Program-made: the position numbers and the translations under genes | In this document: positions 1-64,000 of the stretch, one piece after another | How positions within the stretch are numbered: position 1 is the first letter of the stretch | Layout of the letters: each line of letters starts with the position of its first letter | NCBI GenBank assembly: GCA_018380195.1 | Contig: JAGZUC010000003.1 | Location: forward strand, 55,769 to 119,768 | Direction of reading: 5' to 3' | DNA length: 64,000 bases | Source of the DNA: Collinsella sp. | Lineage (GTDB): Bacteria > Actinomycetota > Coriobacteriia > Coriobacteriales > Coriobacteriaceae | Notes under the pieces: generated by a model | Database searches by the model: none | What the model was told of the DNA's origin: nothing | Seen by the model: only the letters and a program-made list of their open reading frames with translations

Positions 1-56
1 AAAAGGCGACTGCCCTTTGTGGACGGTCGCCTTTGTTAATTGTTGTGAAGTTTGCC

Positions 57-1820
57 TTAGGCGCGAGTCTTGATCTCCTCGAGCACCTTGGCAACAAACT
101 CGTCAACGCTCATCTGAACGGTCTCGTTGGAGCGATCGCGGACGGAGATGTTGCCGGCCTCGACCTCCTTCTCGCCCAGGATGAGCATGTAGGGCGCGCG
201 GTCAATGGAGCGGGCCTCGCGGATCTTGTAGCCGATCTTCTCGTCGCGATCGTCGCAGACCACGCGAATGCCGGCCTCCTCCAGCTTGGCGCAAACCTCG
301 TGGGCGTAGTCGCGGCTCTTCTCGGAGACGGGAAGCGCCTTGACCTGCACGGGAGCCAGCCAGGTGGGGAACTTGCCCGCAAAGTGCTCAATCAGAATAC
401 CGATGAAGCGCTCGATGGAGCCAAAGCACACGCGATGCAGCATGATGGGGCGCTTCTTGGTGCCGTCGGCGTCCACGTACTCCAGATCAAAGTTGAGCGG
501 CATCTGGAAGTCCAGCTGAACGGTACCGCACTGCCAGGTGCGACCGAGCGAGTCCTCCAGGTGGAAGTCGATCTTGGGGCCATAGAAGGCGCCGTCGCCC
601 TCGTTGACCTCATAGTCCATGTGCAGCTGCTCCAGAGCGGTGCGCAGGCCCTCCTCGGCGCGAGCCCAGTCCTCGTCCGAACCCATGGAGTCCTCGGGGC
701 GGGTGGAAAGCTCAACGTGGTACTTAAAGCCAAACTTCTGGTACACGGAGTCGATGAGGTTGACCACGCCCACGATCTCGTCGGTCAGCTGGTCGGGACG
801 CACAAACAGGTGGGCGTCGTCCTGGTTAAAGCAGCGCACGCGGAACAGGCCGTGCAGGGCGCCGCGCAGCTCGTGGCGGTGCACCAGGCCAATCTCGCCG
901 GCGCGAATGGGCAGCTCGCGATAGGAGTGCGGCTTGGAGGCGTACACCAGCACGCCGCCCGGGCAGTTCATGGGCTTAATGCAGTACTCTTCGTCGTCGA
1001 TGACGGTGGAGTACATGTTGTCCTTGTAGTGGTCCCAGTGGCCCGAGGTCTTCCACAGCTGCTTGTTCATGATGAGCGGCGTGGAGATCTCCACGTAGCC
1101 GGCCTTGTGGTGAATCTCGCGCCAGTAGTCCAGCAGCGTGTTCTTAAGAATCATGCCGTTGGGCAGGAAGAACGGGAAGCCGGGGGCCTCTTCGCGCATC
1201 ATGAAGAGATCCATCTCGCGGCCGATCTTGCGATGGTCGCGTTTCTTGGCCTCCTCCAGCATGTGCATGTGCTCGTCAAGCTCTTCCTTGGTGGCAAAGG
1301 CGACGCCGTTGATGCGGGTAAGCATCTTGTTGTCCTTGTCGCCCTTCCAGTAGGCGCCCGAGACGCCGGTGAGCTTAAAGGCCTTCAGCGCCTTGGTGTA
1401 GCAGATGTGGGGGCCGACGCACATGTCGATGTAGTCGCCCTGCTGGTAGAAGGTGATGCGGGCGTCGTCGTCCAGGTCGCCGATGTGCTCGACCTTGTAC
1501 TTCTCGCCGCGCTCCTCCATAAGGGCGATGGCCTCGGCGCGGGGCTTCTCGTACACGGTGAACTTGAGGTTCTCCTTGACGATCTTCTTCATCTCGGCCT
1601 CGATCGCGGGGAAGTCGTCCTCGCTGATCTTGACGCCCTCGGGCAGATCGACGTCGTAGTAGAAGCCGTTGTCGGTCGCGGGGCCGTAGGCAAAGTCGGC
1701 CTCGGGGTACAGGCGCTTGATGGCCTGCGCCATGATGTGCGCGGCAGAGTGGCGGATGACGTGCGTGACCTCGTCCTGCGGGAGCTCGGCCGCCGAACCG
1801 TCATTGTAGAGTGCCTTCAT
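57..1820 (-). CDS. thrS: threonyl-tRNA synthetase
   Basis: Full-length ThrRS-like translation: N-terminal TGS-like region, class II core motifs, C-terminal anticodon-binding domain. Start reassigned to the ATG of MKALYNDGS, preceded by GGAGAAAACATACCC. The track ORF extends 36 codons further upstream. Confidence 0.9.
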   Translation of the reverse strand: MKALYNDGSAAELPQDEVTHVIRHSAAHIMAQAIKRLYPEADFAYGPATDNGFYYDVDLPEGVKISEDDFPAIEAEMKKIVKENLKFTVYEKPRAEAIALMEERGEKYKVEHIGDLDDDARITFYQQGDYIDMCVGPHICYTKALKAFKLTGVSGAYWKGDKDNKMLTRINGVAFATKEELDEHMHMLEEAKKRDHRKIGREMDLFMMREEAPGFPFFLPNGMILKNTLLDYWREIHHKAGYVEISTPLIMNKQLWKTSGHWDHYKDNMYSTVIDDEEYCIKPMNCPGGVLVYASKPHSYRELPIRAGEIGLVHRHELRGALHGLFRVRCFNQDDAHLFVRPDQLTDEIVGVVNLIDSVYQKFGFKYHVELSTRPEDSMGSDEDWARAEEGLRTALEQLHMDYEVNEGDGAFYGPKIDFHLEDSLGRTWQCGTVQLDFQMPLNFDLEYVDADGTKKRPIMLHRVCFGSIERFIGILIEHFAGKFPTWLAPVQVKALPVSEKSRDYAHEVCAKLEEAGIRVVCDDRDEKIGYKIREARSIDRAPYMLILGEKEVEAGNISVRDRSNETVQMSVDEFVAKVLEEIKTRA

Positions 1821-1920
1821 GGGTATGTTTTCTCCTCTCGGATGCCTGATGCAAGTGCGTGCGATGCGCTCGGCGTTTTTGACTTGCATCATTATAGGCA
1901 GGTTGCCTTGGTATACAAGC

Positions 1921-1959
1921 GCCCGCCGCACCTTAATGGCACGGCGGGCGATTTTCTAC
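1921..1959. terminator. GC-rich hairpin GCCCGCCG-N13-CGGCGGGC followed by GATTTTCTAC
   Basis: Seen directly. It lies between the 3' end of the zinc-ribbon membrane gene and the thrS start. The T-tract is on the plus strand, so the direction served is ambiguous. Confidence 0.4.
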
Positions 1960-2058
1960 GCATGCTTCATCGTGTGGGGGCGTGGCTGCTGGGCGCGCGT
2001 GTGGCTTACGCGGGATGCGCGGTGCCCGTGGCTTGCGGCCGGCCCGGCGATGGATGCG

Positions 2059-2490
2059 TTACTGGATGCGAGTTCGGCAGTAGGGGCAGACCTTCCAGTG
2101 CGCGTCGAGCGGGCGATGGCAGCTGGGGCACACGTTGCGAACCTGGGTATCGCACACGGGGCAGACCACAAAGTCCTTCTCGATGGGGGCGCCGCACTGC
2201 GGGCAGGCGCCGTACTGGGCAAGCTGGCGCTCGCGCAGGGCCATGTCCAGCTCCTGCTCCTCGCGGTCGGCCGCGTAGGAGTGCGGGCGCAGGACCAGGT
2301 AGGCGATGAGGCCCACAAACGGGATGAGGGCGATGATGCCCCATGCCACGTAGGCGCTGGCGCCGCGGCGGCGGGCGTCGATGAACACATAGACGACCGA
2401 CAGCACGTACAGGGCGATGATAAAGCCAACAAAGGCATAGACGACGCCCATGAGCTGCGGCGACATGAGCTCGGAGATGTACTTGGACAT
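2059..2490 (-). CDS. small membrane protein (PLD-nuclease-N-like two-helix domain) with C-terminal double zinc ribbon
   Basis: Two predicted hydrophobic helices, then paired CxxC motifs (CPQC...CPVC...CPSC...CPYC). Start taken at MSKYISEL. Family assignment comes from the sequence pattern only. Confidence 0.6.
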   Translation of the reverse strand: MSKYISELMSPQLMGVVYAFVGFIIALYVLSVVYVFIDARRRGASAYVAWGIIALIPFVGLIAYLVLRPHSYAADREEQELDMALRERQLAQYGACPQCGAPIEKDFVVCPVCDTQVRNVCPSCHRPLDAHWKVCPYCRTRIQ

Positions 2491-2583
2491 TACGGGTACC
2501 TTTCGGAATATTAACAGTCCGGTCAAGTTTACCACGGGGTTTGTTTATATGGGACCACGGCTAGGGGCGGGGCTAGCGCGGAC

Positions 2584-2733
2584 ACAAACATCTCAATCTG
2601 TAACAGGTGGGAGCGGAATCCGGTCCTAGATGTTACAGATCGAGACAAACGGAGGACCCGCCAGACTAACGTCTCAATCTGTAACAACTGGGACCCAAAT
2701 CCTCGTCTAAATGTTACAGATCGAGACGAACGG
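2584..2733. repeat. tandem pair of diverged ~67-70 bp hairpin units
   Basis: Each unit has arms TCTCAATCTGTAACA / TGTTACAGATCGAGAC (15-16 bp inverted repeat) around a diverged ~25 nt loop and ends in AACGG. Unit 1 is ~2584-2652 and unit 2 is ~2667-2733. Confidence 0.8.
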
Positions 2734-2896
2734 TTGCCGTAGTTGTCTGCAGACGAGCTTGTCGACGTTGCCGGGTCTCCCCTCGTCTGCCGTTGGCGGG
2801 TGCTGCGGGGCTGTTCGCCGCATTGCCGCCGCGCTGGGGGTATGCAGACCGTAGGATAGTCTTATTGACGGCCTGTCAACTCGTCTGGGAGGCACT

Positions 2897-4354
2897 GTGA
2901 CAGAAACGTTTGATATCGCGATTGTCGGCGCGGGCATCACGGGATGCGTCATCGCGCGACAGCTCGCGAGATTTGACCTTTCCATTTGCGTGGTCGAGGC
3001 GACCAACGACATCGCGCTGGGCGCGTCGAAGGCCAACGGCGGCCTGGTGCACGCCGGCTACGATCCTGCGCCGGGCACGGTAAAGGCGCAGGTCAACGCC
3101 CGTGGTTGCGAGCTATATGGCACATGGGCCCAGGAGCTGGGCTTTCTGTTCTGCCGCACCGGGTCGATGGTGTTGGGCTTTAACGACGAGGACCGCGCGC
3201 AGCTGGAGAAGCTGCGGTGCAACGCCCTTGCCAACGGTGTGCCCGAACTGTCGATTATCGGCCCCGAGCGCATCCACGAGCTGGAGCCGCGCGCGAGTGC
3301 CCAGGTCTCGTGCGCGTTGTGGTGCCCTTCGACCGGTTACGTCGACCCGTTTGAAGTGGCCATCGCTGCACTAGAGAACGCAGTTGCCAACGGCGCGACG
3401 TTTATGCGCTCTGCGCCGGTGGAAGGCATTGAAGTTGCCGGCTCAGATGACGGAGCCGTGCGCTTTACGCTGGCGACCCCCGCTGGCAACGTACGCTGCC
3501 GCTACCTGATCAACGCCGCGGGCAACGGCGCCGCCGACATCTCGCATATGGCGGGCGCCGAGGAGTACCAGATGGTCTGGCGTCAGGGCAACATCGTGGT
3601 GCTGGACAAGGAGCCGCGCACGCTCATGCCGCTCTACCCCGTGCCGACGCCGGTGTCGAAGGGCGTTATCGTGACGGGCACCGTGCACGGCAACACCGTG
3701 ATTACCGCAACCGCCGCTGTGCGCGAGCCGGGCGATACACAGACCTACGCGACCGATATCAACGCGCTCCTGACCGGCGCTCGCAAGCTGGTGCCCGATC
3801 TGGACACGCGTCGCGTGGTGCGCGCATTTGCCGGCGGTCGCCCGGTCATTCAGGGAACGAACGACTTCTTTATTGGACAGTCGGCCGTTGTGCCGGGGCT
3901 TTTCCAGGCGGCGGGCATTCAGTCGCCGGGCGTGGCAAGCGCACCGGCCATTGCCGAGCGCATGGAGCACGTACTGCGCAATGCCGGCGTGGCCCTGCGC
4001 GAACGCGCCGATTGGGATCCAATACGCCGCGCGCCGGACGACTTTGACCGCGCGCCGCTTGCGCGCAAGAAGGAGCTCATTGAGTCCGGCCCTGCATGGG
4101 GGCAGATCGTCTGCCGCTGCGAGACGGTGCCCGAGGCCGAGATTGTTGCCGCGATTCGACGCCGCCCGGGCGCGGTTTCGGTCGAAGGCGTCAAACGCCG
4201 CTGCCGCGCGGGTATGGGCCGCTGCCAGAGTGGCTTTTGCCAGAGCCGCGTGGTGACGATTCTTGCCCGCGAGCTGGGCTGCGACCCCAGCGAGGTGTTG
4301 TTAGAGGATACCGGATCTTGGTTGGTTGAGGGACCGCTGAAGGGGGTGCGCTAG
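2897..4354 (+). CDS. FAD-dependent oxidoreductase, GlpA/L-2-hydroxyglutarate-oxidase-like, with C-terminal BFD-like [2Fe-2S] domain
   Basis: N-terminal GxGxxG FAD motif (IAIVGAGITG). C-terminal Cys cluster CRCE...CRAGMGRCQSGFC. GTG start preceded by GGGAGG. Confidence 0.8.
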   Translation: MTETFDIAIVGAGITGCVIARQLARFDLSICVVEATNDIALGASKANGGLVHAGYDPAPGTVKAQVNARGCELYGTWAQELGFLFCRTGSMVLGFNDEDRAQLEKLRCNALANGVPELSIIGPERIHELEPRASAQVSCALWCPSTGYVDPFEVAIAALENAVANGATFMRSAPVEGIEVAGSDDGAVRFTLATPAGNVRCRYLINAAGNGAADISHMAGAEEYQMVWRQGNIVVLDKEPRTLMPLYPVPTPVSKGVIVTGTVHGNTVITATAAVREPGDTQTYATDINALLTGARKLVPDLDTRRVVRAFAGGRPVIQGTNDFFIGQSAVVPGLFQAAGIQSPGVASAPAIAERMEHVLRNAGVALRERADWDPIRRAPDDFDRAPLARKKELIESGPAWGQIVCRCETVPEAEIVAAIRRRPGAVSVEGVKRRCRAGMGRCQSGFCQSRVVTILARELGCDPSEVLLEDTGSWLVEGPLKGVR

Positions 4355-4355
4355 G

Positions 4356-5747
4356 ATGGCGACGGATATCGAGATGGACGCTGGACGAGACGTCATGATT
4401 GCTGCCGCGGGTGGCGTGCCGATGCAGGCCTTCGACGTGGTCGTTATCGGTGGCGGACCCGCCGGCATGGCGGCAGCTCTCGCCGCGCACAAGGCCGGCG
4501 CACGCGCGGCCATCGTGGAGCGCGAGCAGCATCTGGGCGGAATTCTCCGCCAGTGCATCCACCCCGGTTTTGGGCTTTCGCACTTTAAGCAGGAGCTCAC
4601 CGGTCCCGAGTACGCGCAGCGCTTTATCGACCAGGTGCGCGAGACCGACATTGCGCTGTTCTTGGACAGCATGGTGATTGGGATTGACGGGGACGCGGAT
4701 GCGGCGGATGACTCGGGCGCGGGCAACGCCGCGATTCACACCGTCACGCTCATGAATCCCGCCGGCATGCTGCAGCTCGCCGGACGTGCGGTCGTCCTTG
4801 CCATGGGTTGCCGTGAGCGTACCCGCAGCGAGATCAAGATTCCCGGCAGCCGTCCCGCCGGCGTGTTTACGGCCGGCTTGGCGCAGCGATACATCAATAT
4901 CGAAAACCTCAAACCCGGCTCGCGAGCCGTCATTTTAGGCTCAGGCGACATCGGGCTGATCATGGCGCGCCGTTGCACGCTCGAGGGGATTTCCGTCGAG
5001 GGGGTGTACGAGCTCATGCCGTACGCCAACGGCCTGCGCCGCAACGTCAAAAACTGCCTGGACGATTTTGGCATTCCACTGCATCTGTCGACCACGGTCA
5101 CGCGCGTAATCGGGCACGACCGCGTGGAGGCCGTCGAGGTGAGCCAGGTCGACGAGCACCTGGCGCCCATTCCGGGGACCGAGCGCATTGTTCCGTGCGA
5201 CACGCTGCTGCTTTCGGTGGGCTTGATTCCCGAGAACGAGCTTTCGGTGGGCGCCGGCGTTGAGTTGGACCCACGCACACGCGGCGCCGTGGTGGACCAG
5301 AGCCTGCAGACGGGCGTGCCGGGCATATTTGCCTGCGGCAACGTTCTGCACGTGCACGATCTGGCCGATAACGTAACGACCGAGTCCGAGCGCGCCGGCG
5401 CGGCTGCGGCGGCATGGGCGTTGAGTAGCGGCACGGGCGCTGGGACGGACGCCGTGAGCGCGAGCTGCGAGCTCGCGGTCTCCCCCGCCGGCATTGCCGG
5501 CTACGCACTGCCGGGACGCATCACGGCCGCGGCGCTCACCAAGGTCAACTTCCGCGTGCGCCGGCCAGTCGATGCCGCCCGAGTGCGCCTCCTGGTTAAC
5601 GGCGAGGAACTGTTCGCCGGCAAGGTACGAGCGTTTAAGCCGAGCGTCATGGAAAACTTCCCGCTGCCGGCAAAAATCATTCAGGGAGCGCTTGACCTTG
5701 GCGCTAGCGAAATCGTCTTGTCCGTCGATCCCGTTGAGGAGTCATAA
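4356..5747 (+). CDS. NAD(P)/FAD-dependent pyridine nucleotide-disulfide-type oxidoreductase
   Basis: Two Rossmann motifs (VVVIGGGPAG and AVILGSGDIG) and a C-terminal ACGNV motif. Start is 1 nt after the upstream stop. An internal start at MQAFDVVVIGG is possible. Confidence 0.75.
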   Translation: MATDIEMDAGRDVMIAAAGGVPMQAFDVVVIGGGPAGMAAALAAHKAGARAAIVEREQHLGGILRQCIHPGFGLSHFKQELTGPEYAQRFIDQVRETDIALFLDSMVIGIDGDADAADDSGAGNAAIHTVTLMNPAGMLQLAGRAVVLAMGCRERTRSEIKIPGSRPAGVFTAGLAQRYINIENLKPGSRAVILGSGDIGLIMARRCTLEGISVEGVYELMPYANGLRRNVKNCLDDFGIPLHLSTTVTRVIGHDRVEAVEVSQVDEHLAPIPGTERIVPCDTLLLSVGLIPENELSVGAGVELDPRTRGAVVDQSLQTGVPGIFACGNVLHVHDLADNVTTESERAGAAAAAWALSSGTGAGTDAVSASCELAVSPAGIAGYALPGRITAAALTKVNFRVRRPVDAARVRLLVNGEELFAGKVRAFKPSVMENFPLPAKIIQGALDLGASEIVLSVDPVEES

Positions 5748-5750
5748 ACC

Positions 5751-6149
5751 GTGAGCGATAACGTGATTGAGACGTTGCAGTTCAACTGCACGACCTGCCC
5801 GTCCGAGTGCCTCCTGGCCGTGGAAGTCGAACGCGATGCCGATGGTACCGTGGTGGATGTGCGCTCCGTAACCGGCAACAGCTGCCCGCGCGGCGACAAG
5901 TTCGCGCATCAGGAGCTCACCTGCCCCATGCGCGTGCTCACCACCACCGTGGCCGTCTCCGGCGGCGGCGAGCCACTGCTCCCCGTCCGTACGGCCGAGG
6001 CCATCCCGCTTGCGCTCCACGCCCAAGCCATGGCCCTCATCCGCGGCGTGGTCGTTGAGGCCCCCATCCGCATGGGCGACGTCGTGTTCCCCAACCTCCT
6101 CAACACGGGCATCGACCTCATCGCCAGCATGGACATCGACCCAGCCTAA
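5751..6149 (+). CDS. DUF1667-like small Cys-containing protein
   Basis: CTTCPSEC...CPRG...CPM pattern. Third gene of the conserved oxidoreductase/oxidoreductase/DUF1667 trio. GTG start 10 nt after GAGGAG. Confidence 0.65.
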   Translation: MSDNVIETLQFNCTTCPSECLLAVEVERDADGTVVDVRSVTGNSCPRGDKFAHQELTCPMRVLTTTVAVSGGGEPLLPVRTAEAIPLALHAQAMALIRGVVVEAPIRMGDVVFPNLLNTGIDLIASMDIDPA

Positions 6150-6277
6150 GCAGCTAATTTAGGACGGGCTCTTTTATCTGCTTTTACAAGGAGTGTCCCC
6201 AGGTGCCGGCATAAAAGGAACGTCCCTATCTGCCGGGCATGGGATACCATGGTGGCAACCTAACGAAAGGATGTTTC

Positions 6278-7366
6278 ATGGCACATGTCGATGACCAGCG
6301 TGTGGCGCGCGTGCTCGATGCGCTCGAGGGTCAGCACCCCGGCGCGCAACTGCTTGTAAACGACCCGTGGTCGATTTATTACCTGACCGGCTTTTATGCC
6401 GATATGTTCGAGCGTTTTTGCGGCGTGCTGCTCGTGCGCAATGCCGAGCCCGTGATCCTGGTCAACGCGCTGCATCAGCTACCCGAGTATGACAATGCCC
6501 GCGTGGCCTATCACACCGATACCGACGTCGTGACCGACGCCATCGTTCGCGAGATCGATCCGACCAAACCGCTCGGTATCGACACCGTCATGCGCTCTGG
6601 CTTTTTGATGCCCCTTATGGAGCGCCACGCCGCGAGCGAGTTTTTCCTGGGCGACTTTACCGTCACCGCCGCGCGCACCTACAAAGACGCCGCCGAGCAG
6701 GAGCTCATGCGCGTGTCCTCGGCAGTCAACGACGCCGTGATGGCCGACGCGATCAAACTCGTCCACGAGGGCGTGACGGAGCGCGAAATCGCCGACCAAA
6801 TGCTCGGCCTGTATCGCAAGCACGGCTGCGAGGGCTTTAGCTTTCCGCCCATCGTGAGCTTTGGCGCCAACGCCGGAGACCCCCATCACGAGCCCGACGA
6901 TACGGTACTCAAGCGCGGCGACGTGGTGCTGTTCGACATTGGCGGGCGTCATCGCAATTACTGCTCGGACATGACGCGCACGTTCTTTTGGGGCGAGCCG
7001 GACGAGGAGACCGCAGACATCTACGACATCGTGCGCCGCGCCAACGAGGCCGCCGAGGCGCTCATCGCACCGGGCGTGCGCATGTGCGACCTGGACCGAG
7101 CCGCGCGCAACGTGATTGAGGATGCGGGCTATGGCCAGTTCTTTACGCACCGTCTGGGACACTCAATCGGCCTGCAGGACCACGAGCCGGGCGACGTTTC
7201 ACTTGTCAACGAGCAGGTTATCGAGCCGGGCATGACCTTCTCCATCGAACCGGGCATCTACCTCCCCGGCCGCACCGGCGTCCGCATCGAGGACCTGGCC
7301 CTCGTGACCGAGCCCGGCGTCGAGATCCTCAACGCCTACCCCCACGACCCAGTCCGCCTAGACTAG
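6278..7366 (+). CDS. Xaa-Pro aminopeptidase / M24 family metallopeptidase
   Basis: Pita-bread fold metal ligands (DIGG...D...HRLGHSIGL...E...E pattern). ATG of MAHVDDQ preceded by AAAGGA. Confidence 0.8.
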   Translation: MAHVDDQRVARVLDALEGQHPGAQLLVNDPWSIYYLTGFYADMFERFCGVLLVRNAEPVILVNALHQLPEYDNARVAYHTDTDVVTDAIVREIDPTKPLGIDTVMRSGFLMPLMERHAASEFFLGDFTVTAARTYKDAAEQELMRVSSAVNDAVMADAIKLVHEGVTEREIADQMLGLYRKHGCEGFSFPPIVSFGANAGDPHHEPDDTVLKRGDVVLFDIGGRHRNYCSDMTRTFFWGEPDEETADIYDIVRRANEAAEALIAPGVRMCDLDRAARNVIEDAGYGQFFTHRLGHSIGLQDHEPGDVSLVNEQVIEPGMTFSIEPGIYLPGRTGVRIEDLALVTEPGVEILNAYPHDPVRLD

Positions 7367-7390
7367 GCACGCCACCAAAGCTCCCCTAGA

Positions 7391-7457
7391 AGTTGCGGTG
7401 AAATAGGGACTGTTCAAGGCTTCTAGCCCATAAAACAGTCCCTATTTCACCGCAACT
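7391..7457. repeat. palindromic element copy 1 (AGTTGCGGTGAAATAGGGACTGTT-loop-AACAGTCCCTATTTCACCGCAACT)
   Basis: Perfect 24 bp stem seen directly. Lies between the convergent M24 peptidase (+) and folC (-) genes. Flanked by CCCCTAGA and GATGAGGGG. Confidence 0.9.
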
Positions 7458-7471
7458 GATGAGGGGATGGG

Positions 7472-8815
7472 TTAGCGCAGCAAGCCTGCCACTTCGCCGG
7501 CTAGGGTGATGGTGCCGGCTGCTACGAAGGGCTCGTTGGCGGCTTCGAAGGCGGCGAGGGCCTCGGATACGCTCGGGTACACGCCCGCGAGTTTGTCAGC
7601 ATCCACCAGCGCGGCGAGTTCCTCTGCCGGCAGGGCGCGGTCGGAATCGGTCTGGGTCACGACTACGCGCGGGAAGGCCGGGATCAGCACGTCGACGATG
7701 CCCGCCACGTCCTTGTCGGCCAGCGCGGCACACAGCAGCGTGGGACGATTCTCTACGCACGGATCGATCTCATCCAGGGCGCTCACAAAGTTCTCGCAGC
7801 TCTGAGGGTTATGGCAGGCGTCAATCAGCTTGAGTGGATCGGTACCCAGCACATCAAAACGACCCGGCGTGGGACAGCCCATAAGCGAGGCATCGAGCGC
7901 GTCGTGATTGAGCTCGCGACCCAGATACCCCTCGCACAGCATAATCGCGCACGCGGCATTCTGCGGCTGATAGGCCGGCTTGACCATGCTCGACGTATAG
8001 ATCGCACGCGGCGTGGTGCAGCTAAACTCAACCGTGTCGCCCACGTGTTCCGGCAACTTGGTCGTAGCGTGACTTACCACGAGCGGCACAACGCCGCACT
8101 CGCGACAACGCGTATCCATCACACACTGAACACTCGCCTCATGCGTACCCTCGCCCAAAACAACCAGGCGCCCAGGCTTAATAACCGCAGCCTTCTCCCC
8201 CGCAATAGCCTCGAGCGTATCGCCAAGGACCTTCATATGGTCAAGCCCAATGCCCGTAATGGCGACGGCCACAGGATCGGTCGCACTCGTTGCATCCCAA
8301 CGTCCGCCCATGCCAACCTCAAGCACGGCAACATCCACCGCGGCCTCGGCAAACACCACAAGTGCGGCAGCCGTCAGCAGGTCAAACGGTGTGATGGTAT
8401 AGGCGCGCTCCCCCGCCGCCAAACGGTGCGCATTCACCCGACGCCCAGCCTCAACAGCGGCAGAAACACCACGGGCAAAGGCCTCGTCGTTCACAACGCG
8501 CCCATCGACCTCCATGCGCTCGGGATAGCGCACCAACTGCGGCGACGTATACAGCGCGGTCTTTAACCCCTCGCCACGAAGGATGGCAGCCGAAAAACGC
8601 GTGGTCGAAGTCTTGCCATTAGTACCGGCAACCTGAATGCAATCGAAATACTCATCCGGACGCCCCAGCTCATCGAGCATGTCGACAACCGTCTCAAGCA
8701 GAGGCCCAGCATCCCCAGAAATCCGCCCCGTATCAGCAGCAAGTCCCACAGCCTCACCAAACGAAAGCAACTCAAACGAGAACGGCACAGAATACGACCC
8801 CGAACGCTTAGGCAT
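7472..8815 (-). CDS. folC: folylpolyglutamate synthase / dihydrofolate synthase
   Basis: Mur-ligase family with P-loop VAGTNGKTST and FolC-like C-terminus. Start at MPKRSGS with GAGGGGA upstream. Confidence 0.85.
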   Translation of the reverse strand: MPKRSGSYSVPFSFELLSFGEAVGLAADTGRISGDAGPLLETVVDMLDELGRPDEYFDCIQVAGTNGKTSTTRFSAAILRGEGLKTALYTSPQLVRYPERMEVDGRVVNDEAFARGVSAAVEAGRRVNAHRLAAGERAYTITPFDLLTAAALVVFAEAAVDVAVLEVGMGGRWDATSATDPVAVAITGIGLDHMKVLGDTLEAIAGEKAAVIKPGRLVVLGEGTHEASVQCVMDTRCRECGVVPLVVSHATTKLPEHVGDTVEFSCTTPRAIYTSSMVKPAYQPQNAACAIMLCEGYLGRELNHDALDASLMGCPTPGRFDVLGTDPLKLIDACHNPQSCENFVSALDEIDPCVENRPTLLCAALADKDVAGIVDVLIPAFPRVVVTQTDSDRALPAEELAALVDADKLAGVYPSVSEALAAFEAANEPFVAAGTITLAGEVAGLLR

Positions 8816-8975
8816 AAACCAAAGTCCCCTCAACATAAAAAGAGGCCCGTAACAAACAACGAGCCCCTCCCATTCAAAATATCAGCCAAACACCGCTTTG
8901 CAGCGAGATCAAGGCCACAACCAAGTGACCCTTACATGCTAGGTACAGTCAACCACGTAAACGAACTAGGAGCGG

Positions 8976-9076
8976 CCCGACGCTTTGCTCGGTACAAGTT
9001 CCGCACGCAAAGGACAGCACTAAATGTGCTGTCCGTCTTGCGCAGGACTGTTCGCAGTAGCGAGCAAAGCGTCGGG
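8976..9076. repeat. nested palindrome (element B): outer 16 bp inverted repeat CCCGACGCTTTGCTCG/CGAGCAAAGCGTCGGG enclosing GGACAGCAC-TAAAT-GTGCTGTCC
   Basis: Seen directly between the valS stop and the folC start. Its central core is homologous, in inverse orientation, to element A at 11813-11926. Confidence 0.85.
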
Positions 9077-9095
9077 ACGCGTCCCCGAGTAAACC

Positions 9096-11792
<2,697 letters not shown>

Positions 11793-11812
11793 ATATCTCT
11801 CCCTTGCCCGTC

Positions 11813-11926
11813 GGCGTGTCCGCCTGCTTGGTTTTCGCTCGGTCAGGTCCTGGGCTCGCACGAAGAGCACATTTAGTGCTCTTCGGCTCGTGCGGAATCT
11901 ACGAAAACCAAGCAGGCGGACACGCC
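11813..11926. repeat. nested palindrome (element A) in the valS 5' leader: 25 bp perfect inverted repeat GGCGTGTCCGCCTGCTTGGTTTTCG/CGAAAACCAAGCAGGCGGACACGCC around GAGCAC-ATTTA-GTGCTC
   Basis: Seen directly. Predicts a ~114 nt hairpin in the valS leader transcript ending ~20 nt before the ribosome-binding site. Confidence 0.85.
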
Positions 11927-12010
11927 TTAGGTATCGATTACTTCAGTCTGTAATGACTTCGCTGAGGCTTAAACAAACACACAGAATAACACAGGTAGTT
12001 GGGGTTATTG

Positions 12011-12056
12011 CGTATATATAAAATAGCCTCCGACCGCGGGTGGTCGGAGGCTATTT
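12011..12056 (-). terminator. intrinsic terminator-like hairpin downstream of clpX
   Basis: AAATAGCCTCCGACC-GCGGGT-GGTCGGAGGCTATTT, followed on the minus strand by TTTATATATAC. Confidence 0.55.
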
Positions 12057-12077
12057 GCAAACACGTTTTAGGCTGGT

Positions 12078-13490
12078 TTAGCCGTAGATGCGCTGGGGCT
12101 GTTCTTCGCCCTTTACGGAGGCTTCGGTCACGATGACCTTGGAAACACCCTCCTCGCTGGGAAGGTCGAACATCGTCTGCTGCAGCACGTCCTCGCAGAT
12201 GGAACGCAGGCCGCGGGCGCCGGTCTTGCGGGCAAGCGCCATACGGGCGATCTCGTGCAGGGCCGCGTCCTCGAACTCAAGATCGACGTCCTCGAGCTGG
12301 AACATCTTGCGGTACTGGCGCACCACGGCGTTCTTGGGCTCGGTCAGAATCGACACCAGGTCGTCCTCGTCGAGCGCCTGCGTCTGGGTGACGACGGGCG
12401 TACGTCCCACAAACTCGGGGATCATGCCAAAGGCGTTGAGGTCCTGCGGGAGCACCTGGCGCAGCAGGTCGTTCTCGTCGACCGAGGTGGGGCCGGCAAT
12501 CTCGGAGTTAAAGCCCACGCCCTTGTTGCCCACGCGGTCGGCGATGATCTTGTCCAGACCCACAAAGGCACCGCCGCAGATGAACAGGATGTTGGTCGTG
12601 TCGATCTGCAGTAACTCCTGCTGGGGATGCTTGCGGCCGCCGGTGGGCGGAACGCTTGCCACCGTGCCCTCAAGAATCTTAAGCAGCGCCTGCTGAACAC
12701 CCTCGCCCGAGACATCGCGGGTAATGGAGAGGTTCTCGGCCTTGCGGGCAATCTTGTCAATCTCGTCCACGTAGATAATGCCAACCTGCGCGCGCTCGAT
12801 ATCGCCATCGGCAGCGTTGATGAGCTTGAGCAGGATGTTCTCAACGTCCTCGCCAACGTAGCCAGCCTCGGTAAGCGCGGTAGCGTCGGCGATGGCAAAC
12901 GGCACCTCAAGGATGCGCGCAAGCGTCTGGGCCAGCAGCGTCTTACCGGTACCGGTGGGGCCGAGCAACAAAATATTGGACTTGGCGAGCTCCACCTCGT
13001 CCATATCGTCGTCAAACTGGCCGCCCATGCCCGATGCCTCGTCAAAGGCAGACACCGCGGCGCCGCCCTCGATCACGCGGCGATAGTGGTTGTACACGGC
13101 CACCGACATGGCGCGCTTGGCGTCCTCCTGACCCATAACATAGGCCGAAAGCTCGTCATAGATCTCGTGCGGCGTCGGCACGTGCGTGATGACCTGACGG
13201 TCGTCCTCAAGCTCAAAGCCCTCGGTCTCGGGGTCCACAGCGGGCTGGGATGCAGCCTGGCCGTGGTCGTTGAGGAAGCCTGGCAGCTTGCCGTTGCGGG
13301 CAGCGTCCATAAAGTCCGAAGCCAGCGACTCCTCCAGAATCTCGGAGCAGGCGGCAACGCACTCGTCACAGATAAAGATGTTGGTCGGACCCTTTACAAG
13401 GCGGCGAACCTGCCCCTGCTCTTTTCCGCAGAAGGAGCAGCGGATGGGGTTGCCGTTCTCGTCAAAGTTGTCCTGCATGTTACCGGCCAT
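12078..13490 (-). CDS. clpX: ATP-dependent Clp protease ATP-binding subunit ClpX
   Basis: N-terminal zinc ribbon (CSFCGK...CDEC), Walker A GPTGTGKT, and the GYVG pore loop. Confidence 0.92.
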
Positions 13491-13491
13491 C

Positions 13492-14118
13492 CTAGGCGTC
13501 CTTCGCGGCGAGGTCGCGCGAGGTGACGATACGGTCGATCAGGCCGTAGTCGAGGGCCTCGGCAGCGGTCAGGTAGTTGTCGCGCTCGGTGTCGGCCTGG
13601 ACCTTCTCGATAGGCTGGCCCGAGGCATCGGACAGGATCTGGTTGAGCTCGCGACGGGTCTTCTTGATCTCCTCGGCAACGATCTCGATCTCGGTCTGCT
13701 GGCCCTGGGCACCGCCGCTGGGCTGGTGAATCATGACCTTGGAGTGCGGCAGGCAGAAGCGCTTGCCCTTGGCGCCGGCCGAAAGCAGCACAGCGGCCAT
13801 GGATGCGGCCATACCGACGCAAATGGTCGAGACCTGCGGCTTGATGAAGTTCATGGTGTCCAGAATCGCCAGGCCGGAGTAGACCTCGCCGCCGGGCGAA
13901 TTGATGTAGAGCGAGATATCCTTCTCGGCATCCTGGCTCTCAAGATGCAACAGCTGGGCAACGACCAGGTTGGCGCTGACGGAGTTGATCTCCTCGCCCA
14001 AGAAGATGATGCGGTCGTTGAGCAGGCGCGAATAGATATCGTAGCTGCGCTCGCCGCGCGGCGTCTGCTCGATAACGTATGGCACGAGGGCGGAATCGAA
14101 CTTAGCGATCATACGCAT
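13492..14118 (-). CDS. clpP: ATP-dependent Clp protease proteolytic subunit ClpP
   Basis: Catalytic Ser/His/Asp context (GMAASMAA...HQP). Start is uncertain among ATG codons at 14142, 14118 and 14112. The clpP stop overlaps the clpX ribosome-binding site. Confidence 0.85.
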
Positions 14119-14149
14119 CTCCATTTCTCTCTTGCGGACCAAATTGGTT

Positions 14150-14199
14150 CTAGATAAACGTACGGTGCCCGCATGCTATGCATTGGCTGGCACCGTACG
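14150..14199 (-). terminator. hairpin downstream of tig
   Basis: CGTACGGTGCC-N19-GGCACCGTACG, followed on the minus strand by TTTATCTAG. Confidence 0.5.
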
Positions 14200-14275
14200 A
14201 AGCAACCGGATAACCGGTGTATAACTTTACCCCATCACGGGCGCACGCATGCGCTCGCGGGCAAGGTGGCGAGAA

Positions 14276-15589
14276 TTACTCGGCGTCCTTGGCGGTCTCG
14301 TCGACCTCGGTCACCTTGGCGTTCTCGACCAGGTGGTCAACGGCCTTGGAGCGACGGATGGACTCGCGGACGGCAGGCATGCGGCCATCGGCGATGAACT
14401 CGGCCTTGGAAGCCTCGACGTCCTTGACGCCAGCCTTCTCGAACTCGGCGTTGATGTCGTCCTCGGTGACCTCGATCTTGAGCTCGCGGGCGAGGGCGTC
14501 GAGAGCCAGGGACTCACGGGCAACGTCGTTGGCCTGCTTGTGCAGGTCGCCGATGAACTGCTCCATGGTCAGACCGGAAGCGGGCAGCCAGGTGTCCAGG
14601 GTCATGCCGCGGGCAGCGAGGTTGGACAGGAAGTTCTGGCCAAGCTCCTCAAAGACGGACTGCTCGTAGTCGGCGTCCATCTCGTCGAGCTGCAGGCGCT
14701 CGGCGAGAGCGGAGACGCAACGGTTCTCCTTCTCGGCCGGGAGGCGGGAAGCCTTGTCCTGCTCGATCTCGATCTTGATGGCGTCGCGCATAGCGTCGAT
14801 GCTGTCGAAGCCAAAGTCGGACTTGACGAGCTCGTCGGTGAGCTCGGGGGTGTTGCGGACCTTGATGCCCTTGACGGTGACCTCGACGGTGTGGGTCTCG
14901 GCCTCCTCGCCCTCCTCGACCTCGTCGGTCCAGGTGACGGTCTTGACGTCATCAACGTTAGCGCCGATCAGGGCCTCGTTGAACTCCTTGGGGTTGCTGT
15001 CGCTACCGGCGATGAGCATGCGGCCCTCGGCGGCGAAGTTGTCGGCGTTCTCGACGGCCTTGAGGTCGACGGTCACATAGTCCTCGGCCTCGACGGCACG
15101 GCCCTCGACGTCCTCGAAGGTGGCACGGTAGTTGAGGAGCATCTCGACCTGGTTGTTGATCTCGGACTCGGTCACCTCCGCAGGGGGCATCTCGATCTCG
15201 ACGGCGTCGAAGGAGGAGAGCTCAGCGGCGGGACGCAGGGAGAACTCGACGGTGTAGGTGTAGTCCTCGTGATCCTTGGCGAGGTCGAGGTCCTTGTAGT
15301 CACCGTTCTTGGTGGGGACGATGTCCAGCTCGTTGAGGACGGCGGGCTCGTTGGCGGCGATCAGGTCGTTGGTGGCCTGAGCGAGGGTAGCCTCGGCGCC
15401 AAGGGCGGAGTCGATGACCGGACGGGGAGCCTTACCGGCGCGGAAGCCCGGGAAGCGGTACTTCTTGGCGGTGTCCTTGTAGGCCTTCTTGATCGCGGCG
15501 TCGACGTCGGCGGCCGGGATGGTGACCGTAGCGGTGAGCTTGGCGTCCTTGACGTCAGAAGCGGTGATGTTCAACACGTTCCTCCTCAT
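14276..15589 (-). CDS. tig: trigger factor (ribosome-associated PPIase chaperone)
   Basis: N-terminal ribosome-binding FPGFRAGKAP signature. ATG at 15589. An alternative TTG at 15574 sits 6 nt after a perfect AGGAGG. Confidence 0.85.
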   Translation of the reverse strand: MRRNVLNITASDVKDAKLTATVTIPAADVDAAIKKAYKDTAKKYRFPGFRAGKAPRPVIDSALGAEATLAQATNDLIAANEPAVLNELDIVPTKNGDYKDLDLAKDHEDYTYTVEFSLRPAAELSSFDAVEIEMPPAEVTESEINNQVEMLLNYRATFEDVEGRAVEAEDYVTVDLKAVENADNFAAEGRMLIAGSDSNPKEFNEALIGANVDDVKTVTWTDEVEEGEEAETHTVEVTVKGIKVRNTPELTDELVKSDFGFDSIDAMRDAIKIEIEQDKASRLPAEKENRCVSALAERLQLDEMDADYEQSVFEELGQNFLSNLAARGMTLDTWLPASGLTMEQFIGDLHKQANDVARESLALDALARELKIEVTEDDINAEFEKAGVKDVEASKAEFIADGRMPAVRESIRRSKAVDHLVENAKVTEVDETAKDAE

Positions 15590-15665
15590 ACTGCCCAGCT
15601 TATCTGAGGTGCTGGTACCTTTATGCAACAAAGTGTCGCGACGGCCAAGGCCGACGCAAGTGCGA

Positions 15666-15749
15666 TGGTGCGGGCGAAAGGACTCGAACCTTCACGGGAA
15701 TCCCACCAGAACCTAAATCTGGCGCGTCTACCAATTCCGCCACGCCCGC
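15666..15749 (-). tRNA. tRNA-Leu (anticodon TAG)
   Basis: Cloverleaf read by hand: acceptor GCGGGCG/CGCCCGC, long variable arm, anticodon loop TTTAGGT, 3' CCA encoded. Confidence 0.85.
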
Positions 15750-15838
15750 ATGAGCGCACAGACTAGGAATGATAGCAGATACGAGTGACAAGCGCACGCA
15801 CACGTTTTACAGGCTCACGACCTCACCACGAGTGCAAA

Positions 15839-15860
15839 TGGCGGGGCGAGTTGCCCCGCC
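15839..15860 (-). terminator. GC hairpin GGCGGGGC-GAGTT-GCCCCGCC downstream of the molybdoenzyme gene
   Basis: Seen directly. The U-tract is weak. Confidence 0.3.
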
Positions 15861-15889
15861 CCGACAATTACGACTCGTTCGCTGATCCG

Positions 15890-18721
15890 CTACTCCCCCA
15901 GCAGGGCCTTCTCGGGCGTGATGGGCAGCGAGCGAACCTGATGTCCGGTGGCGTGCGCCACGGCCGAGGCAACGGCGGCGAGCGGCGTGTTGATGACGAC
16001 CTCGCCGATCGACTTGGCGCCAAACGGGCCCGTCGGCTCGTAGCTCGGCTCAAAGGCCACGCGAATGCTGCCGATATCCAGGCGCGTGGGCAGCTTGTAG
16101 CTCATAAAGTTGCCGGTGCGCAGGCGACCACGGTCGTCGTGCTCGACGATCTCGTAGAGCGCGTGGCCGATACCCTGGGCAATGCCGCCCTCGGCCTGGA
16201 CGCGCGCGAGCGCCTCGTTGATCACGGTGCCGCAGTCCACAGCCGCCGCATAGTCCACAACAGTCACCTTGCCTGTGGCCTTTTCGACCTCGACCTCGGC
16301 AATGCCGGCCATAAACGGCGGGGGCGAAACGGGCAGGCAGGCAGAGGCATGCGAGGTGAGCGCGTCGCCGCCCGCGATGTTCTTGACGCACAGGTTGGCA
16401 AAGTCGCGCAGCGTGAGATAGCGGTTCTGCTCGCGCGCGGCACGCTCGTCGGACAGGCGCACATACTGGCCGTCGAAGACCACGTCGGCGGCGTCAACGT
16501 CCCACATCTGGGCGGCCTTGGCGCAAATCTTCTCGCGCAGCTCGGTCGCGGCGTTCTTGGCGGCAAGACCCGTCACGTACGTGCCCGAGCTCGCGTACGA
16601 GCCGGCATCGAACGGCGACACGTCGGTGTCCACGCCGCGCACCACGATCAGCGAGCTCTCCACGCCCAGCTCCTCGGCGGCAATCTGCGCCAGGATGGTG
16701 TCGACGCCCATGCCGTTATCGGTGGCACCGGTCGAAAGCGTAATAAAGCCGTCCTCTTCCAGGCGCAGGTCGATGCCGGCAATGTCGATGTTGGAGATGC
16801 CCGAGCCCTGCATGGTGAGCGCGCAGCCCAGGGCGCGCACGCGGTCGCCCAGGTCCACGGCCAGGGGCTTGTCGCGCCAACCGATCATGTCCATCGCGCG
16901 CAGCAAGCAGCGGTCGAGCGCGCAGGCGCTGAGCTTCTCGTTGTAGTACTGCGGCATGGTCTCGCCCTCGCGCACGATGTTCTTAAGGCGCAGGTCGGCA
17001 GGATCCATGTGCAGCATGTCAGCGAGCTCGTTGACGGCGCTCTCCACGGCAAACTGGCCCTGAGTGGCACCGTAGCCGCGATACGCGCCGCCGCGGTTGG
17101 TGTTGGTGTAGACGGCGTCCCAGCTAAAGCGGCTCGCCTTCACGTGGTTGTAGATCGGCAGGCTCTTGTGGCCCGAAAGGCCAATCGTCGTGGTAGCGTG
17201 CTCGCCGTACGCGCCGGCGTTGGACAGCGTGTGCAGGTCGATGGCCGTAATGGTGCCGTCGTTCATGGCGCCCAGCTTAACGGTCATCTGCATCTGGTGG
17301 CGCGAGTTGCCCGCGGTGATGGTCTCCTCACGCGTGTAGCAGCAGTAGCTCGGACGACCGGTCTGCTGGGTCACGAACGCCACGAAGATCTCGCAGCAGC
17401 CCGTCTGCTTGGAGCCAAAACCGCCGCCGATGCGCGGCTTGATGACCTGCACCTGCGACTGCGGAATGTCGAGCGACTGCGCGACCATGCGGCGCACGTG
17501 GAAGGGCACCTGCGTAGAGGTGGTCACCGAGATGCGGCCGAAGGCGTCGGTCGTCGCGAAGGCGCGGAAGGTCTCCATGGGCGCGGTCTGCGTGGCCTGG
17601 CTGGTGTAGGTGCGCTCAAAGACGATGTCGCTCTGGGCGAAGGCCTCGTCAAGGTCGCCAAAGTCGCTCGTGCCGCTGCACACCAGGTTGCGCGGAACGT
17701 CGCCGCCCTGCGGGAACATAAAGGTCACGTCGCCCTCGGGGTGAACCACGATGTCATTATCGAGTGCCTGGGTAAAGTCGAGCAGCGGCTCGAGCACCTC
17801 ATAGTCGACCTTAATGAGCTTGAGCGCCTTGTCGGCGGCCTCCTCGGTCTCGGCGGCGACAATCGCCACCTCCTCGTTTTGGTAACGCACCAGGTTCTCG
17901 AGAATCAGGCGGTCGTAGGGACTCGGCTGCGGATAGCTCTGGCCGGCGATGGTAAAGCGGCGCTTGGGCGCGTCCTCGTAGGTGTAGACACCCACGACGC
18001 CGGGCACCTTCAGTGCGCGCGACGTATCGATGGAGCGGATCTTGGCGCGGGCATAGGGGCTGCGCTTGAGTTTGACGATCAGGGCGCCGGCGGGCACCAT
18101 GTCGCCCGTGTAGACGGGACGGCCCTCGAGCAGCGCCTTCGAGTCTTTCTTGGGCTGCTTGTGGGTGATCTGCTTGTACGCGACACCGTCGGAGCTGGTG
18201 TTATTGACCGGCAGCTCGGGCATCTCGAAGCCCACCTGCACGCCGGACTCGTTGAGGAAGCGCACGATGGCACGCAGCTGGCTCTCGTAGCCGCTGCAAC
18301 GGCAGAGGTTGCCGGCAAGCTGGCGCGACAGCTCCTCGCGCGTGGCGACGAGGCTCGGGTCCTCCTTGGCGGCGCGGGCAAGCGCCAGCACGTTCATGAT
18401 GAGGCCGGGGGCGCAAAAACCGCACTGCTCGGCGCCTTCGGCGGCCATTGCGCGGGCGAGCGCCTCGGACTCGGCCTTAAGGCCCTCGAGCGTGGTGATA
18501 GTGTGGCCCTCAACACGGGCGGCGGGAACCGAGCAGCTCAGCACCGGGTCGCCGTCGAGCCACACCGTGCACAGACCGCAGTTGGTGGTCTCGCAGGCGC
18601 AGCGCACCGACGCGCAGCCCTGCTCGCGCAGCAGCGCAAAGAGCATGGTGTCGGGGGCAATCTGAACCTTGACCTTGCGGCCGTTGAGCGTAAAGGAAAG
18701 ATCGATGAGTTTGGCAGCCAT
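15890..18721 (-). CDS. xanthine dehydrogenase family molybdenum hydroxylase: fused [2Fe-2S] and molybdopterin-binding subunit (aldehyde-oxidoreductase-like)
   Basis: N-terminal plant-type and four-helix 2Fe-2S motifs (CxxGxCGxC...CGFC...CRCSGY), followed by an ~800 aa molybdopterin-binding portion. The ATG overlaps the upstream stop (TAATG). Confidence 0.85.
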   Translation of the reverse strand: MAAKLIDLSFTLNGRKVKVQIAPDTMLFALLREQGCASVRCACETTNCGLCTVWLDGDPVLSCSVPAARVEGHTITTLEGLKAESEALARAMAAEGAEQCGFCAPGLIMNVLALARAAKEDPSLVATREELSRQLAGNLCRCSGYESQLRAIVRFLNESGVQVGFEMPELPVNNTSSDGVAYKQITHKQPKKDSKALLEGRPVYTGDMVPAGALIVKLKRSPYARAKIRSIDTSRALKVPGVVGVYTYEDAPKRRFTIAGQSYPQPSPYDRLILENLVRYQNEEVAIVAAETEEAADKALKLIKVDYEVLEPLLDFTQALDNDIVVHPEGDVTFMFPQGGDVPRNLVCSGTSDFGDLDEAFAQSDIVFERTYTSQATQTAPMETFRAFATTDAFGRISVTTSTQVPFHVRRMVAQSLDIPQSQVQVIKPRIGGGFGSKQTGCCEIFVAFVTQQTGRPSYCCYTREETITAGNSRHQMQMTVKLGAMNDGTITAIDLHTLSNAGAYGEHATTTIGLSGHKSLPIYNHVKASRFSWDAVYTNTNRGGAYRGYGATQGQFAVESAVNELADMLHMDPADLRLKNIVREGETMPQYYNEKLSACALDRCLLRAMDMIGWRDKPLAVDLGDRVRALGCALTMQGSGISNIDIAGIDLRLEEDGFITLSTGATDNGMGVDTILAQIAAEELGVESSLIVVRGVDTDVSPFDAGSYASSGTYVTGLAAKNAATELREKICAKAAQMWDVDAADVVFDGQYVRLSDERAAREQNRYLTLRDFANLCVKNIAGGDALTSHASACLPVSPPPFMAGIAEVEVEKATGKVTVVDYAAAVDCGTVINEALARVQAEGGIAQGIGHALYEIVEHDDRGRLRTGNFMSYKLPTRLDIGSIRVAFEPSYEPTGPFGAKSIGEVVINTPLAAVASAVAHATGHQVRSLPITPEKALLGE

Positions 18722-19635
18722 TAGCGCACCTCACTAGAATCGACGCCGGGCACGCGGCGGCAGGAATACTCGTCCGTGGCAAACTTGGGGACCCGCACGG
18801 TCTCGAACTCGCGGGCAAGCGCGGCAGAAAGCTCGATGCCGGCGGCGCGGCGCACGGCCTGAATCGCCAGCGGGGCAGAGATGCGGAGGCGGTAGTCGGC
18901 CGAGCCCCACAGGTTGGTGCCGTAACTCAGGGCACGCACGGATGCGGCCAGAGCGCGAAACTCATCCTCGGAAGGCTGCTCGTTGATAAGGCCGCACGCC
19001 TCGTCCTGCAGCAGGGTCGCGCGCAGCGGGCGGGCGCCCACGGTGACATGCCAGCTGTTGTCCCACCAGGCGGCGGTGACGTTTAAGGAGGGGAAGTCGG
19101 TCGCGGCCTTGCGCACGGCCTCGTAGCTCGCACGGTAATCGTGCTTGACGACCACCACGTGCTCGATCACGTCGCGCACATAGCCCATGTCCACGAACTC
19201 GGCGAGCGGCACGCGGCCGGCGCCCGTTAGCTCAACATAGGAATCGAGCGCCAAAAAGGCCGAGAGCACGTCCGAAAAACCAAAGCGGCCGTAGATGCTG
19301 CCGCCCACCGTGGCGGTATTGCGCAGCTGCACGCCTACGATATCGTGGACGGCGAACTCAAAGACATTGTTGACAAGCGCGTTGAGCCCGGCATGACGTT
19401 CGAGCTGACGCAGGGTACACATGGCACCGATGCGAAACTCGGTCTCGGTCTCCTCGATCTGATCGAGTCCGCAGGCCGAAAGGTCAATCGCCGTCGCGAC
19501 GCGACGCGAACCCAGGCGCATCCAAATACCACCGCCCACAATCTTGTTGTTGCGGTTCTTCTGTAAGAGCTCATAGGCTTCGGCCGCGTTTCCAACACGG
19601 ACGTAGGTACCGAACTTGAGCACGTTCTCCCCCAT
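18721..19635 (-). CDS. xanthine dehydrogenase family FAD-binding subunit (CoxM-like)
   Basis: FAD-binding PCMH-type domain pattern (GGGIWM...ATVGGSI). The ATG at 19635 is preceded by GGAGAG at short spacing, so the start is moderately uncertain. Confidence 0.75.
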   Translation of the reverse strand: MGENVLKFGTYVRVGNAAEAYELLQKNRNNKIVGGGIWMRLGSRRVATAIDLSACGLDQIEETETEFRIGAMCTLRQLERHAGLNALVNNVFEFAVHDIVGVQLRNTATVGGSIYGRFGFSDVLSAFLALDSYVELTGAGRVPLAEFVDMGYVRDVIEHVVVVKHDYRASYEAVRKAATDFPSLNVTAAWWDNSWHVTVGARPLRATLLQDEACGLINEQPSEDEFRALAASVRALSYGTNLWGSADYRLRISAPLAIQAVRRAAGIELSAALAREFETVRVPKFATDEYSCRRVPGVDSSEVR

Positions 19636-19728
19636 CTCTCCACTTGTCCAGTACCTTTAAGTGTACCAAACGAGGGGGCTCAGCTCGTGTCGGGACAAAA
19701 TGAACCGTTTTCCTCCGTCGCGTGCGGA

Positions 19729-19764
19729 TCAAAAAAGGCTCCCAGCCAAGATGACTGAGAGCCT
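19729..19764 (-). terminator. intrinsic terminator downstream of gdhA
   Basis: AAGGCTC-N16-GAGCCTT followed by TTTTTTGATCC on the minus strand. Confidence 0.7.
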
Positions 19765-19790
19765 TCTGCGATGCTATATCGAGCGAAGAT

Positions 19791-21146
19791 TTAGCAGACG
19801 CCCTGGGCGAGCATGGCGTCGGCGACCTTCAGGAAGCCAGCGATGTTGGCGCCCATGACGAAGTTGCCCTCCTCGCCGTACTTCTTGGCGGTGTCGTCCA
19901 CGTTGTGGAACATGCCGCGCATGAGCTGCTCGAGCTTGCCGTCGACCTCCTCGAAGGTCCAGGACAGGTGCTCGGCGTTCTGGCTCATCTCCAGGCCGGA
20001 CACGAGCACGCCGCCGGCGTTGGCAGCCTTACCGGGCATAAAGGCGACGCCGTTCTCCTGGAAGTAGGTCGTGGCCTCGATGGTCGTGGGCATGTTCGCG
20101 CCCTCGCCGACCACCTTGCAGCCGTTGGCGACGAGCGCCTGGGCGTCCTCGAGCAGCAGCGTGTTCTCGCGAGCGCAGGGCAGCGCGATGTCGCAGGGCA
20201 GCTGCCACACGCCGCGGCCGTCACCCTCGTGCCACACGGCGTTGGGCTTCTCGTCAACATACATAGCGAGCGTAACGCCCTTGTCGTGGCCGGAGCGCTT
20301 CTTGTTGTAGATGTGCTCGAGCACGGTGTAGTCGATGCCGTCGGGATCCTCGACCCAGCCATGGGTGTCGGAGCAGGCCAGGACCTTACCGCCGAGCTGG
20401 GCGACCTTCTGGACCGCGTAGATGGCGACGTTACCGGAGCCGTGAACGACGACGTTCTTGCCCTCGAAGGAGTCGCCGCGGCTCTTGAGGTACTCATCCA
20501 CAAAGTAGGCCAGACCGTAGCCGGTGGCCTCGGTGCGGGCGAGCGAGCCGCCAAAGGAGAGGCCCTTGCCAGTAAGGACGCCGGTCCACTCGTTGGTCAG
20601 ACGCTTGTACTGACCGAACAGGTAGGCAACCTCGCGGCCGCCAACACCCAGGTCGCCGGCGGGAACGTCGGTGTTGGGGCCAATGTGGCGATAGAGCTCG
20701 GTCATGAAGGACTGGCAGAAGTGCATGATCTCGTTGTTGGACTTGCCCTTGGGGTCAAAGTCGGAGCCGCCCTTGCCGCCGCCCATGGGAAGGGTGGTCA
20801 GGCTGTTCTTGAGGATCTGCTCCAGGCCCAGGAACTTGAGCATGCCCAGGGTGACCGTCGGGTTAAAGCGCAGGCCGCCCTTGTAGGGTCCAATGGCAGA
20901 GTTGAACTCGACGCGATAGCCGCGGTTGACCTGAACCTTGCCCTGGTCGTCGACCCAGGGAACACGGAACATGACGATGCGCTCGGGCTCGACGAGGCGC
21001 TCAAGCAGAGCGGCCTCCTCGTACTCGGGATGGGCGTCGAGCGCCGGCTGAATGGTGCCGAGGATCTCGGTCGCGGCCTGGATGAACTCAGGCTGCTCGG
21101 GATAGCGGGCCTTGAGCTCTTCGAGAACTTTCTGCGTGTAGCTCAT
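19791..21146 (-). CDS. gdhA: NADP-specific glutamate dehydrogenase
   Basis: Catalytic lysine region GGGKGG and Rossmann motif GSGNVA. Start at MSYTQKV with TTGGAGGAAGC upstream. Confidence 0.9.
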   Translation of the reverse strand: MSYTQKVLEELKARYPEQPEFIQAATEILGTIQPALDAHPEYEEAALLERLVEPERIVMFRVPWVDDQGKVQVNRGYRVEFNSAIGPYKGGLRFNPTVTLGMLKFLGLEQILKNSLTTLPMGGGKGGSDFDPKGKSNNEIMHFCQSFMTELYRHIGPNTDVPAGDLGVGGREVAYLFGQYKRLTNEWTGVLTGKGLSFGGSLARTEATGYGLAYFVDEYLKSRGDSFEGKNVVVHGSGNVAIYAVQKVAQLGGKVLACSDTHGWVEDPDGIDYTVLEHIYNKKRSGHDKGVTLAMYVDEKPNAVWHEGDGRGVWQLPCDIALPCARENTLLLEDAQALVANGCKVVGEGANMPTTIEATTYFQENGVAFMPGKAANAGGVLVSGLEMSQNAEHLSWTFEEVDGKLEQLMRGMFHNVDDTAKKYGEEGNFVMGANIAGFLKVADAMLAQGVC

Positions 21147-21402
21147 GCTTCCTCCAATGATGGGAAACGAAAAGTGTCGGTCGCGGCACCCCATGCGCCG
21201 CGAGCTTTATCGTGTATGGATAATATCGCACTGTTGCGGCAAAGTTTCGCATAAGCCGACGAGCGGATGTTTCGTTTTGATTACGATGCAGGTAGAAGCG
21301 TTTTTGAGTGCCTGACGTGCGAAACCTGTGTTTCAAACCTGTTTCGTCCACGTGTTCCAAACCACCACATTGGGGACAGGCACCTTTGTGGTGGTGTGGT
21401 GG

Positions 21403-21798
21403 CTAGAGGACGAGCTGATGGTAGTCGGCGGGGGTTATGCGGCCTTCGGTGGCAGCGCGGAAGGCGGCGAGGGCGTCGCCCGAGAACGGCATGGCCCAGC
21501 ACAGCCCGCAGCCGGCGGTAATGGAGCCCGGCAAAGGCATAATGCGCCCGGGCACACCGGCGGCAAGGCACAGCTGTTCGCATTCCATCACATCGAAGGT
21601 GCTGTCGAACGACACGATGATTTTGCGTTCATGGTCGAGAGCATCACCGGACGGGCCTTCGCGGTGTGCATCGCGATACGCCGCGGCGGCCGCTTCCTCT
21701 TCCGCAGTATGTCCACAGCCACCGCAACCGCAGGTACAGGGTTCGGACCCGTCGCAAGTGCAAGGTTCTCCCGTGTCGGGACAAATATCGTGAGACAT
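21403..21798 (-). CDS. DUF3343-like protein with Cys-rich N-terminal extension
   Basis: C-terminal half is paralogous to the 49493-49744 product (shared GCGL(C/A)W motif). N-terminal extension reads CPDTGEPCTCDGSEPCTCGCGGCGH. The translation-initiation region TTGGAGTTGCCATG is shared with that paralog. Confidence 0.6.
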   Translation of the reverse strand: MSHDICPDTGEPCTCDGSEPCTCGCGGCGHTAEEEAAAAAYRDAHREGPSGDALDHERKIIVSFDSTFDVMECEQLCLAAGVPGRIMPLPGSITAGCGLCWAMPFSGDALAAFRAATEGRITPADYHQLVL

Positions 21799-21813
21799 GG
21801 CAACTCCAATCGT

Positions 21814-22446
21814 CTAGGCGAGTAACTCGGCCGCCGCAAACTCCTCGGGCGTATTGACGTTCTCGAAGCAGAGCGTCGAGCCGGCGACCGCGACAATCTG
21901 AGGCTCGTCCAAATACCCGGCATTCACCCGGTCGATCAGGCAGCGGATTCGCTGACGGTCATCGGCGAGCAGCTCTTGGGCAACCGGCGCACACGCGACA
22001 CGGCGCCAGACGGCGCAAAGCGGCTCAATCCCCCGCTCCTCGCGCGGCACGCACACGTCGAGTGCCTCGGCCTCAGCACGATCGGCAAGCGCGCCGATGA
22101 GTTCCGGCGAGACAAACGGCATATCGCAGGCGACGATCGCCACGAGCGGCAATCGGGCCGCGGCCAACGAGCTCGCGATGCCGCGCATGGCACCGGCGGG
22201 ACCGTCGACGTCCATCACCACGCGGGGGCGCAGGCCATCAAACATAAACTCCTCAAGATAGGCAAGCTCGCTGGGACGCGAAGTCGTCACGACCAACTCG
22301 CCGGCAACTGGCGTCAGCCGACCCAGCACGCGCTCGATGAGCGGCTCGCCGCAAAACGCCATGCGCGCCTTATCGCAGCCCATGCGCGACGACAACCCGC
22401 CCGCCTGGACGACACAAGAAAGATCGGCACGTCTTACGGTAGTCAT
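21814..22446 (-). CDS. mobA: molybdenum cofactor guanylyltransferase
   Basis: N-terminal VVQAGGLSSRMG...DKA motif. Start at MTTVRR, 10 nt after GGAGGTG. The track ORF extends 96 codons upstream with no support. Confidence 0.75.
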   Translation of the reverse strand: MTTVRRADLSCVVQAGGLSSRMGCDKARMAFCGEPLIERVLGRLTPVAGELVVTTSRPSELAYLEEFMFDGLRPRVVMDVDGPAGAMRGIASSLAAARLPLVAIVACDMPFVSPELIGALADRAEAEALDVCVPREERGIEPLCAVWRRVACAPVAQELLADDRQRIRCLIDRVNAGYLDEPQIVAVAGSTLCFENVNTPEEFAAAELLA

Positions 22447-22753
22447 ACGACAAAACACCTCCATCGGCATGCTCGAAACCCGATGCACGAAGCTAAATAC
22501 AGCCGCCGAAATAGCGGCGCTACGAAAAGCTCGTGCAAAAACAAAACAGCGCCTTTGCGGCACGCAGCAAGACCGCGAGCACAAAAGCGCTGGTAGCGTA
22601 TGGCGGGAACGTATGTGAATCGAACACATCCAAGACGTTTTGCACGCCTCGCAACGGTTTTGAGGACCGCGGAGCCCACCGGAGCCCATCCGTTCCCAAG
22701 TGCGGCGGTATTTTACCAAACCGACAGGCCCCATCCCAAAAAGACAAGCAAGA

Positions 22754-22819
22754 AGTTGCGGTGGAATAGTTCCTGGTTTGGCGTTAGATGCCGAAAACAG
22801 GAACTATTTCACCGCAACT
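22754..22819. repeat. palindromic element copy 2 (variant stem AGTTGCGGTGGAATAGTTCCTG / CAGGAACTATTTCACCGCAACT)
   Basis: Seen directly. Compensatory changes relative to copy 1 keep the stem paired. Lies just downstream of the selB stop. Confidence 0.85.
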
Positions 22820-22844
22820 GAGAAGGCGGGGGCGGGTGACCGGC

Positions 22845-24812
22845 CTAGCGTAGGGAGCGCAGGCCGCCGGCTTCCTTGTCGAGCACCGTAAAGCGCACGG
22901 CATCCAGGTGTTCCAAAATGCTGATGGCGCGCTTGCGCGACACACCCAGGGCCTCGCGCAGCACGCTCGTGGTGGCAGCGCCACCGGCATCGGCGATGGC
23001 GGCGGCAACAAGCTCGCGCGCATGGGCCTCGGCGGCAGCGGACAGGGCAACGTCGCGCTCGACCTTCACGATCGAGCGGTTGAGCGAAAGCTCGCGCAGG
23101 GCACGCGTCATGGTGTCGCGATCGAGCTGCAGTTGCTCGCCCACCTCGGGCAACGTCGGTGCATCGAGGCCGGCTTCGTCCAGCAAGGCAACGATACGTT
23201 CGCAGGCTTCGCGAACCACGCGTGCCGCCGCGGCGGCCGAATGCGGATCGAATACCTCGGCGCCCTCGGCGGCGCACACACCACGCGAGCAGCCCTCGGC
23301 AATCAGAGCCGCGGCAACGCCTTCATCAGCGGCAGACCACGCAGCATGGGCAACGGCGCCAGGCGTAAAGCCCGTCTCCTTGGGAGCCGCCGTGTGCATG
23401 GCTGACAGGGTCGCCGCCAGTGCATCCATCGCGGCGTCGAGCACCGTGGCGTCCGCCAAGTAGTCCGCATCACCCACGGCAAGCTTGCGAACGGAGCCCT
23501 GCGACACCAACCCGCGCAGTGCGGCATCGACCTCGCCGACACCAAGATCCAAAGCGTCGGTAACATCAACCGCCGTAACCGGCAGCATCTGCAGCGCCAG
23601 CCAAGCGCCCACACCGCCCGCGGTATCGCCGGCCTCAAGCGCTGCAAGCAGCGTGCGCTCCCCCGCCGAAAGCTCGCGCGAGCGGCGGCAGCGCGAAAGC
23701 AGCACGCGCCCGCCGCCGATGAGCATAACGGGCGAATACGACAGCACCACGGCGTGGTCTCCGGCGCGCAGCGGCAGCGGCTCCTCCAGGCGCACCTGCA
23801 CGGTACGGGTCTCGCCCACCGCCATGGGGGCCTCGCCCTCCAAAAGCATGATGCGACCGACATCCTCGGCCGTGCCGGCCATCACATGCACGCGCACACC
23901 CGGCTCGAGCACACGCGGCTTGGCTCCCTCACGGCCCAGGTAGGTGAACGTCATCATAAAGCGTAACGTCTGACCAAAGCGATTCGCCACGCCCAGCAAC
24001 TCGCCGCGGTCAAGCGCCGCGACACCGTCACCAACTAGGTTGAGCGCCACACGCTGACCAGGCAGCGCGCGCGGCGTATCGCCATGCACCTGAATCCCGC
24101 GCACGCGACAGACCGTACGCGACGGCAAAGCCATCAGCTCATCGCCCACCGCAACCGGCGCATCGTGCAGCGTTCCCGTCACGACGGTGCCGGCGCCCTT
24201 GATCGTAAAGCAGCGGTCGATGGGCAGGCGAGGCGAGGCGCCGCTCCGATCGGAACGGTCGCGGCAGGAATCCCAGCAGGTACCAACCTGATCGTCAAGC
24301 GCTGCCAGCAGCGCATCAATCCCCGCGCCGGTCTTAGACGAAACAGGCACGATCGGCGCGTCCGCAAACACGGTACCCGACAAAAAGTCATCGACGTCGA
24401 GCTCGGCAAGCTCGATCATCTCGCTATCGGCCAGGTCGCACATCGTAAGCGCCACCACCATATGCGTGACGCCCAGCAGCTCCAACACGTGCACGTGCTC
24501 GCGCGTCTGCGGCATTACGCCCTCCACGGCAGAGACCACCAGCACGGCAACGTCGACGCCCGTCGCACCCTGCACCATGGCGCGCAAGTAATGTGCGTGA
24601 CCCGGCACGTCGACCAGACCAACGATCTTGCCACTCGGCAGCGCCAGCTCGCCAAAGCCCAGCTCCACGGTCATGCCACGACGGCGCTCAACCTCCAGAC
24701 GGTCGGGGTTTTTACCCGTAAGCGCCTCGATGAGCGCCGACTTACCGTGGTCGACATGACCCGCCGTGCCAACGATAACGGGACACTCCACCAGCGCCTG
24801 AACCTCACTCAT
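22845..24812 (-). CDS. selB: selenocysteine-specific elongation factor
   Basis: GTPase motifs AGHVDHGKS, DVPGH, MCD. Long C-terminal winged-helix region typical of SelB. The start overlaps the selA stop (ATGA). Confidence 0.88.
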   Translation of the reverse strand: MSEVQALVECPVIVGTAGHVDHGKSALIEALTGKNPDRLEVERRRGMTVELGFGELALPSGKIVGLVDVPGHAHYLRAMVQGATGVDVAVLVVSAVEGVMPQTREHVHVLELLGVTHMVVALTMCDLADSEMIELAELDVDDFLSGTVFADAPIVPVSSKTGAGIDALLAALDDQVGTCWDSCRDRSDRSGASPRLPIDRCFTIKGAGTVVTGTLHDAPVAVGDELMALPSRTVCRVRGIQVHGDTPRALPGQRVALNLVGDGVAALDRGELLGVANRFGQTLRFMMTFTYLGREGAKPRVLEPGVRVHVMAGTAEDVGRIMLLEGEAPMAVGETRTVQVRLEEPLPLRAGDHAVVLSYSPVMLIGGGRVLLSRCRRSRELSAGERTLLAALEAGDTAGGVGAWLALQMLPVTAVDVTDALDLGVGEVDAALRGLVSQGSVRKLAVGDADYLADATVLDAAMDALAATLSAMHTAAPKETGFTPGAVAHAAWSAADEGVAAALIAEGCSRGVCAAEGAEVFDPHSAAAAARVVREACERIVALLDEAGLDAPTLPEVGEQLQLDRDTMTRALRELSLNRSIVKVERDVALSAAAEAHARELVAAAIADAGGAATTSVLREALGVSRKRAISILEHLDAVRFTVLDKEAGGLRSLR

Positions 24813-26266
24813 CGTGCAACCGCCTTCTCAACGCACGCGACGAGCGTCGATGCCGCCGTCTCGATATCGCGGTCGCCCACGAGCGTGCGCACATCAAACA
24901 GAATGCGGTCGTGCGAGGCGCGCGTGACGACCGGCGTATCGAAGTCTTGAACGAGCGAGCGCTTGAGCGCGTCGACGGACAGGCGCCCGTCGACCGGGCA
25001 GACGGCCACGCACATCGTGGGTAGCTCCACGGTAGGCAGCGAGCCGCCGCCGGGAGTCGACGACTCCTCGACGATCTCCACCTGAACGGCGCACGGGCAA
25101 CCCGCCTTATCGAGGCCCGCCACCATCAGATCGCGCAACTTGCGTGCGCGACGCTCCAGATGGGCCTGCGGAAGCGTGAGCATATTGAGCACCGGTACCT
25201 CGCGATGGGCCACATCCGCCCCATCCATGTAAATACGTAGTGTAGCCTCGAGCGCCGCCAGTGCGAGCTTGCCCGGGCGCAGGGCACGCATAAGCGGATG
25301 CGACCCGCAGGCCTGGACCAGATCGCGACGGCCCATGATAATTCCCGCTTGTGCGGCACCGAGCAGCTTATCGCCCGAGCATGACACGATATCGAGCCCC
25401 GCCGCGACCGAAGCCGGCGTGGGTTCCTCGCCGCCGTGTACCAAGATGTCGTCGGGCAACAGCGCGCCCGAGCCCTGGTCCTCGTAGAACAGCAGGCCAT
25501 GCTTGTGGGCCAGAGCGGCAAGCTCCCGAGAGCCCACCTCCTCGTGAAAACCCTCGATGCGATAGTTGGAAGGATGGACCTTAAGGATCATCGCCGTATC
25601 GGGCGTGATGGCGCGCTCGTAGTCGCCTAGGTGCGTGCGGTTGGTGGCGCCGACCTCGACGAGTTTGGCGCCCGAAGCCGCCATGACATCGGGGATGCGG
25701 AAGCTGCCGCCGATCTCGACAAGCTCGCCGCGGCTGACGATGACCTCTTTGCCTGCGGCATGGGTCGCCAGCACCAGCAGCACAGCGGCGGCGTTGTTGT
25801 TAACGACCAGCGCGTCCTCGGCACCGGTAAGCGAGCGGATGAGCTGCGCGGCATGCTCCTTGCGCGACCCGCGCGAGCAGGTGTCCACGCTGTACTCGAG
25901 CGTGCTGTAGCCGCGCGCGACCTCGGCCACGGCCTTTGCCGCCGACTCCGCGAGCGGGGCGCGACCCAAGTTGGTATGGATGACCACGCCCGTAGCGTTG
26001 ACGGCAGGGCGCAGGCTCGGCAGCGCGGAGCGGTGCGCACGCCACTCGATGGCCGAAGCAAGGTCGCGCTTAGAACGCGGGGTGGCGCCGGCGCGAATGG
26101 CGGCGCGCTCCTCGTCGAGCTCAGCCGTCACGGCAACATGGACCACCGCGTCGCAGGTCTCCCCCGCCGCCTTCACCACCGGCCACTCGGCAAGCAGCTC
26201 GTTAACGGAAGGAATGGCGCGCAGGCGGGCGCGCACCTCATCGGACATGTTCTGGCTATCGCTCAT
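24809..26266 (-). CDS. selA: L-seryl-tRNA(Sec) selenium transferase
   Basis: SelA N-terminal region and PLP-lysine context (SGDKLLGAAQAG). AAAGG ribosome-binding site 7 nt upstream. Confidence 0.88.
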   Translation of the reverse strand: MSDSQNMSDEVRARLRAIPSVNELLAEWPVVKAAGETCDAVVHVAVTAELDEERAAIRAGATPRSKRDLASAIEWRAHRSALPSLRPAVNATGVVIHTNLGRAPLAESAAKAVAEVARGYSTLEYSVDTCSRGSRKEHAAQLIRSLTGAEDALVVNNNAAAVLLVLATHAAGKEVIVSRGELVEIGGSFRIPDVMAASGAKLVEVGATNRTHLGDYERAITPDTAMILKVHPSNYRIEGFHEEVGSRELAALAHKHGLLFYEDQGSGALLPDDILVHGGEEPTPASVAAGLDIVSCSGDKLLGAAQAGIIMGRRDLVQACGSHPLMRALRPGKLALAALEATLRIYMDGADVAHREVPVLNMLTLPQAHLERRARKLRDLMVAGLDKAGCPCAVQVEIVEESSTPGGGSLPTVELPTMCVAVCPVDGRLSVDALKRSLVQDFDTPVVTRASHDRILFDVRTLVGDRDIETAASTLVACVEKAVAR

Positions 26267-26342
26267 GTGCGACCTTTCAAAACCAAAGGTGAATCAATCG
26301 TTCGAACGTCAAACTATCAGCCAATTCGATCGGCTGAGTCAA

Positions 26343-28460
26343 TCAATCGCTATTATCCTCGCGTGCCGCGATCTTTTCCACGCGAACGGCGTTTTCCTGG
26401 GTGAGCGCAGCGCCCGTCAACGGGTCCCAACGCAACGGCGTATGGTCGAGCGGGCCGACGCCAAGTGCCTGGGCGCCATCCGCGCCAGCGCCAAACGAAC
26501 GCCCGCCGGGAGCCGCCGACGTAAAGATGCACGCCGGGTGCAGATAGGGCGTCGTCTCCACGCGCACGCGATCGCGACCCATGTCGCTCACAAGCTCGAC
26601 GATCTCGCCGTCGACGATGTCCATGCGCGCAGCAGCATCGGCATTCATCTGCACGGCATCCAGGTCCGATCCGGCCTCGGCGGCACCTTGGGCCGCAAGC
26701 CTTCGCGAGGTATGCGACTCAAAGGGACGGTTGCCGCTAATGAGGCGAAACATCCCCGGACCGGGCTCCACCATGGGAGCGATCCAGTTGGGTACACGAC
26801 CCAGACCGGCTCGTTCCCATACGTCGCTTGCCAGCGCAATTTTGCCGCCATCCAAGGGAATCGCCGACTCGCCCGTACGCGACGGCAACGCAACACCCGT
26901 GTCGGCCCAGCCGCACTCCTTGAGCTCGTCCAGATTGATCCCAAAAGGCGCCACCTGGGCAGCCGCCAGATCGTCAGACGTAAACTGGAAGTACTCGCCC
27001 ACGCCACACGCCTGCGCCAGACCGGCAAAAATCTCCCGACCGGGACGTGAGTCGTCATGCTGCACAGGCAGCACGGCGTTGCGGTAGAACACGCGCGCAT
27101 CGTTGGCGCCCACGACCGTACCCACACCGCGGTCGGCCTCCAGATACGTCACGTCGGGCAACACGAAGTCAGAAGCACGCGCCGTCTCGGACCAGCGAAT
27201 ATCAATCGTCACGAGCAAGTCGAGCTGCTGCAAAATACCCAACCAAGCCTGCGCGTTGCCATAACCCGCACCGGGGTTACTGGCATAGACGATGAGTCCA
27301 CGCAAATCGCCGGCAAGAATCGACTGACCGATGGTCGTACACAGGCCGCGCACCGGATCGACCAGTGGATAGCGCTCGGACCCCAGCTTGGGCCCGCGTG
27401 GCACCGGCGGCGTCGCAAAGCGTGCGGGATCGAGGTCGCCCAACACAAGCGGCGTGGGCGGGTTGAGCGCGCCGCCCGCGTGTCCGATGCAGCCCAGCAG
27501 CACATCGACCAAGCAAATAGCGCGCGCGGTCTGGGTGCTATTGGCATACGCGATACCGATGCCGCCATGAAAGCCCGCGTCCACCACAGCGGCAGGCGCG
27601 GCGGCAGCGAGATCGCGCGCCGTGGCGACAATCTCTGCGGCCGGCACGTCGCACATCGACTCGGCCCACTCGGGCGTCCAAGCACGGGCCGCCTGCGCCA
27701 GCTCGTCAAAACCCGTGGTATAGCGGGTCACGAACTCATGGTCATACAGGTCCTCGGCAATCAAGACATGCGCAATGCCCAGCAGCAAGGCCAAATCGCA
27801 TCCGGGACGCACGCGCAGCCAGCGGTCGGCAATAGCAGCCGAACCGCTGCGCCGAGGGTCAACCACGATAATCTTCGTCCCACGGCGACGGGCATCGTTG
27901 AGCGCATCAACGGCCCCCATCGTCGATGAATCGACAATGGAACGCCCCAGATACATGATGCAATCGGTGTGCGCGAGGTCGGAGGCGGGACTATAGCCCA
28001 GGCTGTGCTCCCAACCGGTAAGTCGGCTTACTTCGCAGGCACCGTCTGCACCGTATACGTTGGGCGAGCCCAGCGCATGCATAAAACGACACGCCCAGTA
28101 GCGGTCGAACGAGGGCACGCCGAGCGTCATGCCCAGCGCACGAGGCCCGCACTCGTCAACAATCCCCAAAAGACGCTCGGCAATCCGAGCAAACGCCTCG
28201 TCCCAGGAAATCGCATCAAACCCTGAGCCATCAGCTCGTCGGCGCATGGGGTGCACAATGCGGTCGCGCTCGTCAAACGGCATTGCCAGGCGATGCCGTC
28301 CGCGGGCGCACAGGGCACGCGCCGCGCACGGATGCCCCGGCACCGGCAGCTCGGCCACCACACGCCCATCCTCAACATGGGCCGCAAAGGCGCAATCGGC
28401 ATAGCATCCCCCGCATGTGGTCACCACGGCGCGACCGTCGCGCTTCACAGCAGATGCCAT
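26343..28460 (-). CDS. molybdopterin oxidoreductase, DMSO reductase family, cytoplasmic
   Basis: N-terminal CxxCxxxC [4Fe-4S] motif (TTCGGCYADC). No twin-arginine signal. Start at MASAV with AAAGGGG upstream. Confidence 0.75.
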   Translation of the reverse strand: MASAVKRDGRAVVTTCGGCYADCAFAAHVEDGRVVAELPVPGHPCAARALCARGRHRLAMPFDERDRIVHPMRRRADGSGFDAISWDEAFARIAERLLGIVDECGPRALGMTLGVPSFDRYWACRFMHALGSPNVYGADGACEVSRLTGWEHSLGYSPASDLAHTDCIMYLGRSIVDSSTMGAVDALNDARRRGTKIIVVDPRRSGSAAIADRWLRVRPGCDLALLLGIAHVLIAEDLYDHEFVTRYTTGFDELAQAARAWTPEWAESMCDVPAAEIVATARDLAAAAPAAVVDAGFHGGIGIAYANSTQTARAICLVDVLLGCIGHAGGALNPPTPLVLGDLDPARFATPPVPRGPKLGSERYPLVDPVRGLCTTIGQSILAGDLRGLIVYASNPGAGYGNAQAWLGILQQLDLLVTIDIRWSETARASDFVLPDVTYLEADRGVGTVVGANDARVFYRNAVLPVQHDDSRPGREIFAGLAQACGVGEYFQFTSDDLAAAQVAPFGINLDELKECGWADTGVALPSRTGESAIPLDGGKIALASDVWERAGLGRVPNWIAPMVEPGPGMFRLISGNRPFESHTSRRLAAQGAAEAGSDLDAVQMNADAAARMDIVDGEIVELVSDMGRDRVRVETTPYLHPACIFTSAAPGGRSFGAGADGAQALGVGPLDHTPLRWDPLTGAALTQENAVRVEKIAAREDNSD

Positions 28461-28521
28461 CTCGATTACCCCTTTCATCAGCCAAACACAACAGGCCAAA
28501 AGCCCGGCAACGAGCCCCAGA

Positions 28522-28560
28522 CCCAAAAAGCCTCCCGCACGGCAACGCCCCGCGGGAGGC
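28522..28560 (-). terminator. intrinsic terminator downstream of focA
   Basis: GCCTCCCGC-N13-GCGGGAGGC followed by TTTTTGGGTC on the minus strand. Confidence 0.75.
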
Positions 28561-28582
28561 CCAACATCAAACAGACGGTACC

Positions 28583-29422
28583 TTACGCCTCGGACTTCTT
28601 AGCGTAGACAAACCAATAGCCGAGCGCGATCAGAACCGCGCCGCCCACGATGTTGCCCAGCGTGGCGGCGGACAGGTTAAACGCAATGCCCGCAGCGTTG
28701 AGCGCATCAGCGCCGGCGACGTCGGCACCATAGCCGCACGCGTGCATCACGGCGCCCATAGGCAAAAAGTACATGTTGGCGACGCAGTGCTCAAAACCGC
28801 AGGCCACAAAGGCAGCGATCGGCAGCAAAATGCCCACAACCTTATCGACTACGGTCTTGCCGGCGGTACCGATCCACACGGCAAGGCACACAAAGATGTT
28901 GCACAGGATGCCGCGGAAGAAGATCGTCACCCAGTCGATTGTCACCTTGCCGGCGGCGACGCTCACCATGGAGTTGGCGACCGCCTCGCCGTTAAGCTTA
29001 TAGATGCCGGCCATGTACACCAAAAAGACGATGAACAGGGCACCGACAAAATTGCCGACCCACACGACGAGCCATGCCTTGAGCATCTGAGCCAGGGTGA
29101 TCTTTTTGCTCTTGAGCGCGCAGACCATAAGCGAGTTGCCGGTGAACAGCTCGGCGCCGCACACCAGCACGAGCACCAGGCCCAGGCAAAAGCACAGGCC
29201 GCCCACGACACGCTGAGCGCCCCAGCCCAGCGTGCTATCGCTCAAGAACACGGTAAAGAACAGGCCGCCGAAGGCAATGAACGCGCCGGCGAACATTGCC
29301 AACAGAAAGGCCTTTGCGACCGGCAGGTTGGCCTTGGTCACGCCGGCGGCCTCGGTCTTGGCCTCGATCGCGGCGGGCGCCAGGCAATCGGGAGCGGGGT
29401 ACTCCACCTTGGAATCTGCCAT
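28583..29422 (-). CDS. focA: formate/nitrite transporter family channel
   Basis: Six-helix formate/nitrite-transporter pattern with conserved GAELFTGN and GFEHCVANM motifs. Start at MADSKVEYP. Confidence 0.85.
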   Translation of the reverse strand: MADSKVEYPAPDCLAPAAIEAKTEAAGVTKANLPVAKAFLLAMFAGAFIAFGGLFFTVFLSDSTLGWGAQRVVGGLCFCLGLVLVLVCGAELFTGNSLMVCALKSKKITLAQMLKAWLVVWVGNFVGALFIVFLVYMAGIYKLNGEAVANSMVSVAAGKVTIDWVTIFFRGILCNIFVCLAVWIGTAGKTVVDKVVGILLPIAAFVACGFEHCVANMYFLPMGAVMHACGYGADVAGADALNAAGIAFNLSAATLGNIVGGAVLIALGYWFVYAKKSEA

Positions 29423-29461
29423 GTCAATCACTTCTTTCCTAATCAGCAGGGACAAGCGCTC

Positions 29462-29965
29462 CTATTGCTCTTGCCCCAAGCGGACAAAGTGGGAAAAGTC
29501 ATTGGCGGCCACGGCGTCGTACACGGCGTCGACGGCGTCAAAGACTTCCGGGGACATGGGGTTGTAGAACTCCGTGTCGCCCGGCTGAATCCCAACGAAG
29601 ACGATATCATCACACGATTGCTCAATCTCTTCGATCAGAATCGACAAAGGAAGCGAATGCGTGGTGAACATCGACTTGCGGGCCACATCGCGCTTGTCGA
29701 GCAAGCGGATGGACCCGACGGGCAGTGCCATGTCGGCGGCATCGACCAAGACCAGGCGAGGCGGACGCTCGCGCTTGACCTCGATGATGTCGTCCTCGGG
29801 CGTTTGGCCTCCGTCGATGGTGTACCAACCGGCGATAGGTGTGTCTTCCATCTTTTTGGAGAGCACGGGGCCGGCGGCATCGTCGGCACGCAGCACGCTT
29901 CCCGCCGTGAGCACGATACCCGCAAACGGGGCGCCGTTCACACGTCCATCCACAACGCGACCCAT
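29462..29965 (-). CDS. hycI: hydrogenase maturation endopeptidase (HycI-like)
   Basis: Collinear with E. coli HycI (DDAAGP...IDGG...VDAADM...GIQP). GGGGAGG ribosome-binding site 9 nt upstream. Confidence 0.85.
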   Translation of the reverse strand: MGRVVDGRVNGAPFAGIVLTAGSVLRADDAAGPVLSKKMEDTPIAGWYTIDGGQTPEDDIIEVKRERPPRLVLVDAADMALPVGSIRLLDKRDVARKSMFTTHSLPLSILIEEIEQSCDDIVFVGIQPGDTEFYNPMSPEVFDAVDAVYDAVAANDFSHFVRLGQEQ

Positions 29966-30546
29966 TACTGCAACCTCCCCGTCAGATACACGCCCGACAC
30001 ATCGCGCACGCGCTCAACCAGATCGCGGAACTTCATCAGAAACGCGACCTGCTGGGCATGCAGGCCAAAGTCGTCGTCGAACACCGAGATGCCGGCCTTG
30101 GCCGACCCGCGAAAACCACGCTCGTCGAGCAGCGCATCGCAGGCCTCGAGCAGCGACGGCACCGCCGCCTTGTCGAGCTGGCACTCGCCAAAGGAGCGGA
30201 TGGCCTCGAACTTGGTCTTGGCCTCCCCCTCCGGCAGCGCGTCGACGAGCGAATAGAACACATCCACCGGCACCGACAGGCGCGGCTCAAAGCAGTCGAG
30301 CACGCCGGTGTGGTGGCCCACGGCGAGCGTGTAGTACAGCACGTCGCAGGCCTCTTGGGGAACGTCTTCCTCGGTCTCCACAAACTTACGCGTGAGCTCA
30401 TAGAAGACCACCTGGTCGGGCGCATGGCCCAGGCAGGGGTCGGCGACGCCCTCGGCAGCCTCGTCGCTTGCGCGCGAGGCATCGCCAAAGGAGCCGCCGA
30501 GCATGCCGGGGCCCGCAAAGTAACCAGAGCGGTCCGTGAGCTCCAT
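29965..30546 (-). CDS. hycH: formate hydrogenlyase maturation protein HycH
   Basis: HycH-like sequence in operon position. GGAGG ribosome-binding site; start overlaps the upstream stop. Confidence 0.7.
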   Translation of the reverse strand: MELTDRSGYFAGPGMLGGSFGDASRASDEAAEGVADPCLGHAPDQVVFYELTRKFVETEEDVPQEACDVLYYTLAVGHHTGVLDCFEPRLSVPVDVFYSLVDALPEGEAKTKFEAIRSFGECQLDKAAVPSLLEACDALLDERGFRGSAKAGISVFDDDFGLHAQQVAFLMKFRDLVERVRDVSGVYLTGRLQ

Positions 30547-31329
30547 CTAGCGACCTCCGGCCAGCACCAGATCCTGCAGCGCCGAGTACACCTCGACGCG
30601 GCGCGGATCGTCCTGCTTGTCGATGAGCAGCGCCATGGCACCGCGGATATCGCCCTTGGGCGCGCCCTCGAGCGTATCCATAAACTCGTTGGCCAGGTCG
30701 CGGCCGTAACGGTAGCCGCTCATGGCGCGAGCTTCGCGCTCGATGGCAACGCGCAGCTTGTACGGCACGCCGGGGTGCAGGATATCGGCTTGCTCGCCGG
30801 CGGCCTCCACGGTGGTCTCGGCATGGAGCTTTTGGTCCAGCAGACCGAGCGCCATGGCAAAGCCGTAGATGGTCTGCGCGGGGCTGGGCGGGCAGCCGGG
30901 GATGTAGACATCGACCGGCAAGATCTTGTCCGTGCCGCCCCAGACGCAGTAGTTGTCGTAGAAGATGCCACCGGTGCAGCCGCACGCGCCATAGGACACC
31001 ACGATCTTGGGATCGGGTGCGGCCTCAAAGGCGCGCAGGGCCGGCATGCGCATGGCACGCGTCACGGCACCGGTGTACAGCAGCACATCGGCGTGACGGG
31101 GCGAGGGCACGACCTTGATGCCAAAGCGCTCGACGTCGAAGACGGGAGTGATGGAACCGAAGATCTCGATCTCGCAGCCGTTGCAGCCGCCGCAGTCAAC
31201 GCGGTAGACGTACACCGAGCGCTTGATCTTCTTAAGAAGGGTCGCCTTGGCCTTCTCGATGCTCTCGTCGAGCTCGATCTTGGTCGGGCGGTACTGAAGC
31301 CGCTCGGGCAAAAGCGTGGGTTCGGCCAT
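30547..31329 (-). CDS. hyfI: [NiFe] hydrogenase small subunit (HycG/HyfI, NuoB-like)
   Basis: Proximal cluster Cys motifs (CGGCNGCE...GACGCTGG...GCPP). Confidence 0.88.
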   Translation of the reverse strand: MAEPTLLPERLQYRPTKIELDESIEKAKATLLKKIKRSVYVYRVDCGGCNGCEIEIFGSITPVFDVERFGIKVVPSPRHADVLLYTGAVTRAMRMPALRAFEAAPDPKIVVSYGACGCTGGIFYDNYCVWGGTDKILPVDVYIPGCPPSPAQTIYGFAMALGLLDQKLHAETTVEAAGEQADILHPGVPYKLRVAIEREARAMSGYRYGRDLANEFMDTLEGAPKGDIRGAMALLIDKQDDPRRVEVYSALQDLVLAGGR

Positions 31330-31331
31330 GG

Positions 31332-32048
31332 TTACTCCTCCTTCGTATCAAAATCCATGATGATGCCTTCGACCGGTGCAGGACCGGCGGGAATCTCGGG
31401 CGCATCGGGGTTGAGCTCGCGGTCGACATACTCCGGGTTCACGCCGTGGCCGCCCAAATACTCCATGCCGGGGCCCTGGGGCTCACCGGACGCAAGCGTC
31501 TCGTTGGCAGCCATGCCGCGCGCGTTGCCGGTCTTTACGGCCGAGGCGGCGCGCAGGGCGTCGAGCTCGCGCTTGCACTCCTGGCACATACCGACGGTAC
31601 GGGCAGCCTGCTCGGCCTCCATGCCGCCGGCCTTTTGCAGCAGGCGCTTGGCGTAGTCGATCTCCTTGTGCGGGGCGAACGGCTTGCCGCAGCGCGAGCA
31701 GTGCTCGAGCGTATAGACGCTCTTGCTGGTGAGGTCGTCCTTGCTCATGACGGCCAGCTCAAACTCCTCGGTGAGCTTGATGGCCTCCATGGGGCAGGCT
31801 TCCTCACAGCGGCCGCAAAAGATGCAGCGGCCGTAGTCGATCGACCAGGTGATGGTATCGGCCGCAAGGTCGGTGTCCATGCGAATGGCATCGGCCGGGC
31901 ACGCCACGCCGCAGGCACCGCAGGCGATGCAAAGCTCGGCATTGTGCTCGGGCTTGCCGCGCATGTCCTTGTTGGTGGGGAACGGCGCAAACGGGTACTT
32001 GACCGTCGCGTCGCCGGCCTTGGCGTTAACCTTCCAAAGCTTCAGCAT
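31332..32048 (-). CDS. hyfH: formate hydrogenlyase 2x[4Fe-4S] ferredoxin subunit (HycF/HyfH)
   Basis: Two CxxCxxCxxxCP motifs. Start at MLKLWKV, just after the hyfG stop, with GAGGAGG upstream. The track ORF extends 41 codons further with no support. Confidence 0.8.
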   Translation of the reverse strand: MLKLWKVNAKAGDATVKYPFAPFPTNKDMRGKPEHNAELCIACGACGVACPADAIRMDTDLAADTITWSIDYGRCIFCGRCEEACPMEAIKLTEEFELAVMSKDDLTSKSVYTLEHCSRCGKPFAPHKEIDYAKRLLQKAGGMEAEQAARTVGMCQECKRELDALRAASAVKTGNARGMAANETLASGEPQGPGMEYLGGHGVNPEYVDRELNPDAPEIPAGPAPVEGIIMDFDTKEE

Positions 32049-32049
32049 A

Positions 32050-33822
32050 TTAGAGCGCCTCCTCATCGAGCGGAGCGGCCATGGTGCCCTCGCCCGCAAG
32101 CGGCGACTTGTCGCGCCAGACGTTCTCGAACTGCTCCTTGTCGAGCACGTGGTCGCGCTTGGCGGCGACATCGGTCACCGTCACGCGGTCGGTGCAGGAG
32201 TAGCACGGATCGAGCGAGCCGACGATCAGCGCAGCGTCGCCCACGGTGTTGCCGCGGAACATGTAGCGCAGGACCGGCCAGTTGCTGTACGTGGCAGCCT
32301 TGGCGCGCCAGCGGTAGCACTTCTGGTTGTTGCCGAGCATGGCCCAGTGCACGTCCTCGCCGCGCGGCGCCTCGGTGGCGCCGATGGCGTACTTGTGCGG
32401 GGTGTACTCCCAATCCGTGGTGAGGATGGGGCCCGACGGGCAGTTCTCGAGCATGGTCTCGATCATGTCGATCGAATCGTAGACCTCCTGGATGCGGACG
32501 GCGGTACGGCCGAAGGCATCGCAGGTGTCGGCCGTAGCAGCATGCATCTTCTGAACATCCGGATCGGTGTAGCCGTCGAAGGGATGGTCAAAGCGCACGT
32601 CGCGGGCATAGCCCGAGCCACGCATGAGCGGGCCGACCGGCGAGAAGTCGCGTGCGATCTTGCGGTCCAAGATGCCGATACCGCTCGTACGCTCAATGAA
32701 GTTGGGCGTGGAGAGCAAGACGTCGACGAGCTCCTGAACCTCGGAGCGCAGCTGGTGGATGGTCGTGAGCGTGGAGAGCTTCTGCTCGGCCAAAATGTCA
32801 CGACGCACGCCGCCGATCACGTTGAGACCGTAGGTCTTGCGGTGACCGGAGAGTTTCTCGGCCAGGTCCATAGACTTCTCGCGGACGCGGAAGAACTGCT
32901 GGAAGCCGGAGTCGAAGCCGGTGTAGTGCGATGCGAGGCCAATATTGAGCAGGTGTGAGTGCAGACGCTCGACCTCGAGCATGATGGCGCGGATGTACTG
33001 CGCGCGCGGCGGGACGTGAATGCCCTGGGCGCGCTCGACAGCCTCGGCGTAGGCCACCGAGTGGGCGCAGCCGCAGATACCGCAGATACGGTCGGCAAGG
33101 AACGTCACGGCGTCATAGTTCAGGCGCGTCTCGGCGACCTTCTCCATGCCGCGATGCACGTAGAACAGGCGGTAGTCGGCATCGACGATCGTCTCGCCCT
33201 CCACGAACAGGCGGAAGTGGCCGGGCTCGTCGGAGGTGATGTGCAGCGGTCCCATGGGGACGAGCGTAGTCTCCTTGCCCTTGGTATCGGCCAAGAACTC
33301 GTAGTTTTCCATATCACTCGCGGGAGCGGGACGGAAGCGGTAGTCCATGGAGTCCTTGCGCAGCGGGTACAGGCCGCTGGGCCAATCGTCGGGCAGCACC
33401 AGGCGACGACGGTCGGGCAGACCCTCGGGGATCAGGCCGAACATGTCGCGAAGCTCGCGCTCGCCCCACACACAGGCGGGGACGAACGGTGTCACGGACG
33501 GGAACGTCATCTTGGCGGGCTCGACCTCGGTGCGCACGGTCACCCAACCGGGATCCTCCCCCTCCATGGAGATGACATAGTACACGGCGTAACGGCCGCA
33601 CAGGCTGCGCTCATCGTTGCCGATGATCACGGGAATCCAGCCGTAGCGCTCGTAATACAGGTAGTGGACGGCCTCGGGCAGCTTGTCCTGCTTGACGGTA
33701 ATCGTCAGCTGGTCCTCGCACTGCCACTCGACCTTCTCGATGCAGCCCGGAACGGCGCGGCGCAGGGCCTCGACATGGCTCTCGCAGCGACGGGCATACA
33801 CCTTGTTCTCAGTTTCAATCAT
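32050..33822 (-). CDS. hyfG: [NiFe] hydrogenase large subunit (HycE/HyfG, fused NuoC-NuoD-like)
   Basis: N-terminal RxCGxC nickel-binding motif (RICGICGCAH) and C-terminal DPCYSCTDR motif. 590 aa. Confidence 0.9.
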   Translation of the reverse strand: MIETENKVYARRCESHVEALRRAVPGCIEKVEWQCEDQLTITVKQDKLPEAVHYLYYERYGWIPVIIGNDERSLCGRYAVYYVISMEGEDPGWVTVRTEVEPAKMTFPSVTPFVPACVWGERELRDMFGLIPEGLPDRRRLVLPDDWPSGLYPLRKDSMDYRFRPAPASDMENYEFLADTKGKETTLVPMGPLHITSDEPGHFRLFVEGETIVDADYRLFYVHRGMEKVAETRLNYDAVTFLADRICGICGCAHSVAYAEAVERAQGIHVPPRAQYIRAIMLEVERLHSHLLNIGLASHYTGFDSGFQQFFRVREKSMDLAEKLSGHRKTYGLNVIGGVRRDILAEQKLSTLTTIHQLRSEVQELVDVLLSTPNFIERTSGIGILDRKIARDFSPVGPLMRGSGYARDVRFDHPFDGYTDPDVQKMHAATADTCDAFGRTAVRIQEVYDSIDMIETMLENCPSGPILTTDWEYTPHKYAIGATEAPRGEDVHWAMLGNNQKCYRWRAKAATYSNWPVLRYMFRGNTVGDAALIVGSLDPCYSCTDRVTVTDVAAKRDHVLDKEQFENVWRDKSPLAGEGTMAAPLDEEAL

Positions 33823-33825
33823 TCG

Positions 33826-35385
33826 TTACTCCACCTCGCTCTGAGCGGTCTCGGTACCGAACACAGCGCGGTACATCGGCGTCGCGTGAAGCTCCTCGGT
33901 GCTCTGCTCGAGCACGATGCCGGTCGCGGTCTCCACACCGTGCACGAGAGGCAGCGGGGTGGCGATGCCAAACCACAAGATCATGACAGCCAGGATGATT
34001 TCGGGAATAAGCATGAGCGCCGGGGCCTCATGCTTGCCCATGCCCTGGGGCGCATGGCCGAACACCGACTTGAGTGCGATGCGGGTGAGCGCGGAGATGG
34101 CCACGGTAAGACCGAGGGCGACCACGACGACCAGCCACATGGGACCGGCGGTGACACCGGCGACAAAAGTCAGGAACTCGGAGATAAACATGCCAAAGGG
34201 CGGGAAGGCACCAAGACCGAGCAGTGCCAAGATGGCGAGCGCGGCGGTTGCGGGGGCAACCTCGACGACACCCTGAATCTTAGCCAGGCTACGCGTGCCA
34301 AAGGCGTGCTGGATGTTGCCGGACACGCAGAAGGCAAGCGTCTTGGTAAAACCGTGGAACACGCAGTGCAGCAGGGCTGCGGCGATACCCAGCGGGCCAC
34401 CGATACCCAGGCACAGGGCGATAACGCCCACGTTCTCCACAGACGAGTACGCAAAGCGGCGCTTGAGGTCGTCCTGGCGAAACATCGAAAGTGCCGCCAC
34501 CAAAATGGACAGCGTGCCGACGATCAACAGCAAAAGTTGCGGATACTCGGCGCCCACGGCCTGGATGGTAAAGCCGTAGAAGCGCATGATCACAAGCATG
34601 GCGCACTTAAGCAGCACGCCAGAGAGCAGGGCCGAGACAGGGCTCGGGGCCTGGGAGTGGGCATCGGGCAGCCAGGTGTGCATGGGGAACAGGCCGGCCT
34701 TGGTGCCAAAGCCGATCACGATAAACGCAAAGGCGAGGCGCATGAGCGTCGGGTCGAACTGTTCGGCGTACGGCAGCACGCATGACAGGAATGCGGCCTC
34801 GTGGGCGTTGGGAATCACGTCGGCGGCGTTGGCGTAGATCAGCAGTGTACCGAACAGGCCGAAGGCCACGCCGGCGGTGCAGACCATCGCATACTTCCAA
34901 GAAGCCTCGAGGGCCGTCTTGTTCTTGTAGATACCCACGAGGAACACGGTGGAAAGCGTGGTTGCCTCCACGGCGGCCCACGTGAGGATCATGTTGTTGG
35001 ACAGGCACGCGAGCAGCATGGTGAACACGAACAGGCTAAACAGCGCAAAATACTGCTTGGCGCGCTCGGCGGGCATGGAGCCCTCCTCGATATCGGCCTT
35101 TACATAGGGCAGCGAGAACAGCCCCGTAAGAAAACCGATAAAGCCGATGAGCAGCACAAAGATGGCGCCCAGCGAATCGAGGTGAAACCACAGGCCAAGA
35201 GCGCTCGCGGTGTCGCCGCTCATAAGGACGTCGCCGGCCGTCATAATCGACAGCACCAGGACGGCTGCGACGGAGACCAGGTTGAGACCGGCAAACACGT
35301 TATAGGACGTGTTCTTGGGCAAAAATGCCATGACCAGCGAGAACGCCAAAGGAGTCGCGAGCAGGGCGAGAATCAACGTTTCCAT
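33826..35385 (-). CDS. hyfF: hydrogenase-4 membrane subunit HyfF (NuoN/antiporter-like)
   Basis: Polytopic NuoL/M/N-family pattern. Start overlaps the hyfE stop and has a GAGGGGG ribosome-binding site. Confidence 0.8.
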   Translation of the reverse strand: METLILALLATPLAFSLVMAFLPKNTSYNVFAGLNLVSVAAVLVLSIMTAGDVLMSGDTASALGLWFHLDSLGAIFVLLIGFIGFLTGLFSLPYVKADIEEGSMPAERAKQYFALFSLFVFTMLLACLSNNMILTWAAVEATTLSTVFLVGIYKNKTALEASWKYAMVCTAGVAFGLFGTLLIYANAADVIPNAHEAAFLSCVLPYAEQFDPTLMRLAFAFIVIGFGTKAGLFPMHTWLPDAHSQAPSPVSALLSGVLLKCAMLVIMRFYGFTIQAVGAEYPQLLLLIVGTLSILVAALSMFRQDDLKRRFAYSSVENVGVIALCLGIGGPLGIAAALLHCVFHGFTKTLAFCVSGNIQHAFGTRSLAKIQGVVEVAPATAALAILALLGLGAFPPFGMFISEFLTFVAGVTAGPMWLVVVVALGLTVAISALTRIALKSVFGHAPQGMGKHEAPALMLIPEIILAVMILWFGIATPLPLVHGVETATGIVLEQSTEELHATPMYRAVFGTETAQSEVE

Positions 35386-35388
35386 GGA

Positions 35389-36042
35389 CTACCCCCTCAG
35401 CTCGGACAGGTCGCGCGCATCGAGCGAGTGGGAGTCGTCCCAAATGCGACGCACGACGATGGACATGATGATGACGGCAAAGATGGCGTCGGTGGCGATA
35501 CCGATCTCGATGATCTCGGGAGCGGTGGGGGCCAAAAGCGCGAGCGTCACATGGCTGCCGTTTTCCATAAGGCAGTATCCAAAGATCTGCTTCATGATGT
35601 TGCGCTGCGAAATGATGCAGGTGAGGCCCACAAAGAAGTGAGCGAAGCTAATAGCGAGCGCAGGCGTTGCGACCTCGGCCGTGGGCAGGCTGATCTGCGT
35701 CACGACGGCAAAGCAGATCGCTACCTCGACGGCGATGATGCAAATGGCCCACGCGGGCTTAAGGCCGGCCTTGAGCGATGCGTCGCTCGGCTCACCCATC
35801 TTCTTGTATGCGCGGTTGAGGATATAAGGGACCAGGACGACCTTGGTGATAAAGGCAGATCCGGCCCACATAAGCAGCTCCTGCGCACCGGTGGTGGCAC
35901 CGAGCGTGGCGAGCAGCCCCACGAGCACCAGCGACTGCACTGCATACCAGCTGATGGCATGCTTGATGTTCTTGGAGACGACCACCATGGTGGACGTGAC
36001 GATCAGAAGGCCGCCAAGGATGTTGACGATCGAATAACCCAT
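35389..36042 (-). CDS. hyfE: hydrogenase-4 membrane subunit HyfE
   Basis: Small polytopic membrane protein in the Hyf position. AGGAGG ribosome-binding site. Confidence 0.75.
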   Translation of the reverse strand: MGYSIVNILGGLLIVTSTMVVVSKNIKHAISWYAVQSLVLVGLLATLGATTGAQELLMWAGSAFITKVVLVPYILNRAYKKMGEPSDASLKAGLKPAWAICIIAVEVAICFAVVTQISLPTAEVATPALAISFAHFFVGLTCIISQRNIMKQIFGYCLMENGSHVTLALLAPTAPEIIEIGIATDAIFAVIIMSIVVRRIWDDSHSLDARDLSELRG

Positions 36043-36055
36043 GTCGTTCTACCTC

Positions 36056-37513
36056 CTAACCGATCCAGCTGGCCGAAAGCGGGCCGCTGACGATGACCAT
36101 GATGATGAGCACGATGAACACGAATGCCATTGCCTTGGGGAGCGGTGCACCAGCGGCGACTTCCTCGCTCGGCTCGCCGGGCAGGCAATAGCCCATCCAC
36201 TTGAGGAACCAGGCGAAGGTGGCGACGGTCTCGGCAACCATGATGCACACGAGCACCAGGATCGCAACGTTGCCGGCACCAACAGAGAAGCCGCCGGCGA
36301 TGATCTGGAACTTCGAGAAGAACGTGTTCATGGGCGGCACGCCGGCAATGGCGAGCGCGGCGACACCAAAGCCCACGCCCGAGATCGGGTACTTCTTTAC
36401 GATGCCGCGAAGCTTGGGCAGCATACGCGTGCCGAGCGTGAAGGAGAACGAACCGGCGATCAGGAAGAACAGCGTCTTGGCGAAAGCGTGGTTAAAGATG
36501 TGGCACACGGCGCCATCAAAGGCCAGCTGGCTGCCAAAGACCGAAAGGCCCAGACCAAAGAACACATAGGAGAGCTGGGCGATCGTGGAGAAGGCCAGCA
36601 AACGCTTCACGTCCTTTTGCGGCAGGTACATAAGGAAACCAAAGAGCATGGTGACCATGGCGTCGATAATGGCGACCCAGCCCACGATCTCGGGAATCTC
36701 GCCGGCAGAGACAAGTGCACGCGCGAACACGCACACGCCGACCTTAACCATCGAGGCACCATGCAGGTAGGCCGAAACAGGCGTCGGTGCCTCCATGGCC
36801 GAAGGCAGCCACATGTACATGGGAACCTGTGCGGACTTGGCCCAGGCCGCAAACAGCACGAGCAAAAGGACGATAGCCTTGAGCTTGGCATCGAGGCCGG
36901 CAATCGCGGTAATGGCGAAGGTGCCGGTGTGGGCAAACACGATGGCAGCGCCCAGATACAGGCCGAGCGCACCGATATGCGTGATGATCAGGGCCTTCAT
37001 GCCGGCCTTCTTGGCCGTAGGCGTCATGTAGTAGCTAATGAGGCCCCAAGAGCACGCACCCGTGATCTCAAAGAACACGAGCTGGCCCAAAAGGGTCGAG
37101 CTGTACACGAGGCCGGCCATGGCGCCGATGAAGGTCGCGAGGTACGCGTAGAAGCGACGACGCGGCGCGTCGGGATGCTCACGGTTATTCTCGCTCATAT
37201 AGGGGATCGAATAGATCACGACAAGCAGGCCGATACCCACAAAGGCGGGCGCGAGCAGCGTGCTCATGCGATCGAAGGTGAATCCCATGACGAGGGTCTG
37301 CCCAAACGAGATCAGGGGGACCTGCGTGTCGGGCATGCCGGCGCCAGCGAAATTCGCGGCGAGGGCGATGGTGCAGACCGTCGAGACGGCGGCACCCAAA
37401 ACGCTGAACCACTTGGCGTACGGACGGGGGAACAGGGCGACGAGCACCGAGGCCACCATCGGGGCCGCGATAGCGACCAAGCCGAGAAGGGACAGACTGA
37501 CTGCAAATGACAT
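36056..37513 (-). CDS. hyfD: hydrogenase-4 membrane subunit HyfD (NuoM/antiporter-like)
   Basis: NuoM-like antiporter family pattern. GGAGAAGGGAG ribosome-binding site. Confidence 0.8.
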   Translation of the reverse strand: MSFAVSLSLLGLVAIAAPMVASVLVALFPRPYAKWFSVLGAAVSTVCTIALAANFAGAGMPDTQVPLISFGQTLVMGFTFDRMSTLLAPAFVGIGLLVVIYSIPYMSENNREHPDAPRRRFYAYLATFIGAMAGLVYSSTLLGQLVFFEITGACSWGLISYYMTPTAKKAGMKALIITHIGALGLYLGAAIVFAHTGTFAITAIAGLDAKLKAIVLLLVLFAAWAKSAQVPMYMWLPSAMEAPTPVSAYLHGASMVKVGVCVFARALVSAGEIPEIVGWVAIIDAMVTMLFGFLMYLPQKDVKRLLAFSTIAQLSYVFFGLGLSVFGSQLAFDGAVCHIFNHAFAKTLFFLIAGSFSFTLGTRMLPKLRGIVKKYPISGVGFGVAALAIAGVPPMNTFFSKFQIIAGGFSVGAGNVAILVLVCIMVAETVATFAWFLKWMGYCLPGEPSEEVAAGAPLPKAMAFVFIVLIIMVIVSGPLSASWIG

Positions 37514-37528
37514 TGTTTCTCCCTTCTC

Positions 37529-38455
37529 CTACACGCCGACGACCACGAAGACAAACGCCAGAACGGCGATGCCCACGACAGCCCAGGTCTGATTACCGAG
37601 TACCTTAAAACGCGAGCGCGAGCAGGAGTTCTCGATCACGCCGCATACGACAAAGTCGATCAGGCACTTCACCAGGAAGATGACGGCGCCCAGAACGGCG
37701 GCAGCGCCCATGGTCGCGGGCTCGCCCCAGGGGACGAAGATCGCGCAGAACCAGGCGACGACCAGGACCTGTTTCATAGACATGGCGAGCTTGGCCATGG
37801 CGAGCGACGGGCCGGAAAGCTCGGCGAGCGGACCTTCCTGAAGCTCCTGCTCGGCCTCGGCCTGATCAAACGGCAACTTGCCGAGTTCCATGTAGCAGGC
37901 AATCGCAAAGGCAATGCCGGCGAGGATCACGGCGACCGGCGCGTCGATGGCGCCCGTCATGATGTGCTGACCCATGGTGGCGATGTCGGTGGAGCCGCAC
38001 ACCAGGGCGGCGGCAAACAGCGCCAGCAGCATGGACGGCTCGATGAGCACGCTCATGAGCAGCTCGCGAACGCCGCCGATACCGGCGTAGGCGTTGGACG
38101 AATCCACACCGCAGAGGGCGAAGAAGAAGCGGGCGAGCGCCAGGCTGTACATGATGGTGATGGCGTCACCAAAGACCGGGATGGGGCTTTGTGCCGTAAA
38201 GAGCGGCAAGCCCATCGCGAGCATAAAGGCGACGGCGAAGAACAGCGGCGGCATGATGCGCAGCGCAAAGCTCGCATCCTCGCTCTGGGACTCGGGGCGC
38301 GCAAAGAGCTTGGCCAGGTCGCGGTAGTCCTGCATGATGCTGGGGCCGCGACGGTTGTGCATCTTGGCGCGGATCACGCGGCCGAGACCGGAGAAGAACG
38401 GAGCGACGGCCATGACGACCACGCCCTGCAGAACGGCAAGTACGATGTTGTTCAT
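37529..38455 (-). CDS. hyfC: formate hydrogenlyase membrane subunit HycD/HyfC (NuoH-like)
   Basis: NuoH-like helix pattern. AAGGAGGGGAG ribosome-binding site; start overlaps the hyfB stop. Confidence 0.82.
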   Translation of the reverse strand: MNNIVLAVLQGVVVMAVAPFFSGLGRVIRAKMHNRRGPSIMQDYRDLAKLFARPESQSEDASFALRIMPPLFFAVAFMLAMGLPLFTAQSPIPVFGDAITIMYSLALARFFFALCGVDSSNAYAGIGGVRELLMSVLIEPSMLLALFAAALVCGSTDIATMGQHIMTGAIDAPVAVILAGIAFAIACYMELGKLPFDQAEAEQELQEGPLAELSGPSLAMAKLAMSMKQVLVVAWFCAIFVPWGEPATMGAAAVLGAVIFLVKCLIDFVVCGVIENSCSRSRFKVLGNQTWAVVGIAVLAFVFVVVGV

Positions 38456-38467
38456 GCTCTCCCCTCC

Positions 38468-40486
38468 TTAACCCATTTGCACGGCGAGCACGAGGAACAC
38501 CACGAGTGCCGCGACGATATAGCAGATATAGATGCTGTAGTTGCCGCCCTCGAGCTTAGTCGCGAGGTCGGCGAGCTTCTCGACACCCTTATGCGGGGCA
38601 TCGACGAGAACCTTGTCGGGTACGGGCTCCACAGCCTCGGCCACACCGGTGAGCTTCTGGAAGAAGTGCGCGATGGACCAGCAGACGGCCGTGCAGCGGT
38701 CGCGCAGCGTGTAGAGCGGCTGCATAAACCAGGACACCTCGGAGGCAAAGGTCGTGGCCACGACGGGCATATGCTCGTTGGGAGCATAGCCGCATGCCCA
38801 CGGCTGGGACTTTTGCACCTTACCGACGGTCTTGAGCTTGCGATAACCGCAAGCAAGGCCGACAAGCACCACGAGCGCAATGGCGATCGCGGGCGTGGAG
38901 GTGGCGGCGCCGGAGTACTGGTTCATGAGCTCCATGCCCTCGGCGGCAAACACGCCACCGTACGGATGCAACACGGACGCGGCGACATCGACCAGCACAG
39001 GCGCGATCACGGGAGCGCCAATGCCCAGCACGACGCAGATGGCCGCAAGCAGCCCCTGCGCAAACACCATGGGGGCGGGAACCTCCTTGGCATTGGCCGC
39101 GGCCTCGGAGCGGGGCGCGGAGGCAAAGGAGACACCATAGGCCTTGACGAAGCACGTAACAGCCAGCGCGCCGGTAATGGCAAGCGCGACGGCAGCGAAC
39201 ACGGCCACGATCATGACGGCCTTGTCGCCCTGCATGGCGGCGTTAAACAGCGACTGGTAGGTAAACCACTCGGACACAAAGCCGTTGAAGGGCGGGATGG
39301 CCGAGATGGCAAGCGCGCCAACGAGGAAGCAGATGGCCGTTGCCGGCATACGACGGAACAGGCCGCCCATCTTCTCCATATTGCGCGCACCCGTGGAGTA
39401 CAGCAGCGCACCGGCGCCCAAGAACAGCTCGCCCTTAAACATCGCATGGTTAAACGTGTGGTAGAGGGCGGCCATCAGGGCCAGGACGGCGATGCCGACA
39501 GAGTTGAGCGCCATGGCGGCCATGGAAGCGCCGACGCCGAGCAGAATGATGCCGATGTTCTCGACGGAGTGATAGGCCAGCAGGCGCTTGATGTCATGCT
39601 CCTGCAGGGCGAAGGCCACGCCGAGGACCGACGAGATCGCACCGAAGACCATGACCATAAGGCCCCACCAGACCTGAACGCCCGAAGCAGAAAGCAGGTC
39701 GAGACCAACCTTGAGGATACCGAAGATACCGATCTTGATCATGCCGCCGGACATGAGGGCCGACACGTTGGACGGCGCCTCGGGATGTGCCTTGGGCAGC
39801 CAGCCGTGCAGCGGGATGATACCGGCCTTGGCGCCAAAGCCAAAGAAGGCGAGCACGAAGCACACGGATGCGACCGCGGGGCTAAACTGCGTGGCACGGA
39901 AATCCGCAAAGGCAAACGAGCCGCCGGCGAAGTTGGTCATGGTGAGGAAGCTCGCCATGATGAGCACAAAGCCCACGTGCGCGATCACAAAGTAGAGCCA
40001 ACCACCATGGATGGAGTTCTCGTTCTCCTCGATTACGACCAGGAAGTACGAGGTCAGCGACATAAGCTCAAAGGCGACCAGGAACCAAAACACGTTGTCG
40101 GCTGTGATGACGAGCATCATGGAAGCCACGAAGGTGTTAAAGAAGAAGCCGGCGCGGCCCTTTTTGCCCGGGTACTCATCAAAGTAGTTGAGACCGTAGA
40201 TCGAACCGGCAAACGCGAGCACCGAGATGAGCGCCACGAACAGGCCGGACAGCTGATTGAGCAGCAGCTGGAAATGGGCAAACGGGAAAAACACGATGGT
40301 GTCGACCGACGTGACATCGCCCAGCACGGCCTGGATACCAGCCACAAACGAAAGCACCGCGGCGACGGCGCCGATAAGGCAGCCGGCGGTCTTGGCGGCG
40401 TTATCGGCCTTGATCAGCAGAACCGAGGCGAGCGCACCGATGCACGAGACGGCAAGCGATGCGATAAACAGCGTCATGCTATCCAT
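38468..40486 (-). CDS. hyfB: formate hydrogenlyase membrane subunit HycC/HyfB (NuoL-like)
   Basis: 672 aa antiporter-like protein. Start overlaps the hyfA stop; GAAGGGAG ribosome-binding site. Confidence 0.85.
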   Translation of the reverse strand: MDSMTLFIASLAVSCIGALASVLLIKADNAAKTAGCLIGAVAAVLSFVAGIQAVLGDVTSVDTIVFFPFAHFQLLLNQLSGLFVALISVLAFAGSIYGLNYFDEYPGKKGRAGFFFNTFVASMMLVITADNVFWFLVAFELMSLTSYFLVVIEENENSIHGGWLYFVIAHVGFVLIMASFLTMTNFAGGSFAFADFRATQFSPAVASVCFVLAFFGFGAKAGIIPLHGWLPKAHPEAPSNVSALMSGGMIKIGIFGILKVGLDLLSASGVQVWWGLMVMVFGAISSVLGVAFALQEHDIKRLLAYHSVENIGIILLGVGASMAAMALNSVGIAVLALMAALYHTFNHAMFKGELFLGAGALLYSTGARNMEKMGGLFRRMPATAICFLVGALAISAIPPFNGFVSEWFTYQSLFNAAMQGDKAVMIVAVFAAVALAITGALAVTCFVKAYGVSFASAPRSEAAANAKEVPAPMVFAQGLLAAICVVLGIGAPVIAPVLVDVAASVLHPYGGVFAAEGMELMNQYSGAATSTPAIAIALVVLVGLACGYRKLKTVGKVQKSQPWACGYAPNEHMPVVATTFASEVSWFMQPLYTLRDRCTAVCWSIAHFFQKLTGVAEAVEPVPDKVLVDAPHKGVEKLADLATKLEGGNYSIYICYIVAALVVFLVLAVQMG

Positions 40487-41096
40487 TGTTTACGCTCCCT
40501 TCTGCTTTCTCGGACAAACCCTGGGCCACAGCGGTAACGTCGACGGACGGACCGTTTTCGATCGAGCGCAGGCGCTTGGCCTCGTCGAGTTCGCGATCGG
40601 CCGCGCCGCCCATGACGGTCAGCGCCTTGGTGGGGCACGCCGCCACACAATGCGGGCCGTCCGGATCGAAGGCGCACAGGTCGCACTTGACGGCGCAGGT
40701 GTACTGGCCAGGAGCCCACGTAAGCAGGCTGCTCAGGGACTTAGGATACGAAGGTGTCGGGTCGCACATGCCTGCGACACCGGCGATAGACGTGCCATCG
40801 GGATGGATGGCACCGAAGGGGCACGCGATGGCGCACAGCCTGCACCCGATGCACTCCTGCTCCTTGACGTGGATGCGGTCGCCATCGTGCTCGATGGCAT
40901 TCACCGGGCAGACCTCGGCGCAGGGGGCACCCTCGCAATGGTGGCAGGCAAGGGCGGCCGAAATACCACCGGTCTTCACGAGCGCCAGGCGCGGCGTATC
41001 CTGAAGACCCTGCATCCGGTGGGCGTCGGCACAGGCGGACTGGCATGTTCCGCAGCCGATGCACCTCTCCGGGTTGATGTCGATGAAGCGGTTCAT
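40479..41096 (-). CDS. hyfA: 4Fe-4S ferredoxin-type subunit (HycB/HyfA)
   Basis: Four Cys clusters collinear with E. coli HycB. ATG of MNRFIDIN, 5-6 nt after AAGGAAG. Confidence 0.85.
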   Translation of the reverse strand: MNRFIDINPERCIGCGTCQSACADAHRMQGLQDTPRLALVKTGGISAALACHHCEGAPCAEVCPVNAIEHDGDRIHVKEQECIGCRLCAIACPFGAIHPDGTSIAGVAGMCDPTPSYPKSLSSLLTWAPGQYTCAVKCDLCAFDPDGPHCVAACPTKALTVMGGAADRELDEAKRLRSIENGPSVDVTAVAQGLSEKAEGSVNNG

Positions 41097-41111
41097 CCCC
41101 ACTTCCTTTCA

Positions 41112-41153
41112 AAATAACGGGCCGGGCTCCCGAACGTACGGGACGCCCGGCCC
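41112..41153 (-). terminator. intra-operon hairpin GGGCCGGGC-N17-GCCCGGCCC followed by GTTATTTTG (attenuator-like)
   Basis: Seen directly between the fdhF stop and the hyfA start. Confidence 0.45.
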
Positions 41154-41174
41154 AAAAAGCCAACGAGAACGGGA

Positions 41175-43397
41175 CTACACGATTTGATTCACGTGCGTCT
41201 CGTCGTCGAACTTGGCGGCGCCGGGCTCAACGTCCTGAGGAGCGGCGGCGTCCACCAGAGCCTGCTTAAGCTCGGTGTACTGACGCTCGACCTCGCCCTC
41301 AGCCCAGACCTGGTCGGCGATAGCGTCGACCTGGCAGGCGGAGAACTTGTCCTCGGGCGTATGCGAGACCGGGTCGACCTTGTGAATGGTCAGCTCGTTG
41401 CACTTGCCAATCCACCACTGGTAGGTCATATAGACCGTGCCCTTGTTGATACGGTCGCTCACGTCGGCGCGGCTGTATACCTGGCCGCGGCGGCTGTGAA
41501 TCGAGACGATGTCGCCGTTCTTGATGCCGCGCGCCTGGGCGTCCGCGGGATTCATGCGGACAAAGCCGGGCTCGTCGGCGAGCAGCGCCAGCGTCTTGCA
41601 GTTGCCGGTCATCGAGCGGCAGCTGTAGTGGCCGACCTCACGGACGGTGCACAGGATGAGCGGGTACTCATCGTCGGGAAGCTCGGAGGGCGCCTCCCAG
41701 TCGTGCGCCATCAGGTTGGCGCGGCCGTCCTTGGTGGTGAACTTGCCACCAGCGAACATGTCGGCCGTGCCGTGGTCGTTCACATCGGTGCTCTTGACGG
41801 GCCACTGGGCGTAACCGCCCTCGGGAGCCATCTTCTCGTAGGTTGCGCCCACAAAGTTGGGGCACAGGCTAATGCACTCGTTCCAGATCTGCTCGGTGTT
41901 GTCGTAGTGCATGGGGTAGCCCATGCGCGTAGACAGGTCCGCGAAGATCTCCCAGTCGTGGCGGCACTCGCCCTTGGGCGGAACAGCCGCGTCAAAGTGC
42001 TGGAAGCTACGGTCGGATGCGGTAAAGACACCCTCGTGCTCGCCCCAAGAAGTAGCGGGCAGGATGACGTCGGCGAGCATAGTCGTCTGCGTCATAAAGA
42101 TGTCCTGGCAAATGAACAGATCCAGCTCGGAGAGCGTCTTGCGCATGCCGGCCGAATCGGGCTCGGTCTGCACCGGGTCCTCGCCGTAGTTGTAGAAGCA
42201 ATGCACCTTGCCCTCGTCGACCAGGTGGCCCAGGTCGGTGAGCTTGTAGCCCTCCTCCAAGGGGAGCTTTTCCTCGGGCACGCCCCAAGCCTTGGCAAAC
42301 TTGGCGCGAGCGGCGGGGTCGGTGACTTTCTGGTAGCCAGGGTACAGGTTGGGCAGCATGCCCATATCGCAGGAGCCCTGGACGTTATTCTGACCGCGCA
42401 CGGGCGCGAGGCCGGAATTGGGTTTGCCGATCTGGCCGGCAACGCAGGCGATGGAGGCGATGGTGTGCACCGTCTTCAGGTTCTGCTTCTGCTGGCATAC
42501 GCCCATGCCCCAGCCAATGATGGCAGAGGGCTTCGCCGTGGCGTACATCTCGGCAGCTTGGTGGATCAGCGCGGGCTCGACACCCGTGATGTCCTGTACA
42601 GATTCGGGAGTGTAGTTCTTGATGGTCTCCCACCACTCGTCAAAGCCGTTCGTGTGCTCGGCGACGAATTCCTTGTCGTAGAGGCCATCGTTGACCAAGC
42701 AGTTGGCAAAGGCGTTGAGGAACGCAACGTTGCAACCGTTCTTGATCGGAAGGTAGAGATCGGCGATACGCGCGGTTTCGATATGGCGCGGATCGGCGAC
42801 GATGATCTTGCAACCCTTTTCTTTGGCTCGCACGATACGCCTTGCGACGATGGGGTGCGAATCGGCAGGGTTATAGCCGAAGAGGAAAATGCAGCCCGCA
42901 TCCTCCATACCGGGGATGGAGCATGACATGCAACCTGAACCAACCGTGTCCATCAGACCGAGGACAGTAGGGCCGTGTCAAGTACGGGCGCAGTTGTCCA
43001 CGCTGTGGGTGCCGATGCACGCACGCGTAAACTTCTGCATGACGTAGTTCGCCTCATTGCCGCCGCCTCGCGAGGAGCCGGTGGTCATGACAGCGTTAGG
43101 ACCATATTCGTCAATTATGGCCTGCATCTTAGATGCGGTGAAATCCAGTGCCTCGTCCCAGCTTACGCGCTCAAGATCCGCGCCCTTAGTGCGGCGGATC
43201 ATCGGGTGCAGTACGCGAGGAGTCAAGATCTTGGTGTCGTTGATGAAGTCGTAGCCGCTCATGCCCTTAAGGCACAGCTCGCCCTGATTGGTGATGCCGT
43301 TGAGCGGTTCGGTACCCACGACCTGGCCGTTTTGGACCAGGAGGTTAAACTGGCAACCGGCGCCACAATACGGGCAGATCACTTTATGCTTCTCCAT
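41175..43397 (-). CDS. fdhF: formate dehydrogenase H, selenocysteine-containing (in-frame TGA at 42978-42980)
   Basis: The track ORFs 41175-42953 and 42978-43505 lie in one frame, separated only by a TGA. Translation across it reads VDNCART-U-HGPTVLGL, which matches E. coli FdhF VDNCARV-U-HGPSVAGL. N-terminal CPYCGAGC [4Fe-4S] motif. Start at MEKHKVICPYC with AAGGAGG upstream. Confidence 0.88.
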
Positions 43398-43420
43398 GAC
43401 ACCCTCCTTCCTTTCTCTGC

Positions 43421-43436
43421 TACCGATTAATCGGTA
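43421..43436. promoter_or_regulatory. perfect 16 bp palindrome TACCGATTAATCGGTA upstream of fdhF, next to a TTGACA hexamer
   Basis: Seen directly in the 76 bp gap between the ferredoxin gene and fdhF. Confidence 0.4.
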
Positions 43437-43473
43437 CGTATTTGACAATCGTTGGGCCTGTATGGCCGCCCGC

Positions 43474-43992
43474 CTACGCCTCGTTTTCGATGGTGGCGCG
43501 GGCACGCTCGGCGGTTAGTTCCGCCAGGCGCTCCTCGTCTACCAGGGTGAGGCCCTTGGTCGGGCACGCCTCGGCACACGCCGGACCGCCGGGACGGTCC
43601 ACGCACAGGTCGCACTTGAGCACGAAGCTCTTAGTCTGCGAACCCACGCGCACGTCGCCCATCAAGACGGGGACCTGCGTGGTCGCCACGCTCACGGCGC
43701 CAAAGGGGCAGGCCATGACGCAGCTCTTGCAGCCGATGCAGTTGTCCTCGTTAACACCGATGCGATGGTTCTTTGGATCAAAGAACAAGGCACCCGTGGG
43801 GCAGGCCTTGGCGCACGGGGCATCCTCGCAGTGATGGCAAGCCACCGGTGCGGAGATCTCGTAGGTGCGCGTTACGCGCAAGCGAGGTGCGGCGATGTTG
43901 CCGGGAATATCGTGTGCCTCGATGCACGCCGCCATACAGGTTTGGCACCCAATGCAACGTGAGGAATCGGCTACGACTCGTTTATTGCCCAT
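43474..43992 (-). CDS. 4Fe-4S dicluster ferredoxin-type protein (HycB-like), first gene of the formate hydrogenlyase operon
   Basis: Multiple CxxCxxCxxxCP motifs. Start at MGNKRVV with AGGAGGGAG upstream. The track ORF extends 36 codons further with no support. Confidence 0.8.
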   Translation of the reverse strand: MGNKRVVADSSRCIGCQTCMAACIEAHDIPGNIAAPRLRVTRTYEISAPVACHHCEDAPCAKACPTGALFFDPKNHRIGVNEDNCIGCKSCVMACPFGAVSVATTQVPVLMGDVRVGSQTKSFVLKCDLCVDRPGGPACAEACPTKGLTLVDEERLAELTAERARATIENEA

Positions 43993-44170
43993 GTTGTTCA
44001 CTCCCTCCTGAATCCCATGCCGGAGAGACCCTGCCGACGTTGCCCCGGACCGCCCGTGGTCCGGCATCGGCGTATCGAGTGCATGCGGCGAAACAGGCAC
44101 TTCGATAGAATTCCTCCAACGATATACAGGTTAAATATACGCAGTTGCAGGTGGCAAACTTGAGCATACG

Positions 44171-44196
44171 CCCTGCAATACGGGTGTATTGCAGGG
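44171..44196. promoter_or_regulatory. perfect 11 bp inverted repeat CCCTGCAATAC-GGGT-GTATTGCAGGG
   Basis: Seen directly in the AT-richer divergent intergenic region between the formate hydrogenlyase operon (-) and the toxin-antitoxin operon (+). Confidence 0.45.
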
Positions 44197-44419
44197 GTTT
44201 TAGCAGGTTGGAACTATTCTCGGATAGCTATAAAGGTGAGTGTATTACATGCGTACGCCTCAGAGATTTTTACGCGCTCTCGTTTTGGATGCACTACGCC
44301 TGTATTCGTGTTTATGGTTATCAACTTGAGTGAAATAAAGTAATCGTTATAAGATGCTCAAGTATCGGCACATGCCGCATTTGACCGACTATATTGCACG
44401 CTCATTAAGGGGGCCAGTG

Positions 44420-44743
44420 ATGTCATCGACTCAAAAAAGAGCCATCCTGCAGGTGCGCATTCGCGAGGAAGACAAGCAGCATGCCGAGCATCTCTACGAT
44501 GCCATGGGCACATCGCTCGCCGAGGCTGTCCGCTTATTTGTCGCGCAAAGCATTTTGATGCGCAAGCTCCCCTTTCAGCCGGTCGCCGTGCGCTCAAAGA
44601 ACGGCACCGCCGCCTATGGATCGCTCAAAGCATATGGTGACCCCAATCGCCGCTCCGAAGAGCGCAATGCCTGGATTGAGTACCTTGCCACAGAAAGCGA
44701 CGATTCGATTTTGGGTCCCGAGGAAGTAGATATCCATGAGTAG
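44420..44743 (+). CDS. type II antitoxin, RelB/DinJ family
   Basis: N-terminal ribbon-helix-helix (RAILQVRIREEDKQHAEHLYDAMGTSLAEAVRLFVAQSI) resembling DinJ. AAGGGGG ribosome-binding site 6 nt upstream. 8 nt overlap with the downstream gene. Confidence 0.7.
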   Translation: MSSTQKRAILQVRIREEDKQHAEHLYDAMGTSLAEAVRLFVAQSILMRKLPFQPVAVRSKNGTAAYGSLKAYGDPNRRSEERNAWIEYLATESDDSILGPEEVDIHE

Positions 44744-45191
44744 CACCATCATCGACGAGACCGTCATCCTGCGCTACCTGCTTGACGACGACGAGGTTCT
44801 GTCACCGCGCGCCGCCAAGGTCATCGCCACGCGCACCGCTCGCGTCTACCCCGAAATCATCACGCGCGTCGTGGTCACACTGCGCGACGTCTATAAGGTT
44901 CCCCGCGTTGAGATTACTGCGGCCATGAAGAGGTTGCTCGATGACGTCATGGTCGACGAGCCCACCGTTGTCGCCCTTGCCGTCAAACTCTTTGGCAAGA
45001 CCCATATGGACTTTACCGACTGCCTCCTCGCAGCCCGAACCGCCATCTACAACGATGATGTCGTGAGCTTTGGCAAGCCCATCATCCAAGGCATGATCGA
45101 TTACCGCCACAAGCGCCAAACCGCAGCCGAAGCCCGCAGCCGAAGCACCGACTCCACCATCGACAAGCTCCGCCACCAATCCCGCCACTAA
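44736..45191 (+). CDS. putative PIN-domain toxin (VapC-like)
   Basis: Acidic residues spaced as in PIN domains (IIDETV, YPEI, DFTDCLLAA, NDDVV). Overlaps the antitoxin gene in the usual toxin-antitoxin arrangement. Assignment by pattern only. Confidence 0.5.
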   Translation: MSSTIIDETVILRYLLDDDEVLSPRAAKVIATRTARVYPEIITRVVVTLRDVYKVPRVEITAAMKRLLDDVMVDEPTVVALAVKLFGKTHMDFTDCLLAARTAIYNDDVVSFGKPIIQGMIDYRHKRQTAAEARSRSTDSTIDKLRHQSRH

Positions 45192-45234
45192 CCGACAGAC
45201 AACGGCATCGCCCGCCCCTCAGCCCCATCCCCTC

Positions 45235-45301
45235 CTAAGTTGCGGTGAAATACGGACTGTTTCATGCCTTTAAAGGCCTCAACAGTCCGTATTTCACCGC
45301 A
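45235..45301. repeat. palindromic element copy 3 (stem variant AATACGGACTGTT/AACAGTCCGTATT)
   Basis: Seen directly between the convergent toxin gene and the AbiEi-like gene. Confidence 0.9.
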
Positions 45302-45332
45302 ACTTATTGAAGGTTGGCTGCGAACGATTTCG

Positions 45333-46355
45333 CTATCGGGAGTCGGCGTAGGGTTTTGTTGTCGGAATGCCGTAACCGCGCATCATGGCACCGAACGATT
45401 CTACGTCGTAGGTGTCCGAAAGTTTGAAGTGAATGACGTTGTGGCCCATGGCACGAAGGTTCGCGTCGCGCATGAGGGCCGCTCGATAGGTTTTTGCCGC
45501 CGCTTGCTCTGGATCATCTTGAGCTTCGTCTTCAAACTTACCCAGCCCATGCAGCTCTGCCAGCGTCCATGAGCCGTCTGGCATCTGCCAGCCATAATCT
45601 GCTAGATAATAACCAGCGTTTCCCGGTCGCGTTATCTCAACTTGAAGCTCAGGCGCGGCAACCCCAGCGAGAATCATCGCTGCTCTCGCCTCGGACTCGC
45701 CACCATTGTCTGACCTGCCGTCCATATGCTCAAAAACGTCAAAAGCACGCGCGATGCCATGCAACCCTCGGCAATTTGCCTGCGCATATGCTCGCAGCTC
45801 TTCACGTTCGACATCGTACTCACGGGCCAAGCCATCGACATAGCCCAGCGCATAGCGAAAGGCGCTCGTTCGGGCGATATCAACAACCGTTCGATACGGA
45901 TCCGTCAGCGTAAACAGACCGAGCCGCCACACTTCGCCCGCCCGCCAGCGCTTATATTCAACGAACTCATACGTATCACGCCTTGTAGACCGTGGCAGCA
46001 GCACTTGCACTTTATCCAGAAGCGAATAAGCCGAGCCGATGCCATAGAGCAGCGCTGCCGTCGAACCGCAAAACACAGCATCCGGTTCAACGACCGCAAT
46101 AGCGGATGTCAGCTGAAAGATGCGATCTTCAACCCCAAGATTATTCCAATAGACCGGATCCGCATACACGTGGTTGTAAAGACGAAGCATGAGCTCTTCC
46201 TGCATAAGCTCGCGCGCACGGCGTTCTTCCCAAGGATCAATTGTTATAAGCAGCTGTCCATCTTGATGAATTCCAAGGGCCGAGAATAGCATCCTTGCAT
46301 ATGACTGCGGAAAATGTTTGCCTTTATCGAGCATGGCCAACCCCATAACCATCAC
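45333..46355 (-). CDS. AbiEi-like N-terminal domain / DUF559 (restriction-endonuclease-like) C-terminal domain protein
   Basis: N-terminal pattern S-AALLYG...LLPR..RR...G...T.P.RTVVDIAR and C-terminal Y.ADYGW...G...E.DG..H......D..R...L...G..V.R. Noticeably lower GC than the surrounding DNA. Confidence 0.55.
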   Translation of the reverse strand: MMVMGLAMLDKGKHFPQSYARMLFSALGIHQDGQLLITIDPWEERRARELMQEELMLRLYNHVYADPVYWNNLGVEDRIFQLTSAIAVVEPDAVFCGSTAALLYGIGSAYSLLDKVQVLLPRSTRRDTYEFVEYKRWRAGEVWRLGLFTLTDPYRTVVDIARTSAFRYALGYVDGLAREYDVEREELRAYAQANCRGLHGIARAFDVFEHMDGRSDNGGESEARAAMILAGVAAPELQVEITRPGNAGYYLADYGWQMPDGSWTLAELHGLGKFEDEAQDDPEQAAAKTYRAALMRDANLRAMGHNVIHFKLSDTYDVESFGAMMRGYGIPTTKPYADSR

Positions 46356-46519
46356 GGCGGAGAGAATACCATTACGCTATCGCATGCTTCCGTCCGCAGG
46401 CCTTGCCAAAAGCTGGCCAAAAGCTTGACGTCGCAGGTCAAGGCTTCAAAAAATATTTCCACTCTCGGTAGACGGTCGCTACGACCCTCCCAACGGCATC
46501 AAAATCCAACCTTACAAAT

Positions 46520-46586
46520 AGTTGCGGTGAAATACGGACTACATAGGCCATAAAAGCCGAAAAACAGTCCGTATTTCACCGCAACT
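46520..46586. repeat. palindromic element copy 4 (slightly imperfect left arm)
   Basis: Seen directly. Lies between the AbiEi-like gene start and the tRNA genes. Confidence 0.8.
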
Positions 46587-46610
46587 TAGGTGGGGCGTGG
46601 GGCGGCATCG

Positions 46611-46651
46611 ATTCCCGACACCCGTACACTTACGAAAACGGCTCTGATTCC
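46611..46651 (-). terminator. hairpin AACGGCTCTG-N15-CAGAGCCGTT followed by TTTCG, downstream of tRNA-Gly
   Basis: Seen directly. Confidence 0.5.
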
Positions 46652-46682
46652 TAAAAGGAACCAGAGCCGTTCATCTATCTTA

Positions 46683-46756
46683 TGGAGCGGGCGACGGGAA
46701 TCGAACCCGCGTCATCAGCTTGGAAGGCTGGGGTTCTGCCATTGAACTACGCCCGC
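46683..46756 (-). tRNA. tRNA-Gly (anticodon TCC)
   Basis: Cloverleaf read by hand: acceptor GCGGGCG, anticodon loop CTTCCAA, T-arm GGGTTCGATTCCC, CCA encoded. Confidence 0.85.
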
Positions 46757-46762
46757 AAGATA

Positions 46763-46839
46763 TGGTCGGGACGACAGGATTTGAACCTGCGACATCCTGC
46801 TCCCAAAGCAGGCGCGCTACCAAACTGCGCCACGTCCCG
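46763..46839 (-). tRNA. tRNA-Pro (anticodon TGG)
   Basis: Cloverleaf read by hand: acceptor CGGGACG, anticodon loop TTTGGGA, T-arm GGTTCAAATCC, CCA encoded. Confidence 0.85.
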
Positions 46840-46886
46840 AAGGTGTTGAGCAGCTAAGGTCTAAACCTTGCGTGTCCCAAAGCGAA

Positions 46887-46909
46887 GGAAATTATAGGGG
46901 AGACTCCCC
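46887..46909 (-). terminator. short hairpin GGGGAG-A-CTCCCC followed by TATAATTTCC, downstream of brnQ
   Basis: Seen directly. The stem is weak. Confidence 0.35.
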
Positions 46910-46930
46910 GCCTGTGCAAGCATTGATGCC

Positions 46931-48295
46931 TTAGCTCCTCGAATGTGCGACAAAACGACTATGGAGCAGACCGATCACAAATGCCACCACGGCAACCGGT
47001 GCCCACGCAGCACCGATATCTGCCAGCGGCAACGCATCGAACGGCAGCCACGCGCCCGCAAAGAACGCATCGCGGACCGAGGTGATCACGCTCTGCACGG
47101 CAACCACGCCGCCGACCCAGACCCACACCTGCGGATGAGCGTCGCAAAAGCCGTGTACCAAACCCATGAGGACCAGCACGATGGCGACGGGATACAAGGC
47201 GTTGAGCATGGGCACCGAGAACATAAGGATCACATCGAGGCCCACGTTGGAGAGCACGCACGAAAAAGCCGCGAACACAAAGGCGAGGATCGCGAAGGGG
47301 CGGCGCATGGCCTCCTCGGAAGCCTCCGCTCCCCCTTCGACCACATACGTCTCGCAGAAGTAGCGCGAGCAACAGCTGATGAGGCCGATGCACACGTTCA
47401 TGCAGGCGAGGAAGAAGATGGCGAAGACCACGACTGTGCCGGCAAGGCCAAAGTGCATGGAGGCAGAGCGGGCAAGGATGGCGGCGCCGTTGGTGGCGTC
47501 GGGCATCACGGTGCCGAGCTGCATTCCGGCAAGGCCCAAGCCGCAGTAGATGATGGCCATAAGCACGCCGGCGATTACACCGGAACGCGAAATCTCAAAG
47601 GCCACGCGCTTGTCATCGGTAACACCCAACTCGTGGATGGTCTCGGCGATGATGATGCCGAAGGCGAGCGACGCGAGCAGGTCCATGGTCTGATAGCCGG
47701 TCAAAAAGCCCTGCACGGCAGCGCCTGCATCGTAGGGAGCCTGAGGCGCGGCAGCCGGTCCCAGCGGCGAGATCACGGCAGCACCCACAACCAGCACGAT
47801 GAGCGCAATGAGCGCGGGGCCCGTAATGCGGCCGAGCACGCGCGTGATGACACCCGGGCGCAGCGTGAGAGCAAACGCGACGACAAAGAAGCCAACGGCA
47901 AACACTAGGCGAGCCGTGCCGAGCGAAACACCCTCGGGCAGCAGCGGCACCAGCATTTCGAACGCCGTAGAGCTTGTGCGAGGAATAGCCAGGCACGGAC
48001 CGATGGCCAGATAGACCGCCGCAACGAAGAATTCACCAAACTTGGGATGCACGCGGCCGGCCAGCTCGCGGGCCGTGCCGGCGAGCGCGACGGCGATAAA
48101 TCCCATGACGGGCAAACCGATAGCGGCAATCAGAAAGCCGAACATGGCGACCGGCGTGGCTGAACCTGCTTGCAGCGCCAGCAGCGGCGGAATGATAAGG
48201 TTGCCGGCGCCAAAGAGCATCGAGAACAGGGCGATGCCGACGGTAACGACATGGTCGGAGCGCAGACCACGCGAAGCGGATGAGGCCATAGACAC
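46931..48295 (-). CDS. brnQ: branched-chain amino acid transport system II carrier protein
   Basis: LIVCS-family polytopic membrane protein with N-terminal FGAGNLIIPP motif. Confidence 0.8.
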   Translation of the reverse strand: MSMASSASRGLRSDHVVTVGIALFSMLFGAGNLIIPPLLALQAGSATPVAMFGFLIAAIGLPVMGFIAVALAGTARELAGRVHPKFGEFFVAAVYLAIGPCLAIPRTSSTAFEMLVPLLPEGVSLGTARLVFAVGFFVVAFALTLRPGVITRVLGRITGPALIALIVLVVGAAVISPLGPAAAPQAPYDAGAAVQGFLTGYQTMDLLASLAFGIIIAETIHELGVTDDKRVAFEISRSGVIAGVLMAIIYCGLGLAGMQLGTVMPDATNGAAILARSASMHFGLAGTVVVFAIFFLACMNVCIGLISCCSRYFCETYVVEGGAEASEEAMRRPFAILAFVFAAFSCVLSNVGLDVILMFSVPMLNALYPVAIVLVLMGLVHGFCDAHPQVWVWVGGVVAVQSVITSVRDAFFAGAWLPFDALPLADIGAAWAPVAVVAFVIGLLHSRFVAHSRS

Positions 48296-48308
48296 ACCTT
48301 TCGGGTCG

Positions 48309-48341
48309 AAACAAAAACGGGACGGGCAAAAGACCCGTCCC
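48309..48341 (-). terminator. intrinsic terminator after the csd-DUF3343-yedF-selD operon
   Basis: GGGACGGG-N7-CCCGTCCC followed by GTTTTTGTTTCG on the minus strand. Confidence 0.7.
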
Positions 48342-48356
48342 GCAAGTATATACGCT

Positions 48357-49496
48357 CTAGCAGGCTAAATCGCGCAAAGCGTCAATCGCGGTGTCGACTT
48401 CCTCGTCCGTGTTGAAATACCCAAACGAGAAGCGAACGACACCCTGGCGCTCGGTCCCCAGCGCACGGTGCATGAGCGGGGCGCAATGGGCGCCGGGGCG
48501 CGTCGCAATCCCCCGCCCTTGCATGAGTGCATCCGAGATCTCTGCAGAGTCGATATCGCCCACGTTGAGCGACACAATCGCAGAGCGCGTCGGTTGGTCA
48601 AACGCACCGTAGAGCTTAATCCCCGGAATCTCGCACACGCCGGCAAGGAAGCGTTCAGCGAGCGCACGCTCGTGCGCCGTAATCGCCTCGACCCCGCCCT
48701 GGGCCTCGATAAAGTCGAGGCCGGCAGAAAGGCCGGCGATACCGTGGCCGTTGAGCGTGCCCGCCTCCAGGCGCGTGGGCCACTCAAGCGGCTGCAGCGC
48801 ATCGAAGCTGTGCACGCCTGTGCCGCCCATGGCCCACGGCGCCACGTCAATGCCCTCCGCCACGGCCAGCCCGCCGGTCCCCTGCGGACCCATGAGGCCC
48901 TTGTGGCCAGTAAAGCACACCACGTCGAGCCCCATGGCCTGCATATCGATATGCGCCGTGCCGGCAGACTGCGAGGCATCGACAATCACAAGCGCGCCGG
49001 CCGCATGGGCCATGGCGGCCACGCGCGCAATGTCGACCTCATTGCCGGTCACATTGGAGGCGTGCGTCACCACCACAGCACGCGTGGCCGGCGTGACCAA
49101 CCGCTCGAGCTCGTCATAGTCGAGCACGCCGTTCGCGTCGCAGCCCGTATGCTCAACGGTAACACCCTGCTCTGCCGCCAAGCGGTTGAGCGGACGTAGC
49201 ACCGAGTTGTGCTCAAGCACCGTCGTGACCACGCGGTCGCCGGGGCGCACCACGCCATTGATAACGGTGTTGAGCGCCGCGGTGGAGTTGGGCGTAAAAC
49301 ACACATGGTCCGCCCTCGGGCAACCCAAAAGGCGCGCGAGCTTGGCACGGCAAGCGTGAATCGTACGAGCGGCATCGAGGGGACCCGACGTGGCGCCGCG
49401 CCCGGCATTGCCGAGCGAGCACATCGCCTGCGTCACGGCATCGATGACCGTCTGCGGCTTGTGCATGGTCGTCGCCGCGTTATCCAGATAGATCAT
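48357..49496 (-). CDS. class V aminotransferase: cysteine desulfurase / selenocysteine lyase family
   Basis: PLP fold with HK motif (TGHKGLMGPQG) and a C-terminal active-site Cys region (GAHCA). Start at MIYLDNAATT. Overlaps the upstream stop. Confidence 0.8.
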   Translation of the reverse strand: MIYLDNAATTMHKPQTVIDAVTQAMCSLGNAGRGATSGPLDAARTIHACRAKLARLLGCPRADHVCFTPNSTAALNTVINGVVRPGDRVVTTVLEHNSVLRPLNRLAAEQGVTVEHTGCDANGVLDYDELERLVTPATRAVVVTHASNVTGNEVDIARVAAMAHAAGALVIVDASQSAGTAHIDMQAMGLDVVCFTGHKGLMGPQGTGGLAVAEGIDVAPWAMGGTGVHSFDALQPLEWPTRLEAGTLNGHGIAGLSAGLDFIEAQGGVEAITAHERALAERFLAGVCEIPGIKLYGAFDQPTRSAIVSLNVGDIDSAEISDALMQGRGIATRPGAHCAPLMHRALGTERQGVVRFSFGYFNTDEEVDTAIDALRDLAC

Positions 49497-49744
49497 CGCA
49501 CGACCTCCCACATATCAATCACGGTATAGCCCTCGGTGGGAACACCCGCCTCGGCGAGTTCGCCGCGCAGCAGTTCCTCATCGGCAGGCAACGCCTTCCA
49601 CGCCAGACCGCAGCCGGCAGCGACCTCCCCGGGCACGGGAATCGTTCGCCCGGGAAGGCCGCGCTCGATGCACAGGGACTCGCAGCCCATGGCGGCCGCC
49701 GTGGTGGGAAACGTGATGACAAGCGCCGGGCGCTTCTCCCTCAT
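49493..49744 (-). CDS. DUF3343-like small protein (putative Se/S carrier)
   Basis: Paralogous to the C-terminal half of the 21403-21798 product. Start at MREKRP with TTGGAGTTGCC upstream. Confidence 0.6.
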   Translation of the reverse strand: MREKRPALVITFPTTAAAMGCESLCIERGLPGRTIPVPGEVAAGCGLAWKALPADEELLRGELAEAGVPTEGYTVIDMWEVVR

Positions 49745-49763
49745 GGCAACTCCAACCAATACG

Positions 49764-50390
49764 CTACGGGCGCACGACGCGCACGGCCTGCTCCATCTTC
49801 TCCACGATCACGTACATGTTGGTGACCTCGCCCACCGCAAGCTGGTCTTTAATGCCATAGTGGTCGAGGCAGGTACCGCAGGTAAGAATCTCGACACCCT
49901 GCTCGGCCAGGCCCTTCAGGTCATCGAGCACCGGCGAGCCCTCGACGGTGAGCTTGGCGCCGCCGTTGTAGAACAGCATAGTCGCGGGCAGCTCCTCCTG
50001 CTGCGTCACGGCAAAGATAAACGCCTTCATGAGCTTGTGGCCCAACTCGTCGTCGCCACGGCCCATGCAATCGGTGTAGACGGAAATGACGAGTTTGCCC
50101 TTGCCGGCGCTGGCGTCGCAAAAAGCAACACCGTCCTGCTCGGGGTCCGCAACGGCCACGGCACCGGCGGTCACGACAGTCACGTGCCACTCGGCGTCCG
50201 AGACCTTCTCGACCGAGGCCGTGCAGCCCTTCTCCTGCGCCATCTTGGAGATGTTCTTGACGGCGGTCTCGTTATCGACCGCAGTCACGACGGCGCCCTC
50301 GCCATTAAGCTGTTTGAGTGCCTTAAGCGTCTTGACGACGGGCAGCGGGCAGGCATCGCCCATGGCATTGACTTCAATTTTGGTAGACAT
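49764..50390 (-). CDS. yedF: YedF-like selenium metabolism protein (TusA-like N-terminus, DsrE-like C-terminus)
   Basis: N-terminal CPxP motif (AMGDACPLPVV) and a DsrE/DsrF-like C-terminus. GAAAGGA ribosome-binding site. Confidence 0.75.
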   Translation of the reverse strand: MSTKIEVNAMGDACPLPVVKTLKALKQLNGEGAVVTAVDNETAVKNISKMAQEKGCTASVEKVSDAEWHVTVVTAGAVAVADPEQDGVAFCDASAGKGKLVISVYTDCMGRGDDELGHKLMKAFIFAVTQQEELPATMLFYNGGAKLTVEGSPVLDDLKGLAEQGVEILTCGTCLDHYGIKDQLAVGEVTNMYVIVEKMEQAVRVVRP

Positions 50391-50447
50391 AGTTTTTCCT
50401 TTCGAATAAATCGGTTTAGAACGGTACAGAGCTCAATAAACGTGTCG

Positions 50448-51497
50448 TTAACGGACAACGCGAACGGCAGGACCACCTGGCACCGGCACGCACACGCGAC
50501 CGACGACGGCGGCGATACGTCCTTCAGCATGTAGACGGCACGCAAGCTCATCAACATCGGCAGCAGGTGCCGCGATGAGTAGGCCACCAGACGTCTGCGG
50601 ATCGTACAGCGCATCCAGCATGCCCGGCTCCAGATCCTCGTCGGCAGCCACACGCGGGCCAAAGAAGTCCTGGTTGCGGTAGGAGCCCGCGGGGATAATG
50701 CCCAGACGCGCCATGTCGAGCACCTGATCAAAGAGCGGCACCGATCCCGACGCAAGCTCAACTTGCACGCCCGAGCCCTCGGCCATCTCGCACGCGTGCC
50801 CGATCAGGCCAAAGCCCGTAATGTCGGTGCAGCCGTGAAGTTCGAGCCCCTCGGCCAGACGAATCGGCGCCTCGTTGAGGGTGCGCATCGAGTCAAACAT
50901 GGCTGCGGCCTCGTCCTGCTCGATAAGCTCGCCCTTAATGGCCGTGGTGATGATGCCCGAGCCGATCGCCTTGGTCAGCAGCAGAACATCGCCCACGCGT
51001 GCGCCGCTGTTAGCGAGCATGCGGTCGAGCGCGACAAAGCCGCTCACGGACAGGCCGTACTTGGGCTCGTCGTCGTTGATGGTATGGCCGCCCGCGATGG
51101 AGCAACCCGCCTCGACGCACTTGTCGGCGCCGCCCGCCAGAATCTGACCGGCAACCTCGATGCCCAGACAACTGGGTATGCAGAGTAGGTTCATGGCATG
51201 GCTCGGCCGCCCGCCCATGGCGTAGATGTCCGACAGCGAGTTGGCCGCGGCAATCTGGCCAAACAGAAACGGGTCGTCGACCATCGGCGGGAAGAAGTCG
51301 ATGGACTGCACAAGCCCCAGGTTCTCCCCTACGCGGAAGACGCTCGCATCGTCAGAAGTATCGAACCCCACGAGCAAGTTGTCGTTATGCACATTTGGCA
51401 AGTCGCCCAGGACCTGGGCGAGGGCTCCAGGAGCCAACTTAGCGGCTCAACCGCTCGCGGCCGTCATAGACGTGAGCTTAATCTGATGGTCAGCCAT
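50448..51497 (-). CDS. selD: selenide, water dikinase, selenocysteine-containing (in-frame TGA at 51447-51449)
   Basis: The track ORF starts at MAPGALAQVL and lacks the conserved SelD N-terminus. Reading upstream in frame through a TGA gives MADHQIKLTSMTAASG-U-AAKLAPGALAQVL, which matches the E. coli [21 protein letters not shown] region with Sec at the Cys/Sec position. GAGAGGAGG ribosome-binding site 6 nt before the ATG at 51497. A GGCUCCUGGAGCC hairpin lies 11 nt after the UGA. Confidence 0.85.
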
Positions 51498-51567
51498 CGA
51501 TACCTCCTCTCATCGGGCAATCATTTTCTCCGAGTATACGCATGAATGCGAGCCTACGGCGGATGCA

Positions 51568-52332
51568 TTAATTGAGCGCCTGCGCGCGAATCGCCGCACC
51601 GATGGCACCGGCAAAGCGAGCCTGGGGCGAGGTGGTCACCGGCGACCCCAGTAGCTCGCCCAACCGCTCCACCACGAAGGCATTCTCGCACAGGCCACCG
51701 GTCAGGTAGTATGGAGCGCCCGCGGCCTGCCCGGCCATGGTCGCCACGCGCGAGACCACGCTGTCGATCACGCCACGCGCAATGTTCTCGCGCGGCTCGC
51801 CGCGACCGATCAGGCTGATGACCTCGCTTTCGGCAAACACCGTGCACATGCTGGAAATCTTGGTAGGCTCGCCGGTGCGGGCGAGGTCTGCCATCTGCTG
51901 CTGGGTAATGCCCAGGCGGTCGGCCATGATCTCCAAAAAGCGCCCCGTGCCGGCGGCGCACTTGTCGTTCATGGCAAATTTGGCCACGCGGCCGCCTTTA
52001 AGCTGGATGACCTTGGTGTCCTGACCACCCACATCGATCACGGTGCCATGGTCACCAAACAGACGCACGGCACCGGTGCCGTGGCAGGTGATCTCGGTCA
52101 CGACCTTGTGCGCATAGGGCACGGCAACACGGCCGTAGCCAGTCGCGATCACGCGCACGTCGTCGGCAGCCACGTCATAGCCAGCCGCGGCAAGCTCGCC
52201 GCGCAGACGCTCGGCCGCATCGACCGACGAATATCCCGTCGGCATGACGCAGGTCCACGCAATGGCGCCATCCGTCTCCACGACCGCAGCCTTCGCGGCC
52301 GTCGAGCCTATGTCGATACCAATGCCAACCAC
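51568..52332 (-). CDS. CoA-substrate-specific enzyme activase (HgdC/YjiL-like ATPase)
   Basis: BadF/BadG/BcrA/BcrD ATPase pattern (IGIDIGSTAAKA...DVGGQDTK). GTG start 5 nt after AAGGAGG. Confidence 0.8.
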   Translation of the reverse strand: MVGIGIDIGSTAAKAAVVETDGAIAWTCVMPTGYSSVDAAERLRGELAAAGYDVAADDVRVIATGYGRVAVPYAHKVVTEITCHGTGAVRLFGDHGTVIDVGGQDTKVIQLKGGRVAKFAMNDKCAAGTGRFLEIMADRLGITQQQMADLARTGEPTKISSMCTVFAESEVISLIGRGEPRENIARGVIDSVVSRVATMAGQAAGAPYYLTGGLCENAFVVERLGELLGSPVTTSPQARFAGAIGAAIRAQALN

Positions 52333-52382
52333 GGCATCCTCCTTCTATGCGGCAAAGCGGCTGTCCCCTTGCCGCGTTCGTC

Positions 52383-53546
52383 CTACAGGGTCTCGATAAA
52401 AGCGGCGATGCGGGTCTCGATCTGGCCCATGTCGCCATTGCTGTAGTCAGTCTCGATCTTCATATACGGAATACCCGCACCCTCGACGGCCTCCTGCATG
52501 CGCGCGCTCTCAACGTTGAAGGTGTGGCAGGCCTGTAGCACGCTCTCTACCACGCCATCGACATGATACTTCTCGCACATGGCCAAGGTGTTGTCCATGC
52601 GGCCGTCGTTGGGCGTCATGACCGAGCAATTAATGTCCAAGTAGCGATCGGCAATGGCGCGTAGGATATCGGGAGCGTCGGGGTCGATCATCATGGCGGC
52701 CGTACGCTCGCCCGAGCAATCGTCCATGCACACGACCACGCCGCCGTTGGACTCGATGGTGCGACCTATCTTGTTGATCACACCGCCCACCGGGCAACCG
52801 GTGATCAGAATGCGCTTGGCATCCGCCGCAACCGGGCGCTCGCCCGCGTCGTAGGCCTCGCGCAGCTTGGCAACCTTTTGCTCCAGCTGCTGCGTATAGG
52901 CGTCGATATCAAAGCTGAACGTACCGGCAAACATGGTGCTCATCAGATCGACGCCGCTCATGGCCGCCGGCTGGTTGGCCTGCAGCGCGAACATCTCGAG
53001 CTGGGCAGCACGCAAGCGATTGCGACGACGGACGGCGGCGCGCAGGTCATCGTCGGCAATCGTGATGCCGTAGAAGCCCTCGAGCTCCTCCTTGAGCAGG
53101 CGGCACTCCTCGTACCAGCCTTCACGCTCGTAGGCGCGATCGCGACCCTGCGGAAGATGCAGAATGTGCGTGCGCTTGAGCTCGTTGAGCAGCTCGTACA
53201 TCTTCTTCTTGCCGTCGCAGGTGGTCTCACCGATGATCATGTCGCTAAAGTACGTAAACGGACACTTTTACGAGCAGGCAAAGCCGTACGTCGACTTGAT
53301 GAGCGGACACAGATTTGCCGGCAGCACCTTCTCGGCCTCGGGAATCACCTCATCGGACGTGCCGCACAGCGCCACGCTCGCAGCCCCCGCGGCATCGATA
53401 ATCTCGAGCGGCGTGTAGCTGCACAGAAAACCGACCAGGCGATTACCCGCCTGCTTATAACCCTTGACGCGAATAAACGCCGCCTTGCGCTGCTCGTTGA
53501 ACTCCTCAAACGTGGACGGCAACGGCTGCTCAATATTTTCCGACAT
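52383..53546 (-). pseudogene. HgdB/YjiM-like dehydratase-family paralog interrupted by an in-frame TAA at 53268-53270
   Basis: The track ORFs 53268-53630 and 52383-53240 are in the same frame and read ...[35 protein letters not shown]. The intact paralog at 53700-54983 has ...CPLIKSFAGFKLGEVCPYIESSDLVVGENTCDGKKK with Glu at the stop position. N-terminal start at MSENIEQ with AAGGAG upstream. Confidence 0.6.
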
Positions 53547-53699
53547 ATAACTCCTTAACAAACCTTTTAACCAACCAAGGAAACGGCTTTCCCAGGTGCC
53601 CGAGGTTGCCGTGAAAGATGAGCGCCGCATACTTTGGTAGCAAGCGACGGTTTGAACGGCAAGATCGGGTGCCTGGGGAAACCGCCGAGACGGATAGCC

Positions 53700-54983
53700 C
53701 TAAATGGTTTCCAAGAAAGCCTCAATCCTGGTTTGCAGCTGGCCTGCGTCCTCGCCGGCGTAGTCGGTGGTGATATGCATAAACGGAATGCCCGCCTCCT
53801 CGGCGGCCTTCTCCACGGCAAACGACTCCATCTCGTAGAGCGTGCAGAACTGCAGGGCCACGTCGACGATGCCGTCGGCATGCAGGTCCTTGGCCATCTG
53901 GACAATGTCCTTCATACGCTGGTCGTTGGGCGTAAAGACGGCGCAGTTGATCTTAAAGTAGCGCTCGGCGATGGCATCAAGCATCTCGTCGACCGTCTCA
54001 CCGGACTCGTCGACCAGATCCTTGTAGTAGCGCGAACCCGTGCAGGACTCCTCGCCCACCACGACGCCGCCGGCCTTCTCGATGAGGTTGAACAGCTTCC
54101 AGTTGGGCACAGCCATGGGCGTACCGGTGTACAGGATGCGCTTGGTCCCCTTGGGTGCCACGCCCTCGCCGGCCTCGACACGTTGCTCGCACTCAGCCGC
54201 CATATCATTAATGGCGCCGGTCAGACGCGGCGTGTCGTCCATAAAGGCGGCCTGAACGGTCAGCAGGCTGTCCAGACCGCTGATGGGCGCTGGGTCGGCA
54301 GTGCGCGTGGCAGCGAGGCGCTGCAGGGCGCGACGCTTCTCATTGACGGCGTGGATGGCGGCCTTCAGACGCTCAGGCGTAATCGTGACGCCGCACTCTT
54401 CCTCGATCTTGGCGGCGAGCTTCTTGACCTCGGCCTTCCAGGTCACGAGCGTCGACTCGTCGTGCACGTTGGGAATATCCATGACGTACATGCTCTTTTG
54501 CGTGGCAAAGAACTCGTAGGCCTTCTTCTTACCGTCGCAGGTGTTCTCGCCTACCACCAAGTCACTCGACTCAATGTAGGGGCAGACCTCGCCCAGCTTA
54601 AAGCCGGCAAAGCTCTTGATGAGCGGACAGGTGTTGCGCGGCAGGTGCTCCTCGACCTTGTCCGTTGCCCAGTCGGCACCCGAGCACAGGCCCACGGGGA
54701 TGCCGTCACAGGCGAGCACAATCTCCTCGGGCACGTAGACGCAGAAGCTGCCAACAATCTTGGTGGCCTCGCCGGCCTCCTTCTTGTCGAGCATCTCCTT
54801 AATGCGGCCGCTGTGGATGTTGGTGGCGACAAAATCCAGGTAGGACGTGGACTTAGGGCGATTATTCTGCGTCAGGAACATATCGCCGTACATCTGGCCC
54901 ACGGCACCCAGCAGCATGTCGTGGTCGGCAAGATTCATGCCGAGGCTCTCCCACATCGGATGGAAATCAAATTCTTCAGCCAT
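53700..54983 (-). CDS. 2-hydroxyacyl-CoA dehydratase / YjiM-like family protein (HgdB/BcrC/BadD type)
   Basis: Conserved Cys pattern (CSGADW...NTCPLIK...CPYIE...ENTCDGKKK...ESCTGSRYY). GAGAGGGG ribosome-binding site. Confidence 0.75.
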   Translation of the reverse strand: MAEEFDFHPMWESLGMNLADHDMLLGAVGQMYGDMFLTQNNRPKSTSYLDFVATNIHSGRIKEMLDKKEAGEATKIVGSFCVYVPEEIVLACDGIPVGLCSGADWATDKVEEHLPRNTCPLIKSFAGFKLGEVCPYIESSDLVVGENTCDGKKKAYEFFATQKSMYVMDIPNVHDESTLVTWKAEVKKLAAKIEEECGVTITPERLKAAIHAVNEKRRALQRLAATRTADPAPISGLDSLLTVQAAFMDDTPRLTGAINDMAAECEQRVEAGEGVAPKGTKRILYTGTPMAVPNWKLFNLIEKAGGVVVGEESCTGSRYYKDLVDESGETVDEMLDAIAERYFKINCAVFTPNDQRMKDIVQMAKDLHADGIVDVALQFCTLYEMESFAVEKAAEEAGIPFMHITTDYAGEDAGQLQTRIEAFLETI

Positions 54984-55374
54984 GACGGTTCCCCTCTCGA
55001 ACCAAAAACGGATAACAGCGGTATCGATGCACGACGGACGGCGATTGCCCGGCCGTGCTCAAACCCGGAATTTTAGGGAACCTGCTTTGCGGTCGATTAT
55101 TTAGTTGTGCGTCGTCTCTCCCGGAGCCGTGAACATACCTGCTCATATGCGACTCCGAGCCATATACAGGGCGCGCGCGGCAACGCGGCGAATGTATGTC
55201 GTCTGCGGCATGTGCGCACCCTCCTTTACAAGTTGAGGTCAACTATATCAACGGTCATCGACTATGCGAACACCGTTGACATTCGTACGACAGCATCGTG
55301 TGCCGTGGTTTAATAAATAATTATCTTGATTGATAAGAGCTTGTCATTCCTCATTCGGCGAACGGCAAAAACAA

Positions 55375-55398
55375 AGCCGCCGAGGCTTATATCCCCGA
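55375..55398 (-). terminator. short hairpin AAGCC-GCCGA-GGCTT followed by TGTTTTTG, downstream of modC
   Basis: Seen directly. The stem is only 5 bp. Confidence 0.35.
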
Positions 55399-55413
55399 CG
55401 GCATTACCCGGCG

Positions 55414-56484
55414 CTATCGCCAAACCAAATGGATCCTGCTGGCATCAAAATGCATGCGCAGCGTCTCGCCTGCTTGCGGTAGCTCGTCGGCAGGCACGCC
55501 CACTTTGTTGACCTTCCACTGCAGACGCGTGGGCGCATCGCCGCGTGGCACGTCCAGCAGCACCAGACGCTCAAAGCGCGAATCGCTCACTCGGGCCACG
55601 TGCAAATCGTAGCTGTTGCGACCCCGCTCCGCGCGATTGTCAACATGGAAGTAGCTTGCGCGAATGCCCAGATACGCCACATTATCGGGAACCTCGCGAC
55701 CCACGTTAAAGGTCATGCCCCAGTCGAGCGCCTCGACTTCCTGAGGCCCAATCTTTCGTGCGCGGCTTGTGTTCTTGCACCCCGTCAGGCGCAGTGCCGC
55801 CAGCGTCTGCGGACGGCGGACCACGTCCTCGACGGAGCCGATCTCCTCCACATGCCCGTTATGCACAACGCAGATGCGCTCGCACAGGCGGCACGCCTCG
55901 TCGATATCGTGACTCACGTAGAGCACGGTGCGGTTGCATACGTCGAACAGGTCAAGCATGTTCTGTTCGAGGGCGCTCTTAAGATAGGAATCGAGTGCGC
56001 TCATGGGCTCGTCGAACATAAAAATGCCCGGATGCGCCGCCACCATGCGCGCAAGCGCCACACGTTGCTGCTGGCCGCCCGAGAGGCGCGCGGGATAGCG
56101 GTCGGCAAAATCGGCCAGACCGAAAATACCCAGATAGCGCTCGGCCAACCTTTTGCGCGCCGCGGCGTCGCCCGCGTCCTTTACACCAGCGCATACGTTA
56201 TCGGCCACCGTCATGTTGGGAAACAGCTGATAGTTTTGGAACAACAGGGCGCATTTTCGCTCCTGGGGCGACAGGTTGATGCCCGCCGTCGAGTCAAAAA
56301 AGGTCACGCCGTTGACGACGATCTTGCCCTCGTCGGGCGTCTCCACGCCGGCAATGCAGCGCAAGGTGCAGCTCTTGCCGCATCCGGAGGCGCCAAGCAG
56401 CGCCACACGCTCCTCGCCGGCCTCAAGCTGCATGTCGAGGGTAAAGCCGGGATAGTGCTTTTTTATATCCAGAACGAGCGACAT
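55414..56484 (-). CDS. modC: molybdate ABC transporter ATP-binding protein with C-terminal TOBE domain
   Basis: Walker A GASGCGKS, signature LSGGQQQR, Walker B MFDEP. A ~120 aa C-terminal extension. Adjacent to modB and modA. Confidence 0.85.
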   Translation of the reverse strand: MSLVLDIKKHYPGFTLDMQLEAGEERVALLGASGCGKSCTLRCIAGVETPDEGKIVVNGVTFFDSTAGINLSPQERKCALLFQNYQLFPNMTVADNVCAGVKDAGDAAARKRLAERYLGIFGLADFADRYPARLSGGQQQRVALARMVAAHPGIFMFDEPMSALDSYLKSALEQNMLDLFDVCNRTVLYVSHDIDEACRLCERICVVHNGHVEEIGSVEDVVRRPQTLAALRLTGCKNTSRARKIGPQEVEALDWGMTFNVGREVPDNVAYLGIRASYFHVDNRAERGRNSYDLHVARVSDSRFERLVLLDVPRGDAPTRLQWKVNKVGVPADELPQAGETLRMHFDASRIHLVWR

Positions 56485-56487
56485 GGC

Positions 56488-57930
56488 CTATCGACCTCCC
56501 TGTAATGCGGCATCATCGCGCATGAGCTCGGCCAGTGCCTCGCGATCGATACGCAAGGCATCACCGCCCGCCGGGTCGAGCGAATCGCCCTGTCCGGCGA
56601 GATCTTTGGCCTGCTTACGTTCCGCACGGGAAAGGCCACGCTCGCGGTATTTTTGCGAATGCGCCGTGTACATGTTGATGAATAGGATGACCAGGAAGCT
56701 GAACGCAATTACGACCACGACCCAAAAGAGGGCCACCGACGTGTTGCCGCCCATCCACTCAAAGTAGATGGCGATGGGGATGGTCTGCGTAATGCCGGCG
56801 TAGTTACCCGCAAAGAACAGGGTGCAGCCAAACTCGCCCATCGCGCGAGCGAAGGCGAGCACCGTGCCGGCGGCGATGGAGGGCCAGCCGAGCGGCATCA
56901 TAAGCTTGGTGAAGATGCGACGCTCGGACCAGCCCAGCGTGCGCGCCGCATCGAGCATCTGCGTGTCGAGGCTCTCGAAGGCTCCGAGCGCCGTGCGGTA
57001 GACCAGCGGAAACGACACTACCACGGCAGAGATCACCGCCGCCGGCCACGTAAAGACGATCGAGACGCCGTGCGCGATAAGCCACCGACCGACCCCGGTC
57101 GAGCGGCCAAACAGCATGAGGAGCAAAAAGCCGCAGACCGTGGGCGGCAGCACCATAGGAATCGTAAAGACCGAATCGAGCAGGCCCTTGATGCGACTCG
57201 AGGTACCCATAGTCTTCCACGCAGCGAACAGGCCCAGTGCAAAGGCAATCACTAGGGCGAGGCCGCTCGTTTTGATAGACACCCAAAACGGGCGATAGTC
57301 GATGTCGCCCAAAAAGGAAGTCAGAGAGGTCAAGGGCCCCTGCTCATCCCGCAACACGACAGACGATGCCTCTACCATTTGAGCGCTATCAAGCCAACGC
57401 GCGCCGCCCTTGGCATCACCCGAGGCCGATGCAATCACCACATAGCGGTCCCCATCCGCACCGCGCTCGTCAAAGCCATAGGTATACCCGCCGGCGTCAA
57501 ACGTTGTTTCCGCCGTGACATACCAAGGAAGATCCACGTCCCCTAGCTGCACACCTCCCATGCAGTTTACGCTGTCGAGCTCACAGACGAGGGCCTTGAG
57601 ACCCGATACGCACTCGTTGTCCTGCGGATCCAATCCATACTTCTCGACCGCCTTGGGCGATATCCACACCACAACGCGATCGGCAGCAGGCGCCACTACA
57701 AGGTCCACGTCCTCGTCAACGGGAAACCGGTAGCCCTCAGGCTGGCCCTCCATGGAACGAGCGGTCCCCTTGGCCAACCGCTCAAAACCCTCGATCCCAT
57801 AGGAAAGCCCATGGGCGGTCGCAGCAACCTGAGCTCCATCCTCAGCGTCTCCAGCAAACGCAAATCCCGGCACCCAGCAAAGCGTGAAGGTTAAAGCACA
57901 GGCGACAAGGATGCGGAATCTATTAAGCAC
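56488..57930 (-). CDS. modB: molybdate ABC transporter permease with ~250 aa signal-peptide-bearing N-terminal extension
   Basis: The C-terminal ~230 aa are ModB-like (VLPPTVCGFLLLMLFGR...FTWPAAV...EFGCTLFFAGN). The N-terminus has GTG start, a TGGAGC ribosome-binding site and a predicted signal peptide MLNRFRILVACALTFTLCWVPGFAFA, followed by a domain with no recognised motifs. Confidence 0.7.
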   Translation of the reverse strand: MLNRFRILVACALTFTLCWVPGFAFAGDAEDGAQVAATAHGLSYGIEGFERLAKGTARSMEGQPEGYRFPVDEDVDLVVAPAADRVVVWISPKAVEKYGLDPQDNECVSGLKALVCELDSVNCMGGVQLGDVDLPWYVTAETTFDAGGYTYGFDERGADGDRYVVIASASGDAKGGARWLDSAQMVEASSVVLRDEQGPLTSLTSFLGDIDYRPFWVSIKTSGLALVIAFALGLFAAWKTMGTSSRIKGLLDSVFTIPMVLPPTVCGFLLLMLFGRSTGVGRWLIAHGVSIVFTWPAAVISAVVVSFPLVYRTALGAFESLDTQMLDAARTLGWSERRIFTKLMMPLGWPSIAAGTVLAFARAMGEFGCTLFFAGNYAGITQTIPIAIYFEWMGGNTSVALFWVVVVIAFSFLVILFINMYTAHSQKYRERGLSRAERKQAKDLAGQGDSLDPAGGDALRIDREALAELMRDDAALQGGR

Positions 57931-57998
57931 GAAAAGCTCCAAGCGAATACAAGGACGGAGTGAAACACAAAACGATGGAATTATCGCGCCAAGCCGCA

Positions 57999-58871
57999 CT
58001 ACGCGGAAAGCTCAAAGCCGTACTTAGCCCAAATCTTCTGAGCCTTCTTGTTGGTCAGGCAAAAGTCGATAAACGCCTTGGCCTCGTCGGCGTGCTCGGA
58101 GCTCTCGGCAACGGCACCCGGGTACACGATGGGCTTGTGCGAGTCCTCGGGACACACAAAGGCCTCCTCGATACCGTCGTAGCGGAAGATATCGGAGCTG
58201 TAGACGAAACCGGCCACGCAGTCGCCTGTAGAGACGTAGGACGCAGCAGTGCCGACCTTGTCGGCCAGGGCCACCTTGTCGGCGATCTCGGGGGCGTACT
58301 CGCCGTCGTCGCCCTCGGTGCCGGTGTAGAGGCCCACGGAGGCCAGGGCCTGGTTGGCGTACTTGCCGGCGGGAACGGTCTTGGCGTCGCCAATGGCGAT
58401 CTTGCCGTCCAGATTCGCGACGTCGTCGATGACCTCGACCTTGGTGTCGGAGCCCTCGGCGCGAATGATCACGAGGTCGTTGACGAACATATCCTCACGT
58501 GTGTCGGCATCGACGAGTCCGGCGGCCTCGGCGTCGTCCATGGTGCCCTTGGAGGCCGTGATGAGTACGTCAACCGTGGCACCGGCACGCATCTGCTCGA
58601 CAAGGTCACCGGAGGCCTTAAACTGCGTGTCGGTAAACGTGGTACCGGTCTGGTCGGTGTAGAGCTCCTGAACCTCGGGCAGAGCCTTCTCGAGCGAGTT
58701 GGCAGCAAAGACTTGCAGCTCAACAGCCTTCTTGGACGAAATCTTGGCGGAGCCGGCATCGGAGCCGGTCGACTCAGGCTCCTTGTTGCCCGAGCAGCCA
58801 GCAAGGCCAAGGCCGGCAGCGGCGACAGCAGAAAGCGAAACGAATCCGCGGCGAGAAACCATATCGAACAT
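57999..58871 (-). CDS. modA: molybdate ABC transporter substrate-binding lipoprotein
   Basis: Signal peptide with lipobox LAGC. ModA-like periplasmic binding fold pattern. AAAGGG ribosome-binding site before ATG of MFDMVSRRG. Confidence 0.8.
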   Translation of the reverse strand: MFDMVSRRGFVSLSAVAAAGLGLAGCSGNKEPESTGSDAGSAKISSKKAVELQVFAANSLEKALPEVQELYTDQTGTTFTDTQFKASGDLVEQMRAGATVDVLITASKGTMDDAEAAGLVDADTREDMFVNDLVIIRAEGSDTKVEVIDDVANLDGKIAIGDAKTVPAGKYANQALASVGLYTGTEGDDGEYAPEIADKVALADKVGTAASYVSTGDCVAGFVYSSDIFRYDGIEEAFVCPEDSHKPIVYPGAVAESSEHADEAKAFIDFCLTNKKAQKIWAKYGFELSA

Positions 58872-58945
58872 GTTCAACCCTTTCGAACGCTATGCCCGGG
58901 CACCCCGCCTCGGGCTTTAATCTGCAATCAGATTATACTTCTGCG

Positions 58946-58970
58946 CGAATAATGATAGTGAGATATTATT
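58946..58970. promoter_or_regulatory. inverted repeat GAATAAT-N11-ATTATTC upstream of modA (ModE-operator-like)
   Basis: Seen directly ~75 bp upstream of the modA start in an AT-rich segment. Confidence 0.35.
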
Positions 58971-59074
58971 CTCGTCAGAGAATATAGTTTCAAGTTACCG
59001 TGCACCTCGGCGTCGATTCGGCGGAAAACAAAGGCGGAGCAGCCGTTCAGGTCGCCCCGCCGCAGGTAAACCGC

Positions 59075-59554
59075 TTAGTTGGTATGTCCGCCGCCCGCCG
59101 TCATCTGAGCCGCATGCTCCAGCTGATCTGTTATGGCCTCCCAGCTTTCGCGGGCGGCCTTCGTAGAACCGGGAAAGTTTACGACAAGTGTATGACCTCG
59201 TTGCATGCAAATAGCGCGCGAGAGCATGGCGCGGCGCGTCTTGGTCATGGAGTAGGCACGAATTGCCTCGGCAATACCCGGCACATCGCGGTCGCAGACG
59301 GAACGCGTCGCCTCGGGCGTTACATCGCGCATCGAAAGCCCCGTGCCGCCGCAGGTGAGCACGACATTGGCGTGGCACTCATCGGCGGCTTCCATAATGG
59401 CATCACCGATCTCGCTGACGTCGTCGCGCACGACCACATGTGAGGCGACCGTCCAGCCCTGTGCCTCGATAAGTTCCTCGAGTGCGGCTCCGGCCTCATC
59501 CTGCAAAAGATCGCGTGTGTCCGAGCACGTCACGATCGATATCTTCAGCTCCAT
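59075..59554 (-). CDS. mogA: molybdenum cofactor biosynthesis protein MogA/MoaB (molybdopterin adenylyltransferase)
   Basis: MoaB/MogA fold motifs (IVTCSDT...LTCGGTG). Start at MELKISIV with GGGGGAA upstream. The track ORF extends 43 codons further. Confidence 0.8.
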   Translation of the reverse strand: MELKISIVTCSDTRDLLQDEAGAALEELIEAQGWTVASHVVVRDDVSEIGDAIMEAADECHANVVLTCGGTGLSMRDVTPEATRSVCDRDVPGIAEAIRAYSMTKTRRAMLSRAICMQRGHTLVVNFPGSTKAARESWEAITDQLEHAAQMTAGGGHTN

Positions 59555-59564
59555 AGCATTCCCC

Positions 59565-60827
59565 CTACAACACGGCGCCCTCGGGCAGGTCGACGCGAAC
59601 AACGTCCACGGCATCTCCCGCCTTGAGCTCGCACGGTCCTTCGTCAATACGCAGCAGGCAGTTCGCACGCTGCATAGTTCCAAGCAGCGCCGAATTCTGT
59701 GTCTTAGCCTCGGTCACCAACAACTCACCGGTCTCGGGGTCGCGCAAAACCGTGGCGCGATCGAAGAAGCGGCGATGCTGTCGCTTTTTCACGCCGTGCG
59801 TGAGCGTCGCCTGCTGCACGGGACGCGCAACCTCGGCAAAACCGCGCATCTTGCGAATCGCCGGACGGGCAAGCATCTCAAAGCCCACATACGCCGCGGC
59901 CGGGTTGCCCGAAAGCCCCAGGTAGGGCTTACCCCCGAGCAAACCAAACGTGATGGCCTTGCCCGGACGCATCGAGATGCGGTCAAACAGCACCTCGCCC
60001 TCACGCCGGACGAGCGCCGTCACATAGTCGTAATCGCCCGCCGAGGCGCCACCGCTCGTAATGACAAAGTCGCACTCCTGCACGGCACGATGCACCAGCT
60101 CGGCGATCGCTTGCTCATCATCGGGCGCAATGCCGTAGAACACGGGCTCCGCGCCGGCATCGAGTGCTTCGGCCATCAACGCCGACGAGTTGGAATCGCG
60201 AATCTGCCCGCGCGCCGGCAGCTCACCCGGCGCGACCAGCTCCGTGCCCAGCGAGATAATGCCCACGCGCGGAGCGGCATGCACCTTCACGTTCGCATAC
60301 CCGGCGCTCGCCAGCAGGCCGGCGCCCGCCGGAGCCACAACCTCGCCGGCGCGCATCACGACGTCGCCGGCATGAGCTTCCTCAGCAGCCGAGCGAACGT
60401 TCTCCCCCACCTTGGCCGGCGCCGAGAACCTCACACGCGAGCCCTCGTTGCCGTCACCGTCGAGCACATCAACGATCTCATACTTCACCACGGCATCGGC
60501 ACCTTCGGGTACCGGCGCGCCCGTCATGATGCGGACCGTCTCGCCCGCGCCGATTGCGCCCTCAAACACATGGCCCGCGGCCTCGTGTCCGATAACGTCG
60601 AGCGTCACCGGCGCCTCGCCAGATGCCTGCGCCAAGTCCGCCGAGCGCACGGCATATCCGTCCATAGCGCTGTTGGCAAACGGCGAGATGTCGATATCGG
60701 CCACCGCGTCCTCGGCCAAGGGAAAACCAGCCGCCTGCCACACGGGAATCTCGATGAGATCCGTCGGAGCAACGTGCGACAAAACAATCGACTGCGCATC
60801 CTCCAACGGTATGAGTTTCTCTGCCAT
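59565..60827 (-). CDS. moeA: molybdopterin molybdotransferase
   Basis: MoeA domain pattern including the SGGASAGDYD motif. Start at MAEKLIPL with AGAGGTG upstream. Confidence 0.85.
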   Translation of the reverse strand: MAEKLIPLEDAQSIVLSHVAPTDLIEIPVWQAAGFPLAEDAVADIDISPFANSAMDGYAVRSADLAQASGEAPVTLDVIGHEAAGHVFEGAIGAGETVRIMTGAPVPEGADAVVKYEIVDVLDGDGNEGSRVRFSAPAKVGENVRSAAEEAHAGDVVMRAGEVVAPAGAGLLASAGYANVKVHAAPRVGIISLGTELVAPGELPARGQIRDSNSSALMAEALDAGAEPVFYGIAPDDEQAIAELVHRAVQECDFVITSGGASAGDYDYVTALVRREGEVLFDRISMRPGKAITFGLLGGKPYLGLSGNPAAAYVGFEMLARPAIRKMRGFAEVARPVQQATLTHGVKKRQHRRFFDRATVLRDPETGELLVTEAKTQNSALLGTMQRANCLLRIDEGPCELKAGDAVDVVRVDLPEGAVL

Positions 60828-61038
60828 ATGCACCTCTTAATGCCACGGCGCACAACAGGGGCGCCGATTCTTTATGCTTGTCTCAGTATAATCCCCCGAC
60901 GCACGACCGCGACTCGGCCTGTACCCGCAAATACACCTGTCGGTTGCAGGCCGCGAAACAGAATGGAAACCAACCCACCGGCTCGTCGCGTTTACCGCGT
61001 TTTATAATTGCTTGCGTTGCAACCTAAAAGAGGAACGT

Positions 61039-62460
61039 ATGGCTCATAACGACAAACCCGAAAGCGCAAACAAAGCGCAGGATCATTTCCAACCGCTCGA
61101 CGACGGCGGTTTTTTCTCCCTTAATGACGTCATCACGGCAGGCAGGCATCAACTTACCCGCTCCGAGCATCTCTTGGCTGCCGACACGCGCCGCAACGCC
61201 CGCAACCTACTAGCGAGCACTAAGTTGCTCGTACTCGTCGTCACCGTCTCGCTCGCCATGGGCGTTGCCGCTTGGGCGTTTTTGGCCTCATTAAATATCG
61301 CGACCGACTATCGCGAGCACCATGCGTGGATTTACGCGCTGCTTCCCGTTGTGGGCGTTGCCACCGCATGGGTGTACAAAAACCACGGTCTCGCCGCCAA
61401 GCGTGGCAACAACCTGGTCATCGACTCCGCTCTGGGCACACGCCTCATCCATATGCGCATGGCCATCCTCACCTTCGTCTGCTCCACGCTCACGCACCTC
61501 ACCGGCGGCTCGGCCGGTCGCGAGGGAGCTGCGGTGCAGATTGGCGGCACCATCGCCAGCAACATCTCGAGCCTCGCCCACCTCAAAAAGCATGACCACC
61601 ACGACCTCATGCTCGCCGGCATCTCGTCGGCCTTTGGCGCCGTGTTCGGCTCGCCCCTTGCCGGGGCTTTCTTTGGCATGGAGATGTGCTTCATCGGCAA
61701 GATCGACTACACCGCGGGCATCTACTGCCTGGTCGCTTCGTTTACCGGCTACTTTACGTCGCTTGCCTTGGGAACCGAGTACGAGGCGAATGTTATCGCC
61801 AGCGTTCCCAACATGACACCACGGACGGTTGTCATCGTTGTTATCAGTGCCATTATCTTCGGTCTGACGGCACGCCTCTTTGCCTGGTCAGTTCGAACCG
61901 TCAAGAGCCTGTACGGTCGCTTTATCACCAATTACCTCGTTCGCGCACTCATAGGCGCACTCGTGGTTTTGGCCGCCTATGCCCTCCTCGACGCCTGGGA
62001 CTACGCCGGCCTTTCCACGTGGCTTTCCGGCGCCGGATTTGCCGGCAACACCACCCTGGCGGACGCAGTCATCAAGTTGGTCGTCACAGCGCTCACCTTG
62101 GGCGCTGGCTTCCAAGGCGGCGAGGTCACGCCCCTGTTTGGCATCGGTGCGGCACTCGGTGGCTGGATAGGTTGCCTTACCGGGCTCGACCCCAGTTTTC
62201 TGGCGGCTCTCGGCATGCTCGGCGTGTTCTGCGCCGGCCTCAACGTGCCCATCACCACCTGCATGATGGCCATCGACCTGTTCCACGGCACGGCCGCCGG
62301 GTTCTTTGTCATCGTGGCCTTTATCAGCTACCTAACCGGCGGACACCGCGGCGTGTACCCCGCCCAGCGCATCATCTCACCCAAGCGCCGTTCGCTTATT
62401 GTGGATGAGGGCGGTACGGTAGCGGATGCCATCGAGCGCCACAACGACCTGATAGAGTAG
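61039..62460 (+). CDS. voltage-gated chloride channel (ClC) family protein
   Basis: ClC selectivity motifs GSAGREG, GAVFGSP and GFQGGEVTP. Start at MAHNDKP with AGAGGA upstream. Confidence 0.8.
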   Translation: MAHNDKPESANKAQDHFQPLDDGGFFSLNDVITAGRHQLTRSEHLLAADTRRNARNLLASTKLLVLVVTVSLAMGVAAWAFLASLNIATDYREHHAWIYALLPVVGVATAWVYKNHGLAAKRGNNLVIDSALGTRLIHMRMAILTFVCSTLTHLTGGSAGREGAAVQIGGTIASNISSLAHLKKHDHHDLMLAGISSAFGAVFGSPLAGAFFGMEMCFIGKIDYTAGIYCLVASFTGYFTSLALGTEYEANVIASVPNMTPRTVVIVVISAIIFGLTARLFAWSVRTVKSLYGRFITNYLVRALIGALVVLAAYALLDAWDYAGLSTWLSGAGFAGNTTLADAVIKLVVTALTLGAGFQGGEVTPLFGIGAALGGWIGCLTGLDPSFLAALGMLGVFCAGLNVPITTCMMAIDLFHGTAAGFFVIVAFISYLTGGHRGVYPAQRIISPKRRSLIVDEGGTVADAIERHNDLIE

Positions 62461-62547
62461 ACGTTAGTATTCGCCGTGCAGCCACAATCGGGGGCAATTC
62501 GACCTGAGCGCGACCGCACCGTCACGTCATACGCCGGGAGTCGCCCC

Positions 62548-63510
62548 ATGCATGCAACTGATTTTGCCCGCACGCTCATCATCGCCAACCCAGCCGCCCA
62601 GTCGGGTGCGGCGCGCGAAGTTGCCGAGCGCCTGCAACGCTTTTTGGATATGACCGCGCGCGCATCCCAGTTTGACCTGGTGCTGACCGAGCGCATGGGA
62701 CACGCCAAGGAGCTGGCCGCACAGGCTCAGGGCTATCGCACCGTTATCGCCCTTGGCGGCGACGGCGTGATTCACGAGGTCGTCAACGGGCTTATGACGC
62801 AAGAGGAGGGCACCCGCCCCGCCCTTGCCGTCCTGCCCGTGGGCTCCGGCAACGATTTTGCCCAAACGCTCGGCATCGACGATTTCTCCGGCAAGGATTT
62901 TGGCGCGCTGCTCACCTGCGAGCTGCAGCGTCAGGACATCGGGCGCATTCGCTCGTGGAGCCCTGCGAGCGGCAGCGGCGAGGCTACCGTTGAGTACTAC
63001 GACCAGACACTTTCGGTCGGCATCGATGCCGCCATCGGCCTGGGCACCACCAAGCTGCGCAAAAAGACGGGCTTGACGGGCGCTCCGCTCTACACTCTCT
63101 CGGGACTTGAGCAGTTTGGCCTACGCTATCGCAACTACCCCATGACCATCAGCTTTGATGGCGCGCCCGCCGAGCGCGTGCGGGCGATTATCATGGCCAT
63201 CCAGCTGGGACCCACCTATGGTTCGGGCTATCGCATCTGTCCCAACGCCGACCCGTGCGACGGCATACTCGACGTCTGCTACGCCTGCGGCCCCGTTCCG
63301 CGCGCGGTCGCGCTTCCCATGTTCCTTTCGGCCAAAGATGGCCACCATACCAAGCTGCCACCGGTTCGCATGCGCCGCTGTCGCCATGCCGAGCTTACCT
63401 TTGAGGAGCCCGACTACCCCATTCAGGCCGACGGCGAGCCCGTTGTCGCCTCGCGCATCGAGGTCGACATCCTCGCCGGCGCCCTCCACGTCTGGCACCC
63501 CACCCGCTAA
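62548..63510 (+). CDS. diacylglycerol kinase catalytic-domain lipid kinase (YegS/DgkA family)
   Basis: DAGKc motif ALGGDG...GSGNDF. Start at MHATDFAR with GGGAG upstream. Confidence 0.75.
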   Translation: MHATDFARTLIIANPAAQSGAAREVAERLQRFLDMTARASQFDLVLTERMGHAKELAAQAQGYRTVIALGGDGVIHEVVNGLMTQEEGTRPALAVLPVGSGNDFAQTLGIDDFSGKDFGALLTCELQRQDIGRIRSWSPASGSGEATVEYYDQTLSVGIDAAIGLGTTKLRKKTGLTGAPLYTLSGLEQFGLRYRNYPMTISFDGAPAERVRAIIMAIQLGPTYGSGYRICPNADPCDGILDVCYACGPVPRAVALPMFLSAKDGHHTKLPPVRMRRCRHAELTFEEPDYPIQADGEPVVASRIEVDILAGALHVWHPTR

Positions 63511-63576
63511 CCCCACCTAAGTTGCGGTGAAATAGGGACTGTTTATGCAGCAAAAGCCGCAAAACAGTCCCTATTT
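63510..63576. repeat. palindromic element copy 5
   Basis: Seen directly between the convergent lipid kinase (+) and arfB (-) genes. Flanked by CCCCACCTA. Confidence 0.9.
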
Positions 63577-63597
63577 CACCGCAACGTATTGAGAAGA

Positions 63598-63978
63598 TCA
63601 TTCGTCGCTGCCCAGTTTGCGACGGTTGGCCTTTTTGATAGCGTTGAAGTGCTTGTCGTTGAGCCTGCGCTGGCGCGATCGCTGAGGCACCTTGGTCTTT
63701 ACGCGTCGGCGCGGTGGACGCCCGCGACGCTCAAGCTCTGCCCTCAGCTTACGCAGACAGCAGCTGCGATTCTGAAACTGACTGCGGCTCTCACGCGCCG
63801 TCACGACAATCCCCGTGGGCCCATGCTTCATGCGCACCGCCGAGTCCGTCGTGTTCACGCCCTGTCCGCCCGGACCCGTCGCGCGAAACACCTGCACCTC
63901 GCAATCGCGTGCCAGCTCCTCGACCGACATCTCGGCATAGCGCGCATACTCGCGCCATCCCATCTTGTTCTCATCCAT
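63598..63978 (-). CDS. arfB: alternative ribosome-rescue factor / peptidyl-tRNA hydrolase ArfB family
   Basis: GGQ motif ([11 protein letters not shown]) and a basic C-terminal tail. Start at MDENKMG with GGGGAGG upstream. Confidence 0.75.
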
Positions 63979-64000
63979 ATCAATACCTCCCCTCATACAA

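What the first reader, a model, noticed from the sequence alone, without database searches (positions are those of the whole stretch)
7391..7457. Five dispersed copies of a ~67 bp perfect palindromic element with compensatory stem changes, each at a gene 3' end
Copies lie at 7391-7457, 22754-22819, 45235-45301, 46520-46586 and 63510-63576. The consensus is (CCCCnCCTA)AGTTGCGGTGAAATAGGGACTGTT - 19-23 nt variable loop - AACAGTCCCTATTTCACCGCAACT(TAGG). Copy 2 changes GGGACTG/CAGTCCC to GTTCCTG/CAGGAAC. Copies 3 and 4 change GGG/CCC to CGG/CCG. Both arms change together, so the hairpin rather than the primary sequence is under selection. This is REP/MITE-like behaviour, or a structured RNA. Three copies sit between convergent genes and two follow the 3' ends of selB and the tRNA operon, so they probably act as bidirectional intrinsic terminators that lack U-tracts.
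Basis: seen in the sequence. Interest (0 to 1): 0.6.

Follow-up and report, generated by a model that had tools for sequence, protein, structure and literature searches.

The report
Collinsella 67-nt palindromic intergenic repeat
The window carries five copies of a 67-nucleotide hairpin-forming repeat found only in the gut bacterium Collinsella aerofaciens and its close relatives; it sits just after gene ends and looks like the REP/REPIN-type "junk-or-punctuation" repeats of other bacteria, so it is an undescribed member of a familiar class and not a new kind of system.

Summary
The pattern gives 4 exact matches against 0 expected.

A genome scan hit its 120-locus limit, and nearly every hit was in the Collinsella aerofaciens complex. 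About 155 kb from sister lineages contains none.

- **Anatomy:** 94% of copies are exactly 67 nt. Two inverted 15-nt ends (AGTTGCGGTGRAATA) are almost invariant. The inner arm comes in 2-3 types that are always the same on both sides. The 17-23 nt centre is unrelated between paralogues.
- **Position:** copies are intergenic, usually 10-50 nt after a stop codon. They are enriched between convergent genes and rare between divergent ones.
- **Not shown to be RNA-specific:** there is no U-tract, no G·U-over-A·C bias on the sense strand, and no Rfam match.
- **Mobility and recombination:** sites are filled or empty among close relatives, near-identical neighbouring duplicates exist, and chimeric elements mark places where a gene between two copies was lost.

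Best reading: a REPIN/REP-like, TRIT-like non-autonomous repeat. The enzyme that copies it was not found. A terminator role is plausible but untested. It is a new member of a known kind, of moderate interest.

The parts
7391..7457 (.). Copy 1, GGGAC arm type. 24-bp perfect arms with a 19-nt centre containing a GGCT/AGCC mini-stem. An optional outer C-run/G-run (CCCC at 7384-7387, GGGG at 7463-7466) extends the fold. It is the only hairpin between the convergent M24 peptidase (ends 7366) and Mur-ligase-like gene (ends 7472).
   Evidence: RNA fold -59/-61 kcal/mol, z -10/-11. DNA fold -30.1 kcal/mol.
22754..22819 (.). Copy 2, GTTCC arm type, 66 nt, with G·T at pair 11/57. It lies between the selB stop (22845, - strand) and tRNA-Sec (22697-22601, - strand). 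A promoter-like site at 22739-22710 lies between the element and the tRNA.
45238..45304 (.). Copy 3, CGGAC arm type. With the flanking TA the arms are 26 bp and perfect (45236-45306). It lies between a PIN-like ORF (ends 45191, +) and a 340-aa orphan ORF (ends 45333, -), which converge.
46520..46586 (.). Copy 4, CGGAC arm type, with 21-bp perfect arms and a 25-nt centre. It is 96 nt downstream of tRNA-Gly (46683, - strand) and 164 nt upstream of the start of the 340-aa ORF (46355, - strand). Together with copy 3 it brackets that single gene.
63520..63586 (.). Copy 5, GGGAC arm type, with a last-base mismatch (CAACG). It lies between the convergent DAGK/YegS-like gene (ends 63510) and RF-1-domain gene (ends 63598). 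The element plus its CCCCACCTA flank fills the whole intergenic gap.
   Evidence: Orthologous copy in L130.

Best explanation
The five copies belong to a lineage-specific family of non-autonomous palindromic intergenic repeats of the Collinsella aerofaciens complex. I call the element E. In anatomy and behaviour it matches REP/REPIN elements of Proteobacteria and the TRIT motif of mycobacteria.

**What is shown**
- E is 67 nt long.
- Two inverted, nearly invariant 15-nt ends (AGTTGCGGTGRAATA) are held at a fixed distance.
- A 7-10 nt inner arm comes in 2-3 types that always match on both sides.
- The centre is conserved in length and in an S-rich / W-rich / S-rich composition, but not in sequence.
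- Either strand folds into a hairpin of about 25 bp.
- Copies lodge in the small safe zone just after stop codons and avoid promoter-bearing divergent spacers.
- The family has been gained, duplicated locally and partly deleted during diversification of the complex.
- Pairs of copies recombine and remove the gene between them.

**What is inferred**
- New copies are made by a trans-acting, sequence-specific enzyme that recognises the invariant ends in a folded single-stranded (hairpin) form, as RAYT does for REPINs. That enzyme was not identified.
- The invariant ends persist because only intact copies are recognised, and/or because the host has come to use them.
- Once in place, every transcript that reads into E acquires a very stable 3' hairpin (-39 to -62 kcal/mol as RNA). 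This probably blocks 3'-to-5' exonucleases, makes a long double-stranded RNA stem, and may impede RNA polymerase in both directions.
- This transcript-end role would be a secondary effect. It is probably not the reason the sequence is conserved.
For: **Family and range**
- The genome scan hit its 120-locus limit, and almost every hit was in Collinsella aerofaciens-type genomes, including ATCC 25986.
- There are 145 copies in 943 kb, and 136 of them are exactly 67 nt.
- No copy was found in 155 kb from sister lineages.
- The arm oligomers are the most abundant 12-16-mers in the window.

**Anatomy**
- Ends invariant, inner arm in homotypic types, centre variable.
- The description of REPINs matches point for point: invariant 16-mers as inverted repeats at a fixed distance, a less conserved spacer whose length and hairpin capacity matter, compensatory changes, and asymmetric excision ends (PMC3116915).

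**Position**
- 23 convergent, 34 tandem and 2 divergent site clusters.
- Median distances from the upstream stop codon are about 20-46 nt, depending on context class, over individual copies; the median over site clusters is 48 nt.

**Duplication**
- L079 4725 and 5912 are identical from -2 to +17 with unrelated flanks beyond.
- L114 4086 and 5612 are inverted near-identical copies.

**Filled and empty sites among close relatives**
- L040 E2 against L047: the insertion is 13 nt plus 67 nt, with a precise right boundary.
- L109 against L071, L105 and L004.
- L072 against the window and L088.

**Decay**
- Solo-arm remnants at L019 3476-3511 and L056 125-179.

**Recombination**
- L040 has E1-gene-E2. 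L043 and L032 have a single chimeric E, with different crossover points.

**Nothing specific to RNA**
- G·U 32 against A·C 47 on the sense strand; pair 11/57 is paired in only about half the copies.
- No Rfam family matched.
- The fold is strong as DNA too (-25 to -33 kcal/mol, z -11 to -13).
Against: - No mobilising enzyme was found. E. coli RayT finds nothing by tblastn in 943 kb of Collinsella DNA. This is only a sample of many genomes, not one whole genome.
- The arms are not themselves small palindromes with a GTAG head, as classical REPs are.
- There is no consistent target-site duplication, and no full-length element with these ends was seen.
- None of the filled/empty comparisons is perfectly clean. 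9-35 nt next to the element also differ.
- Most paralogues have unrelated centres, so recent copying is rare. The near-absence of half-decayed copies fits host-level purifying selection as well as it fits recognition by a transposase.
- In L124, a sister lineage, the site of copy 1 holds two canonical terminators. This fits E standing in for a terminator.
- The loci were chosen by exact matches to the ends, which inflates the apparent conservation of the ends. The five window copies are unbiased and still match the 15-nt end consensus at 149 of 150 end positions.
Confidence: 0.62

Rival explanations
1. E is a host-selected transcript-end element. It would be a factor-assisted bidirectional terminator and/or an mRNA-stabilising 3' hairpin whose conserved double-stranded stem is read by a specific protein, as proposed for mycobacterial TRIT. 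Mobility would explain only how it first spread.
For: - Strong bias to positions just after stop codons and to convergent gene pairs.
- For copies 1, 3 and 5, E is the only hairpin between the two genes.
- In sister lineage L124 the site of copy 1 holds two canonical terminators instead.
- Between selB and tRNA-Sec the tRNA has its own promoter-like site just after E.
- The ends are near-invariant and few copies are half-decayed.
- TRIT is a precedent: 147 palindromic, bidirectional, stop-codon-proximal copies restricted to one actinobacterial genus (PMC3152330).
- A second Collinsella hairpin repeat family does carry A/T tracts.
Against: - No U-tract.
- Purified actinobacterial RNA polymerase does not terminate at hairpins without a U-tract (PMC3993855).
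- No G·U-over-A·C bias on the sense strand.
- Some copies lie directly after a canonical terminator, and a few lie in divergent spacers or 18-22 nt before a start codon (L079, L122).
- Gene ends with E carry canonical-terminator-like motifs as often as ends without E, once masking is matched.
- No expression data were available.
Confidence: 0.22
2. E is a double-stranded DNA binding site for a dimeric or tetrameric protein, such as a nucleoid-organising or roadblock factor. The two 15-bp half-sites would be held 52 bp (five helical turns) apart, and hairpin formation would be irrelevant.
For: - Length is fixed at 67 nt in 94% of copies while the centre sequence drifts.
- Position 11 (R) and its partner position 57 (Y) vary independently, as expected for two independently read half-sites.
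- There is no strand-specific wobble bias.
Against: - The inner-arm types GGGAC, GTTCC and CGGAC are always the same on both sides, and rare end variants (ACTTGCGGTGATATA in L072, GATATA in L098) change on both sides together. A protein reading half-sites does not require this.
- Half-sites are essentially never found alone: GTTGCGGTG occurs 151 times in 943 kb, against about 148 elements.
- Local duplication and insertion polymorphism point to a copied unit.
Confidence: 0.07
3. E is an attC-like recombination site, and single accessory genes bounded by E are cassettes moved by a site-specific recombinase.
For: - Gene-sized presence/absence differences lie exactly at E in several locus sets: L040 against L032/L043, L081/L114 against L096, L118/L045 against L084/L085, and L098 against L069.
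- The bounded genes are accessory types (HipA-like, DUF4143 ATPases, XRE-type, GntR) with 52-56% GC against 62% for the window.
- In the window, copies 3 and 4 bracket one orphan gene.
Against: - Crossover points differ between events, as expected for homology-driven recombination and not for site-specific recombination.
- Several junctions lie outside E.
- The same gene was never seen in two contexts.
- Copies are scattered among core genes, not arrayed.
- The end motif order (GTT...AAC) is the reverse of attC R''/R'.
- No integrase was seen.
- The number of loci with two copies is about what random placement predicts (my own estimate from copy density; no test was run).
Confidence: 0.05
4. 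E encodes a small structured RNA gene with its own function.
For: A very stable fold on both strands.
Against: - No Rfam family at gathering score; only sub-threshold microRNA-hairpin look-alikes.
- A perfect long duplex with no conserved unpaired nucleotides.
- No associated promoter.
- No strand asymmetry.
Confidence: 0.03

Closest known systems
REPINs / REP sequences with RAYT transposases (Pseudomonas, Enterobacteria; Bertels & Rainey 2011, PMC3116915)
   Same: Both are extragenic. Both have two invariant end blocks of about 15-16 nt as inverted repeats at a fixed distance. Both have a less conserved spacer whose length and hairpin capacity are kept, and changes that occur on both sides. 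The end oligomers are the most abundant in the sequence. Copied and excised units have asymmetric ends. Both persist within a lineage.
   Different: Each arm of E is not itself a small palindromic REP, and there is no GTAG-type head. E is shorter overall (67 nt; first-base to first-base distance 52 against 71). The host is an actinobacterium. No RAYT homologue was found in the DNA sampled.
TRIT, the 'tuberculosis Rho-independent terminator' motif of Mycobacterium (Gardner et al. 2011, PMC3152330)
   Same: Both occur in an actinobacterial host. Both are a sequence-conserved palindromic hairpin in about 10^2 copies, bidirectional by symmetry, tightly linked to stop codons, restricted to one genus or lineage, and without a canonical U-tract. 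The authors likewise inferred an unknown factor from the sequence conservation.
   Different: No sequence relationship was tested or seen. TRIT mostly overlaps the stop codon (around -8), whereas E usually starts 10-50 nt after it. Insertion polymorphism and recombination are documented here for E.
Correia elements / MITEs of Neisseria and other TA-targeting MITEs
   Same: Both are short non-autonomous repeats with terminal inverted repeats of about 25 bp. TA is frequent at both borders. Both lie at gene ends and form long RNA duplexes.
   Different: TA/TA flanks occur in only 18 of 144 copies, and there is no consistent duplication. No parent insertion sequence was found. E is much shorter, and its whole length is one hairpin.
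Canonical bidirectional intrinsic terminators
   Same: Both are a hairpin between convergent genes that works identically on both strands.
   Different: E has no A-tract or U-tract, a stem of about 25 bp instead of 5-12 bp, and a conserved primary sequence.

Membership tests
REPIN / REP-RAYT system | Short extragenic repeat present in many copies whose end oligomers are among the most abundant in the genome | tested here: met
   Five copies in 64 kb, and the arm 12-16-mers are the top oligomers in the window. There are 145 copies in 943 kb of related DNA. All are intergenic apart from ORF-calling artefacts.
REPIN / REP-RAYT system | Two highly conserved inverted end blocks separated by a less conserved spacer of fixed length, the whole forming a hairpin | tested here: met
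   compared with the description in PMC3116915.
REPIN / REP-RAYT system | Each end is itself a REP: a 20-40 nt imperfect palindrome with a conserved GTAG-type head | tested here: not met
   The arm AGTTGCGGTGAAATAGGGACTG has no internal palindrome and no GTAG. Half-sites never occur as singlets.
REPIN / REP-RAYT system | A single-copy RAYT (Y1 transposase) gene in the same genome, typically flanked by the repeats | tested here: inconclusive
   tblastn of E. coli RayT against 943 kb of Collinsella loci plus the window gave a best E-value of 1.2. Genes bracketed by two copies are a GntR regulator, ATPases, a HipA-like protein and similar, not transposases. No whole genome could be searched.
MITE (derivative of an insertion sequence) | Terminal inverted repeats | tested here: met
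   The 15-nt invariant ends are inverted, and complementarity extends over 21-27 bp of arm.
MITE (derivative of an insertion sequence) | Target-site duplication of fixed length | tested here: not met
   TA/TA flanks in 18 of 144 copies. Among the other 126, 15 have direct and 1 has inverted dinucleotide repeats. Three- or four-nucleotide repeats are at chance level.
MITE (derivative of an insertion sequence) | A full-length element with the same ends and a transposase gene | tested here: inconclusive
   Only two solo arms were found in 943 kb, and both are deletion remnants. Whole genomes were not searchable.
MITE (derivative of an insertion sequence) | Insertion polymorphism between related genomes | tested here: met
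   Three filled/empty sites. All carry 9-35 nt of extra difference beside the element.
TRIT-like non-canonical terminator motif | Sequence-conserved palindromic hairpin concentrated at annotated gene termini, restricted to one lineage | tested here: met
   compared with PMC3152330.
TRIT-like non-canonical terminator motif | Transcripts actually end there | not testable with these tools
   No transcriptome or 3'-end data were available. In vitro work on mycobacterial polymerase argues that a U-tract is required (PMC3993855).
Canonical intrinsic terminator | GC-rich hairpin followed immediately by a U-tract | tested here: not met
   The right flank is G-rich and the left flank C-rich. TTTT occurs within 15 nt in 18 of 134 copies. 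None of the five copies is called by the terminator scan.
Integron attC site | R''(RYYYAAC)...R'(GTTRRRY) core sites in that order, arrays of same-orientation cassettes, and a neighbouring intI gene | tested here: not met
   The ends read GTTGCGG...CCGCAAC, which is the reverse order, and the internal bases do not fit. Copies are scattered over 56 kb among core genes.
Any Rfam RNA family | Match at the family's gathering score | tested here: not met
   Only tRNAs pass in the window. At E-value thresholds the element matches only microRNA-precursor models, far below their cut-offs.

The most novel reading that the evidence does not exclude
E may be the actinobacterial counterpart of a REPIN population: a vertically inherited replicator kept by a single-copy enzyme that is not a RAYT and has not been recognised. 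On this reading its copies have been co-opted in two ways. They would act as sequence-specific, factor-read transcript-end signals without U-tracts. They would also act as portable homology that lets single accessory genes be lost or gained between neighbouring copies. A new hairpin-recognising enzyme or termination factor would then be waiting to be found by phylogenetic profiling: present in the C. aerofaciens complex, absent in the L124 and L131 lineages.
Probability: 0.15. Interest if true: 0.65.

Novelty: new member of a known kind. Interest (0 to 1): 0.36.

Why it matters
Collinsella aerofaciens is one of the most abundant actinobacteria of the human gut, and GTDB splits it into very many species-level groups (recalled, not checked here).

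- **Strain typing and assembly:** a repeat of roughly 60-180 copies per genome (extrapolated from the sampled density) with invariant ends is a practical marker. It is also a likely cause of metagenome assembly breaks.
- **Accessory-genome turnover:** the data here show it is a substrate for small gene deletions.
- **Wider biology:** it extends the REPIN/TRIT type of element to the Coriobacteriia. It also poses the question left open for TRIT: what reads the conserved sequence?

If the hairpin marks transcript ends without a U-tract, it would bear on how termination works in actinobacteria that have few canonical terminators.

Tried and rejected
1. **Collapsed target site.** A 10-bp palindrome GTTGCGCAAC beside L040 E2 looked like an empty or collapsed site. 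It is not over-represented: 4 in 943 kb and 0 in the window. Dropped.
2. **Outer flanks as a basal stem.** The C-run on the left and G-run on the right looked like a covarying stem. Pairing of a copy's own flanks is no better than pairing with another copy's flanks, and the two runs occur independently (Fisher p = 0.86). They are an optional outer motif (about CCCATCCCCTCMTA) on roughly a third of sides, regardless of the neighbouring gene's orientation.
3. **Apical mini-stem.** It folds better than shuffles. After collapsing orthologues it is not significantly better than chimeras of different copies (p = 0.14). The effect is mostly the S-rich / W-rich / S-rich composition.
4. **E excludes canonical terminators.** A first test gave 0 of 124 against 74 of 591. 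This was an artefact of masking 67 nt in one class only. With matched masking the frequencies are similar.
5. **Copies 3 and 4 as a duplicated pair.** Their centres are no more alike than random pairs (77th percentile).
6. **RAYT search.** Nothing found.
7. **Phage carriage.** The two IMG/VR hits are stretches collinear with the Collinsella chromosome.
8. **Source genome.** Exact look-up of two window proteins found nothing, probably because the start codons I chose were wrong.
9. **Same cassette in two contexts.** None found.
10. **Literature.** Three searches for a repeat of this kind in Collinsella or Coriobacteriia found nothing relevant.

Full report
**1. Observation**

Reading the five stated places shows the same element each time. 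The pattern AGTTGCGGTG-N30-60-CACCGCAACT matches four times, against none in 100 shuffles. The fifth copy differs only in its last base.

The correct coordinates are 7391-7457, 22754-22819, 45238-45304, 46520-46586 and 63520-63586.

The arms are 21-27 bp long, 92-100% complementary, and 14-25 nt apart. The arm oligomers are the most frequent 12-16-mers in the window.

The gene context is also as stated:
- Copies 1, 3 and 5 lie between convergent ORFs.
- Copy 2 lies between the selB stop and tRNA-Sec.
- Copy 4 lies after the tRNA-Pro/tRNA-Gly pair.

**2. The family**

Almost all are from Collinsella aerofaciens-type genomes and MAGs, including the type strain ATCC 25986. One hit is labelled Alloprevotella and is probably mis-binned.

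These loci plus the window (943 kb) hold 145-150 copies. Of 145, 136 are exactly 67 nt; the others are 65, 66 or 68 nt. The position-by-position profile shows:
- Positions 1-15 and 53-67 are invariant, except R at position 11 and Y at position 57.
- Positions 16-22 and 46-52 occur in a few types.
- The centre has no conserved sequence, but keeps its length and an S-rich / W-rich / S-rich composition.

Conservation of the ends in the loci is partly forced by how they were found. The five window copies were not chosen that way, and they still match the 15-nt end consensus at 149 of 150 end positions.

Extrapolating from 1 copy per 13 kb in the window and 1 extra copy per 38 kb in the loci gives roughly 60-180 copies per 2.4-Mb genome. 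No whole genome was available to count.

**3. Taxonomic range**

I fetched contigs encoding orthologues of two flanking proteins at decreasing identity.
- A contig whose DAGK-like protein is 84% identical has the element at the site of copy 5. There it fills the entire 85-nt gap between the two stop codons (L130).
- Contigs at 82-66% identity (M24 peptidase; L124-L129) and at 78% and 63% (DAGK; L131, L132) total 155 kb. They have no copy, even at a permissive threshold. At the density seen in the complex, 4-12 copies would be expected.

In L124 the site of copy 1 holds two ordinary hairpin-plus-T-run terminators, one for each convergent gene.

The sister lineages have palindromic repeat families of their own. 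One of these, AAAACCACCACA...TGTGGTGGTTTT, also occurs in the window at 21357-21399 and about ten more times in the C. aerofaciens-complex loci. Dispersed hairpin repeats at gene ends therefore seem to be a habit of this genus, and E is the family of the aerofaciens complex.

**4. Position**

I used a simple gene caller based on third-codon-position GC, checked against Pfam for the window genes.
- Of 121 classifiable copies, 50 are convergent, 66 tandem and 5 divergent.
- After collapsing orthologues into 64 site clusters, 23 are convergent, 34 tandem and 2 divergent. A further 5 apparent 'inside a gene' cases are mostly artefacts of over-extended ORF starts.
- Background spacers are 16% convergent, 70% tandem and 13% divergent.
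- In tandem spacers the element lies close to the upstream stop (medians 36-46 nt) and far from the next start (150-227 nt).

**5. Structure, and whether it is DNA or RNA**

Either strand folds into a stem of about 25 bp with a small apical stem-loop.
- As RNA: -39 to -62 kcal/mol with flanks, z -8 to -13.
- As DNA: -25 to -33 kcal/mol, z -11 to -13.

On 59 non-redundant copies, 91.5% of stem cells are paired. Ten pairs change on both sides, and the covariation score is 0.202 against 0.102 in shuffles (0 of 500 reach it).

The double changes come mainly from three adjacent pairs that separate the GGGAC and GTTCC types. The remainder come from C/G at pair 16/52 and from rare end variants such as ACTTGCGGTGATATA...TATATCACCGCAAGT in L072. 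Palindromy is therefore kept across subfamilies, but the number of independent compensations is small.

Pair 11/57 is A-U, G-C, G·U or A·C in proportions close to independence.

For copies with a single upstream gene, I oriented the element with that gene. G·U occurs 32 times and A·C 47 times. Selection on a sense-strand RNA hairpin would favour G·U, and that is not seen.

The apical stem folds better than shuffles, but not significantly better than chimeras of different copies. The outer C-run and G-run do not covary.

No Rfam family matches.

In sum, complementarity of the arms matters and the primary sequence of the ends matters. Nothing singles out RNA as the level at which selection acts.

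**6. Evidence of copying, loss and recombination**

(a) Near-identical neighbours with unrelated flanks:
- L079 4725 and 5912 are 1.2 kb apart in direct orientation. They are identical from 2 nt before the element to 17 nt after it.
- L114 4086 and 5612 are inverted relative to each other.
- A few other neighbouring pairs have unusually similar centres.

(b) Filled and empty sites among close relatives:
- Compared with L047, L040 has an extra 13 nt plus the 67-nt element, ending exactly at the element's right end.
- L109 has about 35 nt plus the element, compared with L071.
- L072 has the element where the window (about 19701-19733) and L088 do not.
- None is perfectly clean. In two of the three comparisons (L040, L109), as in the L079 duplicate pair, the extra sequence lies on one side only; in L072 both flanks differ. 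The excised REPIN units described by Bertels and Rainey were also asymmetric.

(c) Remnants with one arm deleted: L019 and L056.

(d) Recombination:
- L047 has left flank - E1 - gene - right flank.
- L040 has left flank - E1 - gene - E2 - right flank.
- L043 and L032 have left flank - E - right flank, and the single E is a chimera of E1 and E2.
- The junction is in the left inner arm in L043 and at the right edge of the centre in L032, which is 66 nt long.

That amounts to two independent losses of the gene by recombination between two copies. Similar one-copy against two-copy relations occur at three other sites. The genes involved are accessory types of lower GC.

I found no gene in two different E-bounded contexts. 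The number of two-copy loci is about what random placement predicts; this is my own estimate from copy density, not a tested result. I therefore do not read this as a cassette system.

**7. Terminator question**

None of the five copies has a T-run, and the terminator scan does not call any of them. Only 18 of 134 copies have TTTT within 15 nt.

Canonical terminator-like motifs are rare at all gene ends in these genomes. Once the comparison is made fairly, they are neither depleted nor enriched at ends that carry E (the apparent exclusion was an artefact). Some copies lie just after a strong canonical terminator (L017, L025, L072).

Several observations nonetheless fit a punctuation role:
- For copies 1, 3 and 5, E is the only hairpin between the genes.
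- The L124 comparison shows canonical terminators at the site of copy 1.
- tRNA-Sec has its own promoter-like site immediately after copy 2.

Published in vitro work on mycobacterial RNA polymerase found no termination at hairpins lacking U-tracts, with or without NusA and NusG (PMC3993855). If E stops transcription, an extra factor would probably be needed. The authors of TRIT reached the same inference for that motif (PMC3152330).

**8. Comparison with known systems**

The anatomy matches REPINs closely and the behaviour matches TRIT.

E is not a classical REP: the arms are not small palindromes and there is no GTAG head. No RAYT was found in the sample, and whole genomes could not be searched.

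E fails the MITE criterion of a fixed target-site duplication, and no parent element was seen. It also fails the definitions of attC and of a canonical terminator.

Three literature searches found no description of such a repeat in Collinsella or Coriobacteriia.

**9. Verdict**

It overstates the compensatory evidence and leaves the terminator claim unproven.

The most likely account is a lineage-specific REPIN/TRIT-like non-autonomous repeat:
- Its invariant ends are read by an unidentified factor.
- It lodges after stop codons.
- It gives transcripts a strong 3' hairpin.
- It serves as portable homology for small deletions.

It is a new member of a known kind, and of moderate interest.

Noticed in passing
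window 21357-21399: One copy of a second dispersed hairpin family, AAACCACCACA-loop-TGTGGTGGT, lies 4 nt after the stop of a small - strand ORF (21403-21798). About ten further copies (AAAACCACCACAAAGG...CCTTTGTGGTGGTTTT, with A/T tracts like a bidirectional terminator) occur in the C. aerofaciens-complex loci. A variant occurs three times in 21 kb of sister lineage L131.
   Followed up: partly
window 2591-2728: Two tandem palindromic units of about 56 nt (TCTCAATCTGTAACA...TGTTACAGATCGAGA), 80 nt apart start to start, lie in the spacer between divergent genes (2059-2535 on the - strand and 2897-4354 on the + strand). They may be a paired operator or another small repeat.
   Followed up: no
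L131 15410-15485, 16127-16204 and 11022-11258: This sister lineage lacks E but has its own palindromic family, with 30-nt arms containing GGGGACWG and a 16-nt spacer. It also has a 60-nt tandem repeat at the site orthologous to window copy 5.
   Followed up: partly
L124 11144-11243: At the site orthologous to window copy 1, a sister lineage has two canonical terminators, one per convergent gene: CGGCCCGGCGAA...TTCGCCGGGCCG plus TTTT, and GGGGACAGTCCCC plus TTTTT on the - strand.
   Followed up: yes
window 44354-46355: A RelB-type antitoxin (44354-44743) and a weak PIN-like ORF (44736-45191) are followed by a 340-aa ORF (45333-46355, - strand) with no Pfam or NCBIfam match. That ORF is bracketed by element copies 3 and 4. 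Its orthologues in L003 and L013 are only 79-81% identical in DNA, while the flanks are more similar.
   Followed up: partly
window 22601-24812: A selenium-related cluster reads selB, then the element, then a promoter-like site (22739-22710), then tRNA-Sec. A MobA-like gene (ORF called 21814-22734; its 5' extension overlaps the tRNA) and a small cysteine-rich ORF (21403-21798) lie downstream.
   Followed up: partly
window about 19701-19733: This is an empty site relative to L072 1305-1371, which carries an end-variant element (ACTTGCGGTGATATA). It lies about 20 nt after a canonical terminator (GGCTC.CAG...CTGGGAGCC plus TTTTTT). The empty sequence CCGCACGCGACGGAGG weakly resembles the element's right end and flank, so it may be a remnant.
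   Followed up: partly
L040 683-709: The 268-aa ORF between the two element copies ends inside copy E1, so the element supplies its last codons and stop. The arms carry TGA and TAG in two of the three reading frames on either strand.
   Followed up: no
L121, L122 (IMG/VR contigs): The only two 'viral' contigs with the element are 92-97% identical and collinear with many Collinsella chromosomal loci over as much as 7.4 kb. The element lies in host DNA, not in phage DNA.
   Followed up: yes
L059: A contig filed under Alloprevotella sp. carries a typical element, and its flank matches Collinsella locus L058. The contig is probably mis-binned.
   Followed up: partly
L081 1408-2793, L097 379-1731, L118 1275-2588: Genes bracketed by two element copies, and absent from relatives, include a HipA-like kinase toxin and two different DUF4143-type ATPases. 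Their GC is 52-56%, against 62% for the window.
   Followed up: partly

Follow-up and report, generated by a model that had tools for sequence, protein, structure and literature searches.

The in-frame UGA codon of a Collinsella fdhF gene in a formate hydrogenlyase operon is almost certainly read as selenocysteine

Introduction

Does the TGA that interrupts a formate dehydrogenase gene of Collinsella end the protein or encode selenocysteine (Sec), and, if it encodes Sec, which RNA structure accompanies it? FdhF is the founding bacterial selenoprotein, and a fdhF UGA serving as a Sec codon is ordinary and already known. Two selenoproteins were attributed to Collinsella aerofaciens as early as 2007 (PMC1976440). 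The gene studied here lies in the window, the whole stretch of 64,000 nucleotides analysed, which originates from Collinsella aerofaciens or a close Collinsella species. A preliminary description of this DNA had joined two open reading frames across the TGA and proposed a SECIS-like hairpin downstream of it.

Results

The gene and the codon in question are:

41175–43397, minus strand: fdhF coding sequence (FdhF catalytic subunit), from ATG at 43397 to TAG at 41175–41177
42978–42980, minus strand: UGA codon 140, almost certainly read as selenocysteine, aligned to Sec140 of E. coli formate dehydrogenase H (FDH-H)

The two open reading frames (42978–43505 and 41175–42953, both on the minus strand) share a common frame, as had been described, and the sole interruption between them is the TGA at 42980–42978. 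No frameshift was present, homology formed one aligned stretch across the TGA, and similarity to FdhF was strong on both sides of it. The gene consists of 740 codons including the TGA, with a terminal TAG, and its start codon is preceded by an AAGGAGG Shine-Dalgarno sequence 7 nt upstream. The junction reads SVDNCART-(TGA)-HGPTVLGL, identical to the earlier reading, with a predicted Sec peptide of SVDNCART-U-HGPTVLGLMDTVGSGCMSCSIPGMEDAGCIFLFGYNPADSHPIVAR. The merged protein gave a single collinear match to NCBIfam TIGR01591, the model for formate dehydrogenase subunit alpha (828.4 bits; cutoff 666.25), in which residues 6–690 covered model positions 1–672 of 672. Alignment of the merged 740-aa protein to E. 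coli FDH-H (PDB 1aa6), a check proposed at the outset, spanned residues 2–718 with 56% identity over 717 columns (E = 8.4e-281) and placed the TGA on Sec140 (X = Sec in E. coli), followed by His141. The Arg333 motif PVRGQNNVQG and four N-terminal 4Fe-4S cysteines (C8, C11, C15, C42) are also retained. The collinearity with E. coli that had been suggested therefore stands, although the E. coli motif quoted for it, VDNCARV, does not; the actual sequence is NVDCCARV-U-HGPSVAGL. On sequence grounds the merged protein is FdhF, the Sec-containing catalytic subunit of formate dehydrogenase H. In many public assemblies standard gene callers cut this gene into products of 139 aa and 592 aa.

Codon 140 was TGA in 80 of 80 Collinsella genome assemblies, and 106 of 118 metagenome contigs carried, letter for letter, the 57 nt that begin 3 nt ahead of the UGA; because of this recurrence the TGA is no sequencing error. 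These scans of genome contigs and metagenome DNA patterns were dominated by near-identical Collinsella and contributed about 10 new diverged SECIS sequences. Diverged Coriobacteriia retain the TGA, and Cys-type homologues carry TGC at the same position. Across the 80 assemblies fdhF contained 337 variable sites, 301 of them at third-codon positions, with both halves of the gene varying almost only there; 41% of third-codon positions in the whole gene varied. By this substitution pattern, fdhF is under purifying selection and is not decaying.

The genes for Sec synthesis and decoding in the window are:

22605–22697, minus strand: tRNA-Sec (selC), anticodon UCA
22845–24827, minus strand: selB, Sec-specific elongation factor
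24809–26293, minus strand: selA, selenocysteine synthase
50448–51497, minus strand: selD, selenophosphate synthetase, itself a selenoprotein with an in-frame TGA at 51449–51447

The Sec-decoding set (tRNA-Sec, selA, selB, selD) is thus complete. The tRNA was identified by Rfam RF01852 (64.6 bits; gathering 47) and by ARAGORN (tRNA-SeC, tca), SelB by TIGR00475 (281.6 bits; cutoff 242) and SelA by TIGR00474 (516 bits; cutoff 268). SelB contains a C-terminal SECIS-binding winged-helix domain (Pfam SelB-wing_3, residues 614–648) and also Beta-barrel_SelB. The view that selD is a further UGA-Sec gene was borne out: the merged protein matched TIGR00476 with 360.6 bits (cutoff 125) and reads MADHQIKLTSMTAASG-TGA-AAKLAPG, an SG-U-AAK motif. 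An alternative genetic code was rejected on two grounds: TGA serves as the stop codon of three genes, selA among them, and the window contains tRNA-Sec, selA and selB. As a stop codon TGA is very rare in the window (62% G+C), ending three of 47 genes (selA, a Mo enzyme gene and a Se/S carrier gene). An in-house GC3 scan of the window for other in-frame TGA genes returned off-frame shadow ORFs only and was discarded as a selenoprotein finder, since it missed both true cases, fdhF and selD.

fdhF leads a formate hydrogenlyase operon of the hyf type that also contains focA, hycH and hycI:

43474–44100, minus strand: HydN/HycB-like 4Fe-4S ferredoxin gene upstream of fdhF
40479–41102, minus strand: second HydN/HycB-like 4Fe-4S ferredoxin gene, between fdhF and hyfB
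29462–40486, minus strand: hyf-type formate hydrogenlyase genes hyfB, C, D, E, F, G, H and I, then hycH and hycI
28583–29461, minus strand: focA, after hycH and hycI

The hyf, hyc and focA genes were assigned by NCBIfam matches and the second ferredoxin gene by a profile match. In the first ferredoxin HydN-like matches cover residues 39–204, and its true start is probably near 43992; relatives also carry a ferredoxin gene at the equivalent position upstream of fdhF. HyfG, the large subunit, is of the Cys type, with motifs CGIC and DPCYSC. A Sec-type group 4 hydrogenase large subunit, recently described elsewhere (PMC13582414), was considered and set aside, HyfG having Cys at both motifs. The presence of hyfB-I, hycH, hycI and focA directly downstream would fit formate oxidation coupled to a hydrogenase, and formate hydrogenlyases have been reported in gut Coriobacteriaceae (PMC12578642). 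A single 40-kb neighbourhood holds selABCD, yedF, molybdate transport and molybdenum cofactor genes, focA and hyf, almost all the components for formate-derived H2.

A candidate SECIS element was drawn from the minimum-free-energy fold and sequence comparison, with the U of the UGA numbered 1:

42933–42983, minus strand: predicted SECIS region, an extended hairpin including the UGA
42955–42959, minus strand: predicted apical loop G22 G23 U24 C25 U26, formed from the Gly-Leu codons GGU CUG, the presumed SelB contact

The predicted lower helix pairs C6-C10 (42975–42971) with G36-G40 (42945–42941), and the predicted upper helix of 7 bp pairs U15-C21 (42966–42960) with G27-A34 (42954–42947), leaving U29 bulged. 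An outermost helix of 6 bp (42983–42978 with 42938–42933) is poorly conserved. The GGUCU loop begins 18 nt past the UGA. The bacterial SECIS consensus (the Zhang and Gladyshev model, per PMC13188914) requires a loop of 3–9 nt, an upper stem of 4–16 bp, G at the first two loop positions, a distance of 16–37 nt from UGA to loop and a minimum free energy of at most -7.5 kcal/mol. The candidate agrees with this consensus in its 5-nt loop, 7-bp upper stem with one bulge, G22 G23 and 18-nt spacing. Its predicted minimum free energy was -18.2 kcal/mol over 54 nt and -6.7 kcal/mol for the 24-nt upper hairpin alone. Fold stability did not exceed that of shuffled sequence (z = +0.28), and thermodynamics alone therefore gives no support for the hairpin.

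Evidence from sequence comparison was positive, though modest. Among 20 distinct Sec-type sequences 82.9% of cells paired, compared to 15–42% in slid registers, a level reached by none of 500 shuffles. The covariation score was matched by 10 of 500 shuffles, with pair 19:30 alternating between C-G and G-U; this covariation is modest, since two-sided changes were limited to three pairs in related sequences, one of which had supplied the tested structure. Nowhere else in fdhF do the 80 assemblies share as long an invariant stretch as the 62 nt from -5 to +56, which coincide exactly with the candidate. The loop Gly codon was GGU in all 20 distinct Sec-type sequences and GGC in all four Cys-type sequences, including Sec/Cys pairs from the same locus, and GGT is a minority codon, at 8–31% of the Gly codons of these genes. 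An Rfam scan of the whole window at gathering thresholds yielded no SECIS family. In a permissive local scan, the SECIS search that had been called for, the best matches were SECIS_3 (RF01989; 18.9 bits vs gathering 63) and SECIS_2 (RF01988; 16.5 bits vs gathering 70). Both models align to the candidate from end to end and keep the UGA and CACGGCCC in register, at scores too low for membership by Rfam's own criterion. It is very likely that a SECIS element lies 3' of the fdhF UGA, and that it differs from the hairpin first described.

The sub-threshold Rfam matches and the unremarkable fold energy would also be expected if recoding of the UGA needed no dedicated RNA nearby, or used a different structure, and the downstream conservation reflected protein constraint only. 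The peptide HGPTV(L/I/V)GL is indeed conserved in its own right, and RNAalifold on 10 sequences offers an alternative fold that pairs GACACGGC with GUCNUCGGUC. Protein constraint does not, however, account for the frozen synonymous positions, where GGU is kept instead of the preferred GGC and either ACU or GUU precedes the UGA, nor for an invariant run of 62 nt in a gene with variable third positions throughout, and in Cys-type paralogues other codons specify this peptide. In the window sequence the RNAalifold fold, an 8-bp hairpin between the UGA region and GGUC, contains a C-C mismatch, and it would place the invariant GGUC inside a stem. The structure of the E. coli fdhF SECIS is established by experiment, and the RNAalifold hairpin was not adopted because of the mismatch, the buried GGUC and this orthologous structure. 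We consider recoding without the candidate element highly unlikely.

A slimmer chance attaches to the hairpin of the preliminary description, in which the UGA would encode Sec and the functional SECIS would pair GUCUGA (42958–42953) with UCAGGU (42938–42933). The pairing itself is possible, all six pairs being formable in the window and 76.7% of cells pairing across 10 relatives; as a drawing of the SECIS it calls for correction, since the comparison prefers the fold with the GGUCU loop. Its 14-nt loop exceeds the 3–9 nt of the bacterial consensus (PMC13188914), two of its six pairs are disrupted in six of the 10 relatives, and it displays no covariation and no two-sided change, with shuffles performing equally well. 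In the minimum-free-energy fold ACUUGA is an equally good partner for the UCAGGU strand. A loop accounts for the invariant GGU CUG codons better than does a GUCUGA stem, which would enclose G23 and U24. SelB binding to the E. coli fdhF SECIS requires both of these loop bases.

That fdhF is instead a pseudogene or nonsense allele, inactivated or decaying behind a terminating TGA, has next to no probability: gene callers do yield the 139-aa and 592-aa products in many public assemblies and the selA, Mo enzyme and Se/S carrier genes of the window do end at ordinary TGA stops, but the TGA falls exactly on Sec140 of FDH-H and is kept by every assembly, the variable sites are concentrated at third-codon positions (301/337) in both halves, the full Sec machinery adjoins and diverged Coriobacteriia carry the same TGA.

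Discussion

We conclude with near certainty that in Collinsella aerofaciens or a close species UGA codon 140 of fdhF is read as Sec, with a SECIS element, in the context of a formate hydrogenlyase. FdhF would be the molybdopterin and 4Fe-4S catalytic subunit, with Sec140 binding molybdenum in the active site. SelA and SelD would produce Sec on tRNA(Sec), and the mRNA 3' of the UGA very likely folds, by analogy with E. coli, into a SECIS stem-loop with the GGUCU apical loop 18 nt past the UGA. As in E. coli, SelB carrying GTP and Sec-tRNA(Sec) would bind this loop by its C-terminal winged-helix domain and, again on the E. coli model, compete with release factor 2 in bringing Sec-tRNA(Sec) to the A site of the ribosome. 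Electrons from formate would pass from FdhF to the flanking HydN/HycB-like ferredoxins and on to the downstream Hyf-type group 4 [NiFe] hydrogenase, the three together forming a putative formate hydrogenlyase that would release CO2 and H2 from formate. Selenium incorporation at the UGA, SelB binding and enzyme activity are what we infer from this arrangement.

The main value of the result is annotation hygiene: fdhF should be annotated as a single 740-aa selenoprotein, and thousands of public metagenome records show it cut into pieces of 139 aa and 592 aa (the P0001 cluster alone has 8,777 members). Collinsella is an abundant actinobacterium of the human gut, and its formation of H2 from formate should require both selenium and molybdenum. 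In the loci compared, Collinsella has only the Sec FdhF and close relatives have a Cys paralogue beside the Sec form, and its formate hydrogenlyase may be wholly selenium-dependent. The SECIS of Coriobacteriia may be a lineage variant missed by the Rfam models, with a 5-nt GGUCU loop, a bulge on the 3' side and a fixed U before the UGA. The rarity of TGA stops (3/47 genes) could mean that the genome is tuned for low release-factor-2 competition at UGA. Taken together, these suggestions are unlikely to hold.

Comparison with Known Systems

Close counterparts are the Cys-type FdhF paralogues and orthologues of Coriobacteriia (P0004, P0013, P0044 from Berryella and P0067 from Denitrobacterium), which are 71–81% identical to the window protein and encoded at an equal operon position, between ferredoxin genes upstream of hyfB. 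They differ in having TGC for TGA, GGC CUN for GGU CUG, ACC for ACU before codon 140 and Ser for Thr at +4. Three loci (L084, L091, L092) contain Cys and Sec copies of fdhF together, and the Sec FdhF of L084 is 99% identical to that of the window; neither the window nor any of the 80 Collinsella genome loci showed a Cys-type copy.

The likeness to E. coli FdhF (PDB 1aa6/1fdo/7z0t) extends from the protein (56% identity over 717 residues, with the UGA at the same codon) to the RNA. A codon-for-codon alignment with the E. coli sequence on L081 places GGU CUG at +22 to +27 in both, so that the apical-loop bases G22 G23 U24 C25 arise from the same codons in the same register, and the lower helix from C6-G40 to C10-G36 is likewise shared. 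The predicted Collinsella loop is the 5-nt GGUCU closed by C21-G27, whereas E. coli has a 4-nt GGUC loop with A21-U26 as its closing pair. In the Collinsella prediction U17 pairs with A32 and the 3' strand bulges at U29; in E. coli the bulged base is U17 itself, on the 5' side. E. coli fdhF is a monocistronic gene at a distance from the hyc and hyf operons, whereas Collinsella fdhF comes first among the catalytic genes of a hyf-type operon, with two flanking HydN-like ferredoxin genes, near selAB and selC. The host also differs, being an actinobacterium (Coriobacteriia) with 62% G+C. In both organisms, the partner of FdhF is a group 4 [NiFe] hydrogenase.

Reading frame and identity of fdhF

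Two ORFs are called on the minus strand, 42978-43505 (175 aa) and 41175-42953 (592 aa), and direct reading of the sequence confirmed the preliminary description in placing them in one frame with a single TGA (42980-42978) between them. The junction reads AAC TGC GCC CGT ACT TGA CAC GGC CCT ACT GTC CTC GGT CTG ATG (NCART-*-HGPTVLGLM). The gene starts at an ATG (43397) preceded by AAGGAGG with a 7-nt spacing and runs for 740 sense codons including the TGA (codon 140) to a TAG stop (41175-41177), exactly the start and stop proposed earlier. The merged protein, searched with Cys put in at position 140, matched NCBIfam TIGR01591 (formate dehydrogenase subunit alpha) with 828.4 bits (curated cutoff 666.25) in one stretch, residues 6-690, across the TGA. 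The best solved-structure match was E. coli formate dehydrogenase H (FDH-H; 1aa6, 1fdo, 2iv2, 7z0t; E = 8.4e-281), with FdhF residues 2-718 aligned to residues 2-713 of the E. coli chain at 56% identity over 717 columns and the TGA coinciding with Sec140, which the deposited sequence gives as X. His141, the PVRGQNNVQG stretch that holds Arg333 and the four Fe-S cysteines were conserved; the E. coli motif quoted earlier was slightly off and actually reads NVDCCARV-U-HGPSVAGL. We regard it as a true FdhF-family gene that belongs to the Sec-decoding system of bacteria.

Conservation of the TGA codon

When one genome per GTDB species was scanned, 80 loci turned up with 99-100% identity at the protein level. 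Each belonged to Collinsella aerofaciens, to Collinsella sp. or to a Coriobacteriaceae MAG, mostly from the human gut, and codon 140 was TGA in every one. A DNA-pattern scan recovered an identical 57-nt stretch, starting 3 nt 5' of the UGA, in 106 of 118 usable metagenome contigs. This recurrence rules out a sequencing error or a strain-specific nonsense allele. Variable sites across the 80 sequences numbered 337, with 301 at third-codon positions, indicating purifying selection on both halves of fdhF. At 62 nt, the longest invariant run in the 2,223-nt gene covers positions -5 to +56, counted from the first base of the UGA.

Predicted SECIS element

The minimum-free-energy fold downstream of the UGA is an extended hairpin (U of UGA = 1), predicted as follows.

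Elements of the predicted fdhF SECIS (42933-42983, minus strand)
Outer helix: ACUUGA with UCAGGU
Lower helix: C6-C10 with G36-G40
Upper helix: U15-C21 with G27-A34, U29 bulged
Apical loop: G22 G23 U24 C25 U26

This fold agrees with the published bacterial SECIS consensus (loop of 3-9 nt, stem of 4-16 bp, G at the first two loop positions, spacing of 16-37 nt, MFE <= -7.5 kcal/mol; PMC13188914). Two other folds were considered. The hairpin drawn in the preliminary description (GUCUGA 42958-42953 with UCAGGU 42938-42933), which shares its 3' strand with our outer helix, can be drawn but is not the best candidate: its 14-nt loop lies outside the loop size of PMC13188914, and its helix displayed no covariation, with two of the six pairs broken in 6 of 10 sequences. 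A third fold, given by RNAalifold on 10 sequences, is unlikely as the SECIS: in the window it contains a C-C mismatch, and it disagrees with the structure established for E. coli. The reading of a Sec-coding fdhF with a SECIS is supported, with the hairpin redrawn as the extended fold.

The extended fold was no more stable than chance (z = +0.28; 111 of 200 shuffles folded at least as well). Comparative evidence was stronger. It drew on 20 distinct Sec-type sequences (TGA), consisting of Collinsella variants, at least eight diverged Coriobacteriia lineages (65-77% protein identity) and E. coli, together with four Cys-type homologues (TGC). Among the 20 Sec-type sequences, 82.9% of cells in the lower and upper helices could pair, compared to 15-42% when the 3' partner was slid by 1-3 columns, and none of 500 shuffles matched this value; the upper helix alone reached 87%. 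Positions 19:30 covaried (C-G, G-U, G-C, U-G), and A19 variants can pair with U29 instead. The covariation score was equalled in 10 of 500 shuffles, a modest support given the tool's own caveats about relatedness within the set and about testing a structure taken from one of its members.

Codon choice differed between the two forms. The Gly codon of the loop was GGU in 20/20 Sec-type sequences and GGC in 4/4 Cys-type sequences, a contrast that held in three relatives carrying both copies in one locus (L084, L091, L092), and GGU accounts for just 8-31% of the Gly codons in these genes. The following Leu codon was CUG in 19 of 20 Sec forms and variable in Cys forms. The base 5' of the UGA was U in all Coriobacteriia Sec forms (window 42981-42983 and relatives L082-L203), supplied by the rare codons ACU (4-16% of those for Thr) or GUU, and the Cys forms have ACC there; this U appears constrained, by context or by outer-stem pairing. 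These constraints, like the anatomy of the gene, are direct observations. Taken together, the invariant 62-nt run, the pairing and the codon contrasts show what reads, at the sequence level, as an RNA-level constraint present only when the codon is UGA, as a SECIS predicts.

Selenocysteine machinery and stop codons

The full Sec machinery lies inside the window.

Sec machinery genes in the window
22605-22697, minus strand: tRNA-Sec (Rfam RF01852, 64.6 bits; ARAGORN anticodon UCA)
22845-24827, minus strand: selB (TIGR00475, 281.6 bits; Pfam SelB winged-helix 3 domain, residues 614-648)
24809-26293, minus strand: selA (TIGR00474, 516 bits)
50448-51497, minus strand: selD (merged protein TIGR00476, 360.6 bits; in-frame TGA 51449-51447, motif SG-U-AAK)

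selD is itself a selenoprotein gene (MADHQIKLTSMTAASG-U-AAKLAPG). Its candidate SECIS is an 8-bp stem (UCGCCCAG/CUGGGCGA) with a GUC loop that starts 33 nt past the UGA, in a region folding somewhat better than shuffles (z = -1.84). The earlier count of two UGA-Sec genes, fdhF and selD, was right and agrees with the two selenoproteins on record for C. aerofaciens since 2007 (PMC1976440, Table 4). TGA is still a genuine stop in selA, in the Mo enzyme gene at 26343 and in the Se/S-carrier gene, so a changed genetic code does not explain the in-frame TGA codons.

A selenium-handling cluster adjoins selD, and its gene order is the same in L084.

Selenium-handling genes within 48357-50390, minus strand
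YedF (TIGR03527, 215 bits)
Se/S carrier-like protein (PF11823)
Cysteine desulfurase-family protein (TIGR01977, 415 bits, cutoff 377; SclA selenocysteine-lyase model, 352 bits, below cutoff 525)

Stop codons in the window (47 genes, 62% G+C) were TAG in 24, TAA in 20 and TGA in 3, unusual at such G+C. The same trend was seen in Coriobacteriia relatives (L082-L092; TAG 48, TAA 28, TGA 10 in 86 called genes, which are partly orthologous so that the counts are not independent). Our literature search found no published account of low TGA stop usage; that it is tied to Sec decoding through reduced competition from release factor 2 is pure speculation.

Genomic context

A HydN/HycB-like 4Fe-4S ferredoxin gene stands on either side of fdhF (43474-44100 and 40479-41102). 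Downstream come hyfB, C, D, E, F, G, H and I, hycH, hycI and focA, forming an operon for a formate hydrogenlyase of the Hyf type. Formate hydrogenlyases are already on record for gut Coriobacteriaceae, in a study that included C. aerofaciens when isolates were assayed for H2 production (PMC12578642). HyfG, the group 4 [NiFe] hydrogenase large subunit (32050-33825, minus strand), has Cys in both metal-binding motifs (CGIC in RICGICGCAH; DPCYSC in DPCYSCTDR); it does not belong to the Sec-containing group 4 variants reported in 2026 (PMC13582414).

A second molybdopterin oxidoreductase (751 aa; 26343-28598, minus strand) lies between focA and selA; its gene has no in-frame TGA, and its best NCBIfam match, a PhsA-like thiosulfate reductase, was far below cutoff. 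The surroundings hold many molybdenum genes (15890-19656, 21814-22596 and 55414-60836, all minus strand), including a xanthine-dehydrogenase-family molybdoenzyme with its FAD subunit, a modABC-like transporter, mog/moaB and moeA, and mobA is immediately next to tRNA-Sec. Upstream of the ferredoxin-fdhF-hyf operon, a small divergent gene of the RelB family and its partner ORF (44354-45191, plus strand) recur in several diverged relatives at that position (L083, L084, L085, L086, L090), which points to a conserved regulator and not to chance insertion of a toxin-antitoxin module.

Proposed mechanism

All steps are taken from the E. coli Sec-insertion paradigm. SelD would generate selenophosphate, with which SelA would turn Ser-tRNA(Sec) into Sec-tRNA(Sec). 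The C-terminal winged helix of SelB-GTP-Sec-tRNA(Sec) would bind the GGUCU loop, and UGA140 would be decoded by SelB in competition with release factor 2. Sec140 would then be a ligand of molybdenum in the bis-MGD cofactor, and electrons from formate would reach the Hyf hydrogenase through the 4Fe-4S cluster and then the HydN/HycB-like ferredoxins. By analogy one would expect selenium to be incorporated, SelB to bind and the enzyme to be active.

Comparison with known systems

The fdhF finding is correct and already known; its practical value is the correction of split gene calls. By score the window element is a member of no Rfam SECIS family, SECIS_3 and SECIS_2 matching in register far below threshold (18.9 vs 63 bits and 16.5 vs 70 bits). 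The predicted fold aligns with the fdhF SECIS of E. coli at every codon, both reading UGA CAC GGC CCN ... GGU CUG with GGUC at +22 to +25, and loop size and bulge side are predicted to differ; the RNA would work like the E. coli element. The E. coli sequence compared was the copy on metagenome scaffold L081, where 2533-4752 is a chimera. About the first 340 aa (51% G+C) are E. coli fdhF and the other ~400 aa (64% G+C) Collinsella fdhF, with the join in the conserved PVRGQNNVQG stretch. This chimera is almost certainly an artefact of assembly and accounts for the '85% identical' protein P0002 in the database.

Within the flanks examined, none of the 80 Collinsella loci carried a Cys-type copy. 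Three relatives carry both types, each copy with its own ferredoxin gene.

Loci with one Sec-type and one Cys-type fdhF
L084: 6753-8975 and 10001-12217
L091: 2510-4723 and 6001-8208
L092: 1431-3704 (minus strand) and 6001-8190

The L084 Sec copy has 99% protein identity to the window's FdhF, compared to 81% for its Cys copy. This interchange of Sec and Cys in close relatives, including adjacent paralogues, fits the dynamic evolution of Sec use already known in bacteria (PMC1794560).

Follow-up and report, generated by a model that had tools for sequence, protein, structure and literature searches.

SelD (selenide, water dikinase, also known as selenophosphate synthetase) ranks second among prokaryotic selenoproteins in breadth of distribution (PMC1794560, PMC13188914). 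Of the SelD genes of prokaryotes, 19% encode selenocysteine (Sec), and its position never differs (PMC4561486). In known Sec-type SelD genes, for example, those of Haemophilus influenzae, Clostridia, and Deltaproteobacteria, the same catalytic UGA is followed by a SECIS lying downstream within the coding sequence (CDS) (PMC1794560, PMC4561486). These genes co-occur with selA, selB, selC, and a Sec-type formate dehydrogenase, as does the Collinsella selD described here, which shows no categorical difference from them and can be regarded as the Coriobacteriia representative of an ordinary, common, and long-known arrangement. Collinsella aerofaciens SelD has already been listed as a 1,035-nt feature beside a 627-nt SirA-like gene (PMC2432076, Table 1); as this length exceeds the 990 nt of the open reading frame (ORF) that follows the TGA, the listed feature by inference spans the UGA. 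The idea that a Sec-containing SelD regulates its own synthesis is not new either; Guimaraes et al. (1996, PNAS 93:15086) ask about it in their title, as given in the reference list of PMC1717018.

The selD locus lies on the minus strand of the window, by which we mean the whole 64-kb stretch of Collinsella DNA that was analyzed (Table 1). In the accompanying ORF list, selD has TTG 51437 as its first codon and a length of 329 amino acids (aa), its N terminus being absent because the UGA, which we predict to be recoded, was taken as an end. A sequence-only reading of the region had extended the frame upstream through the TGA to an ATG said to stand 6 nt behind a strong ribosome-binding site. 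Translation from this ATG gives MADHQIKLTSMTAASG, then the TGA of codon 17, and then AAKLAPGALAQVL, and the 16 codons upstream of the TGA proved to be genuine SelD sequence. The ribosome-binding site was also found, with a spacer of 5 nt, so that the claim was essentially right; most Collinsella selD loci share the motif GAGAGGAGG, and the remaining loci carry GGAAGGGGG at an equal distance from the ATG.

Table 1. Features of the window relevant to selenium metabolism and to decoding of the selD UGA
Feature	Coordinates	Strand	Basis or remarks
selD, full CDS	50448..51497	-	349 codons plus stop; predicted Sec at codon 17; TIGR00476, 3U0O alignment
selD start codon ATG	51495..51497	-	Present in 80/80 Collinsella loci
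Predicted Sec codon UGA, residue 17 (E. coli SelD Cys17)	51447..51449	-	TGA in 91 related Sec-type loci
Shine-Dalgarno-like GAGAGGAGG	51503..51511	-	Sequence; 5-nt spacer (TATCG), then selD ATG
H2 hairpin GGCUCCUGGAGCC, GGCUC-CUG-GAGCC	51423..51435	-	Begins 11 nt past UGA
H3 hairpin UCGCCCAG-GUC-CUGGGCGA, best-supported candidate SECIS	51403..51421	-	Pairing, covariation, folding, synonymous constraint
yedF/SirA-like selenium-metabolism sulfurtransferase	49764..50390	-	TIGR03527, 215 bits; Pfam TusA and DsrE; directly downstream of selD
Small putative Se/S carrier protein	49493..49759	-	PF11823; gene order repeated in relatives
Class V aminotransferase, cysteine desulfurase/selenocysteine-lyase-like (SclA-like)	48357..49511	-	TIGR01977, 414.9 bits
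fdhF-type formate dehydrogenase, second selenoprotein gene	41175..43397	-	TIGR01591, 828 bits; UGA 42980-42978
selA, selenocysteine synthase	24809..26266	-	TIGR00474, 516.4 bits (cutoff, 268)
selB, Sec-specific elongation factor	22845..24812	-	TIGR00475, 281.6 bits (cutoff, 242)
tRNA-Sec (selC), anticodon TCA	22601..22697	-	ARAGORN; Rfam RF01852, 64.6 bits

The sequence-only reading had named a lack of homology upstream of the TGA as one observation that would undo it. Homology is present there: the NCBIfam SelD profile TIGR00476 matched residues 7 to 312, thus beginning upstream of the TGA, with 360.6 bits (cutoff, 125), and NF002098 matched residues 2 to 337 with 323.6 bits (cutoff, 299). 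Alignment against the structure of Escherichia coli SelD (3U0O; 229.7 bits) was colinear over residues 1 to 346 and without gaps over residues 1 to 31, so that the UGA falls on Cys17 and the Collinsella Lys20 on its E. coli namesake, within the glycine-rich N-terminal loop that carries the catalytic Sec or Cys and Lys of SelD proteins. The two proteins share the AIRS fold; the AIRS domains PF00586 and PF02769 are precomputed on all close homologues of the Collinsella protein, and the alignment with the solved structure spans both. E. coli SelD has Cys (UGC) at residue 17 and no SECIS, whereas the Collinsella gene has UGA, predicted to encode Sec, and a downstream hairpin. The catalytic loop is nearly identical to that of Aquifex aeolicus SelD (2ZOD/2YYE; SSG-C-AAKVGPG against ASG-U-AAKLAPG in Collinsella). 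Elsewhere the two proteins are about 40% identical, and the two organisms belong to different phyla. The native Aquifex enzyme is also a selenoprotein and is reported to have been crystallized as a Cys mutant.

Full-length Cys-type SelD orthologues from Coriobacteriia read AAGCAAKLAPG, with Cys at the position of the UGA, and those at loci L092 to L094 have TGC or TGT at the codon of the selD TGA. Among Sec-type loci, the TGA was retained, together with the ATG and the open frame that precede it, in 80/80 Collinsella genome loci and in 11/11 more divergent metagenome loci, the latter sharing 68 to 86% SelD protein identity. Variation in codons 8 to 16 across Collinsella is mostly synonymous, and the peptide preceding the TGA, (K/R)LT(S/Q)MT.A.G, stays conserved at overall protein identities as low as 68%. 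The locus therefore has the defining property of a bacterial selenoprotein gene, an in-frame UGA that stands opposite the Cys of homologues and is flanked on either side by conserved coding sequence. It also resides in a genome able to decode Sec by the usual measure, since tRNA-Sec, SelA, SelB, and SelD are all encoded within the 64-kb window. The proposal that SelD is itself a selenoprotein, with the UGA at its catalytic residue, is thus upheld at the level of sequence by the gap-free match to Cys17, the Cys of the orthologues, the universal TGA, and the accompanying Sec machinery, and Sec insertion at this codon is the predicted outcome.

A scan of the window for other ORFs interrupted by a single TGA and accompanied by SECIS-like hairpins returned mostly out-of-frame noise and led to fdhF, whose translation reads DNCART up to a confirmed TGA and HGPTVLGL after it. 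Its SECIS has the loop GGUCU, with G23 and U24 as in E. coli fdhF, on a stem with a bulged U; this element served as the internal reference for what the encoded SelB recognizes. Further candidates within the window were rejected. The in-frame stop of a double-cubane reductase gene is a TAA private to this strain, and the molybdoenzyme gene beside selA is closest to thiosulfate/polysulfide reductase, with an uninterrupted frame and a Cys in the part that aligns with the Mo-ligand segment, and so was not accepted as a Sec-type formate dehydrogenase.

Bacterial SECIS elements are described by the bSECISearch model as a 3- to 9-nt apical loop on a 4- to 16-bp upper stem, with a G at the start of the loop, within its first two positions (pattern N1-G-[G|U]-N-N2), 16 to 37 nt from the UGA to the apical loop, and a minimum free energy (MFE) of -7.5 kcal/mol or lower (PMC13188914, Fig. 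2 legend). The sequence-only reading had suggested that the region after the selD UGA be folded in search of a SECIS-like apical loop and had pointed to the small hairpin H2; the loop of H2 fails the model, and the adjacent hairpin H3 agrees with it throughout. H3 can be drawn with 8 bp closing the 3-nt loop GUC or with 7 bp closing a loop of 5 nt, GGUCC, in which N1 (G) and N2 (C) are paired and GU is invariant in 20 distinct sequences. Its apical loop lies 32 to 33 nt from the UGA, near the upper limit, and its MFE is -13.1 kcal/mol here and -11.0 and -10.0 kcal/mol in divergent relatives. Folded in isolation, H3 gave z = -3.8 and was equaled by 0/200 shuffles, and its computed pairing probability was at least 0.95.

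Comparative evidence points the same way. Pairing in H3 is complete (100% of cells paired across the 20 distinct sequences), and the covariation, which is among related sequences, consists of one strongly covarying pair, occurring as C-G, U-A, and G-C, together with G.U wobbles in three other pairs; the shuffle control for this covariation is not to be read as a probability. At the covarying pair the nonsynonymous change on the 3' side (Gly replaced by Ser or Arg) has a silent counterpart on the 5' side. When the 344 windows along selD are ranked by synonymous variation, codons 24 to 31 take the third and fifth places from the bottom, and the first base beyond the stem (codon 32, third position) is freely variable. 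Cys-type orthologues lose 1 to 4 of the 8 pairs; H3 is not strictly specific to Sec-type genes, because the Cys-type L092 retains 7/8. Fossil SECIS elements that outlast a change from Sec to Cys have been documented (PMC1794560).

The GGUC apex of H3 matches the SECIS of both the window fdhF and E. coli fdhF; in the latter, GCA-GGUC-UGC corresponds to CCA-GGUC-CUGG in H3, a GGUC-capped stem in each case. H3 differs from the E. coli element in having a perfect 8-bp stem and no bulged U and in the greater distance of GGUC from the UGA. With the U of the UGA numbered 1, the motif starts at nt 36 in selD and at nt 22 in the fdhF of the same genome, 14 nt closer; the selD placement is within the 16 to 37 nt of the model, near its far end. 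H3, not H2, therefore most likely directs Sec insertion in selD, as judged from pairing and conservation, and would be the site bound by SelB. Overall, we give a probability of about 0.92 to the reading that selD of the C. aerofaciens group encodes an enzyme that is itself a selenoprotein, its UGA being decoded via H3.

The whole 73 nt after the UGA, folded together, gave no significant signal (z = -1.0), and only the isolated H3 stands out. Rfam at gathering thresholds found no SECIS family match in the window, and with E values up to 10, positions 51330 to 51530 returned only a chance ctRNA match (E = 1.2). A further hairpin, H1 (GAGCC overlapping the UGA, paired with GGCUC), dominates the fold of the free RNA and was rejected as a SECIS because it would be melted once the UGA is in the A site; it shows no double changes, and one of its pairs is mismatched in 4/20 sequences. 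A lower stem extending H3 was likewise rejected, as the flanking columns do not stay complementary between strains.

The long spacing of H3 raises the question of whether H2 contributes. In a composite SECIS, the 13-nt H2 would fold and thereby shorten the path from the UGA to H3 to an fdhF-like effective 11 to 12 nt, with both hairpins contributing. The 14-nt offset of GGUC between fdhF and selD equals H2 plus 1 nt, and a fold that leaves out the first 11 nt contains both H2 and H3, with 1 nt between them; both are also predicted by RNAalifold. Furthermore, the 73 variants all have the same codons 24 and 25 (GGA GCC), which form the 3' arm of H2 and are each 4-fold degenerate. Against this, 15 of the 73 Collinsella variants, and also L086, have an H2 that is weaker or shifted in register, H2-type pairing occurs in Cys-type genes as well, and the consensus model already permits 16 to 37 nt with no compaction. 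A composite element is rather unlikely. An extension of it, in which a single SelB serves two geometries and selD read-through is tunable by the strain-variable H2 (GCU versus GCC), is doubtful; if it were true, the stability of H2 could tune the selenophosphate supply of the whole cell through selD read-through.

That H2 by itself is the SelB-binding SECIS, as the sequence-only reading had supposed, is improbable. The minimal E. coli fdhF element has a reported distance of 11 nt, and the offset of H2 from the UGA is the same. With the UGA and the 11 nt after it treated as occupied by the ribosome, H2 reached a pairing probability of 0.97; 95% of cells were paired, and one U-A to C-G double change was present in two divergent sequences. 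The pairs are, however, largely kept in Cys-type orthologues (5/5 in L093, 4/5 in L092, and 4/5 in L094), so that H2 is not a mark of Sec-type genes. Its loop, CUG or CCG, has no G at either of its first two positions and lacks the GGUC motif of the same-genome fdhF SECIS, and its energy of -5.8 kcal/mol does not reach the limit of -7.5 kcal/mol. An uncompensated C.A mismatch in 15/73 Collinsella variants (the GCC variant) leaves -1.7 kcal/mol, and 20/200 shuffles equaled H2, which places its fold within chance. H2 is self-complementary because the Ala-Pro-Gly-Ala codons GCN CCN GGN GCN are so, whatever the RNA does. The hairpin reported 11 nt after the UGA is thus real as a sequence feature, and the SECIS role given to it does not hold; H2 appears to be mostly a by-product of these codons, with an accessory or spacer role at most.

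It is very improbable that the TGA is a genuine stop, with SelD being the 329-aa product of TTG 51437 and the 16 upstream codons a short leader ORF. Gene callers do predict the 329-aa form, and close homologues are stored in databases at that length. Such a product would be without Sec/Cys17 and Lys20 of the catalytic loop, no Shine-Dalgarno motif precedes TTG 51437, and the region that would be a leader falls within the SelD profile match from residue 7, carries the peptide conserved to 68% overall identity, and is colinear with Cys-type orthologues. The reading in which the TGA arose by faulty sequencing, or by a mutation that inactivated the gene, so that selD is a pseudogene in this strain, is effectively refuted by the comparison of loci, for although the window does hold one strain-private nonsense mutation, the TAA of the double-cubane reductase gene, that codon is CAA in 52/52 relatives, in contrast to the TGA at codon 17 of all 91 independent Sec-type loci examined.

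Under the preferred reading, decoding via H3, translation would begin at ATG 51497 behind the strong Shine-Dalgarno site, and the ribosome would reach the UGA at codon 17. SelB-GTP-Sec-tRNA(Sec) would bind the GGUC-capped H3 within the CDS and deliver Sec in place of termination. The predicted product is a 349-residue enzyme with the N-terminal loop SG-U-AAK, in which Sec17 and Lys20 are the equivalents of E. coli Cys17 and Lys20. This SelD would make selenophosphate for Sec-tRNA synthesis, serving at least SelD and FdhF, and selenophosphate probably also feeds a selenium-dependent molybdenum hydroxylase pathway. Selenium-dependent feedback on the level of SelD, the autoregulation anticipated by the sequence-only reading, may also occur.

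The importance of the locus is mainly one of annotation. Standard ORF callers read UGA as a stop and so trim selD to a 329-aa product and break fdhF into two pieces; most database copies of Collinsella SelD consequently lack the catalytic Sec17/Lys20 loop. The modest addition made here is the placing of the likely SECIS at 51421-51403 with covariation, at a spacing that is long relative to that of the same-genome fdhF. Collinsella is an abundant genus of the human gut, and the confirmation of Sec decoding, with a selenium-activating enzyme that is itself predicted to be selenium dependent, is relevant to the gut selenium economy, although it is not new in kind.

The genes downstream of selD were compared with a described selenium operon. 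The order selD, SirA/YedF-like gene, small Se/S carrier gene, and class V aminotransferase gene is the same as in the Enterococcus faecalis operon of the "third selenium utilisation trait" (PMC2432076; SclA, PMC13188914). For the aminotransferase, the SclA model NF040779 gave 352 bits, under its cutoff of 525. The SelD of E. faecalis is an orphan of the Cys type in an organism without Sec decoding, whereas the Collinsella operon is found in a Sec-decoding genome.

The mechanical ORF list holds only the part of selD from TTG 51437 onward (329 aa), which is why a truncated ORF was seen in the sequence-only reading, where it was proposed that an in-frame TGA had been missed. As the coordinates of the ATG, the TGA, the ribosome-binding site and the downstream hairpin were all confirmed, its statements on the sequence itself are correct. 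For profile and structure comparison the TGA was replaced with Cys, giving a SelD of 349 residues. This protein matched NCBIfam TIGR00476 (SelD; 360.6 bits, cutoff 125) from residue 7 and NF002098 (323.6 bits) over residues 2 to 337, so that the homology begins upstream of the TGA. E. coli SelD (3U0O) aligned with residues 1 to 346, the first 31 positions being gap-free, with Cys17 at the TGA and Lys20 opposite Lys20; Aquifex SelD has SSGCAAKVGPG where the TGA lies. Judged from its sequence, selD is a bona fide selenocysteine (Sec)-type gene.

Coordinates of the selenium-related features in the window
Feature	Position	Strand	Details
tRNA-Sec	22601-22697	(-)	ARAGORN; Rfam RF01852, 64.6 bits
selB	22845-24812	(-)	TIGR00475, 281.6 bits
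selA	24809-26266	(-)	TIGR00474, 516.4 bits
fdhF-type formate dehydrogenase	41175-43397	(-)	TIGR01591, 828 bits; TGA at 42980-42978
selD stop codon	50450-50448	(-)	ends the frame after the TGA, AAKLAPGALAQVL...
H3 hairpin	51421-51403	(-)	UCGCCCAG-GUC-CUGGGCGA; covariation and fold
H2 hairpin	51435-51423	(-)	GGCUCCUGGAGCC; begins 11 nt past the selD UGA
selD in-frame TGA, codon 17	51449-51447	(-)	after MADHQIKLTSMTAASG, before AAKLAPGALAQVL
selD start ATG	51497-51495	(-)	opens the frame reading MADHQIKLTSMTAASG
selD ribosome-binding site	51511-51503	(-)	GAGAGGAGG; 5 nt 5' of the ATG

A database search found that SelD relatives of at least 77% identity, Collinsella wherever a name is given, are all stored at about 329 aa with an identical cut point. 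Coriobacteriia orthologues of about 60 to 68% identity are full-length proteins whose ..AAGCAAKLAPG.. segment places Cys precisely where the TGA lies. In a genome scan, all 80 Collinsella selD loci (protein identity, 95 to 98%) retained the TGA and, ahead of it, the ATG with its open frame of 16 codons, and variation across codons 8 to 16 was mostly synonymous. The TGA was found at the same codon in 11 more divergent metagenome loci, preceded by (K/R)LT(S/Q)MT.A.G and with called proteins 68 to 86% identical to the query, while three Cys-type orthologues carry TGC or TGT. Retention of the TGA in the 80 and the 11 loci excludes a pseudogene or a sequencing error. A genuine stop with reinitiation at TTG 51437 was also excluded: no ribosome-binding site precedes this TTG, and a protein begun there would be missing both catalytic residues. 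Among the Collinsella loci, the 33 nt upstream of the ATG together with codons 2 to 7 fell into at least three contexts, with ...GAGAGGAGGTATCG-ATG accompanying MADDQIK, ...GGAAGGGGGTTCGT-ATG accompanying MAKDTMR, and mixed combinations also present, which suggests either that a recombination breakpoint lies at the start of selD or that the neighboring gene there differs. In locus L081, a glycosyltransferase gene lies between the activase gene and selD.

The RNA that follows the selD UGA allows three hairpins (H1 to H3). The sequence-only reading correctly recognized the missed recoding event and proposed H2 as the SECIS element; provided that Sec is inserted at all, the predicted SelB-binding element is H3 and not H2 with a probability of roughly 0.8. 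Across 20 distinct sequences, 100% of the H3 cells were paired, the fourth pair being C-G in 15 rows, U-A in four and G-C in one, with G.U wobbles at three other pairs. At the 3' base of this fourth pair the substitutions are nonsynonymous (GGC Gly to AGC Ser or CGU Arg); on the 5' arm, the Ala codon carries the matching silent substitution. Folded alone, H3 had an energy of -13.1 kcal/mol (z = -3.8; equalled by 0 of 200 shuffles) and a pairing probability of at least 0.95. Among 344 seven-codon windows compared across 73 distinct Collinsella variants, those beginning at codons 24 and 25 ranked third and fifth lowest in synonymous codon entropy (0.04 to 0.06 versus a gene mean of 0.40), and at codon 32 the third base, which lies just outside the stem, varied freely (0.97 bits). 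H3 satisfies the whole published bacterial SECIS model (PMC13188914), namely, a loop of 3 to 9 nt with G in its first two positions (N1-G-[G|U]-N-N2), a stem of 4 to 16 bp, an MFE of -7.5 or lower and a spacing of 16 to 37 nt. At the apex, CA-GGUC-CUG is similar to the fdhF SECIS in both the window and E. coli. Cys-type orthologues have lost one to four of the eight H3 pairs. The closest of these (L092:122-1177; 68% identity, TGC codon) keeps seven pairs and a GGUUC apex, and looks like a fossil SECIS dating from a recent change of Sec to Cys; PMC1794560 describes this pattern.

The window contains a second selenoprotein gene, fdhF, which reads ...DNCART-U-HGPTVLGL... and which the ORF track splits at its TGA (42978-43505 and 41175-42953); the practical value of these results is the correction of the selD and fdhF annotations. 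Its post-UGA RNA folds as GUCCUC-GGUCU-GA(U)GGAC, a predicted hairpin that is a canonical SECIS, with G23 and U24 of the loop (U of UGA as 1) numbered as in the E. coli fdhF SECIS. On the same count, GGUC starts at nt 36 in selD (51414) versus nt 22 in fdhF (42959), an offset of 14 nt, one more than the length of H2 (13 nt). This offset could be accounted for by a composite SECIS, with H2 compacting the spacer between the UGA and H3; if the ribosome is assumed to cover the UGA and the 11 nt after it, both hairpins fold, 1 nt apart. Codons 24 and 25 (GGA GCC; 51428-51423, minus strand) are invariant in the 73 variants despite being four-fold degenerate, a constraint beyond what H3 alone explains. 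The composite arrangement is nevertheless unlikely, given that one in five strain variants has a weakened H2 and that the selD spacing already falls within the consensus model. Codon 22 (GCU or GCC), the proposed pairing partner of codons 24 and 25, varies, and Cys-type orthologues have GGC in place of the GGA.

As a SECIS in its own right, H2 fared less well than H3. It exists, but it covers GCU CCU GGA GCC (Ala-Pro-Gly-Ala), and since the pattern GCN CCN GGN GC is self-complementary, the peptide itself brings the pairing. The Cys-type orthologues form it equally well (5/5 pairs in L093, 4/5 in L092 and L094). Its loop, CUG, has no G at either of the first two positions. The fold is weak (-5.8 kcal/mol, at least matched by 20 of 200 shuffles), and in 15 of the 73 variants GCC and the invariant GGA leave an uncompensated C.A mismatch (-1.7 kcal/mol). 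In free RNA its pairing probability is 0.003, H1 outcompeting it. A U-A to C-G double change in two divergent sequences means that H2 may have an accessory role. H1, in which GAGCC overlapping the UGA pairs with GGCUC, cannot exist during UGA decoding and showed no double changes in 20 rows, four of which were mismatched at one pair.

There is nothing unusual in a Sec-type selD of this kind, which was already known even for this species, C. aerofaciens. Zhang et al. (2006; PMC1794560) place SelD among the two bacterial selenoproteins of widest distribution, and Mariotti et al. (2015; PMC4561486) found Sec in 19% of prokaryotic SelD genes, invariably at one position. The hypothesized autoregulation of selenophosphate synthesis, proposed again in the sequence-only reading, is an old idea, reportedly posed as a title question by Guimaraes et al. 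in 1996. Zhang et al. (2008; PMC2432076) listed a 1,035-nt C. aerofaciens SelD feature directly beside a 627-nt SirA-like gene; since the post-TGA selD ORF here is only 990 nt and the yedF ORF is also 627 nt, that feature probably extends through the UGA. Downstream of selD lie the yedF/SirA-like gene (TIGR03527), a small PF11823 Se/S carrier and a class V aminotransferase of the cysteine desulfurase/SclA-like type, an order also found in relatives. Just upstream, a double-cubane-cluster reductase gene (NF040772; 52383-53630, minus strand) has an in-frame TAA at 53270-53268. In all 52 related Collinsella loci covering that codon it reads CAA (Gln); the TAA is not a recoded codon but either a nonsense mutation private to this strain or an error of sequencing. 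The gene has an intact paralogue at 53700-54983.

The tRNA-Sec, selB and selA genes form one cluster (22601-26266, minus strand), in which the selA stop and selB start overlap by 4 nt (24809-24812). The adjoining molybdopterin oxidoreductase (26343-28526, minus strand) most resembles thiosulfate/polysulfide reductase (2VPW, 225 bits); its frame is uninterrupted, and the segment that aligns with the Mo-ligand region has Cys rather than Sec. Three neighbors at 15890-19635 and 21814-22734 (minus strand) encode a 943-aa xanthine-dehydrogenase-family Mo hydroxylase, an FAD subunit with a weak, below-cutoff match to TIGR03312 (NCBIfam Se_sel_red_FAD, molybdopterin-dependent oxidoreductase FAD-binding subunit) and a MobA-like protein. 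The MobA-like ORF as listed overlaps the tRNA-Sec gene; its true start is therefore further downstream. These three genes agree with the "third selenium utilisation trait," listed for C. aerofaciens in PMC2432076, where about 31.7 kb separate an aldehyde oxidoreductase from selD; the distance in the window is the same.
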